A stretch of 64,000 nucleotides of DNA from the IMG/VR virus record IMGVR_UViG_3300028393_000019, positions 124,001-188,000 of that record; one strand, written 5' to 3'. The notes below the pieces were generated by a model. It was not told where the DNA came from, made no database searches, and worked only from the letters and a program-made list of their open reading frames with translations. Position 1 is the stretch's first letter. Each line of letters opens with the position of its first letter. This document shows positions 1 through 64,000 of the stretch, piece after piece. The position numbers were made by a program, and so were the translations under genes.

Positions 1-14
1 TGCCCGTAAGTTAC

Positions 15-482
15 ATGCCATTAAGCACACTAATTTGGGAAGACGCTATCAAATACATGGTTCTAGACAAGGCCGATGTGTTGATGTGGCATGACGATTG
101 GATTGTACATTCAGCCACGTGGGAAACGCCTGTACCCAGTGTTATGATGCTTCGTGAATACATGAAGCCAAAAGTCACAGTTCGATTCAGTCGTGCCAAT
201 ATCTATCTACGTGACAATGCCACTTGTGCCTACTGTTTGAAACCTGTTGAACGCAAAGTGGCCACTCTGGATCATGTGCTACCGGTCAGCAAAGGCGGCA
301 AGACCACTTGGGAAAACTGTGTAACAGCCTGTGCACCATGTAACAGTCACAAGAGTGATACTACCAAAGGATGGAAGCCCAAATTCAAACCTTACAAGCC
401 AGACTTCTACGAACTAGTAAATAAGCGTAAGAAAGAAGCATTTAACTTAAGGTACGAAGAATGGCTACAATTCATCCGGTAA
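15..482 (+). CDS. HNH endonuclease (McrA-like; probably 5'-truncated by the window edge)
   Basis: RDNATCAYC ... TLDHVLPVSKGG ... WENCVTACAPCNSHK HNH signature. Confidence 0.9.
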   Translation: MPLSTLIWEDAIKYMVLDKADVLMWHDDWIVHSATWETPVPSVMMLREYMKPKVTVRFSRANIYLRDNATCAYCLKPVERKVATLDHVLPVSKGGKTTWENCVTACAPCNSHKSDTTKGWKPKFKPYKPDFYELVNKRKKEAFNLRYEEWLQFIR

Positions 483-895
483 AGAAGTTCTTATGGACAG
501 TCCTAGGCTTTTTAAGTCTAGGCATGGCGTATGTTGGGCTGGTCACGCCCGGCATACCCTACAGTTGCTTTGTGGTGGCCGCGGCCTACTGTTTTGCCAA
601 GGGCAACGAACGTATGCATCGTTGGCTATACAATCATAAGATCTTCGGCCCGTTCCTTACCAACTGGAATACCAAGCGTGTGTTCCCTACCAAGATGAAG
701 TTCTTCATGCTGGCCATGATGAGCTCTAGCTTGATCATCATGAGCTTTACTGTTCCCGTTAAGGGCGTGATCTATACAGGTATCTTTATGCTGTGTGTGG
801 CCATATGGGCTTGGCGTTGGCCCGGTAGTGTAGAAGAACACGATCGACGCATCGCAGAGGGCCGTAAGATAGGCTGGTTCAACAATAGCTTCTAA
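461..895 (+). CDS. DUF454/YbaN-family inner membrane protein
   Basis: LGMAYVGLVTPGIP...F...AAYCFAK...HRWL...FGP pattern; several TM segments. Confidence 0.8.
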   Translation: MATIHPVKKFLWTVLGFLSLGMAYVGLVTPGIPYSCFVVAAAYCFAKGNERMHRWLYNHKIFGPFLTNWNTKRVFPTKMKFFMLAMMSSSLIIMSFTVPVKGVIYTGIFMLCVAIWAWRWPGSVEEHDRRIAEGRKIGWFNNSF

Positions 896-907
896 GCTAA
901 ATATTGT

Positions 908-1111
908 ATGAGAGCCGCAGAATTCCTAAGAGGGTTAGCAGATATGATCGATGCAATGGATAGTAAATCCAGCAACGATAGTGTCGACGCAGAACAAAAA
1001 GACCTAAACCCTATAATGGTACCACCATTGCAACAGCATATCGAACTGGCCAAAGCCGGACAGGGCAAGGACAGCGAAGTAATTCAAAAACTCACTCGCA
1101 GTGAGCACTAA
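908..1111 (+). CDS. hypothetical protein with MRAAEF N-terminus (possible head-packaged protein)
   Basis: TAAATA late-type motif at 898-903, 4 nt before the ATG. Confidence 0.65.
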   Translation: MRAAEFLRGLADMIDAMDSKSSNDSVDAEQKDLNPIMVPPLQQHIELAKAGQGKDSEVIQKLTRSEH

Positions 1112-1146
1112 TCAAAGCCGATAAATACTCTAACTAGGGTATTTCG

Positions 1147-1977
1147 ATGGCTTTCGCACAAAAACTATTCACCAGCTTACAGAACTACAACAATCCGGAC
1201 ACTAGGATCGGTGAGCTTAACCGCATTTGGTATGATAGTGTCAATAATGTATTTCGTATACAGTTAGATACTACAACTCCTGGCGGTACTATTATAGGTT
1301 TTAGTGGAGTTACCTATAAAGGTCTATATAACGTAACAACTAACACTCCTGCTATATCAGATGCAACAGGATTGGCAGGCTGGGAATGGACCGTATCAGG
1401 CTCCGGAACTCGTAATTTTGGCAACGGCCCGATAGTTATGCAAGACGGTGACTTGCTAATCCATAATGGATCGCATTATGATTTGATTCCTGGACCAAGA
1501 ACACAACTACAGGCCAACTGGACTGAAACTAATTCAAGTCTTGTATCTTTCATACTTAACAAACCAGTATTGGCCACAGTAGCAACTAGTGGTAGTTATA
1601 CTGATTTAACTAATAAGCCTACTATTCCAGCCGCACAAATACAAAGCGATTGGACACAGGCAACAACTTCAGCACTTGATTATATTAAAAACAAACCTAA
1701 TCTTACTATAAAATCAACTAGACTAGTTACCACTGCTACTTATCTAGCCACTACCAGCGATTACTATATTGGTGTTAACCGAGCAGGCGCAGTTGCTATT
1801 ACACTACCCACGCCTGGCGATGGATATGAACTGGTAATCAAAGACGAAAGCGGTGCGTGTACCACTTATCCAATCAGCATTGTGGGAACTATAGACAATG
1901 ATGCTGGCGGTGCCACACTATCAATTAACAATGGAGCCTTGCATCTAATATATAGATCAGGATGGAGAATAATCTAA
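1147..1977 (+). CDS. virion structural / tail fibre-like protein
   Basis: Thr/Gly-rich; VATSGSYTDL.NKP and QSDW...YIKNKP fibre repeats; C-terminal ITLP...IKDESG domain; late motif upstream. Confidence 0.7.
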   Translation: MAFAQKLFTSLQNYNNPDTRIGELNRIWYDSVNNVFRIQLDTTTPGGTIIGFSGVTYKGLYNVTTNTPAISDATGLAGWEWTVSGSGTRNFGNGPIVMQDGDLLIHNGSHYDLIPGPRTQLQANWTETNSSLVSFILNKPVLATVATSGSYTDLTNKPTIPAAQIQSDWTQATTSALDYIKNKPNLTIKSTRLVTTATYLATTSDYYIGVNRAGAVAITLPTPGDGYELVIKDESGACTTYPISIVGTIDNDAGGATLSINNGALHLIYRSGWRII

Positions 1978-2588
1978 TGACATATCTTTTTAACAACAAC
2001 ATGGAAGTAGCTAACGATGTAGGTAACCCTTTACCCATCACTGGCAACGTAACAGCAACGATTGGTAATATTATTACTGTTGTTACAACGGAAGATGCTG
2101 GTGACAAATACAGTTTTAACAATCACGCGGCCAATGCCACTCGTGGATGGACCATGGACAACACCATGCGTCCTGTAGTGAGTTTTCAGAATGGCAGTGC
2201 CGATGCCGCAGATGTAATCAAAATTTTAGAATACGAAATTGGCAACAACAATGCCAATCAAAGCACCATTGTGTATGAGTGGTATGAAGGCCCACTAACT
2301 ATTGCAGGCGCGGCCATACCCTCCTGGACTATATTTGGTGTACACAGTCAATATCGAGTGTATCAAGATCAATACTCCTCTAATCAAGGCAATACCTTTA
2401 CTGTTCCGACAGGCACATACATGAGACATAGTGGTATTATCATTGGTAAAAATACCAGCGGCGACGAAGGTCCCGTAAGTCTATACGGAGGCAATAGTAG
2501 AAACATGCTGACACTTTGTATGCGACGAGTAGATAACGCTACTAAACTGGACGTATGGTTTGCTTTTACTATTAGAGAGTTAGCCTGA
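1977..2588 (+). CDS. putative virion structural protein
   Basis: Translationally coupled to the previous ORF (TAATG); beta-rich composition. Confidence 0.55.
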   Translation: MTYLFNNNMEVANDVGNPLPITGNVTATIGNIITVVTTEDAGDKYSFNNHAANATRGWTMDNTMRPVVSFQNGSADAADVIKILEYEIGNNNANQSTIVYEWYEGPLTIAGAAIPSWTIFGVHSQYRVYQDQYSSNQGNTFTVPTGTYMRHSGIIIGKNTSGDEGPVSLYGGNSRNMLTLCMRRVDNATKLDVWFAFTIRELA

Positions 2589-2618
2589 TAAATATACACA
2601 CTTAACTAAAGGTTTATT

Positions 2619-3440
2619 ATGAAAAAGTTTTTATTTGCGCTACTGCTAGCGGCCACAAGTCTAGCACACGCCTGGGAGCAACGTGCTCCAAATCCAGTAC
2701 AAGCCTGCGCTGTTCATCAACCATACGGCTTTGCACAAACAGCACGTCAACTACAACCTATTTGCCGTCAGGCTTATCTAGTTGCATATGACGCACAGGC
2801 TAAACTACCAAACTATGTTGCTTATACACTGACTCCTCCTAATGCACTAGGTTGCGTTGCCCGTACTAATGCGTTTGCCGCAGATCAAAGTATCCAAGGC
2901 GGCGCTCGTCCGGATGACTATGCGGCCACAGGCTACGACAAAGGACACATGGCTCCAGATGGCGACCTATCATGGGATCCACAAGTAGAGTTCGAATCGT
3001 TCCTAATGACCAATATGAGCCCACAAGCTGGTAGCTTAAATCGCGGTATTTGGAAACTGTTGGAAACATCAGTACGTGGTTGGGCAGTACAGCGTAATCA
3101 AACTTACACAATTATCGCAGGCGGCATTTATGATGCTACTGACAAGAAGATCGGTAACGGTGTAGTTGTACCTCACGGTTTCTACAAGATCGTTATCAAT
3201 CAAGCTACAGGGGAAATTGCAGGTTGGGCATTTCCACACGTTGCACCATATCCTAACTTGGGTAATGATCTAACCCGTTTCCGCTTGCCAATTGTACAGA
3301 TTGAAAAAACAGCAGGAATTGACTTTAAATTTCCTAAAAACGCTAGAGAACTAGACCCAGGCAAAGAATGGCCTGTAGACTATGGAGCCCTTACCAATGC
3401 TAAACGTGCTAAATGCGGAGCCAGTGCTTCCGCCGACTGA
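2619..3440 (+). CDS. secreted DNA/RNA non-specific endonuclease (NucA/EndoG family)
   Basis: Signal peptide; GYDKGHMAP and SFLMTNMSPQ...NRGIWKLLE motifs. Confidence 0.9.
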   Translation: MKKFLFALLLAATSLAHAWEQRAPNPVQACAVHQPYGFAQTARQLQPICRQAYLVAYDAQAKLPNYVAYTLTPPNALGCVARTNAFAADQSIQGGARPDDYAATGYDKGHMAPDGDLSWDPQVEFESFLMTNMSPQAGSLNRGIWKLLETSVRGWAVQRNQTYTIIAGGIYDATDKKIGNGVVVPHGFYKIVINQATGEIAGWAFPHVAPYPNLGNDLTRFRLPIVQIEKTAGIDFKFPKNARELDPGKEWPVDYGALTNAKRAKCGASASAD

Positions 3441-3566
3441 TCCGGATAAATATCCTGTATACCCCGAAGATGATGGTACAGATCGTCCAAGAAATCCTTA
3501 TAGCCCTGTGTAAAGACACGTGGCAGGGAATCATAAGATTTGGATGCGGACTTGAAGGATTACCTT

Positions 3567-4988
3567 ATGAAAACGACAGTACTAGAAGATAAGTTATTTA
3601 AAATGCTCAAAGACAATCTTGCCGATCTATGGCAAGATGATCTGATTGCTGAAGCAGGACAAAAACCACTCCAGGAAAAATGGAGTCAGAAATACAAGAG
3701 CTCTATAAACTGTAGCCATCCTAAAGGTTTCAGTCAGAAAGCTCATTGTGCCGGCAAGAAAAAACACAATGAAGACATCACTATGGAAGCAGTATGCCCA
3801 GATTGCGGCATGTGTCAAACTCACGGCACGCTCAATGAAATCAAGAAGGGCCAAAAAGATGCCAATGGCTACACCCGATGCTGGCCGGGCAAACACGCCG
3901 AAGGCACCAAGAAGGGCAAGAATGGCGGACAGGTGCGTAAATGTGTACCAAATGAAGGTGTGGCGGAAGGCTCTGAGCTTTCTACGTCAACGCTTACTGG
4001 TGAAATTCCCACAGCAATGGGTCCTAGAAAGAGAGAACAGAGAGAATTGATAGAAAAATATGCTCTCTACAACAAAGAGCGAGACTATTTTGAATTATTC
4101 TCAGAGCTGTCAGACAAACCTATGCCTGAAATTTATAATATGAATGATTCGCATCAGTTAGCATATGAACTTTATAACTTAGGATCTCAAATTGCCAGTG
4201 ATTGGAAAAACATTGGTAATCCTACATTTAGCCGTCGTGAATATCTCATCCAAATAATGGCCGATTGGTATAATTTATTTAAAAAATCAATTCAAAAATA
4301 CAAGAGTATGGCGCAAGGTGTAGCGGAAGGCGGTCCTTACGACTTGCCCGGTAAAGATTATGACCGTGCTGGAGATGCGCCACACAAACCTTCTAGAGCA
4401 AAAAACAATCCCTATCCTTTTAGCAAAGAAGAGGATGATGATTACTTCCGTGAAATATTCCGCAAGAAGCGTGAAGCCAAGGAAAAAGATAAAGATGTAG
4501 CGGAAGATTGGAACAAGGTCAATCATCATGATCATACCAACGGACTGAGTCAAAAAGCAGTTAACAGCTATCGTCGTGAACATCCAGGTTCAAAACTCAA
4601 GACCGCAGTCACTACCAAGCCCAGCAAGTTGAAGGCAGGTAGCAAGGCAGCCAAACGTCGCAAGAGCTTTTGTGCTAGAATGGGCGGTAACAAAGGTCCA
4701 ATGAAAACCCCAAGTGGTAAACCTACTCCCAAAGCACTAGCCTTGCGCCGCTGGCATTGTGAAAGTTTGGAAGAACTGTTGGTCACAGCCAGACAACGCA
4801 TATATGAAGCAGAAGGTGAGCCAGAAGGACTCAAGCATCTTACTCCGCATCTGGCCAAAGACATATTGGATCAGATTGAAAAAGAAGGTGTACATGCCAT
4901 TGTTAAAAGTATTGAATGGGGAGATGGCGGAGCCAAAGAACTGATCAATATTATCAAGCGTGAACTAAAGAAAGTGGCCAACGATTAA
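3567..4988 (+). CDS. modular, Lys-rich putative head-packaged polyprotein
   Basis: Short basic Cys-containing modules separated by (L/I/V)xE sites including GVAEG x2 and DVAED; ATG 3567 chosen over TTG 3540. Confidence 0.7.
   Translation: MKTTVLEDKLFKMLKDNLADLWQDDLIAEAGQKPLQEKWSQKYKSSINCSHPKGFSQKAHCAGKKKHNEDITMEAVCPDCGMCQTHGTLNEIKKGQKDANGYTRCWPGKHAEGTKKGKNGGQVRKCVPNEGVAEGSELSTSTLTGEIPTAMGPRKREQRELIEKYALYNKERDYFELFSELSDKPMPEIYNMNDSHQLAYELYNLGSQIASDWKNIGNPTFSRREYLIQIMADWYNLFKKSIQKYKSMAQGVAEGGPYDLPGKDYDRAGDAPHKPSRAKNNPYPFSKEEDDDYFREIFRKKREAKEKDKDVAEDWNKVNHHDHTNGLSQKAVNSYRREHPGSKLKTAVTTKPSKLKAGSKAAKRRKSFCARMGGNKGPMKTPSGKPTPKALALRRWHCESLEELLVTARQRIYEAEGEPEGLKHLTPHLAKDILDQIEKEGVHAIVKSIEWGDGGAKELINIIKRELKKVAND
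3955..4507 (+). repeat. three copies of an AAG(G/A)TGT(G/A)GCGGAAG junction repeat
   Basis: 3955-3971 AAGGTGTGGCGGAAGGC; 4315-4331 AAGGTGTAGCGGAAGGC; 4492-4507 AAGATGTAGCGGAAGA. Confidence 0.8.
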
Positions 4989-4989
4989 A

Positions 4990-5382
4990 ATGAAAAAACT
5001 GTTACTTGCCGTTGTATTTGTTAGTCTTACCGGATGCAGTGTGATCAGCAGTATCAAAGATCAAATACCCAGCGGCTGGGATGCCAATCAAAGTCAAGTA
5101 GTCACAGACATGCAACAAATGACACGTCATATTGATTGCACAGGAGACTTGAAGACACAACTGCATTCATTGTTTATGAAAGTAGAATGGTATGATATCT
5201 ATGCCACTACTAAGAATACTCGAGACATGGCTAAATTAGATCAGGTTATGCTGACAACAATTAGAGAGTTTCAAGAAAGAGTAGACAAAGGCGCAGTTAG
5301 TGCAATTTACTGTGACATGAAGAAAAAAGTACTAATACAGCAAGCTGACGTCATTGCCAAGACGGTACAGGGGAGATTTTAA
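4990..5382 (+). CDS. lipoprotein
   Basis: MKKLLLAVVFVSLTGC lipobox. Confidence 0.75.
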   Translation: MKKLLLAVVFVSLTGCSVISSIKDQIPSGWDANQSQVVTDMQQMTRHIDCTGDLKTQLHSLFMKVEWYDIYATTKNTRDMAKLDQVMLTTIREFQERVDKGAVSAIYCDMKKKVLIQQADVIAKTVQGRF

Positions 5383-5618
5383 TGAGCGACCAACTAATAG
5401 CAGTAGCATCAAGTGGTGATCAATGGGCGGCTGAACGTGCTCAGTATGCGTTACAAATAAGTGATGCAGTTGCTAGTGGACAAATGAGCAAAGAAGAAGC
5501 TACTGAAGTTTTACAAGATATGATTGCTACTCAACAGCTACAAGAACAAGCCCAAGCTGATCAAGTCAAAGCCGCCCTGTTCTTTGGTATTACGAATCTA
5601 ATCAGTATGTACGTTTAA
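5382..5618 (+). CDS. hypothetical protein
   Basis: ORF coupled to the lipoprotein gene. Confidence 0.65.
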
Positions 5619-6804
5619 AAACATCAACTAGGGCCGAGACTAGGTCTTCAATCATTCCATCATCGTGAAACGGAGTAGGTGCAAAACGTAACCGCTCCGT
5701 TCCCACATCTACTGTGGGATAATTGATGGCCTGTACATAGATACTGTAGTCAGCTAGCAATGCATCGCTCATGGCTTTGGCTCGTTTGGCATCACCCACT
5801 AGAACAGGCACGATATGACTGGTACTACAGGTCATAACAGGTATACCAGCCACAGTTAATCTATGCTTGAGTTTGCGAGCACGTTCCTGATGCCGTTCGC
5901 GGATTTCGGGGTGATCCTTCAGCCATTTGATAGCTGCCATTGCGCCACTACAGGTCACTGGACTCATTGATGTTGTAAAGATAAAACCAGCGGCCACACT
6001 ACGGATAGCATCTGCTACAATCCGATCGCAGGCAATATAACCGCCTTGAACTCCAAAGGCCTTTCCCAAGGTTCCGTTGACTATGTCAATCTTGTGTTCA
6101 AGAGCTAGTTCTTCTACTTTGCCACCTCCTGTTGCTCCGTATAGGCCCACAGCGTGTACTTCGTCAATGTAGGTAATAGCTTTGTATTTTTCTGCCAGTT
6201 TGCATATCTCTTTGATATGCCCCACATCACCATCCATTGAGTATACTGATTCAAATACCACACAAGGCGTATTGCCCTGTGCAAAACTGATCTTGAGTTT
6301 TTGTTCTAGATCTTCCAAGTCGTTGTGTTTGAACACAACTTTTTTAGCACGACTGTGTTGTATACCCACAATGATTGAGTTGTGATTGTTGGCATCGCTG
6401 ACATATTCAATATTGGGAATGATCTTGGCCAGGGCAATCAAGGTCCATTCGTTGGCCACATAGGCTGAACTGAACAGCACAGCTTTTTCTTTCTTGTGTA
6501 GTGTGGCAATTTCGTGTTCCAAAGCCACATGATAGTGACTGGTGCCACCAATGTTGCGTGTACCACCTGACCCACTGCCTGTATGATCCAATGCAGTGTG
6601 CATGGCTTCTAGCACCACTTTGTTCTGACCCATGCCCAAATAGTCGTTTGAACACCAATTGGTTATGTTCTTGATATTATAGGGTCCGTACCAAATAGCA
6701 CTGGGAAATTTGCCTGTTTCACGCACAATATCGTTAAACACACGATATTTGCCTGACTCTTTAAGTTCTGCTACCAGCTTCTCGAAGGGTTCTTTGTTTA
6801 TCAT
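5602..6804 (-). CDS. hemA: 5-aminolevulinate synthase (C4/Shemin pathway)
   Basis: [49 protein letters not shown] (PLP lysine), GFIFTTS; ATG 6804 lies 7 nt after TAAATA. Confidence 0.95.
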
Positions 6805-6889
6805 AGTCCAGTATTTAACGATAAATAACTGGACAAACAAATATTGTGGCGTACTAGCGCATGTCATTAAATACTAGCAAGGAGAAACT

Positions 6890-8860
6890 ATGTCATTAAA
6901 TGCACAAACAGGCTATCACGAAAGTTCGGCGATGCCACAGCGAGTACGAGACGTACTTGGACGCTTAAAAGTATCAGTTCATCAAAACGTTTATGAAGCT
7001 GACTTTGAATACGGAACACAACCCCTACGTTGGGAAATTGTAACACAAGGCAGTGGTTCAGTTGCCTCTGTTCCCGGATCGGGTGGTGTGCGTATGCGTG
7101 TTACCAATGCGGCAGGCGATATTGCATTGCGTCAAAGTCGTCCATATCACAGATATCAACCAGGTAAGACCATGTTCATGGCCACAGGTTGTCAATTTGG
7201 TGTAGCCACTGCGTCGCAAGTTCAACGTGTGGGGTTCTTTGATGACTCAAACGGTGTATTTTTTGAACAAGGTGTTGCCACACAAACTAATCCATACGGC
7301 ATGTATGTGGTGGTGCGCAGTGACGCAGGTGGCACAATACAGGAAACACGTTGGGGATTAGACAGCTGGAACGGCGATCTTAATAATATTCGTCAATTAG
7401 ATTTCACACGTATACAGATGTTCTGGATTGAATATGCATGGTACGGAGCTGGTGCAACACGTTTTGGTTTCTGGATCAACGGTGAACCGGTGATTGCACA
7501 TCAAATTGGCTGGGCCAACTACAACAACACAGTCAACGCAACTGGACCACAAACTCAGCCTTGGGCACGTACAGGTAACTTGCCAGTGCGCTATGAAATC
7601 CGTAACATAAATGCAGTGGTACCTAATCCCAGCGACATGTATCACTATGGTGTGTCGGTTATCGTTGAAGGTGGACGAGACGAACAGCGTGGTTTTACAT
7701 ACTCATATGGTTTGCCAAATACTGTACAAACTCGTTCAGTAAGTCCATCCACAACACGTTTTCCATTGTTGACAATCCGTGGACGCCAGTTTGGTACGCA
7801 GGAATACGGCACAGTTTATGCGTCATCAACTGGTGCGACAATTACATCAATCGGGGCGGCAGTGAGTTGTAACCTTACAGCCAGCATTTCAGGAACTACA
7901 CTAACAGTCACGGCTACCAATTCGGGAACAATCCAAGCTGGACAACAGCTAACTGGTTTTGGTGTTGCATTTGGCACATATATAACTGGTGGTAGTGGGT
8001 CAACTTGGTCAGTAAGTATCAGTCAAACTACTGCGTCAACAACCATTACTGGATATAGTGTAACTATAACATTCCCAGCGGCCACATTTACCAGCGGACA
8101 GTTTAATGGACGCATGATATTCTTCCCAGGACAAGGCGGAACAGCATTAGATAAAAACGGTATTGTTGCTCGTGTGATTGCTACCAGCCCAACAACATTG
8201 ATCGTTGCTGATCCTGTAACAGGTGGCGCATTGACATCAACGCCTAGCGTTGGTACTCCTCCAGCCGCAAGCGCAATGAGTGGAGGTGTAACTGGTGGAT
8301 ATACATTTACAGTTGGTACTATATCTGGAGCCACAGTTGGTATGAGTGTAACTGGCACTGGTATTAGTCCGGGCAGTATTGTTAGTGCCATTAATGGTAG
8401 TGTAGTTACCATCAACCAACCATTGACAGCCAACAGTGCAGGCAATGCTACATTTGTAGCAGGCTACTGTATTGGACTAATTAATCGTGGACAATTACTA
8501 CCACGTCGTTTGATGGTGTCATCAGATACACGTTGCGTGGTTGAAGTTATTGCAGGTAGTATCACTAATAACAGCACACTAACTGGTGCAAACTTTGTAC
8601 CAATGGCCAGCTCAGGATCGACCAACAGTTTCGCTGAACGTGACTTTAGTGCTACTGCTGTAGCTGGCGGCGAAGTTGTGTTTGCGTTTACACTTGCTAG
8701 TGGTTCAGGATTGCAGGATATTGACTTCAGCTACTTCTTCCCCTTGTATAACAGTATTAGAGGAAATCAAATTGATCAATTAACAGTTGCAATTACTACA
8801 ATTAGTGGCACTACATCAGTTGTTGGTGCGCACTTGATCTGTCAAGAGGCTATGAGTTAA
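6890..8860 (+). CDS. large virion structural protein
   Basis: 656 aa; Thr/Gly/Ser-rich C-terminal half; AGGAG RBS and TAAATA upstream. Confidence 0.7.
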   Translation: MSLNAQTGYHESSAMPQRVRDVLGRLKVSVHQNVYEADFEYGTQPLRWEIVTQGSGSVASVPGSGGVRMRVTNAAGDIALRQSRPYHRYQPGKTMFMATGCQFGVATASQVQRVGFFDDSNGVFFEQGVATQTNPYGMYVVVRSDAGGTIQETRWGLDSWNGDLNNIRQLDFTRIQMFWIEYAWYGAGATRFGFWINGEPVIAHQIGWANYNNTVNATGPQTQPWARTGNLPVRYEIRNINAVVPNPSDMYHYGVSVIVEGGRDEQRGFTYSYGLPNTVQTRSVSPSTTRFPLLTIRGRQFGTQEYGTVYASSTGATITSIGAAVSCNLTASISGTTLTVTATNSGTIQAGQQLTGFGVAFGTYITGGSGSTWSVSISQTTASTTITGYSVTITFPAATFTSGQFNGRMIFFPGQGGTALDKNGIVARVIATSPTTLIVADPVTGGALTSTPSVGTPPAASAMSGGVTGGYTFTVGTISGATVGMSVTGTGISPGSIVSAINGSVVTINQPLTANSAGNATFVAGYCIGLINRGQLLPRRLMVSSDTRCVVEVIAGSITNNSTLTGANFVPMASSGSTNSFAERDFSATAVAGGEVVFAFTLASGSGLQDIDFSYFFPLYNSIRGNQIDQLTVAITTISGTTSVVGAHLICQEAMS

Positions 8861-8863
8861 TAA

Positions 8864-9274
8864 ATGCTGGTCAAAGAAATACTCACCGAAGGCTTGAACA
8901 AGAAAGCAACATTTGCTATCCTGCATGACTTTGTACGATTTGCTGCCGAAGACTTGGAGCTCAAGAGCTTGCCACAGTTTGACTTTGTGTTTGACTCGAA
9001 GCAAAGTGTTGAGAACAAGAGCTTTGGTGGGTATAGGCCTGGAGCGGAACACATTACTATCACTGTAAAGCATCGTCATATCAACGATGTATGCCGTACC
9101 TTAGCACATGAGCTGGTACACTATTCACAAGATCTAAAAAGTGAACTAGAAGATGATGGTGCTGGTGCTACTGGATCGCCACAGGAAAACGAAGCTAATG
9201 CCCGTGCCGCGGTTATCATGCGCAACTGGGGCAAGAAGCATCCTGACTACTTTGATAAAGAATCAATAGAATAA
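8864..9274 (+). CDS. putative zinc metallopeptidase (HExxH)
   Basis: RTLAHELVHYSQ ... ENEANA; N-terminus MLVKEILTE. Confidence 0.7.
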   Translation: MLVKEILTEGLNKKATFAILHDFVRFAAEDLELKSLPQFDFVFDSKQSVENKSFGGYRPGAEHITITVKHRHINDVCRTLAHELVHYSQDLKSELEDDGAGATGSPQENEANARAAVIMRNWGKKHPDYFDKESIE

Positions 9275-9284
9275 AGAGTCAAAT

Positions 9285-9304
9285 AAAAAGGCCCCGTAGG
9301 GCCT
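9285..9304 (-). terminator. intrinsic terminator between convergent genes
   Basis: AAAAAGGCCC-CGTA-GGGCCT hairpin with U-tract on the minus strand. Confidence 0.7.
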
Positions 9305-9343
9305 AGTAGTATTATATTGCACTTCTGCAAACAAAGCTATGCT

Positions 9344-9610
9344 TTACTTCTTTGTGCCCGTATTTACGAACCCATAGAACTTTTCAGCGGCTTCCATGAT
9401 CTTGTCCATACCTGGAAACTCTGGCATTGCCACTGTGCTGACAACTTGTCCAGTTTTCTCATCACGAGCAACTGACATTTCCCAGCCCTTGAACTTCATA
9501 TGATATTCATCCATAACAGCGTCTTTGGCCATGGCCAACACATCTGTACGGATCTCGTAGCCGTTTTTGCTGAACTTGACTTCTGGTAGTTTTGGAGTAA
9601 AATCAGACAT
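9344..9610 (-). CDS. hypothetical protein
   Basis: AGGAG RBS; coupled to the upstream ORF. Confidence 0.7.
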   Translation of the reverse strand: MSDFTPKLPEVKFSKNGYEIRTDVLAMAKDAVMDEYHMKFKGWEMSVARDEKTGQVVSTVAMPEFPGMDKIMEAAEKFYGFVNTGTKK

Positions 9611-9816
9611 TATTTTGCTCCTTTGCGAACTGTGTTTTTGGCATTGGCCACTAGTGTTTGTGCTAGGTCCAAGGTGGTATCAACCCAGCCTTGATAAAAC
9701 TTAGTTTGTGCTTCGATCAGTGTGACTAATTTTGACTGCACTTCTTTGTCAGATACGAATGTATTGACGATTGTTTTCTTGCCACTTTGAATGGCGTCGA
9801 TTGCTTGATTAAACAT
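9610..9816 (-). CDS. phasin-like small helical protein
   Basis: Start MFNQAIDAIQ with AGGAGA RBS; amphipathic helical pattern resembling phasins. Confidence 0.5.
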   Translation of the reverse strand: MFNQAIDAIQSGKKTIVNTFVSDKEVQSKLVTLIEAQTKFYQGWVDTTLDLAQTLVANAKNTVRKGAK

Positions 9817-9911
9817 TTTAAATCTCCTGTGTGTAATGTTTGTGTGTTTGTAACAACGTTTGCTGTTACAGTTAGTATATATGCCTTTTGTGAAAAAACA
9901 TAGTGTAATGG

Positions 9912-10010
9912 TTATCTTGCTATAAACAAGTATGTGACTATGGCCGCAATCGCCCATGCCGCACACTTCTCACCGTACTTGGCTTCAAATCGTGCAATGG
10001 CTTCTGCCAT
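9912..10010 (-). CDS. 32-aa small membrane peptide (not in ORF track)
   Basis: MAEAIARFEAKYGEKCAAWAIAAIVTYLFIAR; GGAG RBS. Confidence 0.5.
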   Translation of the reverse strand: MAEAIARFEAKYGEKCAAWAIAAIVTYLFIAR

Positions 10011-10011
10011 A

Positions 10012-10131
10012 TTATGCTCCGTATACAGCTTTGGCTTCTGCAACACGACCTTGACGAGCAAGCCAAGCCGCATGACGTGCTTCACCTACTGATACTAATA
10101 CATGCCATACTGTGCTCAGAATAGTTTTCAT
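10012..10131 (-). CDS. 39-aa small protein (not in ORF track)
   Basis: MKTILSTVWHVLVSVGEARHAAWLARQGRVAEAKAVYGA; ATGA overlap with the upstream gene. Confidence 0.6.
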   Translation of the reverse strand: MKTILSTVWHVLVSVGEARHAAWLARQGRVAEAKAVYGA

Positions 10132-10313
10132 AATCCACGGCTCCAGTATTGTCCTTCAGCCTCATACTGGCGTGTCCAGTATTCTACATCAGATGCATTT
10201 GTTGGACGCTTGCTGTTGATATATTGTTCCAAACGGCTTTGGTAACCTGCCTTAGGGAACATTTCGCCTAGTCTTTCCATAAGAGCTAGCATTTTGCTTG
10301 ATAAAGTTTTCAT
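10128..10313 (-). CDS. DUF3563-like small protein
   Basis: LEQYINSK...DVEYWTRQYE pattern; AGAGG RBS before MKTLSS. Confidence 0.55.
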   Translation of the reverse strand: MKTLSSKMLALMERLGEMFPKAGYQSRLEQYINSKRPTNASDVEYWTRQYEAEGQYWSRGL

Positions 10314-10459
10314 TTTGTGATATCCTCTGTTAGTGTATGTAGAATTGTGTCCTACCATGTATTTAGCACATCAGTATAAACCATGATAATTTTCAACCCA
10401 TTTGATATAATTAAAAGTAGACTGTATAATTCAATAAATAACACACAACGAGAAAGAAC

Positions 10460-10720
10460 ATGCGTAAAAGCACCCGTAGTATTCTACAAGAACTTAGCGA
10501 TATAGGCATTAGCCGCGATACTGATCTAGTGATAGAAAGCCGCGGATCCAACATCATTGCCAGCGCAGTTAACCTTCTCAGTATGATACGCGAACACTAC
10601 GATGTGGAAACTGCCGCTGAACTAGAACGCAGATTCATAAATTCAATCAAATCCAACGATGCAACCAAGTTCAAACGTGGTATCAAGCGCATCCAAGAAG
10701 GCAAAGACACACAGGTATAA
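10460..10720 (+). CDS. hypothetical protein
   Basis: 86-aa ORF after TAAATA. Confidence 0.7.
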   Translation: MRKSTRSILQELSDIGISRDTDLVIESRGSNIIASAVNLLSMIREHYDVETAAELERRFINSIKSNDATKFKRGIKRIQEGKDTQV

Positions 10721-10844
10721 AATACCAGCTTGAAATTGAGCATATCTAGCCAATTTTTATTCAAACTACTAAATAATTATACAAAGGCCTTTTAGGAAGG
10801 TCGCTCGAAGAGTTCGAGCAGTATGGTAAGATTAGGAGAATATT

Positions 10845-11357
10845 ATGCCATCATTATTAAACACAACAGTCGCCGCCAACTACGGCGCAATGTCAAAGCA
10901 AGACACATACGCAACAGGCGCAGCCTTTAGTGCATTCGGTACACGCCCACTACGTTTGCTCAAAGTTGTACTATCAAGCGGTTCATTGAATGACCTACGT
11001 TATCAAGACGGAACAACAAGCTCAACATCATATGCTGATGCCAACAGCTTGTTTGGTCAAGTGGTTCGCGCTATGCAAACCAACGCTGAAATCTATTTTG
11101 TTGGTCAACCTGACGCAACATCATTCTTAGCACTTGTTGCTGGCGACACAGTAGATGACGCAGAAACTTCAAGCAACGTTGCTGGTACAGGTTACGGTCA
11201 ATTGGAAGCCACAATCAAAGCTACCATTGACGGACGTACAGCCGCTGGTCATGGTGCTGGTGCCGCTGGTACAGCAACTACAGTTACAATTACAGCAAGT
11301 GGTACTGCCGCTAACCCTAACTTCTTTGTTGGTGGTGCTTTAGGTACATTCGCTTAA
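10845..11357 (+). CDS. putative abundant virion protein
   Basis: Ala/Thr/Gly-rich; AGGAG RBS; late motif upstream, terminator downstream. Confidence 0.65.
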   Translation: MPSLLNTTVAANYGAMSKQDTYATGAAFSAFGTRPLRLLKVVLSSGSLNDLRYQDGTTSSTSYADANSLFGQVVRAMQTNAEIYFVGQPDATSFLALVAGDTVDDAETSSNVAGTGYGQLEATIKATIDGRTAAGHGAGAAGTATTVTITASGTAANPNFFVGGALGTFA

Positions 11358-11397
11358 TTTGTAAATTAAGTTTATTCTCAGGGATGGGAAGCAAATC

Positions 11398-11420
11398 AGG
11401 ACTCTTCGGAGTCCTTTTTT
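11398..11420 (+). terminator. intrinsic terminator
   Basis: AGGACTC-TTCG-GAGTCCT followed by a T-run. Confidence 0.85.
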
Positions 11421-11437
11421 GTTGGCTTAAATACTGC

Positions 11438-11839
11438 ATGGAATACAAACTATACACTCTAGTGGATATTACTCACACAGGACAACACAGGACCGAACCC
11501 GGTAAAGAATCACTGCGTTGGAAAGAACAAAACTTTCAAACTGTTATACAAACTTTGGGCATAAGATCCAATATACTTTACAGCAGTGGCCCTATTGCAT
11601 CTGAAGTTGCTGGCAAACTGATTGGCTTTGACACTGATAAAATCATACGTGTGTGGCGATTTGATTTTAGCACAGACCGTGAGCATGTGTATGAATCCAA
11701 TGGAGACCCCGTTGGCGCACTGATAGAAGATTTTACACTGGTGCCCTATATAGCAGGTCTAGATGAACGTATGGAACAACGATACGCAGTGTTCAACACT
11801 GAAGATCCGGGTAAGAATATTGCATTCTTCGCTAAATAA
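11438..11839 (+). CDS. hypothetical protein
   Basis: ATG 4 nt after TAAATA (11428-11433). Confidence 0.7.
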   Translation: MEYKLYTLVDITHTGQHRTEPGKESLRWKEQNFQTVIQTLGIRSNILYSSGPIASEVAGKLIGFDTDKIIRVWRFDFSTDREHVYESNGDPVGALIEDFTLVPYIAGLDERMEQRYAVFNTEDPGKNIAFFAK

Positions 11840-11944
11840 CATTGTAGGCAAATTCAGTACACGTAAACACTTAGGCATTCAATCATACATTAGGCACATG
11901 ACTCGGAGCGAGTCCCTGACTTATCACATTGGAGATGCCTTAAC

Positions 11945-12346
11945 ATGGCCACAAAAGAAGCAGTTGCACAACTAGCCGCAATACCCGAGCGTGTAAGCGT
12001 ACTAGAAACCAAAGTAGAAAACATAAACGAAAAACTGGTTGATCTCAAATCGGATGTCAGAGACATGCACGACTGTTTGGATCAAACTCGTGATACAGTT
12101 CTAGCACAGTTAAATGTTATGACTAACGAGTATCGCACCAATGCTGAAAAATATTACGATCACGCCAATCATCTAAATGAATTGCAAACAGCCCAACACA
12201 ATGAACTAGCTGGTAAAATTAACGAGTTGGAAAAAGTCAAAAGCAAGTGGACCATGTACGCCATGTCAGCGTTGGCCTTTGCCGCTGGCACTGGCTGGAT
12301 CAACGCTATCAACTTCCCACACATATTAAAGTTCTTAGGCTTGTAA
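11945..12346 (+). CDS. coiled-coil protein with C-terminal TM helix (holin/XhlA-like architecture)
   Basis: ERVSVLETKVENI heptads; hydrophobic C-terminus. Confidence 0.55.
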   Translation: MATKEAVAQLAAIPERVSVLETKVENINEKLVDLKSDVRDMHDCLDQTRDTVLAQLNVMTNEYRTNAEKYYDHANHLNELQTAQHNELAGKINELEKVKSKWTMYAMSALAFAAGTGWINAINFPHILKFLGL

Positions 12347-12362
12347 TTCTGTTAAATACAGA

Positions 12363-13046
12363 ATGAACGCATTAGAATTCATCGATCCAAATCCTCATCA
12401 TCATGATCTCAACCCCGTCATATGGGATGACAAAGTCATGCGCCCTGAAATACAACATCAGCTACTGAAGATTGCACGGCATTTCATATCTTATCTAGAT
12501 ACCCCTAATCTCAAGCTCAAAGACGTCACACTCAGCGGCAGTTCAGCAGGATACAACTACAGCAAGTTCAGCGATATGGATCTGCATCTAGTGGTCAACT
12601 CAGAAGAAACATTTACAGCTGAAAAGAATCAATACAATTCAACTCACGACATAGAGATCAAAGATATTCCTGTAGAGCTTTACGTGCAACCAGCTAGTCA
12701 GCCTCATCACAGCGAAGGTATATACAGTGTGCTAAAAGGCCAATGGATACACGAACCTGTACACAAAGAACCCACAACAGATCCCAAAGACATAAAAAGC
12801 AAAGCTCGTAGTTATGCTCACAAGATAAACAGTGCCATGCGTAGCAAAGATTTGACCAAGTGCAAAGAAGCTATGGAATCACTCAAACGACTGCGCAAAG
12901 CAGGACTAGAATCAGGCGGCGAACAAAGCGTGGAAAATCTAGCTTTCAAACTACTCAGAGCTAGGGGACAAATTGATAAATTGCGTAAATACATAGATAA
13001 ACTAACAAGTGCTGAATTAAGCCTCGGGGAAAACAATGAAGATTAA
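12363..13046 (+). CDS. polymerase-beta-superfamily nucleotidyltransferase-like protein
   Basis: LSGS...SDMDLHLV (GS + DxD) and a third acidic residue in PVELYV. Confidence 0.7.
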   Translation: MNALEFIDPNPHHHDLNPVIWDDKVMRPEIQHQLLKIARHFISYLDTPNLKLKDVTLSGSSAGYNYSKFSDMDLHLVVNSEETFTAEKNQYNSTHDIEIKDIPVELYVQPASQPHHSEGIYSVLKGQWIHEPVHKEPTTDPKDIKSKARSYAHKINSAMRSKDLTKCKEAMESLKRLRKAGLESGGEQSVENLAFKLLRARGQIDKLRKYIDKLTSAELSLGENNED

Positions 13047-13788
13047 AGACATATTAGGTGAAGACGGAATAACAGTCCAAAGTGTAACCGGCGACAAAGC
13101 CAAGCTGTCAAACGGCACTGAAATTGATGCCAAGACACTGACACCTGACTCAGCACATCCGGGACAGCTGACCATGCCGCAAATGGATCCTGCCGCCATC
13201 AAACCGGGTGCTATGGTCAATCAAGGTGAGCAGTCAGAGGACATGGACAACGATCCCCTGGCACAGCAGTATGTTCAACAGATCAATCAATTCATGCAAC
13301 AGGCTACAGAGCCTTGGGAAAAGGCACAGTTACAAGCACGTCTAAAGGCTGTGCAAGATGGACAAGTGCCACGTTCAGCCAACGGCGGTGCAATCAAACA
13401 ACTGCCTCCACGTGAATGGGAAGCAAACCTAGCCAAAACTGCTCCGTCGACTCTAGTTCGCATGCTGGGTGTGTTTGGTACCAGTGCGTACAGCCCTGAA
13501 TATCTCAAACAACACAACATGTTGAGTCGAGGTCTTGATCACATTGGGCTTGAGGAAGCTGACCTAACTGAAAAGAAACACAAAGACACTATGGCGCAAG
13601 GCGGCAGCGACATTGGTGGCGACAATGGTGGAGACAAGGGCGATGATTTTATCGATGATGTGAAAGACAAAGGCTATGAACGTAAGAATCGTAATCCCGG
13701 ATCCGGCAATCGCGGTCCTATTTCGGGTGGTAAGTTGAAAGAAACTGATGAGCTGTACAAGTGGCTCACCATCGCTGGTCTAAAATGA
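13036..13788 (+). CDS. putative head-packaged protein
   Basis: N-terminus MKIKDILGE; C-terminal WLTIAGLK. Confidence 0.6.
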   Translation: MKIKDILGEDGITVQSVTGDKAKLSNGTEIDAKTLTPDSAHPGQLTMPQMDPAAIKPGAMVNQGEQSEDMDNDPLAQQYVQQINQFMQQATEPWEKAQLQARLKAVQDGQVPRSANGGAIKQLPPREWEANLAKTAPSTLVRMLGVFGTSAYSPEYLKQHNMLSRGLDHIGLEEADLTEKKHKDTMAQGGSDIGGDNGGDKGDDFIDDVKDKGYERKNRNPGSGNRGPISGGKLKETDELYKWLTIAGLK

Positions 13789-13997
13789 AAATAAGCGAGC
13801 TATTGACTAATTTCGTTATCTATACTTCCATTGAGGAACAGCAGATACTAGAAAAATTGGACCAGCCTGTTAAACTATCTAGACTCAGTGAGCATGATCA
13901 ATTTAAAGTGCAGGCCATGATACGCAAAAGTCTAGTGGTCAAAATAGGTATGGAAGATCCCATGGTGGTAAAGAACAAGGACCTTGATTTCCAATAG
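13785..13997 (+). CDS. hypothetical protein
   Basis: Start MKISELL overlaps the previous stop. Confidence 0.65.
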   Translation: MKISELLTNFVIYTSIEEQQILEKLDQPVKLSRLSEHDQFKVQAMIRKSLVVKIGMEDPMVVKNKDLDFQ

Positions 13998-14026
13998 CAT
14001 CATCTGTGCAGGATAAGTACTGTGCA

Positions 14027-14488
14027 ATGAAACAATCATCTAAAACCAAAAAACCCCAAGGTCGCGTGATCAAAGAGCTGGCACAGCACTTTGAAGAGGA
14101 TCTCAAAAAATCACTGCCCATAAGCATACAGCCCAATGGCACTATAGTGTACAAAACATATTATATCAAAAAGAACTCACGTGAAAACTGGGGTTTGTTC
14201 AATATAAACAGCCACGATCAAGTCAACGAATTTTATCTCAAAACCTGTGCGCTTATGGCAGCCAAGGCCTACAGCAGTGTAAATTTAGATAAATTCTACG
14301 AAATCAAACGTGCAGACAATCTTTACTGGGCTAACTATTGCGATTTGCAAGTGTATCGCAAAAATATCAAGACTGCCAAAGAATTTGAGAGATATTTGAT
14401 CTTGTTAAATAAACTTGAACACACAGAATTCCTAACTGAACATTACAAGGAAAAGATTTCCATGATGTTTAAGTGGAGTTTTGTATAA
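14027..14488 (+). CDS. hypothetical protein
   Basis: 153-aa ORF in the operon. Confidence 0.65.
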   Translation: MKQSSKTKKPQGRVIKELAQHFEEDLKKSLPISIQPNGTIVYKTYYIKKNSRENWGLFNINSHDQVNEFYLKTCALMAAKAYSSVNLDKFYEIKRADNLYWANYCDLQVYRKNIKTAKEFERYLILLNKLEHTEFLTEHYKEKISMMFKWSFV

Positions 14489-14518
14489 ATACTTACAATA
14501 TAGCTTAGGGATACCACC

Positions 14519-15550
14519 ATGCAGATTAGAGAATTATCAAAACCAGTTACAGCTAAACAGCTTAACGAAAACTTAGCCAAACAATATGGCTACAAACTAA
14601 ACTTAGAAAAGTTTAGCGATGTGCAATTAGAAGATGCACGTAACAAGTTACGTACCAAGCTGAGTCAGCTTGAACTTAGTGAAAACTATGATGCCATCAA
14701 CGAAAATCCCGACTATCAAAAGACCAAAATCATGCTGGACTGTATCAATACAGAAATTTTAGAGCGTGAGGCAATTGCAGAGGGCACAAAAGACCTACCA
14801 GGCAATCAAGAAAAGATTGATGTTGCAAAACCAAAAGGCAAAATTGACGGCAAGGACATGGCCGCTCTACGTGCAATGAAGAAAAAGAAAATGGAAAGTG
14901 TAAATCTAGCATTAATGGTTAAAAAGGCTCGTGAGCATTCAGTTCCAACCAAGTGGATCGAATCGGCAATCAGCCGTATCAAACTAGGCGAAACAGATCA
15001 GCAAGAACTAACAGCAGAATTAACAACACGTTATGACCTAAGTGAAGGCCAAGCCAACTATATTGTATATCTAAAAGAAGGTGAGCAAACCAAGGCAGAA
15101 GTAATTATGGCCACTAAAGACATGGTGGACCAAATTACAGGCTGGTACGAAGATGTGGCTCAATTAAAATCTGAGCATCTTCTAGAACTATTAGACTCTA
15201 TAAGAGAAGCACTAGGCAGTGACGTTGCCAGCAAATATGAACAGGCAGTCAAGCCTGCACTGGATCAGATCTATTCATCAATTGAACAAGCACGTCAAGG
15301 CATATCATCAGGCCTAGCTCTAGTATCAGGTGGCGAAGCTCCTGGTATGATGGGAGCACCAGCTCCAACAGGCATGCCAGGCGAAGACGCAGGTATGGGT
15401 GGTGAAACACCTCCGATGCCCGGTGAAGCACCAGACATGGGTGCAGAAACTCCAGCACTACCAGGTGCAGAAGCAGGCCGTGAGAAGCGTGAAAGCATTG
15501 ACTACAGCCGCCGCTTAGGCATGATGTTGGCTCAATCAAAAAAAAACTAA
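14519..15550 (+). CDS. putative prohead core/scaffold-like protein ending at a slippery site
   Basis: Helical, many LxE sites, Pro/Gly/Met-rich tail; TATAAATA at 14484; ends TCA AAA AAA AAC TAA. Confidence 0.65.
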   Translation: MQIRELSKPVTAKQLNENLAKQYGYKLNLEKFSDVQLEDARNKLRTKLSQLELSENYDAINENPDYQKTKIMLDCINTEILEREAIAEGTKDLPGNQEKIDVAKPKGKIDGKDMAALRAMKKKKMESVNLALMVKKAREHSVPTKWIESAISRIKLGETDQQELTAELTTRYDLSEGQANYIVYLKEGEQTKAEVIMATKDMVDQITGWYEDVAQLKSEHLLELLDSIREALGSDVASKYEQAVKPALDQIYSSIEQARQGISSGLALVSGGEAPGMMGAPAPTGMPGEDAGMGGETPPMPGEAPDMGAETPALPGAEAGREKRESIDYSRRLGMMLAQSKKN

Positions 15551-15903
15551 ATGAAAACCTGGATCCCTTGGTAATGTTACTGAGGGATGAACAGGCCAAA
15601 GCCAATCGCGAATTTGCCGCAACTGGCAATGAAACTTCTGCTCCACTGTCGTGGAAAGCGATTAACCAACTGATCAGTGCATCAGGCAACCCAGAAGTGT
15701 CTTACGATGAGTTTGCACAACGTTGGGACAGTCAAGAGCCAGATGATCAAATACTCAAACAATTGGTAGCTAGATTTGATGGTCAGGGTCTTGTGATCAA
15801 GACCAAAGGTTCCGGTTCACAACCTGACATGGGTGAGCCCAATCCTGGAAAATCCAGTGTAGCTGCCGCGGCAGATCAAGCAACAGATCGAGCGTTTGCC
15901 TAG
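15547..15903 (+). CDS. -1 frame extension of the 14519 ORF (track ORF 15568..15903)
   Basis: CTA at 15547 is in frame with TTG 15568 (LNENLDPLVMLLRDEQ...); no clear RBS of its own. Confidence 0.6.
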   Translation, partial: LNENLDPLVMLLRDEQAKANREFAATGNETSAPLSWKAINQLISASGNPEVSYDEFAQRWDSQEPDDQILKQLVARFDGQGLVIKTKGSGSQPDMGEPNPGKSSVAAAADQATDRAFA

Positions 15904-15932
15904 TTGACAAGTTACACAAGTTAGTGTAAACT
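15904..15932 (+). promoter_or_regulatory. sigma70-type promoter
   Basis: TTGACA-17-TAAACT; ATG 6 nt downstream. Confidence 0.7.
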
Positions 15933-15938
15933 AACCTA

Positions 15939-16658
15939 ATGTCACTACTAATAGAAAGGTTCAACTACACACCTATCAACAGACAAAGTGTAGAAGGTAA
16001 GCGTTTGTACGCACTTCCAGACGGAACCAAAGTTCCCAGTGTTACCACAATCCTTGACAAGACCAAAAGTCAAGAAAAGATTGATGCACTCAACAATTGG
16101 AAAAAACGTGTGGGTGAAGCCAAGGCACAGGAAATTGTAACTGAAGCCAGCGGACGTGGAACTAGGATGCACAAGTTCCTTGAAGACTATGTCAAGTCGG
16201 GCATTGTTAACGAACCCGGAACTAATCCTTACAGCAAGCAAAGTCATATTATGGCCAAGCATGTGATTGAAAAGGGTCTATGCAATGTTAATGAAATATG
16301 GGGTGTAGAAGTTCCCTTATATTATCCGGGACTATACGCAGGCACTACTGACGGATGCGGATTGCATCTCAATGATCAAAGCATATTAGATTACAAACAA
16401 ACCAACAAACCCAAAAAAGAAGAGTGGATTGAAGATTACTATCTTCAGTTGACTGCTTATGCTCTAGCACACAACCAAGTACATGGCACTAACATATGCA
16501 AAGGTGTAGTTTTAATGTGTGTTAGTCCTAAAATGAACGACAAACTTGAAGTTATAGAACAACCCGTTTATCAGGAATTTATCTTAAAACCCCAAGATTT
16601 CAGCTACTGGGAAAGCAAGTGGTGGGATAGGGTGGAACAGTACTACGGTAAGAACTGA
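15939..16658 (+). CDS. PD-(D/E)XK exonuclease (RecB/Cas4-like phage family)
   Basis: PSVTTIL, RGTRMH, E.PL, YAGTTD, DYKQ, YYLQL.AY motifs. Confidence 0.85.
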   Translation: MSLLIERFNYTPINRQSVEGKRLYALPDGTKVPSVTTILDKTKSQEKIDALNNWKKRVGEAKAQEIVTEASGRGTRMHKFLEDYVKSGIVNEPGTNPYSKQSHIMAKHVIEKGLCNVNEIWGVEVPLYYPGLYAGTTDGCGLHLNDQSILDYKQTNKPKKEEWIEDYYLQLTAYALAHNQVHGTNICKGVVLMCVSPKMNDKLEVIEQPVYQEFILKPQDFSYWESKWWDRVEQYYGKN

Positions 16659-16685
16659 TAAATATCTCATAAGAGGATATTTTTC

Positions 16686-18695
16686 ATGGCCGTATATCAG
16701 ATATCAAGAATACAAGTACGTCGCGGACAAGCGAATAGTGGTACAGGATTGCCACAGCTAGCATCTGGCGAAATGGCTTGGGCTATCGATACACAGCAAT
16801 TATACATCGGTAGTGGTGCTGTAAGCGAAGGCGCTCCGGCAGTCAGCAATATCCGTGTTCTTACAGCGCAGGATCTGGGTCTACAAGGTAACTTGTTGGG
16901 ACTAGCACAGTATGTGTATGGATCCAGTAACAGCTCTATTATTACAGGACCCAACGCCAACAGTCCTGTAGGACGCACTGTTAATACGAGACTGGATGAT
17001 CAAATAACCACAGCAAATTTTGGCACAATAGCAGACGGTGCCACAGATGATACCGCCGCACTACAACGTGCTATCAATCAATTGTTCCTAAACCCTAGCC
17101 AGGTCAGCTGGCAGAATACCAACAGTGCAGTCAAAACCAGGGCAGTGCTGACAATGCCGCCTGGCAATTATTATACCTCTGATACCTTGTACATACCCAG
17201 CTATACCAATCTGGTAGGAGCAGGCATAGACAAGACCATAATCAATTATCATCCCAAACAATACAGCATATCGGGCACATCAACGTATAACAATGCTATT
17301 TTGGCTGCAACAGTCGCCTCTTCAACATATGTAGGCTATATCGTTACATGCCCAGCCAGTCCTACCGCGATTCCAAACAACACTACAGTTACAGGATTTA
17401 CCGCAGGAGTAAGTTTGACACTGAGCAACAATGCGGCAGCCGGTTTATCTGGCGCTACATTTGTGTTGACCAGTCCTAAACCCGCGGTGCAGTTTGTTAA
17501 CGACAACTCCACAGCAGGCTCACCTGATCCAGTAGCTGCCAGTACCACAACACAGGCCCGCAAGATACGCATCACTGATTTGACAATCTCAACCGCAACC
17601 GGACTCAATACTTTGATGCAATGCAATTCAGTGCGTGAAAGCAGATTTGAAAATATTGGATTGAATGGCTATAATAGTCAAACGCCATTTTCTGGAATTA
17701 TCAATAACAACAGTATAGGTATAGCACTCAACAGCCCTATATCAGCTCAAACACAAGATAACATCTTTAGGAACATCAGAGCAACAGGATTGACCTATGG
17801 TGTGTATTCTTATCAGGATATTACACACTACTGCGAATTGGCAAATAACTTATTTGAGAACTGTTATTTTGCCAACAGCCTGATGGGATTCTTTTTAGGT
17901 AATGGTTACGTTTATAATATTGGTACTAGCCCTACAGGTCCAATTCAAACACAGATAGTCAATAATAAATTTTATTATATACAACAAGAGGCAATTTATA
18001 TTGCAGCCGGAACCGGAACCACTGTACAAAACTGCAAATATACCTATGTTGGTAACAATGGCGGAACCAACTTGGTAAGCACTTATCCTCAAGTGTATTT
18101 TGCGACCTATGGCAATTCATCAGTAGGTGATATCAGTGATAGAGATACTAATCTTGCCAACCCAAATACCAGTAGCAACCCAACATTTGCATTGATACCT
18201 TATGTACCTGTAGTGAGCGGACATGGTACTTATTCATACACTGGCAATTCCTCATTGTCGCTGAACTATACAGTGTCGGCTACACAGATTTTTAAATTGC
18301 CATTGACTTGGTTGTCCAGCCAAACTGTTCCCAAAGCCACTTTGTTCAGTACAGTTTCTCCTGCAGGTCCAACAGGGCAGATAATATATTCAGTACCCTA
18401 CGTCTATGCCAGCAACAAAAATTTTACCAGACAAGGCATCCTAACCATCACAGCTGATGCGGCAAATCAACAGCTACAGTTAAGCGATGAATATAACTTT
18501 GCCGGAGCCGATGCAAGTCCAAATACTACATCGTCTATTGCGACCAATTTAGATTTTCAAGCTCAGTTCCTAGACAAGAACGGAGTCCTTACTTCTATCA
18601 GTAGTTTGGCTCCTTTCTCTATAGTAGTCACCTATATCAATACCCTATCCAGTGATAGCGGCACTTTCAGCTATACATACAACTCAGTATTCTAA
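16686..18695 (+). CDS. tail spike/fibre protein with a pectate-lyase-like beta-helix
   Basis: QISRIQVRRG...LASGEMAW N-terminal domain; DGATDDTAALQRAI ... PPGNY motif; Asn-rich repeats. Confidence 0.75.
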   Translation: MAVYQISRIQVRRGQANSGTGLPQLASGEMAWAIDTQQLYIGSGAVSEGAPAVSNIRVLTAQDLGLQGNLLGLAQYVYGSSNSSIITGPNANSPVGRTVNTRLDDQITTANFGTIADGATDDTAALQRAINQLFLNPSQVSWQNTNSAVKTRAVLTMPPGNYYTSDTLYIPSYTNLVGAGIDKTIINYHPKQYSISGTSTYNNAILAATVASSTYVGYIVTCPASPTAIPNNTTVTGFTAGVSLTLSNNAAAGLSGATFVLTSPKPAVQFVNDNSTAGSPDPVAASTTTQARKIRITDLTISTATGLNTLMQCNSVRESRFENIGLNGYNSQTPFSGIINNNSIGIALNSPISAQTQDNIFRNIRATGLTYGVYSYQDITHYCELANNLFENCYFANSLMGFFLGNGYVYNIGTSPTGPIQTQIVNNKFYYIQQEAIYIAAGTGTTVQNCKYTYVGNNGGTNLVSTYPQVYFATYGNSSVGDISDRDTNLANPNTSSNPTFALIPYVPVVSGHGTYSYTGNSSLSLNYTVSATQIFKLPLTWLSSQTVPKATLFSTVSPAGPTGQIIYSVPYVYASNKNFTRQGILTITADAANQQLQLSDEYNFAGADASPNTTSSIATNLDFQAQFLDKNGVLTSISSLAPFSIVVTYINTLSSDSGTFSYTYNSVF

Positions 18696-18705
18696 GCCAA
18701 ACAAC

Positions 18706-18734
18706 TAGACAACGCTATAAAATGCGTATATAAT
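18706..18734 (+). promoter_or_regulatory. sigma70-type promoter upstream of nrdA
   Basis: TAGACA-17-TATAAT. Confidence 0.65.
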
Positions 18735-18893
18735 TTAGTTTATCAGCGTGATAAGAAAAGTTAGAACTACGAAATAGGGCAAAATTGTTCTAAATTGTTG
18801 TCTTTGAATAGAATTTTAGCGCCATTCTATTCTCTAATAAATACTACCTAGACACATTAAGTACAATACACAACCTATTCAAAGAAACAGACA

Positions 18894-21215
18894 ATGATAA
18901 AGATTACCGTAATAAAGAGAAGTGGCAACAAGGAAGATCTAGCAGTAGAAAAATGGCAAGCCCAAGTTGCAAAAGTTTGCCAAGGTATTGCCGATGTTAG
19001 TCAATCAATGATTGAGATCAAAAGTCAGCCACACTTTTATGATGGTATCACTACAGCAGAGATCGACGGCATTACACTACGTGCCATAGTAGACCTAATC
19101 GATGTAGAATCGAATCCGGATGTAGGTCACACCAATTATCAGTATGTGGCAGGCAAACAGCGTTTGTCAATGCTACGTAAAGATGTATATGGACAATATG
19201 AGGTTCCCCACCTCTACACAATCGTCAAGAAGAATGTTGATGTAGGACTGTACACTCCGGAACTGCTGGAGTGGTACACTGAAGATGATTGGAACCGAAT
19301 GAATGACATGCTGGATCATGAAAAAGATGAACAGTATGGATATGCGGCTATTGAGCAGTTGATTGAAAAATATTTGGTACGCAATCGTGCGACAAAGGAA
19401 ATTTATGAAACTCCACAAATTAGATATATTGTGGCAGCGGCTACTGTGTTCCATAAAGAAGAACCTAACAGTGCTAGGATGCGTTATATTAAAGAGTATT
19501 ATCAAGCCGCTTCAGATGGTTTGTTTACTTTGGCTACTCCTGTGCTGGCTGGTCTTGGAACTCCTACTAAGCAATTTAGTAGTTGCGTTCTTATTCGTAG
19601 CGATGATGATTTGGATTCCATTTTTGCCTCTGGTGAAATGATGGCCAAGTATGCCAGCAAACGTGCAGGCATTGGTTTAGAAATTGGTCGATTACGTCCA
19701 CTAGGTAGTCCTATCCGTGGTGGCGAAATTATGCACACTGGCATGATCCCATTCTTAAAGAAATGGTTTGGTGATCTACGCAGTTGCAGTCAAGGAGGTA
19801 TCCGTAATGCAAGTGCTACTGTGTTTTATCCCATTTGGCATCTACAGTTTGATGATCTTATTGTTCTTAAGAATAACCAAGGAACAGAAGAAACTAGGGT
19901 TCGACATATGGACTATGGAGTGGTATTGTCTGCCTTCTTCTGGAGACGATTTCGAAATAAGGAAGCTATAACTTTCTTTGATCCCAATCAAGTACCTGAC
20001 TTGTATGAAGCGTTCTACAAGAACACGCCCCTGTTTGAAGAGTTATATGTCAAATATGAAAAGCGCAAAGATCTACGTACCAAGACTATGAGTGCCGAAG
20101 AAGTATTCAAGAGCGGAATACTAAAAGAGCGTACAGATACTGGACGTATCTATCTTGTGTTCATTGACAATGTACAGAATCAAGGACCATTCGATCCTGA
20201 ATACCACACTATCTATCAAAGTAATCTCTGTTGTGAAATACTATTACCTACTAAATCTTTCAAGCGTCTTGATGATGTGGATGGCCGTATTGCTCTTTGC
20301 ACACTCGGCTCGATCAACTGGGGAGCATTCCGCAATCCAGAAGACATGCGCCGTGCTTGCCGTATTTTACAGCGTAGTCTATGCAACATACTTGACTACC
20401 AAGATTTTCTAAGTATACAGAGCAAACTCAGCAATGATGAGATACAGCCACTAGGCATTGGTGTTACTAACCTAGCCTACTGGCACGCCAAGCGTGGCCT
20501 ACGCTATGGCGAAAAAGATGCATTGCAGGACGTTAAGAGTTGGATGGAACATCAGGCCTTTTACTTGACAGAAGCCACAGTCGAACTAGCCAAAGAACGT
20601 GGTGCTTGTCAGCATAGCTCACATACACGATACGGCAAAGGCATCTTTCCCTGGGAACTTAGAGCCAAAGGTGCTGACCAGTTGGCAAACTTTGCTCCCG
20701 AACTTGACTGGGAAACACTGCGTACCAATATGAAAGAATACGGTGTGCGCAATGCTACGCTTATGGCTATTGCTCCAGTGGAGTCTAGCAGTGTTGTTAT
20801 CAATTCAACTAATGGCATAGAAATGCCAATGAGCTTGATTAGCACTAAGGAAAGCAAAGCAGGATCGTTTACACAGGTTGTTCCCGAGTATCATAAACTC
20901 AAGAACAAGTATCAAATGATGTGGGATCAAAAGGATTGTACAGGTTATTTAAAAACTGCGGCAGTGCTAGCGGCCTATGTGGATCAGAGTATCAGTACTA
21001 ACACTTTTTATAATCCAGCACACTTTGCTGATCGTAAAGTTCCAACCACATTGATTGCCAAGAACTTGATGCAAGCACAGCTATGGGGTTTAAAGACATT
21101 CTACTACAGTTTGATCAACAAAGCAGGCAGTAAACAAATAGCAGAAGAAGCTCCCACAATGTTAGAAGCTATTGATTTTGACAACGAAGAAGATTGCGAG
21201 GCATGTAAGCTATGA
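18894..21215 (+). CDS. nrdA: class Ia ribonucleotide reductase alpha subunit with ATP cone
   Basis: VIKRSG ATP cone, QFSSCVL, SNLCCEI, KTFYY, C-terminal CEAC. Confidence 0.97.
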   Translation: MIKITVIKRSGNKEDLAVEKWQAQVAKVCQGIADVSQSMIEIKSQPHFYDGITTAEIDGITLRAIVDLIDVESNPDVGHTNYQYVAGKQRLSMLRKDVYGQYEVPHLYTIVKKNVDVGLYTPELLEWYTEDDWNRMNDMLDHEKDEQYGYAAIEQLIEKYLVRNRATKEIYETPQIRYIVAAATVFHKEEPNSARMRYIKEYYQAASDGLFTLATPVLAGLGTPTKQFSSCVLIRSDDDLDSIFASGEMMAKYASKRAGIGLEIGRLRPLGSPIRGGEIMHTGMIPFLKKWFGDLRSCSQGGIRNASATVFYPIWHLQFDDLIVLKNNQGTEETRVRHMDYGVVLSAFFWRRFRNKEAITFFDPNQVPDLYEAFYKNTPLFEELYVKYEKRKDLRTKTMSAEEVFKSGILKERTDTGRIYLVFIDNVQNQGPFDPEYHTIYQSNLCCEILLPTKSFKRLDDVDGRIALCTLGSINWGAFRNPEDMRRACRILQRSLCNILDYQDFLSIQSKLSNDEIQPLGIGVTNLAYWHAKRGLRYGEKDALQDVKSWMEHQAFYLTEATVELAKERGACQHSSHTRYGKGIFPWELRAKGADQLANFAPELDWETLRTNMKEYGVRNATLMAIAPVESSSVVINSTNGIEMPMSLISTKESKAGSFTQVVPEYHKLKNKYQMMWDQKDCTGYLKTAAVLAAYVDQSISTNTFYNPAHFADRKVPTTLIAKNLMQAQLWGLKTFYYSLINKAGSKQIAEEAPTMLEAIDFDNEEDCEACKL

Positions 21216-22312
21216 GTAAAGAACAATATAATTTAAAAACAAAGACAGACTACCTTAATCGTAAGATGTTCTTAGACCCAGCGGGCCCAGTTACTATCCA
21301 ACGATTTGAAGAAGTTAAGTACAAAAAGATTGCAGACTTTGAAGCTACTGCACGTGGCTTCTTTTGGCAACCAGAAGAGATTAGTCTAAGCAAGGACTCT
21401 AACGATTTTAAAGATGCCAGCGATGCAGTCAAGCATATTTTTACCAGTAACCTACTACGCCAAACAGCTCTTGACAGTTTGCAAGGTCGCGGCCCTACAC
21501 AAGTTTTTACACCAGTGTGCAGTTTGCCCGAAGTAGAAGCACTCATGTACAACTGGGGCTTCTTTGAAACCAACATCCACAGCAAGAGCTATAGCCATAT
21601 CATTCGTAATATCTACAATGTGCCCAAAGATGTGTTTAGCACAATACACGACACAGAAGAGATTGTGGGCATGGCCTCAAGCGTGGGAAATTATTATGAT
21701 GCATTGCATGTTATAAACTGCCGCAAAGAAGCAGGCGAAAAGATCAATGAAAAAACTCATATCAAAGCAATTTGGTTAGCATTGCATGCCAGCTATGCGT
21801 TGGAAGCATTCCGCTTCATGGTTAGTTTTGCTACAAGTCTTGCAATGGTAGAGAACAAGATCTTTATTGGCAATGGCAACATCATCAGTTTGATTCTACA
21901 AGACGAACTGCTACACAAGGGTTGGACTGCCTATTTGATCAATCAAGTGATCAAAGAAGATCCGAGATTCGCTGAAGCCAAAGCAGAATGTGAAGCAGAA
22001 GTTTATGCACTGTATGCGGATGTGATACGTGAAGAAAAGGCGTGGGCAGATTACCTGTTCAAGATGGGTCCGGTGATCGGACTTAATGCGGCTATTCTCA
22101 AAGACTTTGTTGACTATACAGCAGTTGGCGCATTAAAAGATATTGGCATCAAGTACCAATCCAATGCACCTAGGTCTACTCCTATTCCTTGGTTCAATAA
22201 ACATAGCGACACCAGCAAAAAACAAACAGCATTACAAGAAAACGAATCAACTAACTATGTGATAGGTATCATGGGTGAAGGCATTGACTACGATGAGTTG
22301 CCCGTGCTATAA
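21212..22312 (+). CDS. nrdB: class Ia ribonucleotide reductase beta subunit
   Basis: FFWQPEE, ETNIHSKSY, LEAFRFMVSF, QDELLH. Confidence 0.97.
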   Translation: MSKEQYNLKTKTDYLNRKMFLDPAGPVTIQRFEEVKYKKIADFEATARGFFWQPEEISLSKDSNDFKDASDAVKHIFTSNLLRQTALDSLQGRGPTQVFTPVCSLPEVEALMYNWGFFETNIHSKSYSHIIRNIYNVPKDVFSTIHDTEEIVGMASSVGNYYDALHVINCRKEAGEKINEKTHIKAIWLALHASYALEAFRFMVSFATSLAMVENKIFIGNGNIISLILQDELLHKGWTAYLINQVIKEDPRFAEAKAECEAEVYALYADVIREEKAWADYLFKMGPVIGLNAAILKDFVDYTAVGALKDIGIKYQSNAPRSTPIPWFNKHSDTSKKQTALQENESTNYVIGIMGEGIDYDELPVL

Positions 22313-22313
22313 T
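22284..22313 (+). promoter_or_regulatory. sigma70-type promoter (extended -10)
   Basis: TTGACT-18-TATAAT with TG at -15/-14. Confidence 0.6.
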
Positions 22314-22330
22314 AACAAAAAGGAACTAAT

Positions 22331-22558
22331 ATGAAAGCAATAGTATGGAGTAAAAATGCCTGTCCGTTTTGTGATCAAGCCAAGGGCTTGCTCAAAATGA
22401 AGGGAATAGAGTTTGAAGAACGCAATATGAGCAAAGATTGGACCAAGGAGCAGTTGATGGCCGCTGTGCCCAATGCCAGAACTGTGCCGCAGATATTTAT
22501 AGATGATAAATTAATAGGCGGGTTTCAAGAACTAAAGAAACATTTTGAAAAGGTATAA
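22331..22558 (+). CDS. grxC: glutaredoxin
   Basis: CPFC, TVPQIFI, IGGF. Confidence 0.9.
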   Translation: MKAIVWSKNACPFCDQAKGLLKMKGIEFEERNMSKDWTKEQLMAAVPNARTVPQIFIDDKLIGGFQELKKHFEKV

Positions 22559-22559
22559 T

Positions 22560-22850
22560 ATGTTAATTAATAAAGGAATAGCAGAAGGCGAAGTGGTCAC
22601 AATCAAAACTACAGCCGGTGAAGAAATTGTGGCTAAATTAGTTACAGATGGTCCACTCAGTGTTACTGTTAAAAAACCTCTTTGTCTCACTGCTACCAAA
22701 GACGGGATTGGCCTAGTGCCGTTCTTGTTTACCACAGATCCTGACACAGAAATTAGCATTAACAAAAACAGTATAATGGTTCTTGCGCCAACTATCAAAG
22801 ATGCCGCAGATCGTTATACAGAACAAACAACTGGTATTAAACTGGTATAA
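22560..22850 (+). CDS. hypothetical protein (Sm-like fold suspected)
   Basis: VVTIK...GEEIVAKL pattern. Confidence 0.6.
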   Translation: MLINKGIAEGEVVTIKTTAGEEIVAKLVTDGPLSVTVKKPLCLTATKDGIGLVPFLFTTDPDTEISINKNSIMVLAPTIKDAADRYTEQTTGIKLV

Positions 22851-22864
22851 TTAAAGGAAACACA

Positions 22865-23056
22865 ATGAGCACACAATATCAAAAATTCACATCATTAGTA
22901 GAATCAATGGAATCAGACTTTGAAAAGTTTTATGACAAGGGCGTAAGCGCCGCGGGCACACGAGTTCGCAAACACTTGCAAGAATTGGCCAAACTTTGCA
23001 AAGAAGGGCGCAATGACGTAACAGCAGTTAAGAACGCCAAGAAAGAAGTCAAGTAA
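22865..23056 (+). CDS. histone H1-like (Hc1-type) small protein
   Basis: DFEKFYDKG..AAGTRVRK.LQEL. Confidence 0.7.
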   Translation: MSTQYQKFTSLVESMESDFEKFYDKGVSAAGTRVRKHLQELAKLCKEGRNDVTAVKNAKKEVK

Positions 23057-23064
23057 ATGCCAAC

Positions 23065-24396
23065 ATGACTATCACTGTTGTATCAATCCCTGCAACATTA
23101 ACCGTTGATGTAAACAATGCGTTTACCATGCAGGGTATTTTTAATTCAATATACAGCAGTCTTCCTCCGCCTACTGTGGTCAGCTCAACTGGCATAGTAG
23201 GCGGCATCACTAGTATAAATCCAACAGAAGGCCCTTGGTCGGCCAGCATCTCCGGAATGTCATCCACAGCTGGATTGTCTATAGGTGATAGAATTACTGC
23301 CACTTCGGGCACTGGCACATTGTATGGTGCCACTCCGGTAAGCTGTACTGTAGACAAGATAGGATCTAATAATACTATTGAGTATACTGTAGTTGGAGGC
23401 ACAACACCAACATCTGGTACCATAACAAATATTACCAAATATCAATACACAGTAACAGGTATCAGTTTGGCTATGATAGGCTTGCCTTGCAAAACTGAAG
23501 GTGTAATTGACAGCTATATGGACATCAAGGATGCAGTGGCGCGATTGTACAATTACTGTATGAAAAGTTATTTGGAACCCATATGGAAAGTACTCAATGA
23601 ACTGCTGAAGGCATTAGAAGCGGTAGTGGGCAGTTTGTTTTCCGTGGATCTCACAATACCGGTGTTGAATCTCACTATTAGCGATTTGTTCAGCGATAAC
23701 TTGTACAATAAGTTGACTATCAGTATCACAAACTTGTACAACAACGCAAGAGAAGATTTGCTTTCTTTGCTTAGGTTTTTAGGTATTCCGTTTCAACCGT
23801 TTTCGGGTGTTGATTCACCACAAACAGATATTGCCAGTATTGTAAAAAATGCCATGGTCAGCCTGTGGGGACAATTGATTAAAAAACTGGCTGACATACT
23901 GCAAGCAATAAAAACCGGATTGACTGCGTATGATATTTTAACAAATCCTGGATCATTTTATCGTCCATTAACTACTATTTGGGTTGATGTAACTGATGCA
24001 ATTTTAGGAAAAATTTCATTATTCTTTTTAACAGGCGGTCCTAGTGTGCAAGAAATATTAAATGCCTTGGAGGACTTTGTAAAGTCTGCACTGAAGAAAA
24101 CCACAGTAACAGCTCAAGAGATCTTGGACTATCTCACAGGATTCACACTGCCAGTGTTTGGCAAGCCATTTGATTGGGATTTGCCATTCCAGGGCGGTGT
24201 TCGATCTCCGCTGAAAGATCTCAATCAACTGCTGGGCGATATCAAAAATTATTGTACAAACTACATAGCTCTAATACTGGCAGCATTTGTCAAGGCTATC
24301 AGTTCTATCTTAAGTGTATTTTCACTCAGTGTGTCTTTTCCGGTGCTAAGTATTAATTATACCGCATGTGCAGTTGTGAACAACCCAGGAACCTAA
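23065..24396 (+). CDS. hypothetical protein (possibly virion or membrane)
   Basis: Thr/Gly-rich N-terminal half, hydrophobic helical C-terminal half. Confidence 0.6.
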   Translation: MTITVVSIPATLTVDVNNAFTMQGIFNSIYSSLPPPTVVSSTGIVGGITSINPTEGPWSASISGMSSTAGLSIGDRITATSGTGTLYGATPVSCTVDKIGSNNTIEYTVVGGTTPTSGTITNITKYQYTVTGISLAMIGLPCKTEGVIDSYMDIKDAVARLYNYCMKSYLEPIWKVLNELLKALEAVVGSLFSVDLTIPVLNLTISDLFSDNLYNKLTISITNLYNNAREDLLSLLRFLGIPFQPFSGVDSPQTDIASIVKNAMVSLWGQLIKKLADILQAIKTGLTAYDILTNPGSFYRPLTTIWVDVTDAILGKISLFFLTGGPSVQEILNALEDFVKSALKKTTVTAQEILDYLTGFTLPVFGKPFDWDLPFQGGVRSPLKDLNQLLGDIKNYCTNYIALILAAFVKAISSILSVFSLSVSFPVLSINYTACAVVNNPGT

Positions 24397-24783
24397 ATGG
24401 CCTATTCAGACAAAGTAATCGATCACTATGAAAATCCTCGCAATGTAGGATCGTTTGATAAAAATGATCCCACAGTGGGCACTGGCATGGTGGGAGCACC
24501 TGCCTGTGGCGATGTAATGAAACTGCAAATCAAAGTAGACACAGATGGCATCATTACCGATGCTAGATTTAAAACATATGGTTGTGGCAGTGCCATTGCC
24601 AGCAGTTCACTTATCACGGAATTGGTCAAGGGTATGAGTTTGGATCAGGCAAGTTCAATCAAGAACAGTGATATTGCACAAGAGCTGGCTCTTCCTCCGG
24701 TCAAGATACATTGTAGTATTCTAGCAGAAGATGCTATCAAGGCAGCCGTAAATGATTACCGTAACCGAAATAGCTCAAGCTAA
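24397..24783 (+). CDS. iscU: Fe-S cluster scaffold IscU
   Basis: MAYSDKVIDHYENPRNVG, GAPACGD, GCGSA, LPPVKIHC. Confidence 0.97.
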   Translation: MAYSDKVIDHYENPRNVGSFDKNDPTVGTGMVGAPACGDVMKLQIKVDTDGIITDARFKTYGCGSAIASSSLITELVKGMSLDQASSIKNSDIAQELALPPVKIHCSILAEDAIKAAVNDYRNRNSSS

Positions 24784-25078
24784 GATCAAACTGAATTTGG
24801 CTAAGCGTGGGCGTGGCGTCGGCATACGTATAGGTGTTAGAACCACAGGATGCAGTGGTTTGGCCTATACCATGGAATATGTGGACAAGTACGAAGCTGA
24901 AGTGGGTGTTACTAATTTTGGACATAAAGATTTTGTATTATTGGTAGATGCCAAAAGTCTAGTTTACTTAGATGGGCTGACCATGGATTGGGTTCGCAAT
25001 GGGCTCAATGAAGGATTTGATTTTGCCAATCCAAATGAAAAAGATCGTTGCGGATGCGGTGAGTCATTTAGAGTTTGA
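24752..25078 (+). CDS. iscA: Fe-S cluster assembly protein IscA
   Basis: GCSGLAY and CGCGESF. Confidence 0.95.
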   Translation: MITVTEIAQAKIKLNLAKRGRGVGIRIGVRTTGCSGLAYTMEYVDKYEAEVGVTNFGHKDFVLLVDAKSLVYLDGLTMDWVRNGLNEGFDFANPNEKDRCGCGESFRV

Positions 25079-25103
25079 CAAGTTCCAAAAGTGATGTTAT
25101 AAT
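25075..25103 (+). promoter_or_regulatory. sigma70-type promoter
   Basis: TTGACA-17-TATAAT. Confidence 0.8.
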
Positions 25104-25140
25104 ACTTGTATTGTTATAACTTTTGGAGTCAAAATTGAGT

Positions 25141-25533
25141 ATGCACTTAGAAGGTCCGTGGCTATCAACCACAGGCAAGCAAAAAGGCCGCAAGAAATTT
25201 GCTTCAGCAGAGCATGCTCGCAAGGCACGCGAGCAAGAAGCCAGTTGGAAGGAATTGCTCAAACGGCAGGGAATCGAACTTGAAGAAAAGAAACGTCGAC
25301 GTGCTATGGCCAGTGAAAGTTTAGGTAGCACTTACAGTTTGAAGATTCCAGAAGGCCGCAATACCACAGCACATATCCCCAGCAGAGACACTGGTGGCGG
25401 TGTAGCCACGTTGCCTCCGGCCAAAGTTTATACAGGAAACATGGTAAAAGGCATTGCGACCATGCATAAGAGCAACGCAGTACCAGTTTTTAGTGATGAA
25501 CAAGCAGTTGACATTAGTCGCATGAGGCGTTAA
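25141..25533 (+). CDS. basic hypothetical phage protein
   Basis: YTG..VKGIATMHKSNAVPVF C-terminal motif; start uncertain. Confidence 0.7.
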   Translation: MHLEGPWLSTTGKQKGRKKFASAEHARKAREQEASWKELLKRQGIELEEKKRRRAMASESLGSTYSLKIPEGRNTTAHIPSRDTGGGVATLPPAKVYTGNMVKGIATMHKSNAVPVFSDEQAVDISRMRR

Positions 25534-25707
25534 ACTGTGACTAAGTATAAACATAGTGTTATTCCCCTGGTAACAGAGGATAACTATATATTGTCCCCGA
25601 AGGATTTTGGGACAAACAGCAGTAAGGCTAATTTTTACAGGAGAAATATACAGCCAATTTTTAATGATGGTACTAGCGATACCTCATCCAGCGTAAAGGA
25701 GAAAACA

Positions 25708-26238
25708 ATGATACGCATTATCAAAATAGTAATAAATGTGCTAGTCGTACTAGCCATTGCATCTGTAGCACAACAAGCAGTTTCAAGAAAGTTTGAACGT
25801 CTTGAACAGGCTCGCGAAACAGCAAGCCCAATTACAGCCAAAATGAGACAAACTCAATTAGATTGTCTGGCTCGTAACATATACCATGAAGCAGGCGGTG
25901 AACCTTTTGAAGGCAAAGTGGCCGTGGCTCAGGTAACAATCAACAGAACCGAAAGTGGTCAATTCCCTTCTGACATCTGTGGTGTAGTCTATCAAAAAAA
26001 TGTAGTCTACGAACGTGTACTTTGCCAGTTCAGCTGGTATTGTCAAGGTCCCAGTGCCATGAAACCAATGAACGGGCCTATATATACTGAAAGTATGGAA
26101 GTAGCCAAAAAGGTGCTACTAGAAGGATTCCGCTTGCCGGATTTAAAGAAAGCTCTATACTTTCATGGGGATTATGTACAACCCGGTTGGGGCAAGAAAC
26201 CAGTGGCCAAAATTGGCCGTCACATTTTTTATGATTAA
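25708..26238 (+). CDS. SleB/Hydrolase_2 cell wall hydrolase with N-terminal membrane anchor
   Basis: CLARNIYHEAGGE, VAQVTINR, CQFSW, IGRHIFY; AAGGAG RBS before 25708. Confidence 0.9.
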   Translation: MIRIIKIVINVLVVLAIASVAQQAVSRKFERLEQARETASPITAKMRQTQLDCLARNIYHEAGGEPFEGKVAVAQVTINRTESGQFPSDICGVVYQKNVVYERVLCQFSWYCQGPSAMKPMNGPIYTESMEVAKKVLLEGFRLPDLKKALYFHGDYVQPGWGKKPVAKIGRHIFYD

Positions 26239-26250
26239 TCAAGGATAATT

Positions 26251-26592
26251 ATGAACGCAATAGTTGAAAAAATCAAAACAGGAATCCACGATCTATTTGA
26301 TTTGGATTTGTTAGTTAAAAATCTCAAAGAACACGCACCGCATGTGAGTGCAGAAACAATGGGGTGGGTAGCAGTTATTCTGCTACATTTGGCCACTATT
26401 CCCACGATGCTGGCAGTCCTAACAGGATTAACAGAGAAAATGCCACCGGTTGACATGGTTTTGTTCAGCTGGGCTGGGCTATTTTGCTTTTTTATCAAAG
26501 CCGCGATCCAAAAGGACTTTTTGAACATTGTAACCATTGGATTCGGCTTCTTTTGCCAAGCCGCTGTACTAGCACTAATAGTGTTTAAGTAA
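26251..26592 (+). CDS. small multi-TM membrane protein (holin candidate)
   Basis: Three hydrophobic segments; follows the hydrolase gene. Confidence 0.55.
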   Translation: MNAIVEKIKTGIHDLFDLDLLVKNLKEHAPHVSAETMGWVAVILLHLATIPTMLAVLTGLTEKMPPVDMVLFSWAGLFCFFIKAAIQKDFLNIVTIGFGFFCQAAVLALIVFK

Positions 26593-26631
26593 TCGACATG
26601 CTAAATATACTATATAACAAGGAGTATCCAA

Positions 26632-27336
26632 ATGGCTGGATCAGGATTTCAATTAGATAGTAATCAGTTAACACCAACTGCTTATCGTATCAGCATCAAT
26701 ACAAATACCAACTTTGCTACCACTGGAACAGCAGGCGGCGGCGTGAACCCTTACGATTGGGACAGTTCAAATTACACAAATGCTACAGCAATGTCAGCGG
26801 CGCAGGCACTGTTGCTGGCCCAGGGCAATGTGCGTTGGAACAACATTGTTCAACAATTGAGCACAGTTTCTGATTGCCGCATTTTGGATGTGGTCATCAC
26901 TGGTGGCGGAAGCCCAGCTGGTACAGATGCTACTTCAGCAAATACCGCAGTGGCATTTACTGTGGTGTTTGATCGTGCTTCTGTTATTGTTGGCAATTGG
27001 AATGCTTGGTTAAAAAGCCAAGGCGCAACAGCCAACGGTACATTCACCAATGCAGATGGTTCAACTGGTACAGCCTACAACAGTTTGAATGCGTCAGGTA
27101 CAGTTGCTATCAACACTACAGCACTGGCAGTTCAAGATATGATTGCCACTGCGCTGGTAGCAGGCGGAGCAAGCGCAGGATACACTAGAAACTTCCGCGT
27201 ATACAGTCCTTCATCACTCGGTGACTCACAAGTCAAAGTCACTGTTCTTCAACCATGCACCCCAGCACAAGCGTATACCGGCGTAGGTACCGCAACCTTA
27301 ATTGACACTATTGGGCTGGTAGGCGTACCATTATAA
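26632..27336 (+). CDS. putative virion structural protein
   Basis: Ala/Thr/Gly-rich; AAGGAG RBS; TAAATA upstream. Confidence 0.65.
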   Translation: MAGSGFQLDSNQLTPTAYRISINTNTNFATTGTAGGGVNPYDWDSSNYTNATAMSAAQALLLAQGNVRWNNIVQQLSTVSDCRILDVVITGGGSPAGTDATSANTAVAFTVVFDRASVIVGNWNAWLKSQGATANGTFTNADGSTGTAYNSLNASGTVAINTTALAVQDMIATALVAGGASAGYTRNFRVYSPSSLGDSQVKVTVLQPCTPAQAYTGVGTATLIDTIGLVGVPL

Positions 27337-27349
27337 TCGAAAGACAGGA

Positions 27350-28501
27350 ATGATATTAGCGTATCTACTACTACTAACAGGTTTAACAATATCGGCGGTC
27401 GCAATCTACTACTCAGTGGTAGGTTTGACCGCTATCTTTTCTGCCGCGGCCATACCCATTATTATCATGGGGTCAGCTCTTGAGGTAGGTAAACTGGTGT
27501 GTGCAAGTTGGCTCAAAGCCAATTGGGAACGTGCTCCACGTTTCATGAAGTACTACATGGTCATAGCAGTTGTAGTACTGATGCTGATTACGTCAATGGG
27601 CATATTCGGATTCCTTTCAAAAGCCCACAACGATCAAACCCTAGTCAGTGGAGACGTTGGCAGTAAGATCGCAATCTATGATGAAAAAATCAAAACCGAA
27701 AAAGAGAATATTGAAGCAAACCGTAAGGCACTTAAACAGATGGATGAGGGAGTGGACCAAGTACTGGGTCGCTCAACAGATGAAAAAGGTGCCGACAAAG
27801 CTGTGGCTATGCGTCGCTCCCAGCAGAAAGAACGTGTTAGACTTCAAGCTGAAATATCACAGTCGCAGAAGTCTATCGCGGAACTTAATGATGCCCGTGC
27901 GCCTATTGCCGCCGAGGTACGTAAAGTCGAAGCAGAAGTTGGGCCAATTAAGTATATCGCGGCGTTCATCTACGGCACAGCGCCAGACGAAACAATGCTG
28001 GAACGAGCAGTAACTTGGATCATTATCCTTATTGTAGTTGTATTTGACCCATTGGCAGTTATCATGTTGTTAGCCGCACAGATGACATTTGGTTGGAAGA
28101 AAGAACAAGAACACGTACCGGAAGAAATACCAGTTGTATCGACACCAGCTGATGAAATATTGAAACAGGGTGTTACCAACAGTAGCCCTGCCGATAATAT
28201 ACCGTTGATCACAGAATACGAAGGCGTTATAGCGGCAGGAACTCCCGAAGTTTTAGACGACAAGCCTGCAGAAATTATTGAAGAAACAGAATTGGACAAA
28301 TGGAACAAAATGGTGGAAGAAGCTGAACGAGCTATTGTAGAACCTGGTCCTAGTTTAGAAGAACGTTTGGCATCCGGCGAGTCCTATGTGGACAGTGAGG
28401 GCAACGAGAATCCAGTGTACTCGGAAGAAGACGGCTCAAAAAAAAAGACCTATATGATCAAGGACCCTACGGGGCAGATCCAAGTCAAGAACAGAGAATA
28501 G
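27350..28501 (+). CDS. membrane protein with coiled coil and acidic tail; contains a slippery site
   Basis: Three N-terminal TMs, coiled coil, TM with FDPLA; TCA AAA AAA AAG at 28436-28447. Confidence 0.75.
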   Translation: MILAYLLLLTGLTISAVAIYYSVVGLTAIFSAAAIPIIIMGSALEVGKLVCASWLKANWERAPRFMKYYMVIAVVVLMLITSMGIFGFLSKAHNDQTLVSGDVGSKIAIYDEKIKTEKENIEANRKALKQMDEGVDQVLGRSTDEKGADKAVAMRRSQQKERVRLQAEISQSQKSIAELNDARAPIAAEVRKVEAEVGPIKYIAAFIYGTAPDETMLERAVTWIIILIVVVFDPLAVIMLLAAQMTFGWKKEQEHVPEEIPVVSTPADEILKQGVTNSSPADNIPLITEYEGVIAAGTPEVLDDKPAEIIEETELDKWNKMVEEAERAIVEPGPSLEERLASGESYVDSEGNENPVYSEEDGSKKKTYMIKDPTGQIQVKNRE

Positions 28502-28776
28502 AGTATGTTCAAAATGAAGAACAATCCACTGATACCATTTGGTCTAGACTTAGCGAAAGAATTGTACACAGGCCAGTAGATGAGCTATATAAAGCATACC
28601 ATGAAGGAGCATTCAAAGATTTTACAGTAGACGAGTCGGAGATTGAACTGTGTAATTTTGTCAAACAAACAATAGACACAGGGCCTAGATTCTATGACTA
28701 TGCGGCAGAAAAAACAGCATATTTTGAAAAACGAATATATGAACTTAGGAAAAATAACTTTAATAACACCCCCTGA
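28447..28776 (+). CDS. start-less 109-codon -1 frame extension of the 27350 ORF
   Basis: Open from GAC 28447 to TGA 28774-28776 (DLYDQGPYGADPSQEQRIEYVQNEEQSTDTIWSRL...); no ATG in frame; fills an otherwise empty gap. Confidence 0.6.
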   Translation, partial: DLYDQGPYGADPSQEQRIEYVQNEEQSTDTIWSRLSERIVHRPVDELYKAYHEGAFKDFTVDESEIELCNFVKQTIDTGPRFYDYAAEKTAYFEKRIYELRKNNFNNTP

Positions 28777-29155
28777 CAAATTGTTCAATAACAATTTGAG
28801 CTACCTTTTGGTCAAGCCCAGCAACTTTGTCAAATCACAATTCCAAACCATACTGAGTCATGGTCTAGAAGATTTGAATGTGTTTATATTTGACAACGAT
28901 GATACAGACATCAGTTGGCTGTTAAGTTCCAGCTATCAAGCTGATTGTATTATTATTGATGTAGACAACTGTGATCCCCAAACACACAAGTTTGTTACTC
29001 TATTGCTGATGCATCCCAATGCATACTATATGACCAAGGATGAAACAACTCCGTATCATCTTATCAGCCGTAATAGAATTTACGATCTAAATTGGATAAT
29101 AGAAAAAATCAAAGCAGAAGAGGAAGAAGGCCCAGAAGATGAACCAGAAGAATAA
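28739..29155 (+). CDS. hypothetical protein
   Basis: Likely start [13 protein letters not shown]. Confidence 0.7.
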
Positions 29156-29369
29156 AGGTACAGGTGTCACTGTCAAGGACGGAGAGAACATCAATCAGGC
29201 CTTGCGTAGATTCAAACGTAAGATTGAGGATTCAGGGCTTTTGGAAGATTTACGGGCTAAAGAATTCTACGAAAAACCTACCACTGAACGCAAACGTAAA
29301 AAAGGTGCGGCCCAAGCACGTTGGAAAAAGAAGCTGAAAGATCAGCAATTACCCAAAAAAATGTATTGA
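29139..29369 (+). CDS. rpsU: 30S ribosomal protein bS21
   Basis: [13 protein letters not shown]...EFYEKPT..RKRKK. Confidence 0.93.
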
Positions 29370-29394
29370 CACACTGATCTAAATCTGTTATAAT
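29366..29394 (+). promoter_or_regulatory. sigma70-type promoter
   Basis: TTGACA-17-TATAAT; ATG 5 nt downstream. Confidence 0.8.
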
Positions 29395-29399
29395 AAGGT

Positions 29400-29981
29400 A
29401 TGCTTACTGACATTATGATAGATTTGGAGACTCTAAATACAACTCCAGACGCAACCATCCTAACTATAGGTGCTGTTAAATTTGATCCGTTTGGATTAGA
29501 ATTAAAAGAACCTGCAATGAAAAGCTTCTACTGTAAAGTAGATGTTGATTCGTGTGATAGGATCGGTCTTACCACTAGCGATGACACAATAGAATGGTGG
29601 GCAAGTCAAAGCAAGGAAGCCCAAGAAGCGGCTTTTGATCCCGAAGGAAGAATTGATATTGAAGAAGCGTTTGCGCAACTGTATAAATTCTGTTGGGGCG
29701 CAAAACGTGTATGGTCAAACGGTTCATGTTTTGATATTGTGATCTGCGAACATGTGTTCCGTAAAATCAATCGAGCTTGCCCATGGAAGTTTTGGGAAGT
29801 ACGTGATGTACGCACTGCTTTTGATCTAGGCATCAATCCTCAGCGTCCTCCTATTACAGCTCACCATGCGCTAGAAGATGCATGGAATCAAGCAGTGGGT
29901 ATTCAGAATGTCTACAATACTCTACGCACTTCGACTACATATGAAGGTAAGATGCTACAACCGTTTATTAATCAGAGGTAA
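29400..29981 (+). CDS. DEDD 3'-5' exonuclease
   Basis: MIDLET, WSNG..FD, RDVRT, HHALEDA. Confidence 0.88.
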   Translation: MLTDIMIDLETLNTTPDATILTIGAVKFDPFGLELKEPAMKSFYCKVDVDSCDRIGLTTSDDTIEWWASQSKEAQEAAFDPEGRIDIEEAFAQLYKFCWGAKRVWSNGSCFDIVICEHVFRKINRACPWKFWEVRDVRTAFDLGINPQRPPITAHHALEDAWNQAVGIQNVYNTLRTSTTYEGKMLQPFINQR

Positions 29982-29983
29982 AA

Positions 29984-30265
29984 ATGGACAGTCAAACTAA
30001 AGAAGTAATGGACATTCTACAAGAAGAATGTGCCGAGGTAATACAAGCGGTTAGTAAAATCAGCCGTTTTGGGCTCGATAATCTCAAGCCAGGAAAACCT
30101 AAAACCAACAGGGAACACTTGGAAGAAGAACTAGGCGATTTACAAGCAATGGTAGATATTCTACAAGAGCTTGACATTGTTAGCTTTGCCAACATTGAAA
30201 AAGCCGCAGAGGCTAAACGAGAAAAACTTAAAATTTGGTCAAATATTTTCAAGGAAAAAGTCTGA
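29984..30265 (+). CDS. MazG-like NTP pyrophosphohydrolase
   Basis: LQEECAEVIQA ... LEEELGDL. Confidence 0.8.
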   Translation: MDSQTKEVMDILQEECAEVIQAVSKISRFGLDNLKPGKPKTNREHLEEELGDLQAMVDILQELDIVSFANIEKAAEAKREKLKIWSNIFKEKV

Positions 30266-30333
30266 CTGAGATAAATATTTACGTGCTAAAATGCCGTAAG
30301 GGTTTAAGTACACGGACATAGAGTCCAAATTTA

Positions 30334-30351
30334 CTTGCTTAATTAAAGGAG
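30334..30351 (+). promoter_or_regulatory. ROSE-like RBS hairpin upstream of dnaK
   Basis: CTTGCTT-AATTA-AAGGAG. Confidence 0.55.
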
Positions 30352-30357
30352 AAAATT

Positions 30358-32271
30358 ATGAGCAAAATCATCGGTATCGATTTAGGTACAACAAATAGCT
30401 GTGTGGCAATCCTGGAAAACGGAGTTGCCAAAGTAATTGAAAACAGCGAAGGTGCGAGAACAACACCATCAATCATTGCATATACCAAGGACGAGATCCT
30501 AGTAGGTGCAACAGCAAAACGACAAGCAGTCACAAACCCAAAGAATACAATCTACGCCAGCAAGCGCCTTATTGGTCGCAAGTTTGACGAGAAAGAAGTA
30601 CAAAAAGACATCGACTTGATGCCTTATTCAATTATCAAAGCTGACAACGGTGACGCTTGGATTGAAGCCAACGGCGAGAAACTTGCTCCACAGCAGGTGT
30701 CAGCTGAAGTGCTACGTAAAATGAAAAAGACAGCAGAAGACTATCTGGGTAAAGAAGTTACACAGGCAGTTATCACTGTGCCTGCTTACTTCAACGACAG
30801 CCAACGTCAAGCAACCAAAGACGCAGGACGTATCGCTGGACTAGAAGTTCTACGTATCATCAATGAGCCAACAGCGGCCGCATTGGCATATGGTGTAGAC
30901 AAGCAAGACAAGAAAGATCGTAAGATCGCTGTGTATGACTTGGGTGGTGGTACATTTGACATCTCCATTATTGAAATTGCCAACATTGACGGCGACAAGC
31001 AAATTGAAGTGTTGAGTACAAACGGTGACACATTCCTAGGTGGTGAAGACTTTGACCAAGTTCTTATGGATCATTTGGTAGCAGAGTTTAAGAAAGACAA
31101 TGGTATTGACCTAAAGCAAGACGTGCTGGCTTTACAGCGTTTGAAAGAGTCTGCTGAAAAGGCCAAGATTGAATTGTCTAGTGCCGCAAGTACAACTGTT
31201 AACTTGCCATACATCACAGCAGATGCCAGTGGTCCAAAGCACATGAATGTGACTATCAGCCGTGCCAAGTTTGAGCAAATGGTTGAGAAACTGATCGAGC
31301 GTTCAATTGAGCCATGTAAGATTGCTATGAATGATGCCAAAGTTACAGCCGTAGATATCGACGAAGTTATCCTAGTTGGCGGCCAAACACGTATGCCCAA
31401 AGTGCAAGAAGCAGTTGAGAAACTGTTTGGCAAGGCACCACGCAAAGATGTCAACCCAGACGAAGCAGTGGCCGCAGGTGCCGCAGTACAAGGCGCTGTT
31501 CTAGCAGGCGACAAGACAGACGTGCTGTTGTTGGACGTGACTCCATTGACATTGGGTATTGAAACAATGGGCGGAGTGTTTACCAAGCTGATCAGCAAAA
31601 ATACAACTATACCAACCAAACACTCACAAACATTCTCAACAGCAGAAGACAATCAACCAGCTGTGACAATCAAAGTTGCACAGGGCGAGCGTGAGTTGTT
31701 TAAGTATAATAAGATGCTAGGTGAGTTCAATCTAGAGGGTATTGACCCTGCACCACGCGGTATGCCACAGATTGAAGTCACACTAGATTTAGATGCAAAC
31801 GGTATCTTGAATGTAAGTGCCAAAAATAAAACCACTGGCAAAGAAAACAAGATAACTATCAAGTCTGATTCCGGACTAACTGAAGCTGAAATCCAACGTA
31901 TGGTTCGTGAAGCTGAAGAAAATGCCGAATCAGACAAGAAGGCAGCAGAATTGATCGGAGCACGTAATCAAGCTGAAGGTACTACACACAGTATCAAGAA
32001 AGACTATGAAACGTATAAAGATCAATTGACTGAGGAAGAAAGAACCAAATTTGACGAAGCAGTAAAAGCAGTGGAAACTGCTTGTGCTGGTGAAGACAAA
32101 GAGGCGATTGACAAATCAGTACAGACTTTCTTTGAAGCCGCTGGTCCGGTTATGACTAAAAAACAAGCCGCTGAATCAACGACAGACGAAACCCCAGCTC
32201 AAAGCCAATCAGCTCAAGAGCAAACGGTTGATGCTAGCTTCACAGAAGTTGACAAAGAAGAAAAGAAGTAA
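30358..32271 (+). CDS. dnaK: molecular chaperone DnaK
   Basis: [27 protein letters not shown]. Confidence 0.98.
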
Positions 32272-32277
32272 TATAAT
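32249..32277 (+). promoter_or_regulatory. sigma70-type promoter for hsp20
   Basis: TTGACA-17-TATAAT. Confidence 0.75.
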
Positions 32278-32283
32278 GTAATT

Positions 32284-32329
32284 GTAGGACGCCTTCGGGG
32301 TCCTACACATTCTTGCTTAATATAAGGAG
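32284..32329 (+). promoter_or_regulatory. ROSE-like 5' UTR of hsp20
   Basis: GTAGGAC...GTCCTAC hairpin followed by CTTGCTT-AATAT-AAGGAG. Confidence 0.6.
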
Positions 32330-32336
32330 ATTAAAA

Positions 32337-32768
32337 ATGGCAACAATGCAATTAAAAGCGGTGAGTCCAGCAGACTTCGCCAATCTAAGTAGAGCCTTAA
32401 TTGGCTTTGATCAAATCTTTAACCAAAGATTGCAACAAGCAAACAGTAACTATCCTCCACACAACATTGTGAAGTATAGTGACAGTGAATATGCTATTGA
32501 AGTAGCAGTGGCAGGTTTCAGCAAAGAAGAAATCACAGTAGAAGTTGACCAGGATCAATTGATTGTTCGTGGTGTTCAGGGTGAAGTAGTAACCGAAGGT
32601 AAGGAATACTTACATCGCGGACTAGCTAGCCGAAACTTCGAACAGACATGGACACTGGCTGAATACATGGAAGTTAAAGATGCCGAAGTCAAAGACGGTA
32701 TGTTGGTCATTCAAATTGACCGCATCATGCCAGAAGCACTGAAGCCTCGACAAATTGTAATTAAATAA
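32337..32768 (+). CDS. ibpA: small heat shock protein (IbpA/Hsp20)
   Basis: IGFD, YPPHNI, AVAGF, YLHRGLA.R.F, DGML. Confidence 0.92.
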   Translation: MATMQLKAVSPADFANLSRALIGFDQIFNQRLQQANSNYPPHNIVKYSDSEYAIEVAVAGFSKEEITVEVDQDQLIVRGVQGEVVTEGKEYLHRGLASRNFEQTWTLAEYMEVKDAEVKDGMLVIQIDRIMPEALKPRQIVIK

Positions 32769-32811
32769 TCAACGGGGGAGGAAACTCCCCCTCTTAATAG
32801 AAAGAGCTAGA

Positions 32812-33114
32812 ATGTCAAATACAGATGTAATGATCGATGAGAAGATCAAGATACGTGCTACCGAACCCCGACGTTGGAAAGTCATCTTGTTAAATGACGA
32901 TTCTACTCCTATGGAGTTTGTTATTGTTCTACTAGTAGATATATTCAAGCATACAGTTGACAGTGCCAAAGATGTCATGCTCCAAGTACACGAAACTGGC
33001 TCCGGCGTAGCTGGAATCTATAGTTTTGAAATAGCAGAAGCCAAAGCAGTTGAAGCTACCAATCAAAGTAGACAAGACGGCCATCCTCTGCAGATAAAGC
33101 TGGAGGAAGAATGA
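32812..33114 (+). CDS. clpS: Clp protease adaptor ClpS
   Basis: KVILLNDDSTPMEFV, MLQVHETG, HPL. Confidence 0.93.
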   Translation: MSNTDVMIDEKIKIRATEPRRWKVILLNDDSTPMEFVIVLLVDIFKHTVDSAKDVMLQVHETGSGVAGIYSFEIAEAKAVEATNQSRQDGHPLQIKLEEE

Positions 33115-33668
33115 GCCTTAGAGAATTGACCAAAGACGCACATACTAATGCAGAGCGTCAAGAATTTGTTAAAATACTGTTCAGTGGCAATATCAATCCC
33201 AAACTGTATGCAGTATTTTTAAAAAATCAACATCCGCAGTATGAAATAGTAGAAGTGTGTGCCATGATGCATCCTGGACTGCTGTCCGGCATGCCCGATG
33301 TTCGTCGTGCCCCCCATATTCTAGCAGACTATGAGGAACTGTGGGATGATGAAACAGACGGTAAACCGCACATTTTAAAAACCACAGATAACTATTGTAA
33401 ACATATCTTGAGTATCAAGGATGATCCTAAAAAACTGATGGCACATATATATGTGCGCCATATGGGAGATCTAGCAGGCGGGCAGATGATAGCTAAGAAA
33501 GTTCCAGGTGCTGGTCGAATGTATCAATTTGAAGATCCTGAAAAACTCAAAACAATGATACGTGAAAAAATCAGTGACGATATGGCTGACGAAGCTAAAC
33601 TGTGTTTTGACTTTGCTACAGAGACATTTAAAGAAATGTTGGAATTAGTCGAATACAAAGATGAGTAA
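33111..33668 (+). CDS. biliverdin-producing heme oxygenase
   Basis: LRELTKDAH..AE proximal His; AHIYVRHMGDLAGGQMI. Confidence 0.92.
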   Translation: MSLRELTKDAHTNAERQEFVKILFSGNINPKLYAVFLKNQHPQYEIVEVCAMMHPGLLSGMPDVRRAPHILADYEELWDDETDGKPHILKTTDNYCKHILSIKDDPKKLMAHIYVRHMGDLAGGQMIAKKVPGAGRMYQFEDPEKLKTMIREKISDDMADEAKLCFDFATETFKEMLELVEYKDE

Positions 33669-34341
33669 AGTTTGGGATACACTAATAGATATCCAACAAC
33701 TTTTAGAGGATAATTTTGAGCGCACTGGCACTGAAGTTTTCGAGCCTGGAATGGATCGTTTTAACCAACCTGGCTGGGTTAATAGGGTATGGACTAGTGA
33801 TCTCTATCGCCGTGCTCACGTTGATGTGGTTGACGCGAGAGATACTAAAGGCCTTTGGATGATGCACTGTTGCATCTTTCCACATACACATAATCCTGCT
33901 CCAATTTACGGCTTTGATGTCATAGCTGGCAAGAACAAGATAACTGGCTGTTTTCATGATTACTCTAAAGCAGGCGATGCTGACCATCCAATGATGCAAT
34001 GGTTTGCAGGAGAAGTAGCCAAACTGGAATGGCGCAAAGAACGTGCTTTACCTGAATGGGCTACTAATATATTCAGTAAAAGTATGGTAGCCGCGGGCAA
34101 TGTACAAGACGAAACAGAGCTAGAACAGATTACCGACCTAGCTAGAACTACAGTAGCACACTATCTGAGCACAGTAGCAGAAACTAACAATACTGCTGAA
34201 AACACTACAGAAGCACAAAATTACTATGCACAGAATCAAAAGTGTAACCCGCATACACCCCGTGTAATGGTCAGTTTAGGTCTAAGCGAAGAAGATGTTG
34301 AACATTTCATACAGGAATGCCTGTTCCCTGAAATAGTATAA
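33661..34341 (+). CDS. ferredoxin-dependent bilin reductase (PcyA/PcyX-like)
   Basis: MHCCIFP..PIYGFD, RALPEWA..IFS, QN.Y..NQK.NPHT; coupled to the heme oxygenase. Confidence 0.85.
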   Translation: MSKVWDTLIDIQQLLEDNFERTGTEVFEPGMDRFNQPGWVNRVWTSDLYRRAHVDVVDARDTKGLWMMHCCIFPHTHNPAPIYGFDVIAGKNKITGCFHDYSKAGDADHPMMQWFAGEVAKLEWRKERALPEWATNIFSKSMVAAGNVQDETELEQITDLARTTVAHYLSTVAETNNTAENTTEAQNYYAQNQKCNPHTPRVMVSLGLSEEDVEHFIQECLFPEIV

Positions 34342-34351
34342 ATATTACACT

Positions 34352-35911
34352 ATGCGTGTAATTGACATTTTAAACGAATCTACTGATATTAATTCTGATT
34401 TGCAATCTATTATTCATTCTGTTGAAGATAATCCCGAAATAGCTCGTGAAGTTCTTCAGACGATTACTGATATGACAGATCAAATTGAGCAAGTCTTACA
34501 GACTGAACCAACGCCTGCAGTTAATCCCCAACTGCAACCCCAGCCCCAACAACAACCTGAACAAGAACTAGAACCTGAACTAGATCAAGAATATGATGAT
34601 GCAACAGACTCGTATCCAGGACAACCAAACGGCCCAGAACAACACCCAGAGCAACCTTTGTATGAAAATGACGATACTGCTATCTTAACACTTGAACAGG
34701 AATTAAACAAATTCAAAAAATACCATGACCTGCTGATTGCTCAAGGGTTGATTGATGACGCTAATGAATTTGCATCGGCCATAGCTAATTTAAAAAATGA
34801 AATAGACAGCAGAACAAATCCGGATGTTACTCGAGACGAAGTAGAAAAAAATATTACTGCTAGAGTAAAAAAACTTTCGCAACTGACCGATCTAAAGGTA
34901 AAAAAAGCTGTAGGTTCGGCATTGGCAACTGCATGGTTTAACGGTAAGGAACGTGGAATAGGCCATCAACTAATTTATCAATTTCTAGATGATTGTGCAG
35001 ATGACAGTACCAAGCCAATTGATTTACCTACTATAGTTGCCAATGGCGGCGATGGTACGTTGGTTCCTTCAAGCAGTCCATATTTTAATTTATTAATCGA
35101 TCTTGGTAAAATAAATCCCGGATCAGGAAACTCCGCATCTGGTCAAGGTGAATGGATGCTGGTGCTAGCGGGTAAAAATACTGAAAAGATCCATCCGGGA
35201 GACATTGGGATAGTAAGACCAGATGGACCATCTCTCAAAATCGAAGTAAAAGCATCTGATAGTCCTAAAGAAGATTATGCACAAAAAGGCGGTACAGGAG
35301 TTAGTGATTTTGTACTCAGTTGTGGGAAACTTGATGTACGCAAAGCAAAAGAGATAATGGAGTTCTGGACCAATGAGGTATTAGGACAGAGTCATGTAGT
35401 TCCTGCACTGGGCGATAAGAATATTTCAGCTCTTAATGAAACAGTCTTTATGCCAATGAATGCGAAAAGGGCTGGTAGTGTACAAAAAATGTTCAAAGAA
35501 ATGTATCTAGCTGTTGCACCAGAGCCCAGTATGCTTCAGTATATCAATAACATTGTAGAATCTATTCCTAAAAATGGCAAAATTGATTACAAAACAACCA
35601 GCGCACATGTGGCAGTACTGGCGGCTGCGCATTATCAATTAATTAACAAACACCAATCATTATTACTGTTAAATATTCCAACACTAAGTTACTCTGTTGT
35701 CAACGATCCAGCTACTATGCAGGATCTAATAGCTAGCTTAGAAGAAAATATAACTATTTCGTCTATAATTGATTTTAGACCAAACCCTAGCGCATTGGCA
35801 ACATTTAAAAAAATAATAGCCAAAGTTCCAAAAAAGAAAAAAACTGAATCAATTTCTGAACACAGACAAGCTCTTGCAGAAGTTGACAGTCTTCTCCGCA
35901 AACTATTTTAA
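34352..35911 (+). CDS. putative head-packaged protein with a PD-(D/E)XK-like domain
   Basis: MRVIDILNE start; acidic Q/P/E linker; GQGE...GDI...IEVK motif. Confidence 0.55.
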   Translation: MRVIDILNESTDINSDLQSIIHSVEDNPEIAREVLQTITDMTDQIEQVLQTEPTPAVNPQLQPQPQQQPEQELEPELDQEYDDATDSYPGQPNGPEQHPEQPLYENDDTAILTLEQELNKFKKYHDLLIAQGLIDDANEFASAIANLKNEIDSRTNPDVTRDEVEKNITARVKKLSQLTDLKVKKAVGSALATAWFNGKERGIGHQLIYQFLDDCADDSTKPIDLPTIVANGGDGTLVPSSSPYFNLLIDLGKINPGSGNSASGQGEWMLVLAGKNTEKIHPGDIGIVRPDGPSLKIEVKASDSPKEDYAQKGGTGVSDFVLSCGKLDVRKAKEIMEFWTNEVLGQSHVVPALGDKNISALNETVFMPMNAKRAGSVQKMFKEMYLAVAPEPSMLQYINNIVESIPKNGKIDYKTTSAHVAVLAAAHYQLINKHQSLLLLNIPTLSYSVVNDPATMQDLIASLEENITISSIIDFRPNPSALATFKKIIAKVPKKKKTESISEHRQALAEVDSLLRKLF

Positions 35912-36000
35912 TATATTAGTAATCTGCGTATATAATACACTAGTATAATTCTCTGTTCTCACGGCTTAAATAATAATAAGACCTAGTGGGAGCGAAGACC

Positions 36001-36447
36001 ATGTCTAAATTGGCGATACTATTGCTATCCTTAATGCCTATTGTGTGTGTTTCTGCACCCATAGGCGACTATCAATTCAAAAGCCCTAGCTTTAACGGTG
36101 TAGGTTACAGTTCTCACGTGCTTACTATCGAAAATCAAGAATTCACTCGACAGGTACAAGTTAAGAAAGATATACAAGCCGCATTAGACAAAGCCAAAGC
36201 TGACGCGGCTAACACCAACATATCTAAGTTTCTAAACAACTTGGAAAGTCGTATCTATGCACAGATCAGTCAAAATTTAGCCACTGCCATGTTTGCCAAT
36301 GGCGGCACTAACAGCGGCACATTAAACTTTGAGGGTAATACTATATTCTGGTCAAAGGATGGCACGGCCGTAACAATGACAGTCACCGATGTCACTGGAA
36401 ATCAGACCACTGTAGTAATTCCTCTAAGTCAATTCCAATTCCAATAA
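36001..36447 (+). CDS. csgF: curli assembly protein CsgF-like
   Basis: Signal peptide followed by YQFKSPSFNG; directly upstream of csgG. Confidence 0.8.
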   Translation: MSKLAILLLSLMPIVCVSAPIGDYQFKSPSFNGVGYSSHVLTIENQEFTRQVQVKKDIQAALDKAKADAANTNISKFLNNLESRIYAQISQNLATAMFANGGTNSGTLNFEGNTIFWSKDGTAVTMTVTDVTGNQTTVVIPLSQFQFQ

Positions 36448-36448
36448 T

Positions 36449-37684
36449 ATGAAAAAGATTCTACTTGCACTTATTGTTGTGATGCTGAGTGGATGTGCAG
36501 TGATCCAAAGCACAGGGTTGACTGAAGTAGATCCCACATTGACAACTCAACGTGTTAATATCAAAAAAGAATTTGATAATATGCCTGCGCCAGCTAACGG
36601 CAAACCTGTCAGTGTTGCAGTTTATGGATTTACAGATAAAACAGGACAACGTAGACCACAACCAAATGTGGCCAGTTTGAGTACAGCAGTTACACAAGGC
36701 GCTGAAACATTCTTGATACAGGCCTTGCAAGGTGTTGGACAAGGTCGCTGGTTTGAAGTAGTGGAACGTGTGGGTATTGATAACCTCACTAAAGAACGTA
36801 CCATCATTAGACAGATGCGCGAAGCATACGAAGGTGCCAATGCCAAACCTTTGATGCCTATGCAATTTGCAGGTATAATCATGGAGGGCGGTATTGTAGG
36901 ATATGATGCTACATCTACCAGCGGCGGCGCTGGCATGCGTATATTTGGTATTGGCAAACAAACACAGTGGTCAACAGACACAGTGACCATTAGTTTACGT
37001 GCTGTCAGTGTCAATACAGGTAAGGTGTTAGCTGTGGTTACTGTACAAAAAACTATTTTATCAACAGCAGATAGTGCAACAGCATTGAAGTTCTTTGATC
37101 AGGGCACACAGGCATTTGAAGCAGAGATGGGTCTAACAATCAACGAGCCAGGAACCTATGCAGTCAAGGCCGCAACAGAGATGGCTGTAGTTGAGTTGAT
37201 CAAAGAAGGAGCAAGAAAAGGCATATGGGAATACAAGCCGGACACTCCGGTAGTTTTACCAGCACCTGTAGTTGAAAAGAAAGCTCCAGTAATCAGTAGC
37301 GAGATTAAGAAAGAAGTAGAGGAGAAGAAAGATGTCGTGGTTCAACCGCAGGCCGTGCCCGAAACAAAAACAGAAACCATACCCAGTGCCCCCGCAGAAG
37401 TAAAGGTTGAAGAAAAGAAAGCTGAAGTAAAGAAAGACAATGTCAAACCCAACGAAACAAAAATAGCACAAGATACTGCTAGATCGTTATTTGGCAAACG
37501 TAAATTGAAAGAAGATTCTTATTTGTATTCGGAGCAGGATTATACAAGCGTTAAGAAGTGGCAGTTCAAGAAAGGCACAGTGGTAGATGTAAGACAGCCT
37601 GGAAGTGAAGGCTGGTTTAGAGTAACAGACAGTGAATCAAGGGGCGGATGGATTCGTACAGAGCAGTTAGAGGAAGTAAAATAA
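36449..37684 (+). CDS. csgG: curli secretion channel CsgG with a C-terminal SH3-like extension
   Basis: LSGC lipobox; AVYGFTDKTGQR, STAVTQGA, WFEVVER.G..NL.KER.IIR. Confidence 0.92.
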   Translation: MKKILLALIVVMLSGCAVIQSTGLTEVDPTLTTQRVNIKKEFDNMPAPANGKPVSVAVYGFTDKTGQRRPQPNVASLSTAVTQGAETFLIQALQGVGQGRWFEVVERVGIDNLTKERTIIRQMREAYEGANAKPLMPMQFAGIIMEGGIVGYDATSTSGGAGMRIFGIGKQTQWSTDTVTISLRAVSVNTGKVLAVVTVQKTILSTADSATALKFFDQGTQAFEAEMGLTINEPGTYAVKAATEMAVVELIKEGARKGIWEYKPDTPVVLPAPVVEKKAPVISSEIKKEVEEKKDVVVQPQAVPETKTETIPSAPAEVKVEEKKAEVKKDNVKPNETKIAQDTARSLFGKRKLKEDSYLYSEQDYTSVKKWQFKKGTVVDVRQPGSEGWFRVTDSESRGGWIRTEQLEEVK

Positions 37685-37906
37685 GGTGTTGTTTTTTTAA
37701 CAGTGTTGATTTTTTTACACCTTAGATGTAACGAAAAAATAACAGCAGTACTAAATTAAAGTCAACAATGTAGTAAATATTTTACAAAGGAAAAAGATGT
37801 AGCGAGAACAGTAGTACTAAAGGAACAGAGTTCCAAGGAGCGATGAGGGGATAAACTAAGCGTTTGTAAACAGTTACAAACAAGGTGTTCCAACCCAAAT
37901 CAAGTA

Positions 37907-38830
37907 ATGATGATGAAAACATCAAGTTTAAAAGGCGCTGGTAAGTTGTCGCGAAAATTACTTACAATTCTTATGGTGTCTGCAATGCCACCATTGGGCT
38001 ATGCTGTTGACAACAGTATCTACATCGATCAGACGGGGAGTAATGCTGTGATTAATATTACTCAGGATGGTGCAGGTAATACAGTTAAAGCATTGACAAG
38101 CAACAGAACAGATGCGGCTATAATTAATGCCGATGGTGCTAATATTGCAATAACACAAGTTGGATCGGGCAACACAGTATCGTTAGGAGTATCGGCATCA
38201 GTAACAAGTGGTATATCTACCGATATTACATATTCTACAGGTACCAGTGGAGTAACCGGATCAACAGCCATATTCAATGTTAATGCAGGTGGTACTCAAT
38301 CAAATGCAAGCAAGACCAGTATTAATGTGTTACAAACTGGCAACAGCTCTAAATTTGAAGCCGATGTCACAGGTACGGGCAATAGTATAAGTGCTACCAC
38401 AGCAGGACCAAGTGACGATGTGTATTCTAAAATGCGTGGAAGCAGTAACACAGCCAATGTCAGTTTTAGCGGTACCGGCGGCTCAAACCAAGCAGTACTT
38501 GATCAATCAGGTAGCGGCAGTAATGCCATTGGAATCAATGCAAGTAGTACAGGTAACTATTTTGGTGTAACACAAGTTGGTAGTTTGAATACTGTTACAG
38601 TTGGCGGATACACATCCGGTGCGTTAGCAGGCGATGACAACACTGTGTTAATTCAACAAAATGGTACAAGTAACTTGGCTAATTTAGGAATTACAGGTGC
38701 TAGTAATAGTGTTAATATTAACCAAGGCGGCACCGGCCAAGATGCTAATGTAAAAATTAGCGGCGCAAGTAACACTGTTAACATTAGTCAAGGCGCTGGC
38801 AGTAATTTGTTAACTCCGCTATCTCGTTAA
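37907..38830 (+). CDS. secreted curlin-repeat-like protein
   Basis: Signal peptide; repeated I.Q.G..N units. Confidence 0.75.
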   Translation: MMMKTSSLKGAGKLSRKLLTILMVSAMPPLGYAVDNSIYIDQTGSNAVINITQDGAGNTVKALTSNRTDAAIINADGANIAITQVGSGNTVSLGVSASVTSGISTDITYSTGTSGVTGSTAIFNVNAGGTQSNASKTSINVLQTGNSSKFEADVTGTGNSISATTAGPSDDVYSKMRGSSNTANVSFSGTGGSNQAVLDQSGSGSNAIGINASSTGNYFGVTQVGSLNTVTVGGYTSGALAGDDNTVLIQQNGTSNLANLGITGASNSVNINQGGTGQDANVKISGASNTVNISQGAGSNLLTPLSR

Positions 38831-38831
38831 C

Positions 38832-39956
38832 ATGGTTAAATTTTTAATAGGCGTTGTAGCTCTGTTAGCAATCTCACAGAGCTACGCGGCTATTGGCACC
38901 ATAACTGAACAAGTGAACGCGGCACCAACAGTAACACGCAAAACTCAAAATATAGTTGGAACCAAAGGCACTGGTATGGAGATGAACGATACTGTTCGCA
39001 CAACTCAGGGCAAGGTTGGGATAACATTCGAAGATCAGACCAAAGTACAAGTAAATGAAAACAGCAAACTAGTCATTGATGACTTTGTATACGATGCCAA
39101 GAAAGGCGCAGGTAAACTATCTCTTAATATGGCGTTGGGCACTGTGCGCTATGCATCAGGACAGATAGCCAAAAATAATCCGCAGAATGTGGGTATCACT
39201 ACACCAAGTGCCACTGTCAGTGTGCGTGGTACAGACTTTACTGCTACAGTAGATGAACTGGGTCGTAGTACATTTATTCTATTACCCAGCTGTCCCAGTG
39301 ATAGACTAACTCGTACTGTTAGCGATATTGAAACAAACTGCAAAGTTGGAGAGATTATTGTTGAAAGTGATGCTGGCCAAGTCGTATTAAATCAGGCGTT
39401 TCAAGCTACTAGAGTAGATAATAGAGGCACACCTCCTAGCCCGCCTGTCATATTAAAACTTAGCGAAGGTGCCATCAACAACATGATGATTGTTGCTCCT
39501 CCTAAAGAATTAAATCAAGATCAGCAAAAAACTAACACAAAATTTGAAATGAAAAATGCATTAGACATGAATTTTCTCAAAGAACAAGGGCTTGCTAATG
39601 TGTTGGATCAGCAACAGCAAGAAGTATACCAAGACAAACTAGCACGTAATTTCCTTGATCAGAACTTTCTTGCAAATATACTAGACATTATCGATAGTAT
39701 GATGAAGGCACAGATGAATTTATTAAATACTACAAGTAATAGATTACTTCCAGATTACAATGCTCTAACCGGGATTGTGGTAGACATACAAGAACCCAAG
39801 ATCACACTGAGCAGGGATGATGGCAGTAATGTGATGAGTGTAACTACTCCTACAAGTCAAAATACCACGATCTACATGACACAAGGTGCCATGGATACTA
39901 TTAAGAATAGAGTTAATAGCGGAGGCAGCACAGTTATAACGCTGATACAGAGATGA
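38832..39956 (+). CDS. FecR-domain periplasmic protein
   Basis: D.VRT...I.F.D.T...V.ENS and TPSATVSVRGTDF motifs. Confidence 0.85.
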   Translation: MVKFLIGVVALLAISQSYAAIGTITEQVNAAPTVTRKTQNIVGTKGTGMEMNDTVRTTQGKVGITFEDQTKVQVNENSKLVIDDFVYDAKKGAGKLSLNMALGTVRYASGQIAKNNPQNVGITTPSATVSVRGTDFTATVDELGRSTFILLPSCPSDRLTRTVSDIETNCKVGEIIVESDAGQVVLNQAFQATRVDNRGTPPSPPVILKLSEGAINNMMIVAPPKELNQDQQKTNTKFEMKNALDMNFLKEQGLANVLDQQQQEVYQDKLARNFLDQNFLANILDIIDSMMKAQMNLLNTTSNRLLPDYNALTGIVVDIQEPKITLSRDDGSNVMSVTTPTSQNTTIYMTQGAMDTIKNRVNSGGSTVITLIQR

Positions 39957-40120
39957 TAAGACAATCAAATTCCAGTTACGTTGAATCGCAAAGACGCAGA
40001 CAAAAAGAAAAAGAAGCGATAGCTCGTGATAACTTAATCAAAGGTATGATAATAGCTCCTATATATTTGTTAGCTTGGTTTCCTATAGTGTGGATAATAT
40101 CTAAGGTATTTGGCAAATGA
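39953..40120 (+). CDS. 55-aa membrane peptide (not in ORF track)
   Basis: MIRQSN...IIAPIYLLAWFPIVWIISKVFGK; ATGA overlaps at both ends. Confidence 0.55.
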   Translation: MIRQSNSSYVESQRRRQKEKEAIARDNLIKGMIIAPIYLLAWFPIVWIISKVFGK

Positions 40121-40704
40121 AATTCTTAATAGTTGCGATAGTCATATCTATGGCCGGTTTGCAATGTTCAAACACTAAGGCTGCCGATAATACTATTATC
40201 ATCGATCAAATAGGTAGCGGCAACACGACTACAATAGTTCAAGATGGCAGTGGCAATACTGCCAGTGTAACAGCTGGATCTACTAGTGCTGTTGATTATA
40301 ATGTGTTTGCCATAACACAACAGGGTAATAATAAGACTGCAAGTATAGAACTAAAATCAGGAATTAATAACACATTTAATATACAACAAGATGGCACAGG
40401 TAATCATAATGCTAGTATACAAAACATGATCGGATCGGGTAATAATGTTACAGTAACACAGCAAGGCGCAGGCAATCATACTCTTACAGTTACCAATCCA
40501 AACAATGCTACTAACAATGGCAATACTGTAACAGCAACACAAACGGGCGGAACAGGCGCCGACAAAACATTCAATTTATATTTTAATGGTGCTACAGGTG
40601 CCGGTGTTACTATCAATCAAACTAATCCTACACAACCGGATCAAGCAGGTATGAACATACAATGCAATCCGTGTGGGTCAGGATGGAGCTATACTAAGTT
40701 TTAA
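40117..40704 (+). CDS. secreted curlin-repeat-like protein
   Basis: Signal peptide; I.Q.G.GN repeats. Confidence 0.75.
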   Translation: MKFLIVAIVISMAGLQCSNTKAADNTIIIDQIGSGNTTTIVQDGSGNTASVTAGSTSAVDYNVFAITQQGNNKTASIELKSGINNTFNIQQDGTGNHNASIQNMIGSGNNVTVTQQGAGNHTLTVTNPNNATNNGNTVTATQTGGTGADKTFNLYFNGATGAGVTINQTNPTQPDQAGMNIQCNPCGSGWSYTKF

Positions 40705-40801
40705 GAGATAAATAAAGTACGGGCACAAAATAGGGTGTCGCTGGAACCCGTAATCAGCACTGGACCATTTTGGTCCTTTTTTACCCCTGAAGGAGTCTGG
40801 T

Positions 40802-40933
40802 ATGAAAGTTAAAAAATTAGTAATGAAACTTAACAAAGCCGAAGTTGAGCATAATTTAAAGAAAGTTAAAGAGTTTTGGTTTAAGTTGTTAAAGAAAAGT
40901 TTAAAACACAAGCACACAGAATCAGTAAGATAA
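40802..40933 (+). CDS. 43-aa Lys-rich peptide (not in ORF track)
   Basis: AAGGAG RBS; MKVKKLVMKLNKAEVEHNLKKVKEFWFKLLKKSLKHKHTESVR. Confidence 0.55.
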   Translation: MKVKKLVMKLNKAEVEHNLKKVKEFWFKLLKKSLKHKHTESVR

Positions 40934-40951
40934 TTGTAACATTCTTGTAAC
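40934..40951 (+). promoter_or_regulatory. Pho-box-like direct repeat
   Basis: TTGTAAC-ATTC-TTGTAAC with 11-bp periodicity, upstream of the plcP-like gene. Confidence 0.55.
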
Positions 40952-40982
40952 AACAGTAACTCAATACTGCGATAAATATGGT

Positions 40983-41753
40983 ATGACACCGAAAACTTAT
41001 CGCAGTATTTTTATTTCCGATGTACACTTAGGCACACGCGACTGCCAAGCTGGCAAACTCAACAACTTTCTCAAACACAACACCTGCGAAACATTGTATC
41101 TTGTAGGAGATATCATTGATGCGTGGAAAATCCAACAAAACAAATGGCGATGGAAACAGGCGCATACCAATGTCGTTCGTAGGGTTCTTGGTCACGCTAA
41201 ACGTGGCACTAGGGTTGTATACGTGGCTGGAAATCATGACGAATTCCTGCGCCCGATGATACCATATGGATTTAGCTTTGGACTTGTAGAAATACACAAT
41301 CAAACCGAACACATAGGCGCAGACGGCAAGCATTATCTTGTTACACACGGAGATTTGTTCGACGGAATTACCCGACTCGCGCCATGGCTGGCGTTTTTAG
41401 GTGATAAATTATACGATCTTGTGCTAGATTGGAACAGTAGATTCAACTGGGTTCGCCACAAATTAGGCTTCGGTTACTGGAGTTTGAGTAAATATCTAAA
41501 GCATAAAGTCAAGAAGGCATCGGACTTTATGTTTCAATTTGAACGTAATTTAGCGGGCTACTGTAAGAAACGTGGCTATGATGGCGTGATATGCGGACAT
41601 ATACATCACGCAGAAATCAAACAAATAGACGGTGTTACTTACATGAATGACGGTGACTGGGTAGAAAGTTGTACAGCATTAGTAGAACATCACGACGGCA
41701 CCTGGGAAATTGTTACATGGACACAAGAAAATGACCGTACTACTACTGACTAA
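40983..41753 (+). CDS. PlcP/LpxH-family metallophosphoesterase (phospholipase C-like)
   Basis: ISDVHLG, GDIID, GNHD, HGDLFD, CGHIH, NDGDWVES. Confidence 0.85.
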   Translation: MTPKTYRSIFISDVHLGTRDCQAGKLNNFLKHNTCETLYLVGDIIDAWKIQQNKWRWKQAHTNVVRRVLGHAKRGTRVVYVAGNHDEFLRPMIPYGFSFGLVEIHNQTEHIGADGKHYLVTHGDLFDGITRLAPWLAFLGDKLYDLVLDWNSRFNWVRHKLGFGYWSLSKYLKHKVKKASDFMFQFERNLAGYCKKRGYDGVICGHIHHAEIKQIDGVTYMNDGDWVESCTALVEHHDGTWEIVTWTQENDRTTTD

Positions 41754-42609
41754 ACAAAAGTCCGGATATGAGCGCAAGAGGCTAGAGCATAGCTTTGCTG
41801 AGAAGAAAATGGATGTGTTGATCAGCCATCCTAGCAAATTTGACATTGTACTCACTAGCGTAGTAAGTCAAAGTGTCAAACATTTGGGCAAAGATTTCCC
41901 CTGGCCCGAATTGGTCTTGACTCGTTCAGGCGCTGGTGAAAATAGTTTTAATCTTGCACTGCTCAGAGAATTTGAACAAGCTCTTGTTCCTGTGATCAAT
42001 ACAGCTGGCAGTATTGAAATAGCCCGCGACAAACTGCGCACCAATCAAATATTGGCAAACAACGGCCTACATGTTCCCAGAACAATGATGTTTAGATTTC
42101 CTGTAGACTACGATCTAGTTGAAAAGGAAATTGGATTTCCTTGTGTTGTCAAAGTAGTTACAGGGAGTCAAGGTAATGGAGTTTACCTGTGCGATACTAG
42201 AAAAGAATTTAAAAAATTAATGGGCATTGCAATTGGCCTCGGCAACAAAAAAACTTTGATTGTACAGGAATATCTAAACGAGAGAGTTGGGGAAGATTTA
42301 CGTGTACTTGTAGTAGGCGGCAAGGTAATAGGCGCCATGCGTCGCATCAGTAACAACGATTTTCGTGCCAACATTAGCCAAGGCGGATATGGTGAACCAT
42401 TTAAAGTTACTGAAGAGATAGATTTTCTCAGCAGAGAAAGTGCTAAGATATTGGGGTTAGATATTGCAGGAGTTGACTTGCTATTCAACAAAGGAAGTTT
42501 TAGTATATGCGAAGTTAATAGCAATCCCGGATTCAAAGGATTTGAAACTTATTGCAATGTAGATGTAGCAGATGCTATAACAGAATACGTAAAGTTTAGG
42601 ATTCAATGA
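41731..42609 (+). CDS. rimK: RimK-family ATP-grasp ligase
   Basis: RDKL, FPCVVK..GSQG.GV, QEYL, DFRANISQGG, EVNSNPG. Confidence 0.88.
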   Translation: MTVLLLTKQKSGYERKRLEHSFAEKKMDVLISHPSKFDIVLTSVVSQSVKHLGKDFPWPELVLTRSGAGENSFNLALLREFEQALVPVINTAGSIEIARDKLRTNQILANNGLHVPRTMMFRFPVDYDLVEKEIGFPCVVKVVTGSQGNGVYLCDTRKEFKKLMGIAIGLGNKKTLIVQEYLNERVGEDLRVLVVGGKVIGAMRRISNNDFRANISQGGYGEPFKVTEEIDFLSRESAKILGLDIAGVDLLFNKGSFSICEVNSNPGFKGFETYCNVDVADAITEYVKFRIQ

Positions 42610-43607
42610 CAAAAACTATTTTAATTATCACAGATAATCTAAAGGACCAGATCAATGGTGTTGTTACGACTTACAAAAATATTGAGACGTGTGCTGTTCG
42701 TGACGGTTATAACGTTGTGGTGTTGGATCCCGGGTGGTTCCGCTACATTGATTGTCCTGGCTACAACGAAGTCAAGATTGCCTATCCCCGGAACCTCGGC
42801 AAGAAGATTGAGGAGATATCTCCGGATTATATCCATATCGCCACAGAGGGTCCTTTGGGTTTGTGGGCTCGAGCATATCTTTCATTGGGTAATATTCGCC
42901 ACAATACCGCTTATCACACTAAGTTTCCTGAAGGGCTCCGAAAGCTATTTGGCGTACCTGAGTCACTTACCTGGAGATTTGTACGCTGGTTTCATAAGCA
43001 TAGTGGCAAAGTTTTAACAACTACAGACTCAATGGTTAAGGAATTAAAGGCACATGGATTTGATGGCGAAGTTATTCCATGGACTCGTGGGGTTGATCGT
43101 ACAATCTTTACTCCAGCACTTAGAGAAGAAGTTCTAGCAAAATATTTGCTGTGTGTTAGCCGTGTGAGTAAGGAAAAGAATTTAGAAAAGTTTTTTGAGC
43201 TAGACTATCCTGGCTATTTAAAAATAATGGTAGGCGATGGACCTATGCTAGAAACTTACAAGAAAAAATATCCCGATGTACATTTTACAGGATTTAAAAC
43301 AGGTGTAGATTTAGCTCGATACTATGCCAACGCTGAAGTGTTTGTATTTCCTAGTCAATGGGAAACATTTGGTATTGTAATGATAGAAGCAATGGCCTGC
43401 GGAACTCCCGTAGCCGCGTTTCCATGTCAAGGTCCGGAAGATGTTATTGATCAAGGCGTAACTGGATTTATGAATGAAAGTCTAGAGGATGCTGTTACAG
43501 GTTGTTTACAATTAAACAGAGGTTATGTTGAAATGGGTAGTCAACGTTGGACTTGGGAAAAGGCTTGGCAAATATTCCGTGACAACCTAGTGGAAAAATC
43601 CAGATAA
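42606..43607 (+). CDS. GT4 glycosyltransferase (Agt-like glycolipid synthase)
   Basis: ITD...QINGVVTT, HIATEGPLG, YHTKFPE, ETFGIVMIEAMACGTPV. Confidence 0.88.
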   Translation: MTKTILIITDNLKDQINGVVTTYKNIETCAVRDGYNVVVLDPGWFRYIDCPGYNEVKIAYPRNLGKKIEEISPDYIHIATEGPLGLWARAYLSLGNIRHNTAYHTKFPEGLRKLFGVPESLTWRFVRWFHKHSGKVLTTTDSMVKELKAHGFDGEVIPWTRGVDRTIFTPALREEVLAKYLLCVSRVSKEKNLEKFFELDYPGYLKIMVGDGPMLETYKKKYPDVHFTGFKTGVDLARYYANAEVFVFPSQWETFGIVMIEAMACGTPVAAFPCQGPEDVIDQGVTGFMNESLEDAVTGCLQLNRGYVEMGSQRWTWEKAWQIFRDNLVEKSR

Positions 43608-43614
43608 ATACTGG

Positions 43615-45657
43615 ATGTTAAAGAAACTCATCCTAAGCCCGTGGACTGCACTGCTGACTCTAGTGTTGGTAGTGGGCATACGCATTGCAGATCCCTCATT
43701 TGTTGAAAGCGTACGACTACGCTATTTTGATACATTAATTGTAAACAAAGAACCAACATTTAATAATATTATCACGGTCAACATAGACGAAGCTAGTCTA
43801 GACAAATACGGCCAATGGCCACTACCAAGGGTTAACTATGCTGAAATTATTGAAGACCTTTATCATCGTAATGCTGGCCTTGTTGTGCTTAACGTGCTCA
43901 TGGCTGAGCGTGATCGTACTGGTGGAGATAGGGATCTGGCCTCCACTCTTAAACATTATCCGGTAATACTTCCTAGCGTTCCCAGTAATCAAACAAAGAA
44001 TACACCACGTGTTCCAGGCAGTGCTGTACTAGCACCAGAATGGTTAGATCAAATTGTTCAGTATCCTGGACTTGTTGCCAACATCTCAAGTTTAGAAAAT
44101 AGTGCGGCCGGTGTTGGTATTGTAAACACGCTACCAGAGATAGATGGTGTCAATCGTCGTATGCCTTTGATTGTGTCAGTTGACGGCAAACTTTATCCAT
44201 CAATGAGTTTAGAAACTCTGCGTGTGGCCGCAGGTGACACAACATTCCAAGTTAAGTTGTTTGAAGGTGGCGTTGAGAAAATGCGTATCCCCAAGTTTGG
44301 GCCTGTGACTACAGATAATCTGGGGCGTGTTTGGATTGATTGGAGTCAACAAAATCGTAGTTTTAGTTTGATTAACTTACCCAAAGATTTAGAAGGTGCT
44401 GTTGTTATAGTAGGACCTACAGCCGCAGGTATCGGTAATCCGTTACCAACTAGCAAAGGCGCAATATGGCCTCATGATGTACAAGCCGCTGTTATTGGCA
44501 CAATGATGAATGGAGTTGTTATACAACGGCCTGATTGGGCAGACGGTGCAGAAATATTGGGCTTATTGACCGCAGGTATTTTATTATTATTTTTAACAAG
44601 GTGGACTTATGTTGGTATTGGCGCAGGTGTTGTTATTATTGGCTCTATTATTCCTCTATGTGGACTCGCATATAGCAGTGGCTTACAACTCGTGGATGCG
44701 ACTGTTCCGGTCGGGGGCCTTGTTTTGGTTATGCTTCACGCTTATGGTGTTAAGTTTGTAAGTGAATACTTACAGAAACAAGCAATCAAGAAACAGTTTG
44801 CTGGCTATTGCAGTAAGGAAGTAGTCGAACTACTACAAAAAGATCCAGACTTGATCAAGCGTGGTGTACGTAAAGACGTAAGTGTCATGTTCAGTGATCT
44901 ACGTGGCTTTACTCCTATTGGTGAACATTACGGAGATGATGTTGCTGGCTTGGGCAAGTATATGAACGGATACATGGACAGCATTAGTCGTCCCATGCTA
45001 GATAATAATGGAATGATTATCAAGTACGTAGGCGATGCAAGTATGCACATACACGGTGCCCCTATTGAAGATCCTAATCACGCTAGAACAATAGTTGCTG
45101 TTGGACTTGAAATGCTAGACAAAGTAGACGAGTATACTAACATTATGGAAGCACAAGGATTGCCACCAGCCGCAATGGGTTGGGGTTGTAACTCAGGTAT
45201 TGGCTTTATCGGTGAGATGGGTTCAACAGAACGACACAGCTATGACATCTTGGGTGACATGGTTTCAACTGCGGCACGACTAGAAGCACGTTGTAAAGCA
45301 TATGGTGTATTGTGTATTATTGGTGCTGAAACATACAACCGTACTAAGGATGATTTCTTCTACTTGTATTTGGATAACTTACAACCAAAAGGTAAAACTG
45401 TAGCAGATGCTATCTATACAGCATTACGAACCAAAGGCAACGACTACAGTAAAGAACTTGCCACACACAATAAGATGCATATCCTGTACAAAGAAAAACA
45501 ATTTGATGCGGCTGCTATATTGTGTGGAGAATTGAAAGGCAAGTTTAGCGGACAAATGGACAAGTACTACAAAATGTGGATTGAACGCTGTGCGTTTATG
45601 AAACAGCAAGATCTAGGCGATGATTGGAACGGTGAGTTTATTGCTCACGAGAAATAA
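43615..45657 (+). CDS. CHASE2-domain class III adenylate/guanylate cyclase
   Basis: IDEASL..YGQWP CHASE2 domain, three TMs, FSDLRGFT, KYVGDA, AARLE. Confidence 0.92.
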   Translation: MLKKLILSPWTALLTLVLVVGIRIADPSFVESVRLRYFDTLIVNKEPTFNNIITVNIDEASLDKYGQWPLPRVNYAEIIEDLYHRNAGLVVLNVLMAERDRTGGDRDLASTLKHYPVILPSVPSNQTKNTPRVPGSAVLAPEWLDQIVQYPGLVANISSLENSAAGVGIVNTLPEIDGVNRRMPLIVSVDGKLYPSMSLETLRVAAGDTTFQVKLFEGGVEKMRIPKFGPVTTDNLGRVWIDWSQQNRSFSLINLPKDLEGAVVIVGPTAAGIGNPLPTSKGAIWPHDVQAAVIGTMMNGVVIQRPDWADGAEILGLLTAGILLLFLTRWTYVGIGAGVVIIGSIIPLCGLAYSSGLQLVDATVPVGGLVLVMLHAYGVKFVSEYLQKQAIKKQFAGYCSKEVVELLQKDPDLIKRGVRKDVSVMFSDLRGFTPIGEHYGDDVAGLGKYMNGYMDSISRPMLDNNGMIIKYVGDASMHIHGAPIEDPNHARTIVAVGLEMLDKVDEYTNIMEAQGLPPAAMGWGCNSGIGFIGEMGSTERHSYDILGDMVSTAARLEARCKAYGVLCIIGAETYNRTKDDFFYLYLDNLQPKGKTVADAIYTALRTKGNDYSKELATHNKMHILYKEKQFDAAAILCGELKGKFSGQMDKYYKMWIERCAFMKQQDLGDDWNGEFIAHEK

Positions 45658-46351
45658 GTTTTGCAAGTCCTAATAAACTAAAAAGTCTCAGCCACATATA
45701 ACCAATATCAAATTCAAACCAGCGGCGACTCAGTTTAACGCTTGCTGGATTAAGATGATGGTTATTATGAAGTTCTTCACCGCCCACCACAATGCCCCAA
45801 GGAACAATGTTGCGACTACTATCACGAGTAGTTCCGTTCTTGTAACCATACCAATGTCCTATACCGTTGATAACTCCAGCGGCCCAAAATGGAATCCATA
45901 TCATTTGCACACCCCACACTACAAATCCCCACGGTCCAAAGAACAATAGATCTATGATCAGCATTAGAAGAATACCGAGGCGGCTATGGGGTGTATAAAT
46001 GTTACGCTCAATCCAATCGTCAGGAGTACCTACTCCAAACTTGTTGACCATGTCTGTGTCTTTACTTGCTAGATGATAAAGGCCTGCACCTTTGAAAAAT
46101 ACACGAGCGATGCCGTATACGTGCGGGCTATGCGGATCACCCGCATTATCACTAAATGCATGATGCTTACGATGTATAGCCACCCATTGTTTGGTTACCA
46201 TACCAGTTGTAAGCCATAGCCATGCTCGCATGAAATGGCTTAGTATCGGGTTGAATGCGATTCCCTTGTGCGCTTGGCCTCTGTGTAAAAACAAAGTAAC
46301 GGAAACGATAGTGATGTGTGTGACTACAAGTGTGTATATAATTATGTTCAT
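45638..46351 (-). CDS. delta-9-type fatty acid desaturase
   Basis: His boxes HRGQAH, HRKHH, HNNHH. Confidence 0.92.
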   Translation of the reverse strand: MNIIIYTLVVTHITIVSVTLFLHRGQAHKGIAFNPILSHFMRAWLWLTTGMVTKQWVAIHRKHHAFSDNAGDPHSPHVYGIARVFFKGAGLYHLASKDTDMVNKFGVGTPDDWIERNIYTPHSRLGILLMLIIDLLFFGPWGFVVWGVQMIWIPFWAAGVINGIGHWYGYKNGTTRDSSRNIVPWGIVVGGEELHNNHHLNPASVKLSRRWFEFDIGYMWLRLFSLLGLAKLISREQ

Positions 46352-46363
46352 TATATACTTATC

Positions 46364-46522
46364 TTAGGAGCCGCCAACCAGTTTATTAAATGCAGGTTGT
46401 TTGCCATCTTTACGCGGTTTAGCAGTGCCACGCAGTTGCCCGGCAATACCTGCTTTTTGCCCAACTTTTGCTCCGGCAAAATAATATTTTTTTGCTTCGT
46501 TAGTAAATTCACTTGCCCGCAT
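46364..46522 (-). CDS. 52-aa basic protein (not in ORF track)
   Basis: MRASEFTNEAKKYYFAGAKVGQKAGIAGQLRGTAKPRKDGKQPAFNKLVGGS; overlaps the upstream stop. Confidence 0.6.
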   Translation of the reverse strand: MRASEFTNEAKKYYFAGAKVGQKAGIAGQLRGTAKPRKDGKQPAFNKLVGGS

Positions 46523-47141
46523 GTTTCTTCCTACCAGCTTTCATATTGGCTAACCAATGTGCTAACTGTCCTTTGCGTCCGCCTTGCTTGGCAGTTTTGC
46601 GCAGACTACTGACACTGGCTTTGGTATTGATACCATGGCGTTTGGCATCACCTTTGTCTTGGGGATTGCGTCCGTCAGCAAAGTTTTCCGGCAACGATCC
46701 GTATGCTTGTTGTTGTTTAATCCATTGTTCCAAGGCAGCATATTCGCTTGCACTAAATTGGGGTTGTTGTCCTTTAGCGTTGGCATCTTTAATACGCTGT
46801 AAGTACATTCTTATGTGTGGCGGGGGAACTGTGTCCAAGGCAGCTTTATCTGCAGCCACAGCCGCTCGCATTGTTGATAAACTACTAGTAGGTTTTGTTG
46901 CAGTTTTGACCACAGGCTTTGACAAGAAACTCATGAGTCCTTCATCTACATCTTGTTTTTCTAGATACCGTTTGACTTTGAGTAGTTGTGCTTGATTCAA
47001 GTCGTCTAAATGTTCTTTACCCGTCAACCTTTTGGTGAGAGCAAGAAAGCTGGGCTTGTCATCCCATTTTACACCTTTGGCATCGGCCAGGGTGTGTATA
47101 TTTTTGGGAGTTAGACCTTCTAGGATTTCTTTAACTTTCAT
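46509..47141 (-). CDS. modular basic putative head-packaged protein
   Basis: MKVKEILE start; modules separated by DVDEG and LPE; TAAATA 5 nt upstream. Confidence 0.65.
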   Translation of the reverse strand: MKVKEILEGLTPKNIHTLADAKGVKWDDKPSFLALTKRLTGKEHLDDLNQAQLLKVKRYLEKQDVDEGLMSFLSKPVVKTATKPTSSLSTMRAAVAADKAALDTVPPPHIRMYLQRIKDANAKGQQPQFSASEYAALEQWIKQQQAYGSLPENFADGRNPQDKGDAKRHGINTKASVSSLRKTAKQGGRKGQLAHWLANMKAGRKKHAGK

Positions 47142-47262
47142 ACAGCTATTTATTCAAGAAAAGGCCACACTTTAGGGATTGCCGGTAGCGAATCAGTTTT
47201 CCCAAGGCAGTGGCCGCCTATTCACATTCGGTAACTAGTACCGGTCCTAAGGTGAATTCTTT

Positions 47263-47598
47263 TTATTTTTTATTTTTGATATTGTCAGCTTCGTCCATGG
47301 CATCATGGAACTTGACGTTGGCTTGTGCTTCCACTATGGCAGTTTCCATAACACGATCTGATTCGATCATCTTGCCACGAATGGTCAGCACTGTGTTGAC
47401 TTTTTGATTCAAACGAATTAGGTCATTGTCCAACATGCGTACACGATCTATCAGTGCGATAAGCACAGTGTTGGCATCGTTGATAACAGGCTTGATTTCT
47501 TTGGTTGCCCATTCCCACACATACTTGATAATGAAACCCATTCCCACAGCCATTACTATGGGAAATCCGTACTTGTTGACTAGATCTACTACATCCAT
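47263..47598 (-). CDS. membrane protein (holin-like), paralog of 47925..48206
   Basis: GFP + TM + coiled coil; DRVRMLDNDLIR vs DNRVKTMNHDVIR. Confidence 0.65.
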   Translation of the reverse strand: MDVVDLVNKYGFPIVMAVGMGFIIKYVWEWATKEIKPVINDANTVLIALIDRVRMLDNDLIRLNQKVNTVLTIRGKMIESDRVMETAIVEAQANVKFHDAMDEADNIKNKK

Positions 47599-47738
47599 TA
47601 CAGCACCTTACCTAATACATATCCCACTACAAACACAATAGCACAGAATTTTAATAAATCTCTATCAGTCCAAATCTGATGATCGATACCAAATTCTGCT
47701 ATGCTTTGCGGCATTCTGTTTATTTTTTGTTTATTCAT
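47598..47738 (-). CDS. 46-aa membrane peptide (not in ORF track)
   Basis: MNKQKINR...KFCAIVFVVGYVLGKVL; coupled on both sides. Confidence 0.5.
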   Translation of the reverse strand: MNKQKINRMPQSIAEFGIDHQIWTDRDLLKFCAIVFVVGYVLGKVL

Positions 47739-47925
47739 TGCAGTTCACCTTGTGTCCTCGAGCAAATTGCTCTACTGGGTCCAACTTGACTAGCATACTA
47801 CGGCCGTCACGATTGACAACTTTGAAACAGTCGCCATGTTTCCAGCCCAGTGCATCTATGTTTAATTCGGGGTCAAACTTGATGTACTCGGGCTCTAGGT
47901 CCCAGTCGTAATCGTAATGCCTCAT
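47731..47925 (-). CDS. hypothetical protein
   Basis: Coupled ORF (TAATG). Confidence 0.6.
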   Translation of the reverse strand: MRHYDYDWDLEPEYIKFDPELNIDALGWKHGDCFKVVNRDGRSMLVKLDPVEQFARGHKVNCNE

Positions 47926-48206
47926 TAATCTCTCCTTGCATCGTTCTTGCCGTCTGCACGGCTGATACGGTCTACATCTGGCCGTAAGCCGAGAGCATTT
48001 GATACAATAGTGTCAATGCGGATTACATCATGGTTCATGGTTTTTACACGATTATCAAGTGCTGTGATAATACCAGCCATGCCCTTTACGCTACTAAGGA
48101 CACCTGCCAGTAACAACTTGATCGTTAGATACACAAAATAGCCGCCTGCTAGTGCTGCCGCGACAGGAAACCCAAGGTCCCCGATGATTTTGAAAATTTC
48201 GCCCAT
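47925..48206 (-). CDS. membrane protein (holin-like)
   Basis: LGFPVAAALAGGYFVY TM followed by coiled coil; TAAATA upstream. Confidence 0.65.
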   Translation of the reverse strand: MGEIFKIIGDLGFPVAAALAGGYFVYLTIKLLLAGVLSSVKGMAGIITALDNRVKTMNHDVIRIDTIVSNALGLRPDVDRISRADGKNDARRD

Positions 48207-48259
48207 TTCCGATTCGCTCCCGGTATAAAAGTATTTATGCTATTTCTAGCCAAAATGCA

Positions 48260-48288
48260 TTGCTATCTTGCTAGAAAGGATATATAAT
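48260..48288 (+). promoter_or_regulatory. sigma70-type promoter for the small basic ORFs and tmRNA
   Basis: TTGCTA-17-TATAAT. Confidence 0.65.
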
Positions 48289-48312
48289 ACTAACTGTACA
48301 AAGGAGAGCACT

Positions 48313-48420
48313 ATGCCGAGTCCTCGTAGAGTTTCGCAAATTTTAAAAGGTAAAAAACCACCTAGGCCAAAGACTGTAAAAGCTATGGCTAAACGGGTAG
48401 TCAGGAGAAAATCAAAATGA
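48313..48420 (+). CDS. 35-aa highly basic peptide
   Basis: AAGGAG RBS; MPSPRRVSQILKGKKPPRPKTVKAMAKRVVRRKSK. Confidence 0.65.
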   Translation: MPSPRRVSQILKGKKPPRPKTVKAMAKRVVRRKSK

Positions 48421-48488
48421 CACAAGGTCGCGTAAAATCAGTCAAAGCTAGAGCCAAACGTGCAACTCGTAAAGCACGTAACAAGTAA
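48417..48488 (+). CDS. 23-aa highly basic peptide
   Basis: AGGAG RBS, ATGA overlap; MTQGRVKSVKARAKRATRKARNK. Confidence 0.6.
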   Translation: MTQGRVKSVKARAKRATRKARNK

Positions 48489-48494
48489 TAGCAA

Positions 48495-48841
48495 AAGAAT
48501 TGTTGTACAAGCCTTAAAGTAAGGCATTCTGGACGCGGGTTCGACTCCCGCCAGGTCCACCATAAGCATATTAGGTCGTTGAGTTAAAAAGTCGCATGTG
48601 ATGCGCTCAGACTAAAATAGTATGCTTTTGATGGGCCTGCCATGGTTTCGACAGGGTGAGATAGGATAAAGGTCAACACGTGGGGTCACGTAAAATACAA
48701 ATAAAGTAAATGCAAAAGCAAATACATTCGAGTATTTCCAAGTTCCTGTAACATTAGCTACTGCTAATGATGCAGAATTTGCAATCGCAGCCTAAGAAAC
48801 TGCACTCGCGAGGTAGGACTTACCTTGTCATCAAAACAACC
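48495..48841 (+). ncRNA. ssrA: two-piece (circularly permuted) tmRNA
   Basis: Acceptor piece ends GCGGGTTCGACTCCCGC-CAGGTCC-ACCA (48562); coding piece starts GGGCCTG (48633) giving G3:U70; tag frame ends ANDAEFAIAA-stop (48795); outer ends approximate. Confidence 0.9.
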
Positions 48842-48868
48842 AAAAAGGCACTTTCGAGTGCCTTTTTT
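48842..48868 (+). terminator. intrinsic terminator after tmRNA
   Basis: AAAAAGGCACT-TTCG-AGTGCCTTTTTT. Confidence 0.88.
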
Positions 48869-48869
48869 A

Positions 48870-48898
48870 TTGACCAGTAAACAATTTGCATATATAAT
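48870..48898 (+). promoter_or_regulatory. sigma70-type promoter
   Basis: TTGACC-17-TATAAT. Confidence 0.7.
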
Positions 48899-48944
48899 AG
48901 GGTACTGTGTAAAAACAGTCATTTTAATTAAAAGGAAGTAAAAC

Positions 48945-49397
48945 ATGAAGAAAATTGCAATCGCAACCCTATTGGCCCTAGCGGCCGCAACAGCCAGTGC
49001 TGTAGAAGTTGGCGTCAACGGATCGTACGATTACGGTTCACCAACCCAACGTCCAGGTGCAGGTATCACAATCGGTCAGAAATATGACAAGTTTGGTGTC
49101 ACTGCTGGATTTGATCGTTACTCAAAAGGTACAGATCAAAACAAGTGGACACTGGTTGGTTCATATGATGTGTATTCAGTCGGTGCCGCAACGTTCGCAG
49201 TCAAAGCTGGTGCCGCATATTTGGACAACTATGGTAATGTTGCTGATGGTTATGCTGGTCTAGTTGGCACAGGTGTCAGCTATGCAGTTGCTAAGAATGT
49301 TGCATTGACAGCAGACTATCGCTATCAGTTCGGCCAGTCACGTGTTAACCAATTTGATGGCAACACAATTTCTACAGGCATCAAGGTCTCATTCTAA
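48945..49397 (+). CDS. small outer-membrane beta-barrel protein (OmpA/Ail-like)
   Basis: Signal peptide, alternating beta strands, C-terminal Phe. Confidence 0.8.
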   Translation: MKKIAIATLLALAAATASAVEVGVNGSYDYGSPTQRPGAGITIGQKYDKFGVTAGFDRYSKGTDQNKWTLVGSYDVYSVGAATFAVKAGAAYLDNYGNVADGYAGLVGTGVSYAVAKNVALTADYRYQFGQSRVNQFDGNTISTGIKVSF

Positions 49398-49417
49398 TTT
49401 TTAATTAGAAAAACATC

Positions 49418-49440
49418 AAGGGACCTTAGGGTCCTTTTTT
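49418..49440 (+). terminator. intrinsic terminator
   Basis: AAGGGACC-TTAG-GGTCCTTTTTT. Confidence 0.85.
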
Positions 49441-49487
49441 GTTAATGGAAAATATTGTGGCGATTTTGCCACATTATCACTAGGTTC

Positions 49488-49516
49488 TTGACAAGTGATA
49501 TAAATACATATATAAT
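49488..49516 (+). promoter_or_regulatory. sigma70-type promoter P1 of the tRNA region (TATAAATA within the spacer)
   Basis: TTGACA-17-TATAAT. Confidence 0.8.
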
Positions 49517-49587
49517 AGAAGCTGTGTTAGAGATGCTTCGTTAAAAAAGTTTGTTGTCCAAAAACAACAAAAAGATTTACAAAGTAG

Positions 49588-49616
49588 TTGACAACAACGT
49601 CGAGAGGCGTTATAAT
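49588..49616 (+). promoter_or_regulatory. sigma70-type promoter P2 of the tRNA region
   Basis: TTGACA-17-TATAAT, 100 bp after P1. Confidence 0.85.
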
Positions 49617-49675
49617 TAACACATGAACTAGCAATTCCGCTAGTAAAAACAAAAAGGTTTAAAAGAGAAAACAAA

Positions 49676-49825
49676 ATGCAATCTTGCAATAGACATCATC
49701 AGTTTAATACGATGCCCAAACAGGTAGGCGTTATAGCCTCTTATTGGTCAGCGATTAACGGCGGAAGTCTGTCATTAGATCGTACACCAGAGATTACAAG
49801 GGTCCGGGAGGGCTGGGATGACTAG
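49676..49825 (+). CDS. putative 49-aa attenuator leader peptide containing all 20 amino acids
   Basis: MQSCNRHHQFNTMPKQVGVIASYWSAINGGSLSLDRTPEITRVREGWDD; A-rich initiation region; overlaps the antiterminator strand. Confidence 0.65.
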   Translation: MQSCNRHHQFNTMPKQVGVIASYWSAINGGSLSLDRTPEITRVREGWDD

Positions 49826-49893
49826 GTAACAACTTAGAAACATTTCAAAACTTCAAGGACCCTAGGATTAAAACCCTGGGGTTTTTTGTTTTT
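49799..49893 (+). terminator. attenuator: antiterminator (49799-49805/49857-49863) versus terminator (49857-49866/49875-49884 + U-tract)
   Basis: AGGGTCC is complementary to GGACCCT; GGACCCTAGG pairs with CCTGGGGTTT, followed by TTTGTTTTT. Confidence 0.75.
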
Positions 49894-49905
49894 AGGAAAG
49901 GAAAA

Positions 49906-50082
49906 ATGGAACAGATAGATTACGAAAAATTAAATCAACGCATTGTTGAACAGGCTTATGAAACTGCTTTTGGTCCTACATTGGATAAAGAACAGCTTCA
50001 AAAACTTATTCAAGATAAGTTTGAACGTGCTAGAAAATATCACGAAGCGTTAGCGAAAGCACCGACGTTCAGTGTAAACTAG
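49906..50082 (+). CDS. 58-aa hypothetical protein directly after the attenuator (not in ORF track)
   Basis: AGGAAAGG RBS; MEQIDYEKLNQRIVEQAYETAFG... Confidence 0.6.
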   Translation: MEQIDYEKLNQRIVEQAYETAFGPTLDKEQLQKLIQDKFERARKYHEALAKAPTFSVN

Positions 50083-50088
50083 TACAAC

Positions 50089-50258
50089 GTGTGAAGATAC
50101 CAGTAACGAGGACTGGGCCCTGCACGTAAAACATGGGGCGAACGGGCGGCCTATCGGATGGAACTCCTCTTCTGGAGCTAAAAATGGTAGCGTATCGAAG
50201 CATTCTCGGGCCGATAGAGGCAAGTGGGTTCATCCATGTAGAATGCTTCGATACACAC
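50089..50258 (+). ncRNA. candidate structured RNA
   Basis: Perfect 15-bp stem 50192-50206/50240-50254; CTATCGG 50151 pairs with CCGATAG 50211 inside its loop; further hairpins. Confidence 0.55.
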
Positions 50259-50283
50259 TTTCCAACACTACCTGAAATAGTGC

Positions 50284-50312
50284 TTGACATAGTCAACGGA
50301 GAGTGTTAAAAT
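50284..50312 (+). promoter_or_regulatory. sigma70-type promoter before tRNA-Tyr
   Basis: TTGACA-17-TAAAAT. Confidence 0.6.
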
Positions 50313-50320
50313 TAAAATCT

Positions 50321-50409
50321 GGAAGTGTGCGCTGAATTGGTTGAAGGCAACGGACTGTAAATCCGCCACATAAGAAACATTGTTGGTTCGAATCCAACCA
50401 CTTCCACCA
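50321..50409 (+). tRNA. tRNA-Tyr(GTA)
   Basis: Cloverleaf, long variable arm, encoded CCA. Confidence 0.92.
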
Positions 50410-50414
50410 AATTT

Positions 50415-50489
50415 GGTCCTGTCATATAGTGGTTATTATACCGGCCTGTCTAGTCGGATATCGGGGTTCGATTCCCCGCAGGATCGCCA
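50415..50489 (+). tRNA. tRNA-Asp(GTC)
   Basis: CCGGC-CTGTCTA-GTCGG arm, CCA. Confidence 0.92.
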
Positions 50490-50497
50490 AGTATATT

Positions 50498-50574
50498 CGG
50501 AGTGTAGCGCAGTCTGGTAGCGCACCTGGTTTGGGACCAGGGGGTCCAAGGTTCGAATCCTTGTACTCCGACCA
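50498..50574 (+). tRNA. tRNA-Pro(TGG)
   Basis: CCTGG-TTTGGGA-CCAGG arm, CCA. Confidence 0.95.
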
Positions 50575-50581
50575 ATTTTAT

Positions 50582-50656
50582 GCACGGTTCGTCTATCGGT
50601 TAGGACACTGGCCTTTCACGTCAGTAAGACGGGTTCGATTCCCGTACCGTGTACCA
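50582..50656 (+). tRNA. tRNA-Glu(TTC)
   Basis: CTGGC-CTTTCAC-GTCAG arm, CCA. Confidence 0.93.
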
Positions 50657-50659
50657 AGA

Positions 50660-50841
50660 ACGTTCCGCTTTGTTAGCGGATACTGTGACCCGCAGGATGG
50701 GAAGTGAGGTGACTCTCAAGGGTGGTTCTAGTCTTACCGAACTAGCGTTAGCAACACGATAGCGGTCCCTGTCGGGAAGCGGGTGGAGGGCATGCGTGAT
50801 GGACCTAGTCCTGATGTGCTATAATTACCGCCGAGGGATGT
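50660..50841 (+). ncRNA. candidate structured RNA
   Basis: GC-rich; closing ACGTTCC/GGGATGT; ACCCGC 50688/GCGGGT 50779; several hairpins. Confidence 0.55.
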
Positions 50842-50851
50842 CAGAGCTTTT

Positions 50852-50925
50852 CCTCTTGTAGTTAAATGGTATAACAGTCGGCTGATAACCGGCCATTACA
50901 AGTTCGATTCTTGTCGAGAGGACCA
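50852..50925 (+). tRNA. tRNA-Ile(GAT)
   Basis: GTCGG-CTGATAA-CCGGC arm, CCA. Confidence 0.92.
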
Positions 50926-50953
50926 ATTTTTAACAAAGAACAAAGGAAATGTT

Positions 50954-51331
50954 ATGTCATATAGTGACTGGAATAACTCTGCTAAAATAGCAGACATGGT
51001 AGGTAAAACTTTTACAAGTGTAAAAGCAGATGGCAACGAGTTGGTGTTTGAAAACAGCGTGGATCGTTATGTGTTCTTTCATGCACAAGATTGTTGCGAA
51101 CATGTGCGCATTGAAGACATCGCGGGCGACTTGAGCGACCTAGAAGGTGAACCTTTAGTAATAGCAGACGAAGTTGAAGGTGAAAGCCCAGCTGACTTTG
51201 AAGCATACGAAAGTTACACTTGGACATTTTACAAGTTCGCTACTCGCAAGGGCTATGTGGACGTGAGATGGCTAGGAGAAAGCAACGGGTACTACAGCGA
51301 AAGCGTAAACCTAGGATACGAAACAGTTTAA
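50954..51331 (+). CDS. acidic hypothetical phage protein
   Basis: AAGGA RBS; HAQDCCE ... WTFYK ... SNGYYSE. Confidence 0.8.
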   Translation: MSYSDWNNSAKIADMVGKTFTSVKADGNELVFENSVDRYVFFHAQDCCEHVRIEDIAGDLSDLEGEPLVIADEVEGESPADFEAYESYTWTFYKFATRKGYVDVRWLGESNGYYSESVNLGYETV

Positions 51332-51381
51332 TTTTATAAAAGGAGATCTGTCATGACCAGTGACAAGAGTGATAAGATGAT

Positions 51382-51456
51382 GGGGGTATAACTTAACGGC
51401 TAAAGTAGCGGGCTTTTAACCCGTAAATCAGAGTTCGATTCTCTGTGCCCCTACCA
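51382..51456 (+). tRNA. tRNA-Lys(TTT)
   Basis: GCGGG-CTTTTAA-CCCGT arm, CCA. Confidence 0.92.
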
Positions 51457-51553
51457 TATAAAAACATACTGGATCTTCTAGTGGACTAAGACGCTGGCAA
51501 ATAGGTCGGTGAACGTGGTGTTCAAATCCCACTCTAGTGTGTTTCTATATGGT
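51453..51553 (+). ncRNA. tRNA-like element on a ~20-bp closing stem, lacking CCA
   Basis: D-like arm TCTT..AGTGG..AAGA, T-like arm GTGG-TGTTCAAATC-CCAC, non-canonical anticodon loop. Confidence 0.55.
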
Positions 51554-51631
51554 ATTACTTGTAGATAAATCGAGATTGTTTTTTAATCTCTTTAATCTTT
51601 TTCCTATACTTGAAACGGATGTATAAAGATT

Positions 51632-52435
51632 TTAAAAATGCAAACATTTAATCTTCTCAGCTAGATCTTTGGCTATTAGATCGTGTCCGGATTGCGTAAA
51701 ATGCCATTGGGGCAAGTAGTCAGCATTTGTTATTTCTTCCAAAGATTTAGCAGTTAGTTTAAAGTCATAAAACTCTTTTAACAACTGCTGTTGGATATCA
51801 TTTAACAAGATTGGATCTTTTTCATTCACTATTAGATCGACCTCTTGCCCTTTTAGGTGCGGTTCTTCCAAAGGTTGATTTAACTTAGTAGGCGAGATAC
51901 GTAACAGATAACAGGGTATATTTTTAGAACGAAGTAGTCTTACAGCATATAGCACAGACACATAGTCTTCAACCATCGTAAGCGATTCGTTAAAAAATTC
52001 AAGAAAGAATTCTTGCATGATATTGTTTTGTCTACTATTTAAAAAATGAGTCGGCCAGTTTGGTTGTAGAACTGCACTGTTTACTAGGTTATTTGAATAA
52101 TTCACTAGTAGTCGATTATGAGTAGTCATTTGAATCACTGCTACAGTATCATCGTAGTGGTTTTCAGGAAATTTTAAAATAGCTCGCATAGCTATTTCTT
52201 TATTGGAAATACCTCGTAGGGCAATATTTTCAATCTCTGCATTGAGTAGATTGCCTACCAATGATGGGTAACAATATTGTTTATTATATTCGTTTATTTG
52301 TTCATCGGATGCAGACCTAGTAGCTTTACCAGCTTGAAACACATTCATAGCGGTGTATTGGGGGACGAATTTTTCTTCCCATAGCTCTGTACCAGCGGTA
52401 ATACTGCATCCTGCGAAAACGATTTTTTTAATCAT
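51632..52435 (-). CDS. SGNH-hydrolase-like hypothetical protein inserted antisense in the tRNA array
   Basis: GCSITAG, NIALRGISN, HFTQSGH. Confidence 0.7.
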   Translation of the reverse strand: MIKKIVFAGCSITAGTELWEEKFVPQYTAMNVFQAGKATRSASDEQINEYNKQYCYPSLVGNLLNAEIENIALRGISNKEIAMRAILKFPENHYDDTVAVIQMTTHNRLLVNYSNNLVNSAVLQPNWPTHFLNSRQNNIMQEFFLEFFNESLTMVEDYVSVLYAVRLLRSKNIPCYLLRISPTKLNQPLEEPHLKGQEVDLIVNEKDPILLNDIQQQLLKEFYDFKLTAKSLEEITNADYLPQWHFTQSGHDLIAKDLAEKIKCLHF

Positions 52436-52462
52436 AGTAAAATATTTATTATAATTTTTTAC

Positions 52463-52538
52463 AGTAGAGTAGCATAGCGGCTAATGCACCACCTTCATAC
52501 GGTGTTTATCGTGGGTTCGAGTCCCACCTCTACTACCA
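52463..52538 (+). tRNA. tRNA-Met(CAT) (elongator Met, or Ile2 if lysidine-modified)
   Basis: CACC-TTCATAC-GGTG arm, paired 1-72, CCA. Confidence 0.88.
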
Positions 52539-52542
52539 AATT

Positions 52543-52618
52543 GGAAGTTTAGCTCAGCTGGTAGAGCGTCTGCCTTACACGCAGAATGTCGGCGGTTCGA
52601 TCCCGTCAACTTCCACCA
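52543..52618 (+). tRNA. tRNA-Val(TAC)
   Basis: TCTGC-CTTACAC-GCAGA arm, CCA. Confidence 0.95.
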
Positions 52619-52624
52619 AACTGT

Positions 52625-52698
52625 TGGGGGTTAGTTAAATGGTATAACCGCGGATTTTGATTCCGCTATTAAAGGTTCGATTCCTTTACCCTCTGCCA
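52625..52698 (+). tRNA. tRNA-Gln(TTG)
   Basis: GCGGA-TTTTGAT-TCCGC arm, CCA. Confidence 0.92.
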
Positions 52699-52704
52699 AT
52701 CAAT

Positions 52705-52780
52705 GGTGTCTTTAGTGTAGTGGCCTGCACCCTGCTCTGTGAAAGCGGTAGTACCGGATCGATACCGGTAAGGCACCCCA
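52705..52780 (+). tRNA. tRNA-His(GTG)
   Basis: G-1/C73; CTGCT-CTGTGAA-AGCGG arm, CCA. Confidence 0.92.
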
Positions 52781-52785
52781 AACAT

Positions 52786-52861
52786 GCTACTTTAGCTGAT
52801 GTGGTCATAGCGGCGGTCTGAAGAACCGTTGAACCAGGTTCGATTCCTGGAGGTAGCACCA
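52786..52861 (+). tRNA. tRNA-Phe(GAA)
   Basis: GCGGT-CTGAAGA-ACCGT arm, CCA. Confidence 0.93.
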
Positions 52862-52864
52862 AGT

Positions 52865-53064
52865 TTTGTAAGTGTTAGCAAGAGAAAGTCACGCTGTCTA
52901 GGTTTCTTCGAAGGACCGAAACAGTAGAAGGTGATGGGTTCGACACCCACTAGGTCCATTGAGGCGACTAAACTGGACAAGTATTCCAAGTAACTTATCC
53001 TGACCCTGCCGGCTCAATTACAAGGGAAAATGGTTGCGATGAGAGGGACGCAACAACTTACAAA
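52865..53064 (+). ncRNA. candidate structured RNA (~200 nt)
   Basis: Closing TTTGTAAGT/ACTTACAAA; internal UUCG hairpin and T-loop-like GGGTTCGACACCC. Confidence 0.55.
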
Positions 53065-53126
53065 TTCAACAGACCCCCGCTTTGTCAGGTTGTGCGGTAA
53101 ACAATCTGACACTTACTAAGTAATTG

Positions 53127-53368
53127 TATTAGTAAAAGATTTAAGGTGTGATAGTGTTTCGCAAGAACTTTGAGGATGCCGGAAGCGTTCAAAGAGGATA
53201 GTTATAGACTATAACACTGATTGGCAGATAGAGTTGGGTATTGTTTTCAGCATTGACCCAACAGTCGATCACGCATTCCATGTTAGGCGAGACCAAAAGA
53301 GCAGATCTGAAAAGTCTGGGTCGCCACTGCTAACGCAAAACCAAAACTCTGTGAATCTTTTACTAATA
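53127..53368 (+). ncRNA. candidate structured RNA (~240 nt)
   Basis: Perfect 15-bp closing stem 53127-53141/53354-53368; many internal hairpins with GNRA loops. Confidence 0.6.
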
Positions 53369-53375
53369 TCTTTAT

Positions 53376-53451
53376 GCGGGCGTAGCTCAGTTGGTAGAGC
53401 ATTACCTTGCCAAGGTAAATGTCGAGAGTTCGAACCTCTTCGCCCGCTCCA
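53376..53451 (+). tRNA. tRNA-Gly(GCC)
   Basis: Cloverleaf, U73, CCA. Confidence 0.95.
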
Positions 53452-53505
53452 AATTATGGCTCCTAGACTTGTTCACATAGTGTCCCCTGGGAGTTTTTCT
53501 TTTAT

Positions 53506-53595
53506 GCCCGGGTGGCGAAATTGGTAGACGCACTTCTCTCAAAAGGAAGAAGGAAAAACACCTAGTTGTGAGTTCGAATCTCATCCCGGGCACCA
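53506..53595 (+). tRNA. tRNA-Leu(CAA)
   Basis: CTTCT-CTCAAAA-GGAAG arm, long variable arm, CCA. Confidence 0.9.
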
Positions 53596-53597
53596 AT

Positions 53598-53689
53598 GCC
53601 AGCGAGACTTGACAGTCAGAGAGGTTTTATAAACCTTTTAGCGCCAGATTAGCGTTCTTGAGAGGGTTTGATTCCCTCCGCTGGTACCA
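53598..53689 (+). tRNA. atypical tRNA with TAT anticodon (nominally Ile)
   Basis: GCCAGCG/CGCTGGT-ACCA; GAGGT-TTTATAA-ACCTT arm; short D-arm; long variable arm; TTTGA T-loop. Confidence 0.75.
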
Positions 53690-53690
53690 C

Positions 53691-53764
53691 GCTCTTATAA
53701 TTTAATGGTAGAATGCCTCCTTGGTATGGAGGCAATGATGGTTCGATTCCCTCTAAGAGCACCA
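53691..53764 (+). tRNA. tRNA-Thr(GGT)
   Basis: CCTCC-TTGGTAT-GGAGG arm, CCA. Confidence 0.88.
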
Positions 53765-53769
53765 AACAC

Positions 53770-53844
53770 CTGGCTATAGTACAATGGATAGTACAATGAG
53801 CTTCTACCTCATGAATGTGGGTTCGATTCCTGCTAGCCGGACCA
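53770..53844 (+). tRNA. tRNA-Arg(TCT)
   Basis: ATGAG-CTTCTAC-CTCAT arm, CCA. Confidence 0.92.
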
Positions 53845-53852
53845 ATCAATAT

Positions 53853-53927
53853 CGGCCATTGGTGAAATGGATATCATCTCTGTCTTCGAAACAGAGGGTG
53901 TGGGTTCGATTCCTGCATGGCCGGCCA
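53853..53927 (+). tRNA. tRNA-Arg(TCG)
   Basis: TCTGT-CTTCGAA-ACAGA arm, CCA. Confidence 0.92.
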
Positions 53928-53956
53928 CGATAAGTCAAATATATTTCACAAAGATG

Positions 53957-53985
53957 TTGACACACAGCATCAGATGTTGTATAAT
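53957..53985 (+). promoter_or_regulatory. internal sigma70-type promoter of the tRNA array
   Basis: TTGACA-17-TATAAT. Confidence 0.85.
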
Positions 53986-54012
53986 AGTTGTATACTAGGC
54001 AACTGGTACAAT

Positions 54013-54024
54013 AGTTCTTTAAAA
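54013..54024 (+). promoter_or_regulatory. boxA-like antitermination element
   Basis: AGTTCTTTAAAA resembles rrn boxA TGCTCTTTAACA; lies between the promoter and the next tRNA. Confidence 0.5.
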
Positions 54025-54038
54025 AATTAAAAGCAAAT

Positions 54039-54121
54039 GCCCCGATGGTGGAATTGGTAGACACGCTGGTCTTAGAAGCCAGTGCGCAAGCGTCCGAGTT
54101 CGAGTCTCGGTTGGGGCACCA
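54039..54121 (+). tRNA. tRNA-Leu(TAG)
   Basis: CTGGT-CTTAGAA-GCCAG arm, CCA. Confidence 0.93.
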
Positions 54122-54246
54122 TATAAATGCTTTCTGAGTAGCTACAGTGGAACACCGAAATACCGGTCAATGTCGACCATGTACCGGGACCGGCCATGAA
54201 GAGTGGGGCTACCGTGGATTCAAGCGCCACAGAGAGCACCTATATG
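54120..54246 (+). ncRNA. candidate structured RNA
   Basis: Closing CATATA..TGCTTTCTG/CAGAGAGCA..TATATG; T-loop-like GTGG-ATTCAAGCG-CCAC. Confidence 0.5.
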
Positions 54247-54311
54247 ATCGAGTCTTGGACACGCAGACTTTAAAACGAGGTGGAAGTAGGTGGAAGCCCT
54301 ACACCTAATAT

Positions 54312-54385
54312 CGCGGGATAGAGTAACGGTAATTCAGAAGTCTCATAAGCTTCAGATCTTGGTTCGATTCCAGGTCCCGCTACCA
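54312..54385 (+). tRNA. initiator-like tRNA-Met(CAT)
   Basis: C1 mismatched with position 72; CTCATAA loop; lacks the three G-C anticodon-stem pairs. Confidence 0.85.
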
Positions 54386-54391
54386 AATAGA

Positions 54392-54481
54392 GGAAATGTG
54401 GCAGAGTCCGGTTTATTGCAACAGTCTTGAAAACTGTCGAGTCGAAAGGCTCCGTGAGTTCGAATCTCACCGTTTCCGCCA
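54392..54481 (+). tRNA. tRNA-Ser(TGA)
   Basis: Long variable arm, G73, CCA. Confidence 0.93.
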
Positions 54482-54487
54482 AGTTGA

Positions 54488-54561
54488 GTCTCATTAGTAT
54501 AATGGCAGTATAGCGGTCTCCAAAACCGTTGGTCGGGGTTCGAGTCCCTGGTGGGACGCCA
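54488..54561 (+). tRNA. tRNA-Trp(CCA)
   Basis: GCGGT-CTCCAAA-ACCGT arm, CCA. Confidence 0.92.
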
Positions 54562-54571
54562 AATGTCAATT

Positions 54572-54655
54572 GCGAGAGTGGAGAAATGGTATACTCAAGA
54601 GACTTAAAATCTCTCGTCGAAAGGCATGCGGGTTCGAGTCCCGCTTCTCGCACCA
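54572..54655 (+). tRNA. tRNA-Leu(TAA)
   Basis: AGAGA-CTTAAAA-TCTCT arm, CCA. Confidence 0.93.
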
Positions 54656-54674
54656 TTCATAAAGGAGATGTAGT

Positions 54675-54818
54675 ATGTCAAAAAGAGAAGATGTTCTAAA
54701 CAAGGCATACGGCAACGTGCCTCGTGAAATTGGATTTAGCATAGTATGGGATTTCCTGCCAACTTGGCGCGGTGTGCGATACTACTGGCATAAATTAATA
54801 CGTAAGATAACAAGATAA
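54675..54818 (+). CDS. 47-aa hypothetical protein (not in ORF track)
   Basis: AAGGAG RBS; MSKREDVLNKAYGNVPREIG... Confidence 0.6.
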   Translation: MSKREDVLNKAYGNVPREIGFSIVWDFLPTWRGVRYYWHKLIRKITR

Positions 54819-54824
54819 GCAAAA

Positions 54825-54912
54825 GGATAGTTGGCCGAGTGGTTAAGGCAACGGTTTGCTAAACCGTCGTTCCGAAAGGGGCGCATAGGTTCGAATCCTA
54901 TACTATCCGCCA
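54825..54912 (+). tRNA. tRNA-Ser(GCT)
   Basis: Long variable arm, G73, CCA. Confidence 0.93.
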
Positions 54913-54959
54913 GTACATAGGAGATATACTCTCCGCCATTTTTTAAAAAGAGAAAAACT

Positions 54960-55181
54960 ATGATGAAACCAGGCAAGACGTTCAATTTGAACAAACAAAC
55001 CAAACGCTTTATGGCCACGTTTGTGAACGCAGAAGATCGTAATCATTTCAAACGCATGATGATCGATGCACAACTGTGCAGTGAAGTTGTTATCAAGAGT
55101 GCACCGCGTGACAAGAATGCACCGCGTGGTACTGCCAACTATCAAACTAACGATACAGGTACAGCAAGTACCGCAGTATAA
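54960..55181 (+). CDS. hypothetical protein
   Basis: 73-aa ORF between tRNAs. Confidence 0.65.
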   Translation: MMKPGKTFNLNKQTKRFMATFVNAEDRNHFKRMMIDAQLCSEVVIKSAPRDKNAPRGTANYQTNDTGTASTAV

Positions 55182-55190
55182 AAGCATTAT

Positions 55191-55266
55191 TCCGCAGTAG
55201 CTCAGTCGGTAGAGTAGATGACTGTTAATCATTTGGTCGGTGGTTCGAGCCCACCCTGTGGAGCCA
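55191..55266 (+). tRNA. tRNA-Asn(GTT)
   Basis: Cloverleaf, CTGTTAA loop, CCA. Confidence 0.95.
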
Positions 55267-55271
55267 GGATT

Positions 55272-55347
55272 GGGGGATTAGCTCATTTGGGAGAGCACCT
55301 GCTTTGCAAGCAGGGGGTGGTCGGTTCGATCCCGACATCCTCCACCA
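55272..55347 (+). tRNA. tRNA-Ala(TGC)
   Basis: G3:U70, TTTGCAA loop, CCA. Confidence 0.95.
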
Positions 55348-55399
55348 AGATCACCATTACACACGGTGTACAATAGGATAAGTAGTGTGTAACAAATTT

Positions 55400-55475
55400 G
55401 CCGGTTTAGCTCATTTGGTAGAGCGCCGCTCTTGTAAGGCGGATGTGGTCAGTTCGATTCCGACAACCGGCACCA
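55400..55475 (+). tRNA. tRNA-Thr(TGT)
   Basis: CCGCT-CTTGTAA-GGCGG arm, CCA. Confidence 0.94.
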
Positions 55476-55479
55476 AGTT

Positions 55480-55770
55480 TAAACATATTGAAATCTGTAA
55501 AAAGATCAGGTTTGGTATCCCAGTCACTATGATAGGCATAGCCCATATACTCAATACACCACAATATGTTTATTCGTTTCCCGGGACTACTGGCCGTAAC
55601 CCAAGTAGCGTAATTACAGTAACGATAACTGTACGGTGCATTGGATCTACCGCAAGGCCCGCTATATGGGCGACTTGAGAAATCACAAAGGCAGAGCACT
55701 AACTGTCTATATGGAAACATGCGGTACGGACACCAAGCCTAGTCTAGGGCATTCGGGAGAGTGTAACTAG
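55480..55770 (+). ncRNA. candidate pseudoknotted RNA
   Basis: 11-bp stem 55480-55490/55562-55572; loop GCCCATATA (55541) complementary to TATATGGGC (55663). Confidence 0.55.
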
Positions 55771-55771
55771 A

Positions 55772-55866
55772 CACTTTAATCAAACACACTTAGCCTAGCT
55801 ATAAGCTAGGTTGCAAGGACCACACACCATCTTAGAAAAAAGTGTTAAGTGTGTTTGATTAAAGTG
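55772..55866. repeat. 23-bp inverted repeat abutting tRNA-Gly
   Basis: CACTTTAATCAAACACACTTAGC / GTTAAGTGTGTTTGATTAAAGTG (one G:U). Confidence 0.85.
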
Positions 55867-55939
55867 CGGGATTAGTTTAATGGTAAAACAGCAGATTTCC
55901 AATCTTCGGTCAAGAGTTCGATTCTCTTATCCCGCTCCA
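55866..55939 (+). tRNA. tRNA-Gly(TCC)
   Basis: TTTCCAA loop, U73, CCA. Confidence 0.9.
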
Positions 55940-55959
55940 ATTTTTAAAAAGGAAAACAA

Positions 55960-56220
55960 ATGAAAGCAAGTCATATTTTGGTAGCCACACGTGAACAAGC
56001 TGATGCAATCTTGGCTGAAGCAACTGCATTGAATTTTGGATCACTTGCACAGCAGTACAGCTCATGCCCCAGTAAAGCACGTGGTGGCGACTTGGGCGAT
56101 TTCGGCCCAGGTCAAATGGTCAAGCCGTTTGAAGATGCTACTGTGGCAACAGCAGTTGGTGCTATTAGCCAGCCAGTGCAAACACAATTTGGTTTTCACT
56201 TGATCCATCGCACTGGATGA
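55960..56220 (+). CDS. ppiC: parvulin peptidyl-prolyl isomerase
   Basis: ASHILV, SSCPS...GGDLG.F..GQMV..FE, TQFGFHLI. Confidence 0.93.
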   Translation: MKASHILVATREQADAILAEATALNFGSLAQQYSSCPSKARGGDLGDFGPGQMVKPFEDATVATAVGAISQPVQTQFGFHLIHRTG

Positions 56221-56777
56221 TAATAGATTCAAACGATCTTTGCCGCAAGTATGATTACAGTAGTTTGATCTCAGCTACCGAAAACGACACAGCCATAGGC
56301 ATTATCAAAAGTATAATCGAAAGCGGCAACTACTTTAAAAACTCGCCTCCGTTTCAAACACAGGAAAATTTGTTTGGCAGATCCGAGGCAGTTTGGTTGA
56401 AATATCGTATGACATTTTTGACCAGTGTGTTTTTATATTTGGGACACGAAGCCAGAGTCAGCAACATGATGGCTTGGAGTTTTATGACCAATTTGAGCAC
56501 AGTAGAAGATCGTGACAAATATTGGCATCATCATGACAAACATTCGGGCAAAAGCCTAAGCGGAATCATGTACTTGCACATCCCCGACGATGTGAAGGAT
56601 TTTGACACATGTGGCACCGAACTGGCACCCAATGGGCCAGAGTCTCCTGGCAAATTTTTTGTACGACCCAGTTACTGCTCGTGGATTATCTATCCCAGCA
56701 ACATTTGGCATAGACCAGGTATTGTGCAAAGTGACAAATATCGATTTATTTTAGCCGCAGACGTTGACTACGAGTAA
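56217..56777 (+). CDS. putative 2OG-Fe(II) oxygenase
   Basis: WHHH, SGIMYL, YPS.IWH, R..LA. Confidence 0.7.
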   Translation: MIIDSNDLCRKYDYSSLISATENDTAIGIIKSIIESGNYFKNSPPFQTQENLFGRSEAVWLKYRMTFLTSVFLYLGHEARVSNMMAWSFMTNLSTVEDRDKYWHHHDKHSGKSLSGIMYLHIPDDVKDFDTCGTELAPNGPESPGKFFVRPSYCSWIIYPSNIWHRPGIVQSDKYRFILAADVDYE

Positions 56778-56792
56778 AATAGATGTTATAAT
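56764..56792 (+). promoter_or_regulatory. sigma70-type promoter
   Basis: TTGACT-17-TATAAT. Confidence 0.75.
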
Positions 56793-56813
56793 AACGTTTT
56801 AACGGAGATATCA

Positions 56814-57047
56814 ATGCGAAATACAACACTTAGCCGTGGTCCAGAAATTGACAGAGAACTGTGCTGTAGCAAAATGGGGACTGGTATGTATGATCTTGTT
56901 CTGGCAGCCACAGCTCGAGCAAGAGAGATCCGTCGTCAGCATAGAAGCAGTGAGTCATATGAGCATATCTATCCAATAGTAACTGCTATACTGGAAATCC
57001 AACAAGGCAAGATTGATCCAAAAGAGTATCTCAAACGAGTACGTTAA
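56814..57047 (+). CDS. rpoZ: RNA polymerase omega subunit-like protein
   Basis: YDLVLAATARAREI ... PIVTAILEIQQGKI matches the omega motifs. Confidence 0.75.
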   Translation: MRNTTLSRGPEIDRELCCSKMGTGMYDLVLAATARAREIRRQHRSSESYEHIYPIVTAILEIQQGKIDPKEYLKRVR

Positions 57048-57052
57048 TTCGT

Positions 57053-57130
57053 GCAACGGTGGCAGAGCGGCCCAATGCACCGGATTGCAAATCCGTAAAA
57101 CCGGGGGTTCAAATCCCTCCCGTTGCTCCA
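57053..57130 (+). tRNA. tRNA-Cys(GCA)
   Basis: CGGA-TTGCAAA-TCCG arm, U73, CCA. Confidence 0.92.
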
Positions 57131-57140
57131 TAAATAACAC

Positions 57141-57169
57141 TTGACATCTATGGTAATAGGTGTTATAAT
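57141..57169 (+). promoter_or_regulatory. sigma70-type promoter
   Basis: TTGACA-17-TATAAT. Confidence 0.8.
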
Positions 57170-57196
57170 TTTATTTTAAGAAATCAAGGAGCAGAA

Positions 57197-57439
57197 ATGC
57201 GCGAATACGAAAGCATCCAAGGCGACAATTTAGAGGAAGCGGATCAAGCACAGCTATTGTCTACTGCTCTAAGTGCAGACGCTGTGGCCAAGATCAGAGC
57301 CAGTATCCCTACTGGGCCCAGTTTGAGTCATTGCAACGAATGCGGAGAAGAAATTCCGCTTGCTAGGCAACGAGCATTGCGTGGATGCATGACCTGTATC
57401 GATTGTCAAACACTTAGCGAAAGAAAGAAGTTAGGATAA
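57197..57439 (+). CDS. TraR/DksA C4 zinc-finger protein
   Basis: EEADQA tip motif; CNECGEEIP.AR...CMTCIDCQ. Confidence 0.9.
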   Translation: MREYESIQGDNLEEADQAQLLSTALSADAVAKIRASIPTGPSLSHCNECGEEIPLARQRALRGCMTCIDCQTLSERKKLG

Positions 57440-57606
57440 TGAAAATCCAATTTACAAAAGAAACTATGCCCGACGAACTGTACAATACGCTCCTACAGCA
57501 CTTTGTAAACGAAGCAGTTGGACTAGGGGTAGAAGTAAACAAGTTTACCCAGTTTGATAATTGGGTAATTGAATGTACCGTGGATGCAAAAGAATCGGTG
57601 CATTAA
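57439..57606 (+). CDS. 55-aa hypothetical protein (not in ORF track)
   Basis: MKIQFTKETMPDELYN...; TAATG coupling on both sides. Confidence 0.6.
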   Translation: MKIQFTKETMPDELYNTLLQHFVNEAVGLGVEVNKFTQFDNWVIECTVDAKESVH

Positions 57607-58067
57607 TGCCCAAGTGTTATCAATTAATCGGAGTTCCCTGCGCAGGAAAAAGTACTTGGACTAAGAGCCAGCAATGGATCTTAGGTATGGAGTATGTAAG
57701 TACTGACCATCATGTAGAAGTCTATGCTGAACAGCAAGGTAAGACTTATTCAGAAGTGTTTAAGGATTACATGCCTAGAGCAGTTGAACTAATGGCACAA
57801 GAAGTCGTAGATGCTAGAACAGCAGGACGTGATGTGATTTGGGATCAAACTAGTACTACAGTTGCTAGCCGTGCTAGGAAGTTTAATATGCTTCCTGACT
57901 ATTGGCACATCGCTGTGGTGTTTCCGACTCCTGAAATCGCAGTATTGAAAGAACGTTTGGCTAGCCGTCCAGGCAAAGAAGTTCCTTGGGAAGTTGTACA
58001 AGGAATGATCGATAATTTTGAATACCCTACTAACGAAGAGGGTTTCAAAGAAATTTGGAGGGTATAA
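57606..58067 (+). CDS. P-loop polynucleotide-kinase-like protein (AAA_33)
   Basis: GVPCAGKST, STD, WDQTS, ERLASR. Confidence 0.85.
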   Translation: MPKCYQLIGVPCAGKSTWTKSQQWILGMEYVSTDHHVEVYAEQQGKTYSEVFKDYMPRAVELMAQEVVDARTAGRDVIWDQTSTTVASRARKFNMLPDYWHIAVVFPTPEIAVLKERLASRPGKEVPWEVVQGMIDNFEYPTNEEGFKEIWRV

Positions 58068-58534
58068 TGCCTTGGATTGAAAACGTAGCCGCAAGTGATA
58101 TCCCAATTGGATTCCATCACGATGCTGGCCCTAATAGTATGCTGATCAGTATAGTTGATCCTGCAAGCTGGCGACCTGAAGCCAAACACCAATTCAAAGA
58201 GCGCCACAACTTTGAGTTTTTGGATGTGGAAGAAAAGGATTCGGTACTGGAAGAATCAATGAAGTGCAGTCATGAGCAGGCCGCAGAGCTTGTTCGTTTG
58301 CTACAACACGCATTGGACAACCGTATGAATGTAGTGGTCCATTGCTTTGCAGGCATTTGCCGTTCGGGCGCAGTTTGCGAAGTAGGGATTATGATGGGAT
58401 TTGACGACACAGAACGCTTTCGTAGTCCAAATCTTTTGGTTAAGCATCGTATGATGAAGCAGTTGGGTTGGACCTACGATGAAAACGAAAAGCCCAATAT
58501 CGACGACTGGCGTACTTTTAGATCGGTTGACTAA
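58067..58534 (+). CDS. Cys-based (PTP/DSP-like) phosphatase
   Basis: VVHCFAGICRS (CX5R). Confidence 0.85.
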   Translation: MPWIENVAASDIPIGFHHDAGPNSMLISIVDPASWRPEAKHQFKERHNFEFLDVEEKDSVLEESMKCSHEQAAELVRLLQHALDNRMNVVVHCFAGICRSGAVCEVGIMMGFDDTERFRSPNLLVKHRMMKQLGWTYDENEKPNIDDWRTFRSVD

Positions 58535-58555
58535 TTGGCAAATTGAGTGTATAAT
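58527..58555 (+). promoter_or_regulatory. sigma70-type promoter
   Basis: TTGACT-17-TATAAT. Confidence 0.75.
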
Positions 58556-58584
58556 AATATATTAAACAATGAAAGGAGGGCAAG

Positions 58585-59190
58585 ATGCCTAGTGTTTTTC
58601 TAGTAAGTGATACGCACTTTGGACACAAAGGCGTATGCCACTTTACACGTAACGATGGTGTTACAAAACTTCGCCCATGGGACTCGCCCGAGGAAATGGA
58701 CGAAGCAATGGTCAAGGCGTGGAACGAACGGGTAAAGCCCACAGACAAAGTCTACCATTTGGGCGACGTTGTTATCAATCGTAGAGCGTTGGATATCATG
58801 CATAGACTTAACGGCGACAAAGTGCTGATTCGTGGTAATCACGATATCTTTAAAGACACAGACTATCGTGAACACTTTAGAGAACTTAGAGCTTATCACG
58901 TTATGGATGGTATGATCCTTAGCCATATTCCGTTACACTCAGATTCAATGGGTCGTTTTGGTGTTAACATTCACGGTCACACTCACGCAAATCGTGTGAA
59001 AAAAGCTCGTGGGGTTGATGCTAGAACTGGGGAAGTTCTGTACAGCGAAGAGAACGATGTGCGCTACCATTGTGTATGCGTGGAACAAACCCCAGACTTC
59101 GCTCCAATTCTGTTTGAAGATGTCATAAAGAACATCGAAGCAGAAGGCGGGAGTGTAGGATTCCGCAACGGAAACGGTCCTACTATGTAA
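58585..59190 (+). CDS. calcineurin-like metallophosphoesterase
   Basis: SDTHFGH, HLGD, GNHD, SH.P, HGHTH. Confidence 0.9.
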   Translation: MPSVFLVSDTHFGHKGVCHFTRNDGVTKLRPWDSPEEMDEAMVKAWNERVKPTDKVYHLGDVVINRRALDIMHRLNGDKVLIRGNHDIFKDTDYREHFRELRAYHVMDGMILSHIPLHSDSMGRFGVNIHGHTHANRVKKARGVDARTGEVLYSEENDVRYHCVCVEQTPDFAPILFEDVIKNIEAEGGSVGFRNGNGPTM

Positions 59191-59204
59191 TATAGTAGCA
59201 CTTT

Positions 59205-59231
59205 AATAGGGCCTTCGGGCCCTATTTTTTT
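59205..59231 (+). terminator. intrinsic terminator
   Basis: AATAGGGCC-TTCG-GGCCCTATTTTTTT. Confidence 0.88.
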
Positions 59232-59307
59232 GGCTCTACGTTATGCTCATTTTAATAAATACAGTATAATAATCATCAACCAGATGACAGCATAACGGAG
59301 ATAGCAC

Positions 59308-61380
59308 ATGTCGCTACAAATTAGACGCGGAACTGATGCCCAAAGACAAGCAGTAACTTTTGACTTAGGCGAAATTTTATACACAACAGATACTAAGAAA
59401 CTCTTCATTGGTGACGGTGCCACGTTGGGCGGTGTAAATGTTCTTGCTAGCTCAGCTGGTACTGGACTAAGTTGGAATTCAACTACACAAACACTAAACT
59501 TTTCAGGAACATTAAGTGGTTATACCACAGATAACCTAGCACAAGGTACAGTCAACTTATACTATTCACCCACACGGGCGAAAGCTGATATAGCTACCAT
59601 GTTTACTGCTACAGGATCTAGTACAGTGACAGGAACAGTTACAGCTACCACAGCCACTACAATTTCATTTGTAGGCGCAGTGTCTAGCATCAACGGTGTA
59701 GGTATACTAACGTACACCAGCGGCACAGTACCGCAGATTGGCATGGTTATAACAGGTACCGGTATCAATGCAAGCCCTGCCACATACATTGTTTCAGGTA
59801 CTAGTCCCACATTTATTTTAAATCAAGTACCTACAGCCGCAGGTACAGGCGTAGCAATACAGGGTGTGATATCACTGGTCACAGTCAGCTCGGCTGCTGG
59901 ACTGGTAGCATTAGAACCTTTCTTAGTAACAGGATCAGGAGGTGGTGGTCTATCACCTAGCACCTACTATATCATTAATCCTTCAGCCGGTACCAATCAA
60001 ATTACCCTGGCAACAACTCAAGCTAATGCACAGAACAGTGTTGCAATAACTACACTAACGACTGCTACATTATCTGCTACTAATTTTAGTGCTGGCGGCC
60101 CTGATGCTAATGTTACGTTTTCTTATAATTCTGTAACTGGCACTATGAGTGTCAATTCAGCTGGTTCGGGACTCACAGCTATATTGCAAGATAGTAGTCC
60201 AACATTGGGTGGAAATTTAACGCTCAACGGTAACACAATTAGTGGCAATGGCAACATCAATATTACAGGACAAATTCTTGCTAATGTTATATCAACAACT
60301 TTAACTAGTGTTAGCGGAACACAAGTGTTGTTGGTTTCTAATACAAATATGCGAGTAGGAATGCCTATAGTGTTTGGCCTTACAAGCCAAACAGCAGTGA
60401 CTACAGGTAATATTATTCCGTATTTGACATATTATGTTGCGAGCGTATTAGCCGGTAACTATATTACTATATCAACCACAATCGGCGGAACTGCGTTCAA
60501 TGCCGGCACTGCTAGTGGTACGATGTTTGTTACAGCCAACGGGCTGGATACCGGCGTTGTAACTGCTAGTTCAGTTAATGTTAATTCAATGTTAACATTC
60601 AGAGACATGACATATCCCGCAAACACTACTGAATATCAAATTTCAGGTATTAGCGGCTATTTTGTATTTGGACAAGCAAGCGCACCTCAGAACTTTGTGT
60701 TCAATACCAACTCAGCTGACCAACCATTCACTATTAGAGGTGCTACTACTGGGAATTTTGGAAACCAGCCTAATCTTAAGTTTGGAAGTTCGAGAGGAAC
60801 CGTGGCAGCGCCACTGATATGCCAAAACGGTGACTCAATCGGTCTAATCAAGTTTGATCCCTACACTGGTATTGCTAGCATGGGCGGCTATAGCAATGGT
60901 GCATTTATTACGGCATATGTAAGCGATTCAACCTTCGTGGCAAATGCCGCGCTAGTAAATACCACCATCGCTATCGGTAATGATGCTGATATTGGAACTG
61001 GTACATATACTACATTTGCACCAGGTGGAGTTGTAACAGTACCGGTCCTTACTAGAAACTTAGTAAACGAAGTTACCAATTTTATTGCTGTTGGTAGTAG
61101 TACCACTTATGCATTGAGTACCACAGCAACTAATAATATCTTAATAACTAGCGGTAGTTATACAGCAACACTAACGTTTCCTAGTTCCGGACTACGTGAT
61201 GGACAACTTGTCAAATTTACTGTTGCGGCAACTGCATCAGCATTTACATTGACTTTGGCATTAACTGCCGGTCCCACTTTGATAGGAACATTTGCAGGTG
61301 CAGTTGCAACCTCTGCATCGACAGCTACAACTTATTCCTACATATATAGGGCCAGTAATACTAGTTGGTATCGAGTTTAA
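59308..61380 (+). CDS. tail fibre-like protein
   Basis: LQIRRGT...GE..YTTDTKKLFIGDG N-terminal domain; Thr/Gly/Ser-rich; TAAATA upstream. Confidence 0.8.
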   Translation: MSLQIRRGTDAQRQAVTFDLGEILYTTDTKKLFIGDGATLGGVNVLASSAGTGLSWNSTTQTLNFSGTLSGYTTDNLAQGTVNLYYSPTRAKADIATMFTATGSSTVTGTVTATTATTISFVGAVSSINGVGILTYTSGTVPQIGMVITGTGINASPATYIVSGTSPTFILNQVPTAAGTGVAIQGVISLVTVSSAAGLVALEPFLVTGSGGGGLSPSTYYIINPSAGTNQITLATTQANAQNSVAITTLTTATLSATNFSAGGPDANVTFSYNSVTGTMSVNSAGSGLTAILQDSSPTLGGNLTLNGNTISGNGNINITGQILANVISTTLTSVSGTQVLLVSNTNMRVGMPIVFGLTSQTAVTTGNIIPYLTYYVASVLAGNYITISTTIGGTAFNAGTASGTMFVTANGLDTGVVTASSVNVNSMLTFRDMTYPANTTEYQISGISGYFVFGQASAPQNFVFNTNSADQPFTIRGATTGNFGNQPNLKFGSSRGTVAAPLICQNGDSIGLIKFDPYTGIASMGGYSNGAFITAYVSDSTFVANAALVNTTIAIGNDADIGTGTYTTFAPGGVVTVPVLTRNLVNEVTNFIAVGSSTTYALSTTATNNILITSGSYTATLTFPSSGLRDGQLVKFTVAATASAFTLTLALTAGPTLIGTFAGAVATSASTATTYSYIYRASNTSWYRV

Positions 61381-61976
61381 TAATTAAAATAATCGATATC
61401 TCGAGCATGTAATTTGGCAATAGATTTTATGCTAGCATCGTTAAAATACTGTTTATATTCATAGTGGTCATACCCACTTATATCAGGTAAAGGAATATCG
61501 CAATTTAGATATTCCTTTATTTTTTTGAAATCTCGTTCTAGTGTTTCCGCCTTACAAACAAAATCAACGTTCTCATCATTTACATGTATAAAGTCAACTT
61601 GATTTGTAAAACGAGTAAACCATCTGGGGAAATTAAATTCTATATCCGGATCGCAGTAGTCTGCTACCCATTCATTAATTGGTTTTAAATCTAACAATGT
61701 TTGATTATTCCAATCTAACCAATATCCTTCTGTGCTTATCTTACGGAATAGACTATACACACGTTGCCATGGGTTACGAACAACAGTCATAGTCTTAGCA
61801 TACGGGTATCGGTCCTTTACCATGCCCAAGTGTGGATGATCAATCATCCACGGCTCAGCATCCTTAACATCAAAATTAGTTTTGAGCCAATCACTAATAA
61901 TTTTCTTCATGGCCATACCTGTACGAGGTACATGTACATAGGCTAGTTCAGGAGATGAAATATAAAAAGTCCCCAT
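61377..61976 (-). CDS. sulfotransferase-family (Sulfotransfer_2-like) protein
   Basis: YVHVPRTG and VVRNPWQRVYS PAPS-binding-like motifs. Confidence 0.75.
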   Translation of the reverse strand: MGTFYISSPELAYVHVPRTGMAMKKIISDWLKTNFDVKDAEPWMIDHPHLGMVKDRYPYAKTMTVVRNPWQRVYSLFRKISTEGYWLDWNNQTLLDLKPINEWVADYCDPDIEFNFPRWFTRFTNQVDFIHVNDENVDFVCKAETLERDFKKIKEYLNCDIPLPDISGYDHYEYKQYFNDASIKSIAKLHARDIDYFNY

Positions 61977-62743
61977 TATTTTTTAATAATCCTAATTACT
62001 TGAGCCATTAGATCCCATTCCCACCATAATTTTCTAGTGTTCCAATCTCCGGGATTAGCATGATGGTTATTGTGCCAACCGTCTCCCAGACTCACAAGAT
62101 TAGCAATCCAGCTGTTAGTACTTCGATCCTTGGTTTCAAAGTTTCTATAACCATGCCCGTGCCCAAATACATTGACTACTCCGATAAGGTGCACAGTCAT
62201 GCTGGCAGGTACGACGTAGACAAATAACCAAAGTATAGGATCGATCACCACCAGCACCAACGAAAATACAAAAATAATTTTAAAATAATTATTAAAGATA
62301 AATTTGTGTACAGGTTTTTTCATTAGATCTTTAACATAGGCCACTGGGATATTAGGGATAGCCCAATCATAGCCCCACCACACTTTTAAAGCCTGTGTAA
62401 TATCAAGTTTATCATTAATATATGGACTGTGCGGATCACCTTCCTTGTCTGATCTAGCATGATGCTGTCGATGCAATCCTACCCAACTTATAGTAGGGCC
62501 TATTGTCGATATTACACTAATCAGACTTAGTGCATTTTCAAGCCATGGATGTGTAGTAAAACTCTTGTGTGTTAATAGTCTATGCAATGTTACTACACTA
62601 CTGATAGGACCAATAATAAGCCATGATACAAATGCAATACCTAGGAGATAGTACTGTGCCGTCACTAATGCATACACTATTGCAGGGACAGCCGCTATAT
62701 GATTAAACGCTTGTAGTAGTCTAATTTTTGTATTTAAATTCAT
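61976..62743 (-). CDS. delta-9-type fatty acid desaturase
   Basis: HRLLTH, HRQHH, WHNNHH His boxes. Confidence 0.92.
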   Translation of the reverse strand: MNLNTKIRLLQAFNHIAAVPAIVYALVTAQYYLLGIAFVSWLIIGPISSVVTLHRLLTHKSFTTHPWLENALSLISVISTIGPTISWVGLHRQHHARSDKEGDPHSPYINDKLDITQALKVWWGYDWAIPNIPVAYVKDLMKKPVHKFIFNNYFKIIFVFSLVLVVIDPILWLFVYVVPASMTVHLIGVVNVFGHGHGYRNFETKDRSTNSWIANLVSLGDGWHNNHHANPGDWNTRKLWWEWDLMAQVIRIIKK

Positions 62744-63354
62744 TTACCTTGTTCCAGTTGTTGCCACTCGTTGTCGTCGATAATTTTAGTATTCCAATTT
62801 ACAAAAGCGCCGGGCGTTGTTTCATAGTATACAAAATTCTGCCAACATTTTTGTACAGGCCATGGGCATGTTTGTATATAACCGGCACCCAACGTCCATT
62901 TATTATCGCTTGCAATGGCCATTTGATTGACCCAAGTATCCCACCAACGCTTTCCGCCTCGGTTGCGATTTTGCATAGTAATCAAATATAAATCGTAGTT
63001 GTTTACTTTTTCTAATGCATCGATTAACTTACAGGTTACTCTAAACCCATCAGTCATATCCGTAGGCTTCATGCGAAACTCAGGAAATGTATAAAGCCTG
63101 TTAATCATCTTTGCTACGTTTTTTGGGTAACGATCGTCTCTGAATACTCCGCCCATTACCATAGGTTTGCCTGTGCTGGTTTGATAGACTACCCCATACC
63201 CTGTGTGATGCTCTACCACTAAATTTTCCTCAGTATAGTTATGTCGTAACCAGTTGTCTTCCTTTAGGCAAAGCTGTCTAGCTTCTTCAAATTTTGGAAG
63301 AGACTTGTAGTATATAACTATGTGGGTATCTTGTACATCATATCTGTTTTGCAT
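62740..63354 (-). CDS. hypothetical protein (possible GNAT-like fold)
   Basis: NRLYTFPEFR motif; TAAATA 7 nt upstream. Confidence 0.6.
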   Translation of the reverse strand: MQNRYDVQDTHIVIYYKSLPKFEEARQLCLKEDNWLRHNYTEENLVVEHHTGYGVVYQTSTGKPMVMGGVFRDDRYPKNVAKMINRLYTFPEFRMKPTDMTDGFRVTCKLIDALEKVNNYDLYLITMQNRNRGGKRWWDTWVNQMAIASDNKWTLGAGYIQTCPWPVQKCWQNFVYYETTPGAFVNWNTKIIDDNEWQQLEQGK

Positions 63355-63393
63355 GAAGTAATATTTACTTAAATATGCGTAGGTGGGAAAAAA

Positions 63394-64000
63394 ATGTTAG
63401 ATAACGCAGTAACCAAGTTAAACTTCACAATTAAATTAGATAGTTTAAGAGAATACTATCATATTCTAGCGGCTGAGTATGACCATTTAAAATGGAATTG
63501 GGAACGTCACGGTAATGATATAACTGAAGAATGGCGCAACCGTATGATGTCAGACAAGGGCACATTACTTCCGTATGGATGGGCTATACAGAGTAATTTA
63601 GTTGATATAACTATCCCATGTCCACCATATAACATTAGTACCCATGATCGATGCGACTATAGAAATACTGAATTAGCATTTGGACTTGTGACTAAACTAC
63701 AGGAACTAATGCCGTATACATACCGTTGGAGTTTAGTAGTACAGCCACCTGGCGGTAAGGTGACTAGGCATACTGATCAGGGTGATGAATACACTGCACA
63801 CATTCCAATATACGAGGCACCTGCCGCAGTTTTTAAATTTTGGGATACAGACGAATCTCAACGATTATTTAATATGGATGCCGACGGCACTGTTTATCTA
63901 GTAGATACTATTATTCCTCACGAAACAGAAAACTATGATACTACAGATAGAATAGGACTAGTGTTTAGATTTAAAAGAGATGACTTGCCCAAGTTACTAA
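63394..64000 (+). CDS. 2OG-Fe(II) oxygenase (Asp/Asn beta-hydroxylase-like), runs off the window
   Basis: PGG.V.RHTD, HIPI, PHETEN...DRI.LVF. Confidence 0.75.
   Translation, partial: MLDNAVTKLNFTIKLDSLREYYHILAAEYDHLKWNWERHGNDITEEWRNRMMSDKGTLLPYGWAIQSNLVDITIPCPPYNISTHDRCDYRNTELAFGLVTKLQELMPYTYRWSLVVQPPGGKVTRHTDQGDEYTAHIPIYEAPAAVFKFWDTDESQRLFNMDADGTVYLVDTIIPHETENYDTTDRIGLVFRFKRDDLPKLL

What the first reader, a model, noticed from the sequence alone, without database searches (positions are those of the whole stretch)
3567..4988. Cassette-like polyprotein whose module junctions are conserved at DNA level
Seen: modules are delimited by AAGGTGTGGCGGAAGGC (3955), AAGGTGTAGCGGAAGGC (4315) and AAGATGTAGCGGAAGA (4492), encoding GVAEG, GVAEG and DVAED. 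All three keep GCG GAA codons. The roughly 115-codon module between the first two looks more AT-rich than its flanks. A related junction (CAAGATGTAGATGAAGG, QDVDEG) occurs in ORF 46509..47141. Established: T4-type prohead protease cleaves after (L/I/V)-x-E. Inference: the repeat serves as both a protease site and a recombination site, letting small effector modules be shuffled into capsid-packaged polyproteins.
Basis: partly seen in the sequence, partly recalled or inferred. Interest (0 to 1): 0.68.

Follow-up and report, generated by a model that had tools for sequence, protein, structure and literature searches.

The report
Shuffled phage polyprotein with frozen DNA joints
A freshwater giant T4-like phage gene encodes a chain of small protein modules. 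The modules are joined by a nearly invariant 16-base linker that spells a head-protease cutting site and marks where related phages have swapped, lost or gained modules, which would give phages a way to reshuffle proteins they probably inject into hosts.

Summary
Gene 3567..4988 (473 aa; only Pfam hit DUF6321) carries the three in-frame repeats at 3955, 4315 and 4492. They are the only copies in the 265-kb virus record, against 0.01 expected by chance.

The word search scored more than 5,500 relatives. In the 120 mapped, the segments between the repeats recur in different orders and combinations.

In 89 independent GVAE joints from other phage contigs the synonymous sites are frozen. GCG is used in 84% of joints against 9% background, GTG in 83% against 22%, and GGT in 98% against 46%. 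The consensus is CAAGGTGTGGCGGAAG. Conserved motifs inside modules and the N-terminal leaders vary freely.

Of the internal ends of DNA similarity between family genes, 59% lie within 15 nt of a joint, against 5% by chance. One syntenic locus is 100% identical to the window from base 3955 onward and unrelated upstream. Another lacks exactly 3957..4502.

Every start of the two common modules follows [V/L/I]-x-E. Half of the 120 proteins examined begin with a leader resembling the T4 capsid-targeting sequence. Five large related genomes all encode the T4-type prohead protease.

Cleavage, packaging and effector function are inferred, not shown.

The parts
3567..4988 (+). Polyprotein gene, 473 aa (P0001): leader, then modules A, B, B', C (DUF6321) and D
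   Evidence: ORF and translation. Pfam hit to DUF6321 at aa 320-396, E 2e-15. HSP map against 119 relatives shows the segments recurring independently.
3567..3677 (+). N-terminal leader (aa 1-37) with three [V/L/I]-x-E sites: VLE|D (aa 5-7), IAE|A (27-29) and LQE|K (35-37). Proposed capsid-targeting propeptide.
   Evidence: Site list. The same leader at 94% identity heads otherwise different proteins (P0004, P0026). Leader types across the family. T4 CTS for comparison (PMC8442874).
3678..3968 (+). Module A (aa 38-134): basic, 7 Cys and 5 His, pI 9.3
   Evidence: Recurs at 75-90% identity in many proteins, before or after module C. As an internal module it has 11 different left and 10 different right neighbours in 11 cases. 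Composition.
3954..3971 (+). Joint 1: GAA GGT GTG GCG GAA GGC (E-G-V-A-E|G)
   Evidence: It is the exact left edge of the 4,440-bp stretch that is 100% identical to L098, and the left edge of the segment missing in L099/L100. Logan contigs of other runs begin at 3955-3962.
3969..4328 (+). Module B (aa 135-254): AT-rich cassette, predicted three-helix unit
   Evidence: 36.4% GC against 47.9% and 44.6% in the flanks. Helices at 153-249 in a low-confidence model. Replaced by a different 58-aa module in P0003 and absent in P0005 and P0006. Contigs of other runs span just 3955-4321 and 3962-4291.
4314..4331 (+). Joint 2: CAA GGT GTA GCG GAA GGC (Q-G-V-A-E|G)
   Evidence: One mismatch to the family consensus CAAGGTGTGGCGGAAG.
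4329..4505 (+). Module B' (aa 255-313)
   Evidence: Forms its own module family with 5 different left neighbours. Preceded by other modules in P0013 and P0004.
4491..4508 (+). Joint 3: AAA GAT GTA GCG GAA GAT (K-D-V-A-E|D)
   Evidence: Right edge of the segment missing in L099/L100, where similarity resumes at 4503.
4506..4778 (+). Module C (aa 314-404): DUF6321, very basic (pI 10.6)
   Evidence: Pfam. Its start is always preceded by Glu at P1 (92/92). Present in cultured cyanophage proteins.
4779..4985 (+). Module D (aa 405-473): helical C-terminal module. Possible sites LEE|L (aa 401-403) and IYE|A (aa 412-414) lie near the C/D border.
   Evidence: HSP ends cluster at aa 398-418. Sites. Other proteins carry other tails after module C.
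46509..47141 (-). Second member of the module network (210 aa). Leader MKVKEILE|G; degenerate joint Q-D-V-D-E|G encoded at 46939-46955.
   Evidence: Its N module (aa 6-64) and C module (aa 149-210) lie adjacent in P0086.
8864..9274 (+). Stand-alone gene (136 aa, HExxH motif) with a CTS-like leader MLVKEILTE|G. Homologous to the first segment of polyproteins in other phages.
13036..13788 (+). Gene with CTS-like leader MKIKDILGE|D (250 aa)
34352..35911 (+). Gene with CTS-like leader MRVIDILNE|S (519 aa)

Best explanation
Gene 3567..4988 belongs to a very large family of mosaic polyproteins found in freshwater phages; the five large contigs checked are T4-type giant phages.

Proposed mechanism at the protein level (inferred). 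An N-terminal leader resembling the T4 capsid-targeting sequence takes the chain into the prohead core. The T4-type (S77) prohead protease then cuts after Glu at each [V/L/I]-x-E joint. This frees modules A, B, B' and C-D as separate small internal head proteins, which enter the host with the DNA, as T4 internal proteins do.

Proposed mechanism at the DNA level. Many joints are written with one nearly invariant 16-17-base linker, (C/G)AA GGT GTG GCG GAA G. Because unrelated modules share this linker, short-patch homologous recombination between co-infecting phages, or between two joints of one gene, exchanges, deletes or inserts whole modules. The exchange stays in frame and rebuilds a cleavable joint each time.

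Shown here: the mosaicism, the frozen synonymous sites, the concentration of similarity breakpoints at joints, the invariant P1 Glu, the leaders, and the protease gene in related genomes.

Inferred: cleavage, packaging, injection, effector roles, and that recombination is what keeps the linker invariant.
For: - **Rarity of the repeats.** Three copies against 0.01 expected, and only in this gene in the 265-kb record.
- **Mosaic family.** More than 5,500 relatives were scored; the 120 listed are 261-766 aa long. Modules A and C occur at 75-90% identity in either order, with or without B, B' and D. Among 214 joint-bounded internal modules there are 160 families.
- **Frozen synonymous sites.** In 89 GVAE joints with distinct flanks, from loci found through other peptides, GGT is 98% (background 46%), GTG 83% (22%), GCG 84% (8.7%) and GAA 85%. 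Conservation collapses outside positions -5..+12.
- **Controls.** Conserved motifs inside homologous modules vary synonymously, other (L/I)AE sites use GCA/GCT, and leader codons vary.
- **Breakpoints.** 59% of the internal ends of DNA matches of at least 85% identity lie within 15 nt of a joint. The null is 5.4% (maximum 8.5%). L098 is 100% identical over 4,440 bp starting at 3955 and has no similarity upstream. L099/L100 lack 3957..4502. P0003 carries a cassette replacement at a syntenic locus.
- **Protease site.** P1 is Glu in 92/92 and 105/105 module starts. P3 is V/L/I in 83% and V/L/I/M in 94%. Where the DNA linker is lost (L099, AGC ATA GAA GAA GAT) the joint still reads I-E-E|D.
- **T4-type machinery.** Peptidase_S77 and Gp23 are present in 5 of 5 large related contigs, two of them complete at 353-355 kb.
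- **Leaders.** 60 of 120 family proteins begin M[KR]x-x-[ED]-[FIL]-[IL]-x-E, for example MRANEFITE. The T4 CTS is MKTYQEFIAE (PMC8442874). At least 9 proteins of the window's genome carry such a leader.
- **Short homology is enough.** T4-type recombination is reported to need only small patches of homology under 50 bp (PMC2839356).
Against: - No prohead protease or gp23 gene was found in the window's own record, which is 72% complete.
- There is no proteomic evidence for cleavage or for presence in virions.
- The window's own leader is the long type and is not the closest match to the T4 CTS.
- Valine at P3 is less typical than Leu or Ile for T4 gp21.
- The motif occurs only 1-4 times per genome, so exchange must be mostly between genomes.
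- 16-17 bp is short for efficient homologous recombination, and no dedicated recombinase was seen next to the loci.
- Breakpoints of similarity at a shared linker would also be seen if modules were joined by any other process that reuses the same linker.
- The structure model is poor (pLDDT 52.8), so placing the joints in exposed linkers is only suggestive.
- L098 is a single 5.5-kb metagenome contig.
Confidence: 0.6

Rival explanations
1. The joints are recombination linkers between domains of an ordinary multidomain protein. The protein is neither cleaved nor packaged, and the [V/L/I]-x-E pattern is merely what the linker happens to encode.
For: No direct evidence of cleavage or packaging exists. 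The own record lacks the protease gene. Most modules have no known function.
Against: P1 Glu and a hydrophobic P3 also precede module starts where the DNA linker is absent: leader-type joints, LWE|DW, SIEE|D, VSE|GW. Leaders resemble the T4 CTS. T4-type protease genes are present in all five large relatives. The same modules also exist as stand-alone genes with their own leader ending in x-E.
Confidence: 0.15
2. The joints are protease sites or flexible linkers only. The DNA-level identity is a by-product of common descent of a linker unit or of codon preference, with no role in recombination.
For: Protein-level constraint on Q-G-V-A-E is real, and GAA and CAA are the preferred codons anyway.
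Against: GCG (9% background) and GTG (22%) are disfavoured codons, yet they are used in 83-84% of joints whose flanks are unrelated. Homologous conserved motifs and leaders under protein-level constraint vary synonymously. Similarity breakpoints pile up at the joints. Indels and replacements in syntenic loci end exactly there.
Confidence: 0.1
3. The 16-mer is conserved for another nucleic-acid-level reason. Candidates are a translational pause at domain borders (rare GTG-GCG codons), an RNA processing or protein-binding site, or the target of a sequence-specific nuclease. Under this reading the recombination is secondary.
For: Synonymous freezing shows that some constraint acts on the bases themselves. 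The two rare codons sit next to each other. This reading was not excluded by any test made here.
Against: Common codons in the motif (GGT, CAA, GAA) are frozen as well, which a pause model does not need. Nothing is conserved downstream or upstream that could pair with the motif or serve as a start. No Rfam family matches. No nuclease or recombinase is a regular neighbour.
Confidence: 0.1
4. The mosaic architectures are artefacts of metagenome assembly across a shared repeat.
For: All relatives are from metagenomes. Logan contigs break at the joints. L098 is a single contig.
Against: A 16-17-base repeat is shorter than the word sizes assemblers usually use (general knowledge, not tested here). 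The same architectures recur on several contigs from different samples and pipelines: P0001 on 6 contigs, P0006 on at least 3. Long contigs up to 355 kb carry them. A contig from run X5, which is not flagged as a possible source of the window, bridges joint 1 in the window's arrangement (X5 record 11, 3457-3984).
Confidence: 0.03

Closest known systems
T4 internal proteins (IPI-III, Alt) with the capsid-targeting sequence, and the polymorphic ip loci of T-even phages
   Same: Both have a short N-terminal leader ending in [I/L]-x-E that is removed by the prohead protease gp21. In both, otherwise unrelated small and often basic proteins share only the leader. T4 internal proteins are packaged and injected, and they serve as anti-restriction factors (PMC8442874, PMC7411985, PMC12373910, PMC3012670). 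Compare the leaders MRANEFITE here and MKTYQEFIAE in T4.
   Different: In T4 each internal protein is a separate gene with one cleavage. Here up to nine modules are strung in one reading frame and separated by internal sites, and a subset of those sites is fixed at the DNA level. Packaging and injection are not shown here.
PeSL elements: promoter plus stem-loop linkers that mediate modular shuffling in T4-type genomes (PMC2839356, PMC4122927)
   Same: Both are conserved linker sequences flanking variable cassettes in T4-type phages. Insertions, deletions and replacements between close relatives end in the linkers. Short-patch homologous recombination is the proposed mechanism.
   Different: PeSLs are about 100 bp, intergenic and regulatory, and they move whole genes. 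The linker here is 16-17 bp, lies inside a coding frame, encodes a protease site, and moves protein modules.
Polyvalent proteins of phages and conjugative elements (Iyer et al. 2017, PMC5512222)
   Same: Both put many unrelated domains (2-15) in one polypeptide. Both show extensive mosaicism, are thought to be delivered with the DNA, and are thought to be processed into units.
   Different: Polyvalent proteins are defined by a known set of enzymatic domains and are usually proposed to be processed by their own metallopeptidase domain. Here almost no module matches Pfam, the proposed processing enzyme is the prohead protease, and the joints are conserved as DNA.
Integron gene cassettes, and cyanobactin (PatE-type) precursor cassettes. 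Both comparisons are from memory and are analogies only.
   Same: Variable cassettes are bounded by conserved recombination or recognition sequences. In cyanobactin precursors the protease recognition sequences flanking hypervariable cores are also conserved as DNA.
   Different: No integrase or attC-like structure is present. The modules are 25-440-aa protein domains, not genes or 6-8-residue peptides.

Membership tests
DUF6321 (PF19846) proteins | Match to the Pfam model above its gathering score | tested here: met
   57.6 bits against a cut-off of 28.5, at aa 320-396.
T4-type capsid-targeted internal (ejection) proteins | N-terminal propeptide of about 10-20 aa ending in a gp21-type site ([L/I]-x-E) | tested here: met
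   P0001 has VLE|D at aa 5-7, IAE|A at 27-29 and LQE|K at 35-37. 60 of 120 relatives begin with a 9-residue leader such as MRANEFITE. The T4 CTS is MKTYQEFIAE. This is similarity of pattern, not demonstrated homology.
T4-type capsid-targeted internal (ejection) proteins | Genome encodes a T4-type prohead protease (Peptidase_S77) and a gp23-type capsid | tested here: inconclusive
   Not found in the window's 265-kb record, which is 72% complete. Found in 5 of 5 large related contigs that carry family genes.
T4-type capsid-targeted internal (ejection) proteins | Protein is cleaved by the protease, present in mature heads, and injected | not testable with these tools
   Needs virion proteomics or biochemistry.
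Polyvalent proteins (Iyer et al. 2017) | Two or more unrelated domains in one polypeptide, with rapidly varying architectures | tested here: met
   0-8 joints per protein. 160 families among 214 internal modules.
Polyvalent proteins (Iyer et al. 2017) | Presence of the characteristic conflict domains (MPTase, ParB-type DNase, ARTs, methylases and others) | tested here: not met
   P0001 matches only DUF6321. Among 148 module representatives only about 13 match any Pfam family: DUF6321, DUF6934, one GNAT, one DnaJ-type zinc finger and a few others. An HExxH module exists in some relatives.
PeSL linker elements | Intergenic element of about 100 bp with an early promoter and a stem-loop | tested here: not met
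   The linker is 16-17 nt, in frame inside ORFs (110 of 112 sites), and its flanks are not conserved.
Integron-type cassette systems | Site-specific recombinase plus structured attachment sites | tested here: inconclusive
   The window's own flanking genes are rarely adjacent elsewhere: the upstream nuclease carries a signal peptide and appears in 7 of 160 loci. Neighbours at the other loci were not scanned for recombinase families. The motif is not palindromic (direct inspection).

The most novel reading that the evidence does not exclude
The 16-base linker is the attachment site of an active, integron-like system for protein domains. A phage- or host-encoded nuclease or recombinase would recognise it and mobilise in-frame module cassettes, possibly as mini-circles, between co-infecting phages. 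The pool of injected proteins would then be reshuffled far faster than by passive homologous recombination.
Probability: 0.15. Interest if true: 0.92.

Novelty: new variant of a known kind. Interest (0 to 1): 0.8.

Why it matters
Phage proteins injected with the DNA are the first weapons to meet host defences, and in T4 they are specific anti-restriction factors (PMC12373910).

This system would give a concrete, sequence-readable mechanism for rapid diversification of that arsenal. It consists of a standard in-frame connector that is both the cutting site that frees each module and the homology patch that lets any module be placed next to any other.

It also provides an annotation rule: a leader plus [V/L/I]-x-E joints, or the 16-mer. 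That rule picks out hundreds of unknown small domains (160 families in this small sample, almost none in Pfam) as candidates for head-packaged, host-directed functions in abundant freshwater phages.

Finally, it is a natural design for modular polyprotein cargo in T4-type capsids.

Tried and rejected
**Searches that gave nothing**
- Megablast of the region against 50,697 phage records found no match. tblastn found only the DUF6321 part in cultured cyanophages, whose joints read LKE|DW or VKE|GW and lack the 16-mer.
- Pfam and PHROGs on P0001 gave DUF6321 and unnamed PHROG families only.
- Peptidase_S77 and Gp23 were not found in the window's own record.
- Rfam on 3300-5200 gave nothing significant.
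- Literature searches for DUF6321, for the peptide motifs and for polyprotein or internal-protein shuffling found no prior description.
- The ESM Atlas look-alikes of modules A and B were only viral hypothetical clusters with scores below 0.9.

**Weak or incomplete results**
- AlphaFold2 on P0001 with 26 aligned relatives gave a poor model (pLDDT 52.8), used only as a weak hint that joints 1 and 2 lie in coil.
- DNA for P0003 and P0013 could not be fetched because the sample files were too large. The cassette replacement between joints 1 and 2 is therefore documented at protein and synteny level only.

**Ideas rejected**
- The upstream nuclease (2619..3440) is not a dedicated recombinase. It is an Endonuclease_NS with a signal peptide and is adjacent in only 7 of 160 loci.
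- An internal ribosome-binding site or start is unlikely, because nothing is conserved downstream of the motif.
- Assembly chimeras do not explain the whole pattern (see the rival explanations).

**Not used or not needed**
- The large profile search and the complex predictor were not used.
- No other genetic code was needed.
Full report
**Setting**

The window is bases 124001-188000 of a 265,680-bp IMG/VR virus record. The record is linear, 72% complete by CheckV and 42% GC. Runs that hold the gene are freshwater or lake metagenomes. Contigs from one lake RNA library cover parts of it at full identity, which does not prove transcription. The neighbourhood has tail-like and virion structural genes, a secreted non-specific endonuclease, an aminotransferase and ribonucleotide reductase. 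No close DNA relative exists among 50,697 cultured-phage records.

**The observation**

ORF 3567..4988 encodes 473 aa (P0001). The three repeats lie at 3955, 4315 and 4492, all in the same codon phase, and encode EGVAE|G, QGVAE|G and KDVAE|D. The degenerate 15-mer gives 3 matches in the window against 0.01 expected, and nothing else in the whole record. GCG makes up 8.7% of alanine codons in the genome, and three of the gene's five GCG codons are at the joints. The 120-codon segment between joints 1 and 2 has 36.4% GC, against 47.9% and 44.6% in its flanks. The fourth, degenerate joint is on the minus strand at 46939-46955 in ORF 46509..47141.

**A mosaic family**

The word search scored more than 5,500 relatives; the 120 best listed are 261-766 aa long, and nearly all are annotated only as DUF6321. 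BLASTP of P0001 against the best 119 shows that its parts behave as independent units:

| Unit | Residues (BLASTP map) |
|---|---|
| Leader | 1-32 |
| A | about 35-134 |
| B | 135-254 |
| B' | 255-313 |
| C (DUF6321) | about 308/313-404 |
| D | 405-473 |

- A and C occur at 75-90% identity in scores of proteins, as A-C, as C-A, far apart or adjacent. HSP ends pile up at residues 130-137 and 307-313, which are the joints.
- After cutting 278 non-identical proteins at [G/D/S]VAE, proteins have 0-8 joints.
- The 214 internal modules are 25-440 aa (median 82) and fall into 160 families.
- Internal copies of module A have 11 different left and 10 different right neighbours in 11 cases.
- Only about 13 of 148 module representatives match any Pfam family.
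- ORF 46509..47141 shares its two end modules with family proteins.
- Several stand-alone genes of the same genome are homologous to first segments of polyproteins elsewhere.

**Conservation of the bases themselves**

I took 80 IMG/VR loci found through peptides that do not include the G-V-A codons. They hold 89 GVAE joints with distinct flanks.

| Codon at the joint | Share of joints | Background |
|---|---|---|
| GGT (Gly) | 98% | 46% |
| GTG (Val) | 83% | 22% |
| GCG (Ala) | 84% | 8.7% |
| GAA (Glu) | 85% | 82% |

- The preceding codon is CAA in 62% and GAA in 26%.
- Base conservation is at least 0.83 from -2 to +12 and drops to background outside -5..+12.
- The consensus is CAAGGTGTGGCGGAAG.

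Controls behave differently:
- Strongly conserved peptide motifs inside the homologous modules A and C use several codons per residue.
- Other (L/I)AE sites use GCA and GCT.
- VAE sites without the preceding Gly are intermediate.
- Codons of the N-terminal leaders also vary.

Of 112 sites in the 80 loci kept, 110 lie in the frame that reads Q-G-V-A-E, inside open frames with a median of 526 codons. Each large genome has only 1-4 copies, in one or two genes.

**Breakpoints**

Among 154 family ORFs I collected DNA matches of at least 85% identity and 150 nt that end inside both sequences. Of 258 distinct ends, 59% lie within 15 nt of a joint, against 5.4% (maximum 8.5%) for random positions. Three syntenic loci, all followed by the same 130-aa and 78-aa genes and the reverse-strand gene (an aminotransferase where the contig is long enough to show it), illustrate this:
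- **L098.** It is identical to the window at all 4,440 bases from 3955 to its end. Its first 1,104 bases have no similarity to the window or to anything in the 265-kb record. The switch is at the first base of joint 1.
- **L099 and L100.** They align with the window up to 3956 and again from 4503. They lack B and B', and their single joint reads NESIEE|DW with different codons.
- **P0003.** It keeps the leader, A, B', C and D but has an unrelated 58-aa module between joints 1 and 2. Its DNA could not be fetched.
- **Other runs.** Logan contigs begin or end at the joints (3955-4321 and 3962-4291). One contig bridges joint 1 in the window's arrangement.

**The protein-level reading**

- Across distinct contexts, the residue two positions before the first Trp of module C is Glu in 92 of 92 cases. 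For module A it is Glu in 105 of 105.
- P3 is V/L/I in 83% for module C, and V/L/I/M in 94% for module A. P2 is free.
- This holds whether the module follows the 16-mer linker, another kind of joint (LWE|DW, SIEE|D, VSE|GW) or a leader.
- The pattern is the recognition pattern of the T4 prohead protease gp21, (L/I)-x-E. That motif is established knowledge recalled from the T4 literature. The papers read here describe the processing events but not the motif.
- Half of the 120 proteins start with a nine-residue leader of the form M-[K/R]-x-x-[E/D]-[F/I/L]-[I/L]-x-E, for example MRANEFITE. This is close to the T4 capsid-targeting sequence MKTYQEFIAE, which gp21 removes.
- The rest, P0001 included, mostly have a longer helical leader that also ends in such a site.
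- At least nine proteins of the window's genome have the short leader, against 2-5 matches at internal control offsets.
- The five largest related contigs, two of them complete at 353-355 kb, each encode Peptidase_S77 and Gp23 side by side.
- The window's own partial record shows neither.
- The structure model is poor. It puts joints 1 and 2 in low-confidence coil around a three-helix module B.

**Interpretation**

The gene encodes a capsid-targeted polyprotein cut by the T4-type prohead protease into small internal proteins. A standard in-frame DNA connector lets modules be exchanged by short-patch recombination; T4-type recombination is reported to need patches under 50 bp (PMC2839356).

Linkers that stay identical can keep exchanging, which would by itself maintain the consensus. 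The 10-15% of joints with GTA or GCA, and drifted joints such as that of L099, would be linkers falling out of the pool.

I cannot exclude an additional or alternative base-level function, such as a pause, a binding site or a nuclease target. I also cannot exclude that the protein is never cleaved. These are listed as rivals.

**Comparison with what is known**

- The system combines features of T4 internal proteins and their shared leader (PMC3012670, PMC12373910), of PeSL linkers (PMC2839356, PMC4122927) and of polyvalent proteins (PMC5512222).
- It fails the defining features of PeSLs (intergenic, regulatory). It also fails those of polyvalent proteins as originally delimited (known conflict domains, own peptidase).
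- I found no description of DUF6321, of the motif, or of in-frame protease-site linkers conserved as DNA. The absence of a paper in this library is not proof of novelty.
- I rate it a new variant of a known kind.

**Limits**

- All relatives are metagenomic.
- The motif census is a lower bound.
- Module families were defined by a simple cut-and-cluster procedure that misses non-VAE joints.
- The loci from the 16-mer scan are biased for the motif, so they were not used for the headline codon figures.

Noticed in passing
window 8864..9274 (+): A 136-aa protein with an HExxH metallopeptidase-like motif and the leader MLVKEILTE|G. It is homologous to the first segment of polyproteins in other phages; JGI labels one of them (P0056) an ImmA/M78 peptidase.
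   Followed up: partly
G000 121768..123317 (just upstream of the window): Three adjacent small genes begin MRISELLNE, MKVTELVQE and MKITELVRE. The last two share their first 30 residues almost exactly. The group looks like a cluster of leader-bearing head-internal protein candidates.
   Followed up: partly
window 13036..13788 and 34352..35911 (+): Two further proteins (250 and 519 aa) carry the same CTS-like leader (MKIKDILGE, MRVIDILNE). Neither has a known function.
   Followed up: no
window 2619..3440 (+): A DNA/RNA non-specific endonuclease (PF01223, E 1e-42) with a clear N-terminal signal peptide sits directly upstream of the polyprotein gene. A secreted nuclease is unusual in a phage.
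   Followed up: partly
window 4990..5382 (+): A 130-aa protein with a lipoprotein-type signal (…LTGC…), conserved directly downstream of the polyprotein gene in all syntenic loci.
   Followed up: no
window 5602..6867 (-): A class I/II aminotransferase (PF00155, E 1e-63) encoded on the opposite strand among virion-associated genes. It is a candidate auxiliary metabolic gene.
   Followed up: no
window 18894..22312 (+): Large and small subunits of a ribonucleoside-diphosphate reductase (PHROG matches to aerobic NrdA/NrdB-type families).
   Followed up: no
L086, L090, L092, L094 (related genomes G001, G002, G004): The head gene order is acidic core protein, S77 protease, scaffold, gp23-type capsid. 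The acidic protein begins MNKFEQLIE, which is leader-like. The capsid proteins carry YL(K/A/S)E sites near residue 40, which are likely maturation sites.
   Followed up: partly
L222 (Prochlorococcus phage P-TIM68, 94975..96258) and L221 (Synechococcus phage S-SCSM2R, 151165..153612): Cultured marine cyanophages have DUF6321 at the C-terminus of hypothetical proteins; in P-TIM68 the gene lies between the small and large terminase genes. Their joints read L-K-E|DW and V-K-E|GW and lack the freshwater 16-mer.
   Followed up: partly
window 3401..5386, run X6: Contigs from a lake metatranscriptome library match parts of the gene and its neighbours at full identity. This may be transcription or carried-over DNA.
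   Followed up: no

What the first reader, a model, noticed from the sequence alone, without database searches (positions are those of the whole stretch)
15536..15903. Programmed -1 frameshift extending a head/scaffold-like protein
Seen: ORF 14519 ends TCA AAA AAA AAC TAA, with slippery heptamer A AAA AAC at 15541-15547. The -1 frame reads on without a stop (LNENLDPLVMLLRDEQ...) into track ORF 15568..15903, which has no clear RBS. A strong hairpin starts about 10 nt downstream (ATCCCTTGGTA 15563-15573 / TACTGAGGGAT 15578-15588, extended by CCTG/CAGG). Established: X XXY YYZ plus a 3' stem is the canonical -1 frameshift signal. Inference: short and long isoforms are made at a fixed ratio, in a gene that does not look like the usual tail-assembly chaperone. 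Transcriptional slippage on A9 is an alternative mechanism.
Basis: partly seen in the sequence, partly recalled or inferred. Interest (0 to 1): 0.75.

Follow-up and report, generated by a model that had tools for sequence, protein, structure and literature searches.

The report
Conserved -1 recoding site, jumbo phage
A run of nine A's at the very end of a gene of an uncultured freshwater giant phage lets part of its expression slip back one base and add a folded 118-residue domain to the protein. The signal is kept letter for letter in all related phages sampled, and a second gene of the same genome uses the same device.

Summary
ORF 14519..15550 ends TCA AAA AAA AAC TAA, and the -1 frame runs on to 15903.

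- **Conservation of the signal.** In 57 distinct IMG/VR contexts and 64 metagenome contexts (54-100% protein identity) the DNA is always (N)NA AAA AAA AAN TAA, with at least 9 A's. Other conserved Lys codons of the same gene mix AAA and AAG freely.
- **The -1 ORF.** It encodes a conserved domain that folds confidently. In 45 of 57 relatives it has no start codon before its first conserved motif. An assembly error and a separate gene are therefore excluded.
- **Stem-loop.** A stem-loop with covariation follows the site, but its distance varies (10 nt in the window; the core lies 15-27 nt away in relatives).
- **Second site.** The genome's only other A9 run (28438-28446, same phase) sits in another gene. 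It opens a conserved, start-less 109-codon -1 extension, also conserved in relatives, with no stem-loop.
- **Mechanism.** Ribosomal -1 frameshifting (about 0.5) and RNA polymerase slippage on A9 (about 0.38) could not be separated. Only assembled RNA contigs were available.
- **Function.** The gene is not a tail-assembly chaperone. The protein is helical with unknown function, and "scaffold-like" is unproven.

This is a new member of a known kind of recoding.

The parts
14519..15550 (+). Zero-frame gene for the short isoform (343 aa). It has a conserved N-terminal part, long helices, a disordered Pro/Gly/Met-rich linker, and a conserved basic C-terminal helix ending SKKN.
   Evidence: more than 2,100 homologs of 320-361 aa, all ending SKK[KN]; AF2 all-helical, pLDDT 61.
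15536..15550 (+). Shift cassette TCA AAA AAA AAC TAA. It holds the A9 run 15538-15546, the in-phase heptamer A_AAA_AAC 15541-15547, and the zero-frame stop TAA 15548-15550 directly behind it.
   Evidence: Invariant (N)NA AAA AAA AAN TAA in 57 + 64 distinct related contexts. Lys codons elsewhere in the gene vary AAA/AAG.
15558..15595 (+). RNA stem-loop inside the -1 coding sequence. Outer stem is 15558-61 with 15592-95; inner stem is 15563-73 with 15578-88; the loop is AUGU.
   Evidence: -19.3 kcal/mol, z -4.8. In 52 relatives 75-77% of cells pair against 29-47% in slid controls. One pair takes six pair types (CG, AU, UA, UG, GU, GC), and the residue encoded opposite the Pro codon (R, M, K, A or T) changes with that codon's third base.
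15547..15903 (+). -1 frame extension of 118 codons plus TAG. It is a compact alpha/beta domain (residues about 7-88) followed by a disordered tail that ends in a conserved motif (consensus MAKRAT). Joined to 14519-15546/7 it gives a long isoform of 461 aa.
   Evidence: AF2 pLDDT about 90 over residues 10-88, pTM 0.62. 45 of 57 relatives have no ATG/GTG/TTG before the (D/E)PL motif.
27350..28501 (+). Second recoded gene, zero frame (383 aa; N-terminal membrane segments and a coiled coil).
   Evidence: 293 related stretches in viral contigs.
28436..28447 (+). Second shift cassette TCA AAA AAA AAG (A9 at 28438-28446), in the same phase as the first. There is no adjacent stop and no downstream structure.
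   Evidence: Among 57 distinct related contexts: A9+G 51, A8 (TCT AAA AAA AAG) 4, A10 1, A11 1. Alifold finds 0 pairs; z -0.9.
28447..28776 (+). -1 frame extension of the second gene (109 codons plus stop). It gives a long isoform of about 475 aa.
   Evidence: the ORF listing finds no ORF of at least 60 aa with a common start codon in this frame. Conserved protein alignment A6, 58% mean column identity. Contig L120 carries A10, which reads as one in-frame 520-aa fusion.

Best explanation
This is a programmed -1 recoding site.

Short form (shown from sequence): most expression of gene 14519..15550 ends at the TAA directly behind the A run and gives the 343-aa protein.

Long form (inferred): a fraction shifts one base back on TC-A-AAA-AAA-AAC and continues to 15903. 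This gives a 461-aa isoform in which the conserved C-terminal helix runs straight into a folded 118-residue extension.

Mechanism I commit to: the shift is made mainly on the ribosome.
- Lys/Asn tRNAs re-pair in the -1 frame on A_AAA_AAN. G is at N in about 80% of relatives, which makes the dnaX-type A_AAA_AAG.
- The slowly decoded adjacent stop codon favours the shift.
- The stem-loop 10 nt downstream also favours it. It sits at the mRNA entrance when AAN is in the P site and TAA in the A site.
- RNA polymerase slippage on the A9 run very probably adds to the yield.

Status of the steps:
- Shown: the cassette, the open and conserved -1 frame without its own start, and the covarying stem.
- Inferred: that the long protein is made, at what ratio, and at which level the slip occurs.
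- The same device at 28436-28447 serves a second, unrelated gene.

Probabilities: that -1 recoding of some kind operates here, about 0.9. That the ribosome is the main site of slippage, about 0.5.
For: - Cassette invariance: 57 distinct IMG/VR and 64 metagenome contexts at 54-100% protein identity all read (N)NA AAA AAA AAN TAA.
- Internal control: in the same sequences the other conserved Lys columns carry 8-24 AAG out of 45-50, while the first Lys codon of the run is AAA in 50/50.
- Frames: -1 is open 299-362 nt downstream in all; +1 closes within 16 nt.
- The -1 product is conserved from the first codon after the run and folds with pLDDT about 90.
- Own start: 45/57 have no ATG/GTG/TTG before the conserved motif, and 14/57 have none in 40 codons.
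- Phase and N: the heptamer is in phase at both sites and in all relatives. N is G 40, C 6, A 4, T 0 of 50.
- Stem-loop with compensatory changes that override the encoded amino acid. Median dG is -19.4 and median z is -3.4 across 53 relatives.
- The phage carries tRNA-Lys(UUU) and no tRNA-Lys(CUU). That is the situation in which A_AAA_AAG is most shift-prone in E. coli (PMC5009743, read).
- At site 2, four lineages have A8 but keep A_AAA_AAG and the intact extension.
Against: - The base before the eight A's that the Lys codons and the heptamer account for is always A at site 1 (TCA, GCA, CCA or CAA). Selection is therefore on at least 9 A's, which the classic two-tRNA model does not need. Nine is the length typical of bacterial transcriptional slippage (PMC1088944).
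- The core stem lies 15-27 nt, and the extended stem 11-23 nt, from the heptamer. It is weak or absent in about 15-25% of relatives.
- Site 2 has no conserved structure.
- No protein or read-level evidence: RNA contigs show only A9, and contigs drop minor variants.
Confidence: 0.5

Rival explanations
1. Programmed transcriptional slippage. The RNA polymerase realigns on the A9/T9 hybrid and makes a share of mRNAs with A10. Ordinary translation of these reads through into the -1 frame. The ribosome plays no special part, and the stem-loop has another role.
For: - At least 9 A's are kept in every site-1 context, including the wobble base of the preceding codon, whatever residue that codon encodes.
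- The only two A9 runs of the genome are the two recoding sites. A8 and T8 runs are depleted: 2 found, against about 14 that I extrapolate from the 49 runs of 7.
- Site 2 has no stimulatory structure.
- Stem spacing at site 1 varies.
- Precedent: 9A/9T sites in IS elements and Thermus dnaX, with 8A variants in homologous IS copies (PMC1088944; PMC5009743).
- One relative's assembly carries A10 at site 2.
Against: - A covarying stem-loop just downstream of site 1 has no role in this model.
- The invariant adjacent TAA and the preference for G at N are not required by it.
- RNA contigs spanning the run show A9 only, which is weak evidence because contigs hide minor forms.
Confidence: 0.38
2. There is no recoding. 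The downstream ORF is a separate small gene translated from its own (possibly non-canonical) start, or by termination-reinitiation after the TAA.
For: - Gene callers list it as separate proteins of 48-134 aa (118 aa in L164).
- 12 of 57 relatives have an ATG or GTG shortly after the stop.
- The window has TTG 15568 and ATG 15574.
Against: - 45/57 have no common start before the conserved N-terminal motif, and 14/57 have none in 40 codons.
- This model does not explain the synonymous-site invariance of the A run, nor the same start-less arrangement at site 2.
- The window's candidate starts are buried in the stem.
- Shine-Dalgarno motifs are common in this genome (AGGA in 28% of upstream regions against 4% background), but none is conserved here.
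Confidence: 0.05
3. The slip is at the DNA level: an assembly or sequencing error at a homopolymer, or replication slippage (phase variation) that gives A9 and A10 genomes in the population.
For: - Homopolymers are prone to indels.
- L120 carries A10 at site 2.
Against: - The same A9(N) frame arrangement appears in many independent assemblies from different samples, studies and years.
- A10 or A11 at site 1 arises only through base changes next to the run (at N, or in the preceding codon in one case), never through an extra base that changes the frame.
- The DNA contig of run X1 spans the site without change.
Confidence: 0.04

Closest known systems
E. coli dnaX tau/gamma and IS3/IS911-type orfA-orfB: -1 ribosomal frameshifting on A_AAA_AAG with a 3' stem-loop
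   Same: In-phase A_AAA_AAG (AAC or AAA in a minority). A single tRNA-Lys(UUU) is available. There is a downstream stem-loop. Two products come from one gene.
   Different: - Here the run is always at least 9 A's, not A6G.
- The zero-frame stop directly abuts the heptamer.
- The stem is 10-27 nt away rather than about 6, and no upstream Shine-Dalgarno stimulator was seen.
- The shift lengthens the product, whereas in dnaX it shortens it.
- The gene families are unrelated.
Thermus thermophilus dnaX, 9A/9T IS elements, Shigella spa13/mxiE: programmed transcriptional slippage
   Same: - A conserved run of nine A's.
- 8A variants occur in some homologs (site 2), as in Deinococcus/Nostoc IS copies (PMC1088944).
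- No need for RNA structure (site 2).
- Genome-wide avoidance of such runs elsewhere.
   Different: - RNA length heterogeneity is not shown here.
- Site 1 carries a covarying downstream stem and an invariant adjacent stop, which slippage does not need.
Phage lambda G/GT and the conserved tail-assembly-chaperone frameshift of tailed phages
   Same: A -1 shift near the 3' end of a phage gene adds a C-terminal domain to a minor fraction of the product. The site is conserved across a large phage group.
   Different: - The gene is not between a tail tube and a tape measure. Its neighbours are small unknown ORFs, a PD-(D/E)XK exonuclease, a pectate-lyase-like fibre and ribonucleotide reductase.
- It has no chaperone family hit.
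- The short form is 343 aa, not about 100-140.
T7 gene 10A/10B (capsid protein extended by -1 frameshift); B. subtilis cdd (-1 shift at CGA AAG next to the stop). Both recalled from my own knowledge, not tested here.
   Same: A C-terminal extension of a putative structural protein by a -1 shift close to the stop (T7). The shift site directly abuts the stop codon (cdd).
   Different: No sequence or fold relation to capsid proteins. The slippery sequence is different. cdd relies on an upstream Shine-Dalgarno element.

Membership tests
-1 programmed ribosomal frameshift cassette (X_XXY_YYZ type) | Slippery heptamer X_XXY_YYZ in phase with the zero frame | tested here: met
   A_AAA_AAC at 15541-15547; A_AAA_AAN in all relatives at both sites.
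-1 programmed ribosomal frameshift cassette (X_XXY_YYZ type) | The -1 ORF overlaps the site, is conserved as protein, and lacks its own initiation signal | tested here: met
   for site 2.
-1 programmed ribosomal frameshift cassette (X_XXY_YYZ type) | Suppressed synonymous variation at the shift site | tested here: met
   The run's first Lys codon is AAA in 50/50, while 9 other conserved Lys columns all vary. The A run is unbroken in every distinct context.
-1 programmed ribosomal frameshift cassette (X_XXY_YYZ type) | 3' stimulatory RNA structure about 5-9 nt from the heptamer | tested here: inconclusive
   The stem with covariation is real. The spacer is 10 nt in the window and 11-27 nt in relatives, and the stem is absent in some. 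None exists at site 2.
-1 programmed ribosomal frameshift cassette (X_XXY_YYZ type) | Trans-frame protein made from an unaltered mRNA | not testable with these tools
   Needs proteomics or a reporter together with RNA sequencing.
Programmed transcriptional slippage | Homopolymeric A or T run of about 9 or more, conserved in length | tested here: met
   At least A9 in all site-1 contexts. At site 2: A9 51, A8 4, A10 1, A11 1.
Programmed transcriptional slippage | The RNA population holds extra or missing A's that the DNA lacks | tested here: inconclusive
   Only assembled contigs of three metatranscriptomes could be laid. One spans the run as A9; minor forms are not kept in contigs.
Tail assembly chaperone G/GT frameshift | Position between major tail/tube gene and tape measure gene; chaperone family membership | tested here: not met
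   Neighbours are unknown small ORFs, an exonuclease, a fibre and ribonucleotide reductase. No Pfam or PHROG chaperone hit.
   - One weak PHROG hit: phrog_14154 'virion structural protein', E 5.6e-8 over 90 residues.
- All-helical low-confidence model.
- BFVD hits only to uncharacterised phage proteins, TM about 0.23.
- The neighbourhood is not a head module.

The most novel reading that the evidence does not exclude
A large clade of uncultured freshwater jumbo phages uses one portable cassette, (N)NA AAA AAA AAG, as a general device to append optional C-terminal domains to unrelated proteins. At least two genes per genome carry it. The cassette is read at both levels, by RNA polymerase slippage and by ribosomal -1 shift. 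The covarying stem-loop at site 1 would be a tuning or autoregulatory element, possibly bound by the winged-helix-like domain it helps to encode.
Probability: 0.12. Interest if true: 0.7.

Novelty: new member of a known kind. Interest (0 to 1): 0.55.

Why it matters
- **Annotation.** Automatic annotation splits these genes into a 343-aa protein and a truncated orphan ORF. A family of more than 2,100 proteins and its partner domain are therefore mis-described in public catalogues of huge phages. The same holds for the second gene.
- **Recoding outside tail chaperones.** The two sites are strongly supported examples in tailed phages, by comparative evidence. They occur in a lineage with its own tRNA set, a tmRNA-like gene and ribosomal protein bS21.
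- **A test case for mechanism.** Site 1 has A9 plus an adjacent stop and a stem. Site 2 has A9 alone. Together they form a natural pair for separating ribosomal from polymerase slippage.
- **Limits.** It is not a new principle, and the function of the proteins is unknown.

Tried and rejected
- **Cultured phages.** blastn and tblastn of the region and of both ORFs against 50,697 phage records gave no protein match and one short DNA hit.
- **Family searches.** Pfam found nothing for either part. PHROGs gave one weak hit.
- **Natural in-frame fusions at site 1.** An HMMER search of 1.84 billion representatives with the extension found none. It found only short called ORFs and two larger proteins (463 and 771 aa) that carry the domain at their N-terminus.
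- **Myb/SANT lead for the extension.** Two eukaryotic Myb-repeat proteins hit at 8e-7 and 2e-4, but only 2 of 52 members reach E 0.018 in Pfam. Kept as a lead only.
- **Fold searches of the extension.** Foldseek on PDB had nothing below E 0.5. VIA gave best Z 4.8. The lists are dominated by winged-helix domains but lie below the tool's own trust level. The best BFVD hit is an uncharacterised protein at 5e-4.
- **Atlas feature search.** It returned only unnamed viral clusters.
- **Homology between the two extensions.** hhalign probability is 0.4%, so rejected.
- **Conserved structure after site 2.** None found.
- **RNA evidence.** Three metatranscriptomes hold the gene, but only as contigs. One spans the run as A9. 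All three have contig ends within 45 nt of the run, which low depth (about 3-9) can explain. This does not decide the mechanism.
- **Phase count of A6G in long ORFs.** Numbers are too small to use.
- **The two A8 runs of the genome.** Both lie in stretches without long ORFs and are not recoding sites.

Full report
**Source and observation.** The window is bases 124001-188000 of a 265,680-bp IMG/VR virus contig with estimated completeness 72%. Relatives are on contigs of up to 345-387 kb from freshwater and lake samples. This is therefore an uncultured freshwater jumbo phage. ORF 14519..15550 ends TCA AAA AAA AAC TAA, with A9 at 15538-15546 and the in-phase heptamer A_AAA_AAC at 15541-15547. 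The -1 frame is open from 15505 to the TAG at 15901-15903. The stem-loop folds at -19.3 kcal/mol, z -4.8. Its inner stem starts at 15563, and four outer pairs start at 15558, 10 nt behind the heptamer.

**Is it more than chance?** The genome (42% G+C, 31% A) has exactly two A9 runs, nothing longer, and no T run of 8 or more. There are 49 A or T runs of length 7 but only two of length 8. That is a sharp cut-off, expected if longer runs are harmful. Both A9 runs lie where a -1 frame of about 110 codons opens.

**Conservation of the cassette.** The 343-aa protein has more than 2,100 homologs. The 120 listed are 320-361 aa, and all 24 that were aligned end SKK followed by K or N.
- In 80 IMG/VR loci (57 distinct contexts, 54-100% protein identity) the DNA is always TCA AAA AAA AAN TAA.
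- In 80 metagenome loci (64 distinct contexts, partly the same phages) it is again at least A9 followed by TAA. The preceding codon is TCA, or once each GCA, CCA and CAA, so it always ends in A.
- N is G 40, C 6, A 4, T 0 among 50 distinct genes.
- The same 50 genes serve as an internal control. Nine other conserved Lys columns all mix AAA with 8-24 AAG, while the first Lys codon of the run is AAA in 50/50. Other conserved Ser columns also vary.

The sequences are related by descent, so the counts are not independent, but the control columns share that descent. An assembly error is excluded because many independent assemblies agree. A10 or A11 arises only through base changes next to the run, never through an extra base that changes the frame.

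**The -1 ORF is part of the same protein.**
- Downstream of the run the -1 frame stays open for 299-362 nt in every locus, while the +1 frame closes within 16 nt.
- Its translation is conserved from the first codon after the run: a hydrophobic residue, then a conserved E, then (D/E)PL, then conserved W, Y, F and RW positions and an FDG-G motif, and finally a terminal motif with consensus MAKRAT.
- AlphaFold with this alignment gives a compact alpha/beta domain with pLDDT about 90 over residues 10-88 and pTM 0.62, followed by a disordered tail.
- In 45 of 57 loci there is no ATG, GTG or TTG between the run and the (D/E)PL motif. In 14 there is none within 40 codons.
- Gene callers therefore produce N-terminally truncated ORFs of 48-134 aa.
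- Shine-Dalgarno motifs are enriched before genes in this genome, but none is conserved here. In the window the only candidate starts lie in the stem.

A separate gene is thus very unlikely.

**The stem-loop.** I anchored 52 distinct sequences on the (D/E)PL codons.
- An 8-bp core, extended by 3-5 further pairs, is paired in 75-77% of cells. The figure is 29-47% when the 3' partner is slid by 1-3 columns. The covariation score is 0.20-0.21 against 0.11 in shuffles, with 0 of 500 shuffles reaching it.
- The clearest pair joins the third base of the Pro codon to the middle base of the codon five positions on. It takes the forms CG, AU, UA, UG, GU and GC, and the encoded residue changes (R, M, K, A, T) to keep the pair. 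The constraint therefore acts on the nucleic acid.
- G-U pairs argue for RNA rather than DNA.
- Insertions of 3-12 nt between the run and the stem put the core 15-27 nt (extended stem 11-23 nt) from the heptamer. Some 15-25% of relatives have a different stem or a weak one.
- Across 53 distinct relatives the 66 nt after the run fold with median -19.4 kcal/mol and median z -3.4.

**A second site.**
- The other A9 run (28438-28446) lies in ORF 27350..28501 as TCA AAA AAA AAG ACC, in the same phase.
- The zero frame ends 18 codons later. The -1 frame continues for 109 codons to 28776, with no common start codon that would give an ORF of 60 aa or more.
- In 57 distinct related contexts the site is A9+G 51 times, TCT AAA AAA AAG (A8) 4 times, A11 once through a G-to-A change, and A10 once.
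- The A10 contig (L120) reads as a single in-frame 520-aa fusion whose C-terminal part matches the window's -1 extension.
- The extension is a conserved protein with 58% mean column identity. It is unrelated to the first extension (hhalign probability 0.4%).
- No conserved RNA structure follows this site.

**Mechanism.** Both known routes fit, and on A9 followed by G they give the same protein.

For the ribosome:
- the in-phase heptamer everywhere, mostly the A_AAA_AAG form that is the most shift-prone in E. coli (PMC5009743);
- a phage tRNA-Lys(UUU) without a CUU partner;
- the invariant adjacent stop;
- the covarying stem. In the commonest arrangement it sits where the mRNA enters the ribosome when AAN is in the P site and the stop is in the A site.

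For the polymerase:
- selection for a ninth A that the two-tRNA model does not need. Nine is the length at which bacterial genomes avoid such runs, and the length used by IS elements and Thermus dnaX, with 8A variants in some copies (PMC1088944);
- no structure at site 2;
- the variable stem distance;
- the avoidance of long runs elsewhere in the genome.

A three-tRNA slip that includes the E site would also explain the ninth A. I put the ribosome as the main site at about 0.5 and the polymerase at about 0.38, and both probably contribute.

Public metatranscriptomes hold the gene (runs X6, X9, X19), on both sides of the site. Only contigs could be laid. One RNA contig spans the run as A9, and one from a relative spans A9+G. 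Minor forms would not be kept in contigs.

**What the proteins are.**
- The 343-aa protein is predicted all-helical, with two disordered stretches and a conserved basic C-terminal helix.
- It has one weak PHROG hit to a 'virion structural protein' family.
- BFVD matches are to uncharacterised phage proteins, with faint ones to jumbo phages PaBG, Atu_ph07 and RaK2.
- Gene order (small ORFs, this gene, its extension, a PD-(D/E)XK exonuclease, a pectate-lyase-like fibre, ribonucleotide reductase) is kept in a 368-kb relative. It is not a tail-chaperone or head module.
- The extension resembles winged-helix domains only weakly: best Z 4.8, Foldseek E above 0.5.
- Function is unknown. 'Scaffold-like' is a guess.

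**Comparison and novelty.** The device works like the dnaX or IS A_AAA_AAG frameshift or the 9A transcriptional slippage sites. It has the same outcome as lambda G/GT or T7 10A/10B, a minority isoform with an added C-terminal domain. It fails the tests for a tail-assembly chaperone. It is a new, very well conserved member of a known kind of recoding, in two new gene families. I found no paper describing it in two full-text searches.

Noticed in passing
window 28436-28776 (gene 27350..28501): Second -1 recoding site with the same TCA AAA AAA AAG cassette and phase. It adds a conserved, start-less 109-codon extension to a membrane/coiled-coil protein, and is conserved in about 57 distinct relatives.
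   Followed up: yes
L120:2706-2715: One relative's assembly has A10 instead of A9 at the second site, so the two frames read as a single 520-aa ORF. This could be a true variant, population heterogeneity, or an assembly choice.
   Followed up: partly
whole genome G000 (window = 124001-188000): Homopolymers stop sharply at length 7: 26 A7 and 23 T7 runs, but only two A8, no T8, and two A9 (the recoding sites). The two A8 runs (genome 99602 and 100544) lie where no frame is open for more than 70 codons.
   Followed up: partly
window 29139-29369: Phage-encoded ribosomal protein bS21 (Pfam Ribosomal_S21, E 1e-19), next to an Rv2179c-like 3'-5' exoribonuclease (29400-29981).
   Followed up: no
window 48470-57130: ARAGORN finds a tmRNA-like gene (48470-48886) and an array of 28 tRNA genes (50321-57130). 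The array includes tRNA-Lys(UUU), Asn(GUU), Ser(UGA), Val(UAC) and Leu(UAG), which are the tRNAs that read the shift site and the first -1 codons. There is no tRNA-Lys(CUU).
   Followed up: partly
window 30358-32271; 18894-22312: A full-length Hsp70/DnaK homolog (Pfam HSP70, E 1e-255) and class I ribonucleotide reductase large and small subunits.
   Followed up: partly
proteins P0175 (463 aa) and P0177 (771 aa): The extension domain of site 1 also occurs at the N-terminus of larger uncharacterised proteins without Pfam or PHROG hits. It behaves as a mobile module.
   Followed up: partly
window 15500-15700, RNA runs X6, X9, X19: In all three metatranscriptomes the assembled contigs end within about 45 nt of the A run (at 15519, 15561 and 15502). 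X6 resumes at 15701, while the DNA contig runs through. Low depth, run-length heterogeneity or the stem could each cause this.
   Followed up: no
window 16686-18695 and 59308-61380: Two large proteins begin with an Mtd_N (major tropism determinant N-terminal) domain. The first also has a pectate-lyase-like beta-helix. They are likely receptor-binding fibres.
   Followed up: no

What the first reader, a model, noticed from the sequence alone, without database searches (positions are those of the whole stretch)
40934..43607. Phage-encoded PlcP/Agt-like phospholipid-replacement module under a Pho-box-like repeat
Seen: TTGTAAC-N4-TTGTAAC lies about 30 nt upstream of a metallophosphoesterase, followed by rimK and a GT4 glycosyltransferase. 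Established: PlcP plus Agt replace phospholipids with glycolipids under PhoB control in phosphate-starved heterotrophic bacteria, and Pho boxes are 11-bp direct repeats. Inference: the phage frees phosphate from host membranes for DNA synthesis, with input from both PhoB and a late promoter (TAAATA 40973).
Basis: partly seen in the sequence, partly recalled or inferred. Interest (0 to 1): 0.6.

Follow-up and report, generated by a model that had tools for sequence, protein, structure and literature searches.

The report
Phage PlcP–Agt lipid-renovation operon with Pho box
A large freshwater phage carries its own copies of the two bacterial enzymes that swap phosphorus-containing membrane lipids for sugar lipids, behind a phosphate-starvation switch that related phages also place before their phosphate-uptake gene, so the phage probably taps its host's membrane for phosphorus.

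Summary
TTGTAAC-ATTC-TTGTAAC lies at 40934-40951, 31 nt before a 256-aa metallophosphoesterase (40983-41753), followed by a rimK-family gene and a GT4 gene that overlap end to start.

The repeat alone is not above chance. Comparison with relatives makes it significant. At least 595 viral contigs carry this phosphoesterase at 85% identity or more. Where it has its own upstream region, a YTGTMAY-N4-YTGTMAY box sits exactly 10, 20 or 21 nt before an NTAAATA promoter motif. The same box, 10 nt before TTAAATA, precedes phage pstS in relatives.

The phosphoesterase groups with proteobacterial PlcP-like paralogues (50-58% identity), not LpxH (17-22%). Those paralogues lie before a GT4 gene and behind Pho boxes. 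The phage GT4's best hit in five of five bacterial genomes is that plcP-adjacent gene (Agt-type). It carries a WE-for-TD change in the donor motif. rimK fills a variable slot and is not a conserved part.

ATAAATA is a true phage promoter motif, also found before terminase and sheath genes.

PhoB binding, enzyme activities and the phosphorus-scavenging purpose remain inferred. I found no paper describing a phage-encoded PlcP-Agt module.

The parts
40762..40786 (+). Intrinsic-terminator-like hairpin plus T-run that closes the upstream curli-like gene cluster and insulates the plcP unit
   Evidence: stem 40762-40776, then TTTTTT. Relatives show equivalent hairpins directly before their Pho boxes (L044, L076, L077, L092, L095).
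40802..40933 (+). Small lysine-rich ORF (43 aa) of unknown role that ends one base before the Pho box
   Evidence: No Pfam hit. Relatives L051 and L069 carry upstream DNA that closely resembles the 3' end of this ORF (by eye). It is uncertain whether this ORF belongs to the module.
40934..40951 (+). Pho-box-like direct repeat: two TTGTAAC half-sites separated by 4 nt (11-nt period)
   Evidence: It matches the published consensus CTGTCATNNNNCTGTCAT (PMC8528852) at 10 of 14 positions. Relatives carry TTGTCAC/TTGTCAT versions.
40963..40968 (+). AATACT, a possible sigma-70 -10 hexamer 11 nt after the Pho box (inferred)
   Evidence: By eye. Relatives of the 20-nt spacing class keep (A/G)ATACT or ATGCT at the same place. 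The consensus scan finds no -35/-10 promoter here, as expected if the Pho box replaces the -35 element.
40971..40978 (+). GATAAATA, the phage promoter motif (resembles the T4-type late promoter TATAAATA); it ends 4 nt before the ATG, so the mRNA would have little or no leader
   Evidence: 30 of the 49 ATAAATA copies in the genome lie at -40 to -7 of ORF starts, where 0.8 is expected; the motif precedes the terminase, sheath and virion-protein genes.
40983..41753 (+). plcP-like gene: calcineurin-type metallophosphoesterase, 256 aa, predicted phospholipase C that yields diacylglycerol
41731..42609 (+). RimK-family ATP-grasp ligase. The likely start is ATG 41731 (the ORF list gives TTG 41710). 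It overlaps the plcP end by 23 nt and the GT4 start by 4 nt. It is a lineage-specific insert in a variable slot.
   Evidence: TIGR00768 scores 222 bits against a cut-off of 143; the S6-ligase equivalog scores 152 against 331. Searches show the slot is variable.
42606..43607 (+). agt-like GT4 glycosyltransferase, 333 aa, predicted diacylglycerol glycosyltransferase; it is a variant with SRVSKEKN and FPSQWETFG motifs
   Evidence: motifs from PMC8231724.
43603..43610 (+). Second GATAAATA motif, overlapping the GT4 stop codon, 4 nt before the CHASE2-cyclase gene; it marks the downstream edge of the module

Best explanation
This is a phage-borne plcP-agt membrane-lipid renovation operon. In this lineage a rimK-family gene is inserted between the two genes.

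**Shown by sequence**
- The genes are a PlcP-family metallophosphoesterase and an Agt-type GT4.
- They overlap end to start.
- They sit behind an upstream terminator and a compound promoter made of a Pho-box-like repeat and the phage's own ATAAATA promoter motif.

**Inferred mechanism**
- In a phosphate-starved proteobacterial host, phosphorylated PhoB binds the two half-sites and drives transcription.
- The ATAAATA motif adds expression in the phage's own (probably late) programme.
- PlcP cleaves phospholipids to diacylglycerol plus a phosphorylated head group.
- Agt transfers a sugar from a UDP-sugar to the diacylglycerol.
- The membrane therefore stays intact while lipid phosphorus becomes available for making phage DNA. 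The genome is at least 265 kb.
For: **Family**
- The LpxH models score far below cut-off.
- Five bacterial genomes hold both a true LpxH (270-333 bits) and the PlcP-like paralogue (27-56 bits).
- In the tree LpxH separates with 100/100 support, and the phage clade lies among the PlcP-like rows.
- Identity is 50-58% to the proteobacterial homologues. Validated PlcPs are only 46-47% identical to one another (PMC8528852).
- All metal-binding motif residues are invariant.
- The closest solved fold is LpxH, a lipid-binding phosphoesterase with a helical cap.

**Partner gene**
- About 60 of 80 bacterial homologues are followed directly by a GT4 that is 34-44% identical to the phage GT4.
- That gene is the best hit for the phage GT4 in 5 of 5 genomes: 240-252 bits, against 106 or less for the next hit.
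- The GT4 directly follows the phosphoesterase in about half of 86 phage loci.

**Regulation**
- The box is conserved and sits at a fixed 10, 20 or 21 nt from NTAAATA.
- The same box, 10 nt before TTAAATA, precedes true pstS genes in relatives.
- The strict box occurs 18 times in 844 kb, where about 0.6 is expected.
- Bacterial plcP and pstS promoters carry TGTCAT/TGTAAC-type boxes.
- In pelagiphage Mosig the homologue is transcribed divergently from pstS.

**Published support**
- PlcP-Agt is Pho-regulated in bacteria (PMC4796936, PMC8528852).
- Host PhoB controls phage genes (PMC10976474).
Against: - No enzyme activity and no PhoB binding was tested.
- A published study found that predicted phage Pho boxes were unreliable without EMSA (PMC10976474).
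- In this window the box lies 20 nt, not the canonical 10 nt, from the ATAAATA motif. The intermediate AATACT hexamer is only a guess.
- The phage GT4 has Trp-Glu where the characterised Agt clade has Thr-Asp in the donor/catalytic motif. Its sugar donor, and even its acceptor, could therefore differ.
- In about 40% of relatives the phosphoesterase occurs without a nearby GT4. In many it follows another ORF with no box.
- The host is unknown.
- Contigs from RNA libraries cover the genes, but DNA carry-over is not excluded.
Confidence: 0.65

Rival explanations
1. The enzymes are PlcP and Agt, but their purpose is not phosphorus scavenging. The phage may remodel the envelope for another reason: to block superinfection, to change surface or receptor properties, to stabilise the membrane of a cell carrying a very large phage load, or to time lysis.
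For: - The neighbourhood is envelope-themed: a CsgG and curlin-repeat cluster directly upstream, and a fatty-acid desaturase and a CHASE2 cyclase downstream.
- Desaturase genes also lie near plcP in relatives.
- Published work shows that lipid renovation changes membrane proteins, phage receptors and grazing susceptibility (PMC9804370, PMC9457565).
Against: - The shared box and promoter geometry with pstS, and the physical adjacency of pstS and plcP in several relatives and in Mosig, tie the module to the phosphate response.
- The two purposes do not exclude each other.
Confidence: 0.17
2. The direct repeat is not a PhoB site. It may bind a phage-encoded regulator or a different host regulator, or it may be an upstream element of the phage promoter. 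Expression would then follow only the phage's temporal programme.
For: - The box always accompanies the phage NTAAATA motif at a fixed helical phase. That is also what an upstream element of a phage promoter would show.
- TTGTAAC differs from CTGTCAT at 2 of 7 positions per half-site.
- Predicted phage Pho boxes have failed binding tests before (PMC10976474).
Against: - Among about 30 ATAAATA promoters in this genome, only this one carries the box.
- In relatives the box is confined to pstS, plcP and one unknown 214-aa ORF.
- Some relatives carry canonical TTGTCAC/TTGTCAT half-sites.
- Bacterial pstS promoters carry TGTAAC half-sites.
- No OmpR-type DNA-binding domain was found in the 265-kb record, although the record is only about 72% complete.
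Confidence: 0.13
3. The phosphoesterase is an LpxH-like enzyme acting on lipid A precursors, as public annotation states, and the GT4 modifies LPS or another surface glycan.
For: - Public sources name the close homologues 'UDP-2,3-diacylglucosamine pyrophosphatase LpxH'.
- LpxH is the closest solved fold.
Against: - The LpxH equivalog models score 45 and 35 bits against cut-offs of 134 and 190.
- The tree split has 100/100 support, and identity to LpxH is 17-22%.
- Genomes that hold the bacterial homologues keep a separate true LpxH.
- The GT4's best hits are the plcP-adjacent genes, not LPS transferases.
Confidence: 0.04

Closest known systems
Bacterial PlcP-Agt lipid renovation operon (P. 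aeruginosa PA3219-PA3218; SAR11 HTCC7211 PB7211_983 and PB7211_960; Phaeobacter MED193_17359; S. meliloti PlcP; A. tumefaciens Agt atu2297)
   Same: - The gene order is the same, with the phosphoesterase directly before the GT4.
- The protein families match: 50-58% and 34-44% identity to proteobacterial operon members.
- A Pho box lies upstream.
- The predicted chemistry is the same: phospholipid to diacylglycerol to glycolipid.
(PMC4796936, PMC8528852, PMC8231724.)
   Different: - The module is carried by a phage, at least 265 kb in size.
- Its promoter combines the Pho box with a phage ATAAATA motif and leaves almost no leader.
- The Agt motif is FPSxWETFG instead of FPSxTDTFG.
- A rimK-family gene is inserted between the two genes in this lineage.
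- I did not compare the phage proteins directly with the experimentally characterised proteins, because no tool supplied their sequences.
Phage phosphate-stress genes under host PhoBR control (cyanophage P-SSM2 pstS/phoA; S-PM2d genes)
   Same: A host-type Pho box on a phage gene would make its expression respond to the host's phosphate status. pstS genes in relatives carry the same box (PMC10976474).
   Different: - The cargo is a lipid-renovation pathway, not an uptake protein or a phosphatase.
- The box is of the proteobacterial CTGTCAT type, not the cyanobacterial PyTTAAPyPy(T/A) type.
Pelagibacter phage Mosig EXVC030M gene Mosig_00120, annotated 'putative UDP-2,3-diacylglucosamine hydrolase'
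   Same: - It is 50.6% identical over 93% of the query.
- It lies divergent from a phage phosphate-binding-protein gene.
- The shared intergenic region holds TTAAC-type direct repeats and an ATAAATA motif just before the ATG.
   Different: - No adjacent GT4.
- It is a marine T4-like phage of 141 kb.
- Its isolation host, HTCC1062, lacks plcP (PMC4796936).
LpxH (UDP-2,3-diacylglucosamine diphosphatase)
   Same: It shares the calcineurin-like core with a helical cap inserted after the third metal motif. All of the top 25 ranks in the PDB fold search are LpxH structures, with TM-scores of about 0.56-0.59.
   Different: Identity is 17-22%, the equivalog cut-offs are not reached, and it forms a separate clade.

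Membership tests
PlcP (metallophosphoesterase-type phospholipase C of lipid renovation) | Calcineurin-like phosphoesterase core with the metal-binding motifs intact | tested here: met
   Pfam Metallophos and Metallophos_2 score above cut-off. D13, H15, D43, N84, H85, H122, H206 and H208 are invariant in 27 phage and bacterial sequences.
PlcP (metallophosphoesterase-type phospholipase C of lipid renovation) | Belongs to the PlcP paralogue group, separate from LpxH | tested here: met
   In the tree LpxH splits off with 100/100 support and the phage rows lie among the PlcP-like rows. Bacterial genomes hold both paralogues. Two wrongly extracted LpxH rows (L181, L182) were left out.
PlcP (metallophosphoesterase-type phospholipase C of lipid renovation) | Direct similarity to an experimentally characterised PlcP (PA3219, MED193_17359, PB7211_983, S. 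meliloti PlcP) | not tested
   No tool supplied those sequences. As a proxy, identity is 54-57% to Pseudomonas spp. genes that have the PA3219-like context of a Pho box upstream and an agt1-like gene downstream.
PlcP (metallophosphoesterase-type phospholipase C of lipid renovation) | Lies next to a gene for non-phosphorus lipid synthesis and behind a Pho box | tested here: met
   The GT4 lies downstream in the window and in about half of the relatives. The box is conserved.
PlcP (metallophosphoesterase-type phospholipase C of lipid renovation) | Phospholipase C activity that releases diacylglycerol | not testable with these tools
   This needs an enzyme assay or complementation.
Agt / GTcp clade of GT4 (diacylglycerol glycosyltransferase) | GT4 GT-B domains, length about 334 aa, and best match genome-wide to the plcP-adjacent GT4 | tested here: met
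   Pfam Glyco_transf_4 and Glycos_transf_1 are both present and the protein is 333 aa. It is the best hit in 5 of 5 genomes, at 240-252 bits against 106 or less for the next hit.
Agt / GTcp clade of GT4 (diacylglycerol glycosyltransferase) | UDP-sugar motif GRVAXEKN | tested here: met
   The window has SRVSKEKN. The R, V, E, K and N positions are kept, with G to S and A to S changes (motif from PMC8231724).
Agt / GTcp clade of GT4 (diacylglycerol glycosyltransferase) | Motif FPSXTDTFG with Asp as the catalytic partner of His | tested here: not met
   The window has FPSQWETFG. Of 39 phage GT4s with the motif, 36 have WE, whereas all of the plcP-adjacent bacterial GT4s in which the motif was detected (56 of 57) have (T/A)D. 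I therefore file it as an Agt-related variant, not a plain member.
Agt / GTcp clade of GT4 (diacylglycerol glycosyltransferase) | Makes glucosyl- or glucuronosyl-diacylglycerol | not testable with these tools
   This needs expression and lipidomics.
LpxH | Reaches the NCBIfam equivalog cut-off | tested here: not met
   NF003743 scores 45 bits against 134. TIGR01854 scores 35 against 190.
RimK (ribosomal protein S6 glutamate ligase) | RimK-family ATP-grasp domain, and reaches the S6-ligase equivalog cut-off | tested here: inconclusive
   The family model TIGR00768 scores 222 bits against a cut-off of 143, so that part is met. The S6-ligase equivalog NF007764 scores 152 against 331, so that part is not met. 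It is a RimK-family ligase whose substrate is unknown.
Pho box (PhoB binding site) | Two 7-nt direct repeats with a 4-nt spacer that resemble CTGTCAT | tested here: met
   The window has TTGTAAC twice, matching 5 of 7 positions in each half-site. Relatives carry TTGTCAC/TTGTCAT.
Pho box (PhoB binding site) | Sits one helical turn upstream of the -10 element, in place of a -35 element | tested here: inconclusive
   The spacing is 10 nt in 10 relatives and before all 4 phage pstS genes, but 20 nt in this window. A candidate -10 hexamer, AATACT, lies 11 nt after the box. No -35/-10 promoter was found.
Pho box (PhoB binding site) | Bound by phosphorylated PhoB; induced by low phosphate | not testable with these tools
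   This needs EMSA, footprinting or a reporter assay.
T4-type late promoter | A TATAAATA-like motif placed just before genes, including the structural genes | tested here: met
   The window has GATAAATA. Thirty of the 49 copies in the genome lie at -40 to -7 of ORF starts. The motif precedes the terminase, sheath and virion-protein genes, but not the UvsW or DnaK genes.
T4-type late promoter | The phage encodes a gp55-like late sigma factor | tested here: inconclusive
   tblastn with Mosig gp55 finds nothing, while the terminase, sheath and UvsW genes are found. The record is about 72% complete and BLAST is not very sensitive.

The most novel reading that the evidence does not exclude
Host PhoB may act directly on the phage's own late-type ATAAATA promoter. 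The fixed 10, 20 or 21 nt phasing would reflect a host response regulator co-activating a phage-specific polymerase form. The result would be nearly leaderless plcP mRNA, and late-gene output would be tuned to the host's phosphate status. On this reading the module also gives lipid renovation to hosts that lack it. Pelagiphage Mosig on HTCC1062 points that way, because that host has no plcP.
Probability: 0.15. Interest if true: 0.8.

Novelty: new member of a known kind. Interest (0 to 1): 0.62.

Why it matters
**A new kind of phage phosphate-stress cargo.** The phage phosphate-stress genes described so far act on uptake or on soluble phosphorus (pstS, phoA, phoH, mazG). A phage-encoded PlcP-Agt pair would add the host membrane as a phosphorus source that a virus can draw on.

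**Quantitatively plausible.** From general knowledge, an E. coli-sized cell holds roughly 2x10^7 phospholipid molecules. A genome of about 370 kb (my estimate from 265,680 bp at 72% completeness) needs about 7x10^5 phosphorus atoms. This estimate is an inference, not a tool result.

**Common, not a curiosity.** At least 595 viral contigs carry the gene. Their source metagenomes were not looked up; the runs that hold this window's stretch are freshwater and lake-water metagenomes. Homologues also occur in a cultured pelagiphage and a cultured freshwater cyanophage. Public annotation names them all LpxH.

**Consequences if true.** Environmental counts of plcP, and lipid-based readings of phosphorus stress, may partly reflect viral genes and infected cells.

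**Directly testable.** The conserved box and promoter pair makes the regulation open to test in laboratory strains.

Tried and rejected
**Similarity searches**
- Megablast of the region against deposited phages found nothing. Only protein-level hits exist.

**Other sites of the motif**
- A second degenerate box in the genome (G000 263757-263774, minus strand) is the start of a plus-strand ORF read backwards. It is not a site.
- My first impression of a third in-phase GTAAC was wrong: its offset is 9 nt.

**Searches of the phage's own genome**
- The 265-kb record holds no pstS, no OmpR-type DNA-binding domain, no Gp23-type capsid protein and no AmoC. The record is incomplete, and two of these searches rang in no control genome.
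- tblastn with Mosig gp55, gp23 and gp20 was negative.

**Tree**
- Two LpxH rows (L181, L182) were extracted in a wrong frame. They distorted the first tree and were left out of the final tree.

**Host identity was not settled**
- A search with phage PstS over 401 genomes of one class gave a best hit of 75% identity in an unnamed, 65%-GC genome.
- The phage's permuted tmRNA matches the betaproteobacterial family. Phage tmRNAs are known not to track the host (PMC9004378).

**Expression**
- Contigs from two lake metatranscriptome libraries match parts of all three genes exactly. They also cover upstream intergenic DNA, so transcription is not shown, and no start site could be read.

**Literature**
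- Searches for a phage-encoded PlcP or LpxH-like lipid module found none. The library searched does not hold most subscription journals.
Full report
**Where the window lies.** The window is bases 124001-188000 of a 265,680-bp linear viral record, estimated 72% complete, with 42% G+C. It is a large phage.
- It has distant T4-like terminase, sheath and UvsW genes.
- It carries a DnaK gene and ribonucleotide reductase.
- It holds 28 tRNA genes and a permuted tmRNA.

**The observation.**
- TTGTAAC-ATTC-TTGTAAC lies at 40934-40951.
- GATAAATA lies at 40971-40978.
- A 256-aa calcineurin-type phosphoesterase is encoded at 40983-41753.
- A RimK-family ATP-grasp ORF ends at 42609. Its likely start is ATG 41731, which overlaps the phosphoesterase end by 23 nt.
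- A 333-aa GT4 glycosyltransferase is encoded at 42606-43607, overlapping rimK by 4 nt.
- A terminator-like hairpin at 40762-40786 precedes the unit. No sigma-70 -35/-10 pair lies before the gene.

Taken alone, the repeat is not significant.
- The window has ten other-or-equal 7-mer direct repeats at an 11-nt offset, against about 4.5 in shuffles.
- Near matches to the pattern are at chance level.
- The exact pattern is unique in the genome.

**Relatives.** The phosphoesterase has thousands of close relatives at 83-95% identity in metagenomes. At least 595 viral contigs carry it. Contigs reach 324-513 kb and have phage-like gene content. The N-terminus is conserved, so the ATG at 40983 is the true start. 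In 86 related loci the phosphoesterase stays at 85-100% identity, while the GT4, where present directly downstream (about half of the loci), varies from 52 to 89% in the full-length matches from other phages.

The slot between the two genes is variable.
- It is usually empty.
- In one relative (L045) it holds a rimK only 45% identical to this one.
- In another (L019) it holds an unrelated 274-aa ORF.
- None of 80 bacterial loci has a rimK there.

rimK is therefore a passenger in this lineage, not a conserved part of the module.

**The box is conserved and phased.** Wherever the phosphoesterase gene has its own upstream region, a (C/T)TGT(A/C)A(C/T)-N4-(C/T)TGT(A/C)A(C/T) repeat is present. Some relatives carry the canonical TTGTCAC/TTGTCAT form.
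- Of 67 distinct upstream regions, 26 match at 12 or more of 14 positions and 19 match at 13 or more.
- Random 90-nt windows from the same loci reach those levels in 1.8% and 0.26% of cases.
- In all 26, the box is followed by NTAAAT(A) after exactly 10 nt (10 cases), 20 nt (12 cases, this window among them) or 21 nt (4 cases). That is one or two helical turns.
- The other upstream regions are coding. There the gene simply follows another ORF.

**The same box precedes pstS.** The strict pattern occurs 18 times in 844 kb of related loci. About 0.6 would be expected from the shuffle rate.
- Ten copies lie before the phosphoesterase gene.
- Three lie before 334-335-aa proteins.
- Three lie before an unknown 214-215-aa ORF.
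- The rest lie on the opposite strand near the same promoters.

The 334-335-aa proteins are true PstS. Two of them were scanned and score 391-425 bits on the NCBIfam equivalog NF008171, whose cut-off is 339. All four phage pstS promoters show the box, then 10 nt, then TTAAATA, then a 25-30-nt leader with an AAGGAG ribosome site. In several relatives pstS and the phosphoesterase gene are adjacent, each with its own box.

In the cultured pelagiphage Mosig the homologue (50.6% identity) is transcribed divergently from a phosphate-binding-protein gene. The shared intergenic region has TTAAC-type direct repeats and an ATAAATA just before the ATG. This independent link to pstS is the main reason to read the repeat as a Pho box.

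**Which family the phosphoesterase belongs to.** The LpxH equivalog models score 45 and 35 bits, against cut-offs of 134 and 190. The closest cellular homologues are 49-58% identical and come from Alpha-, Beta- and Gammaproteobacteria.
- About 60 of the 80 are followed directly by a GT4 that is 34-44% identical to the phage GT4.
- Many have Pho-box-like repeats upstream, for example three phased half-sites in a Pseudomonas and four in a Mesorhizobium.
- Five of these genomes also hold a separate, true LpxH scoring 270-333 bits, while the paralogue in question scores 27-56.
- In a maximum-likelihood tree of 37 rows, LpxH splits off with 100/100 support and the 13 freshwater-phage rows form one group (84/92) among the PlcP-like rows. 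Identity to LpxH is 17-22%. Two mis-extracted LpxH rows were left out of this tree.

This gene pair and its Pho box match what the literature describes as plcP-agt in P. aeruginosa (PA3219-PA3218), SAR11 HTCC7211 and Phaeobacter. Validated PlcPs are themselves only 46-47% identical to one another (PMC8528852, PMC4796936).

All metal-binding residues are invariant. A predicted structure (mean pLDDT 80.8) has the phosphoesterase core with a helical insertion at residues 123-197. All of the top 25 ranks among solved structures are LpxH, a lipid-binding enzyme with a cap of that kind, at TM-scores of about 0.56-0.59. No PlcP structure exists in the PDB copy searched.

**The GT4.** In five bacterial genomes its best hit is always the gene next to plcP (240-252 bits). 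The next hit scores 106 or less. In Pseudomonas that second hit may be the Agt2 homologue, but I did not check this. The characterised clade (GTcp/Agt) is defined by the motifs GRVAXEKN and FPSXTDTFG, with Asp in place of the usual GT4 Glu (PMC8231724).
- The phage protein has SRVSKEKN and FPSQWETFG.
- Of 39 phage GT4s with the motif, 36 have WE.
- All of the plcP-adjacent bacterial GT4s in which the motif was detected (56 of 57) have (T/A)D.

I therefore call it an Agt-related variant. Its sugar donor cannot be predicted.

**The promoter motif.** ATAAATA occurs 49 times in the genome on both strands. Thirty copies lie at -40 to -7 of ORF starts, where 0.8 is expected. They fall into two position classes: starting 11-14 nt, or 25-34 nt, before the ATG.
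- The motif precedes the terminase, sheath and a virion-protein gene.
- It does not precede the UvsW or DnaK genes.

It is thus a real phage promoter element that resembles the T4-type late promoter. No gp55 homologue was detected, so 'late' rests on the kinds of genes that carry the motif.

In this window the motif ends 4 nt before the ATG and there is no ribosome-binding site. The mRNA would therefore be nearly leaderless, which is an inference. In the 20-nt spacing class a conserved (A/G)ATACT lies 11 nt after the box. This allows a reading of two tandem promoters: a PhoB-dependent one and the phage one. In the 10-nt class the NTAAATA itself sits where a Pho-dependent -10 element would be. 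Which polymerase form uses which element is unknown.

**Mechanism.**
- Shown: the identity of the genes, their coupling, and the conserved compound promoter shared with pstS.
- Inferred: PhoB binding, phospholipid cleavage to diacylglycerol, glycosylation of the diacylglycerol, and use of the released phosphorus for phage DNA.

The host is unknown.
- The box type, the AAGGAG ribosome sites and the closest homologues point to Pseudomonadota.
- The permuted tmRNA matches the betaproteobacterial family at 118.5 bits against a cut-off of 84. Phage tmRNAs need not reflect the host (PMC9004378).

Contigs from two lake metatranscriptome libraries match parts of all three genes exactly. They cover intergenic DNA too, so transcription is not demonstrated.

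**Known or new.** Both ingredients are known. One is the bacterial PlcP-Agt pathway under PhoB. The other is phage genes under host PhoB control (PMC10976474). I found no paper that describes a phage-encoded PlcP or PlcP-Agt pair. Deposited phage genomes label the gene as LpxH. The published note that HTCC1062, the host on which Mosig was isolated, lacks plcP (PMC4796936) suggests that phages can bring this function to hosts without it. I rate the finding a new member of a known kind. It has two variant features: the compound promoter and the WE motif.

Noticed in passing
window 36449-40704: A curli-like cluster lies directly upstream of the module. It comprises a CsgG-domain protein (36449-37684; PF03783, 160.7 bits), two curlin-repeat proteins (37907-38830 and 40117-40704) and a FecR-domain protein (38832-39956). 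Published pelagimyophages and the Melnitz phage have only the CsgG/CsgF pore and no fibre subunits (PMC9004378). Here, fibre-like repeat proteins are present. Relative L019 also has a 683-aa curlin-repeat protein before its plcP.
   Followed up: partly
window 43615-45657: A 680-aa protein with a CHASE2 sensor domain and an adenylate/guanylate cyclase domain follows the GT4 directly and has its own GATAAATA motif. It matches phrog_35576 strongly (7e-188), so deposited phages have it too. A phage-encoded membrane sensor-cyclase next to lipid genes remains unexplained.
   Followed up: no
window 45638-46351 (- strand): A short DesA-family fatty-acid desaturase of 237 aa. It covers model positions 9-239 of 385 and scores 399.3 bits against a cut-off of 400. 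It converges on the cyclase gene and overlaps its end. Relatives L004 and L005 carry a 236-aa desaturase about 3 kb from plcP, so the short form is consistent. A protein this short may lack the last histidine box.
   Followed up: partly
window 48450-48869 and 50321-57130: A permuted (two-piece) tmRNA gene matches Rfam beta_tmRNA (118.5 bits) and tmRNA_permuted (118.9 bits). Its predicted tag peptide ends in ANDAEFAIAA. It is followed by a block of 28 tRNA genes.
   Followed up: partly
whole genome G000; for example window 40971, 43603; G000 61548 (terminase): Fourteen ATAAATA motifs start 11-14 nt before an ATG, with no ribosome-binding site between them. The plcP and terminase genes belong to this class. 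If transcription starts about 6 nt after the motif, as at T4 late promoters, these genes would give leaderless mRNAs.
   Followed up: partly
window 40736-40786: The sequence GTGTCGCTGGAACCCGTAATCAGCAC, just before the terminator hairpin, occurs once in this genome. It recurs in relatives L071, L077 and L093 upstream of their Pho boxes. No Rfam family matched it. It could be the 3' end of a conserved small RNA or a processing site.
   Followed up: partly
L075:4880-5524, L077:5195-5842: In relatives, an unknown 214-215-aa ORF directly before plcP is preceded by the same Pho box. L077 has two overlapping boxes. It has no Pfam or NCBIfam family. It is a candidate further member of the phage phosphate-response set.
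   Followed up: partly
L051:2016-2033, L083:5758-5775: In two relatives a Pho-box pattern lies in the opposite orientation about 200 nt upstream of plcP. In L051 an AGGAG ribosome-binding site and an ATG follow it directly on the plus strand. That ATG may start the counterpart of window ORF 40802-40933, but I did not check this.
   Followed up: no
window 30358-32271 and 18894-22312: The phage encodes a DnaK (Hsp70) that is 64-70% identical to proteobacterial DnaK sequences found in deposited records. It also encodes a class I ribonucleotide reductase large subunit. The adjacent ORF (21212-22312) was not scanned.
   Followed up: no
L025, L028, L046 upstream of the phosphoesterase gene: In some relatives plcP has no promoter of its own. 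It follows an ORF whose C-terminus reads ...CGCGSSFSV, which resembles the IscA/HesB iron-sulfur assembly family. In others it follows different ORFs. The gene has been placed in several operon contexts.
   Followed up: no
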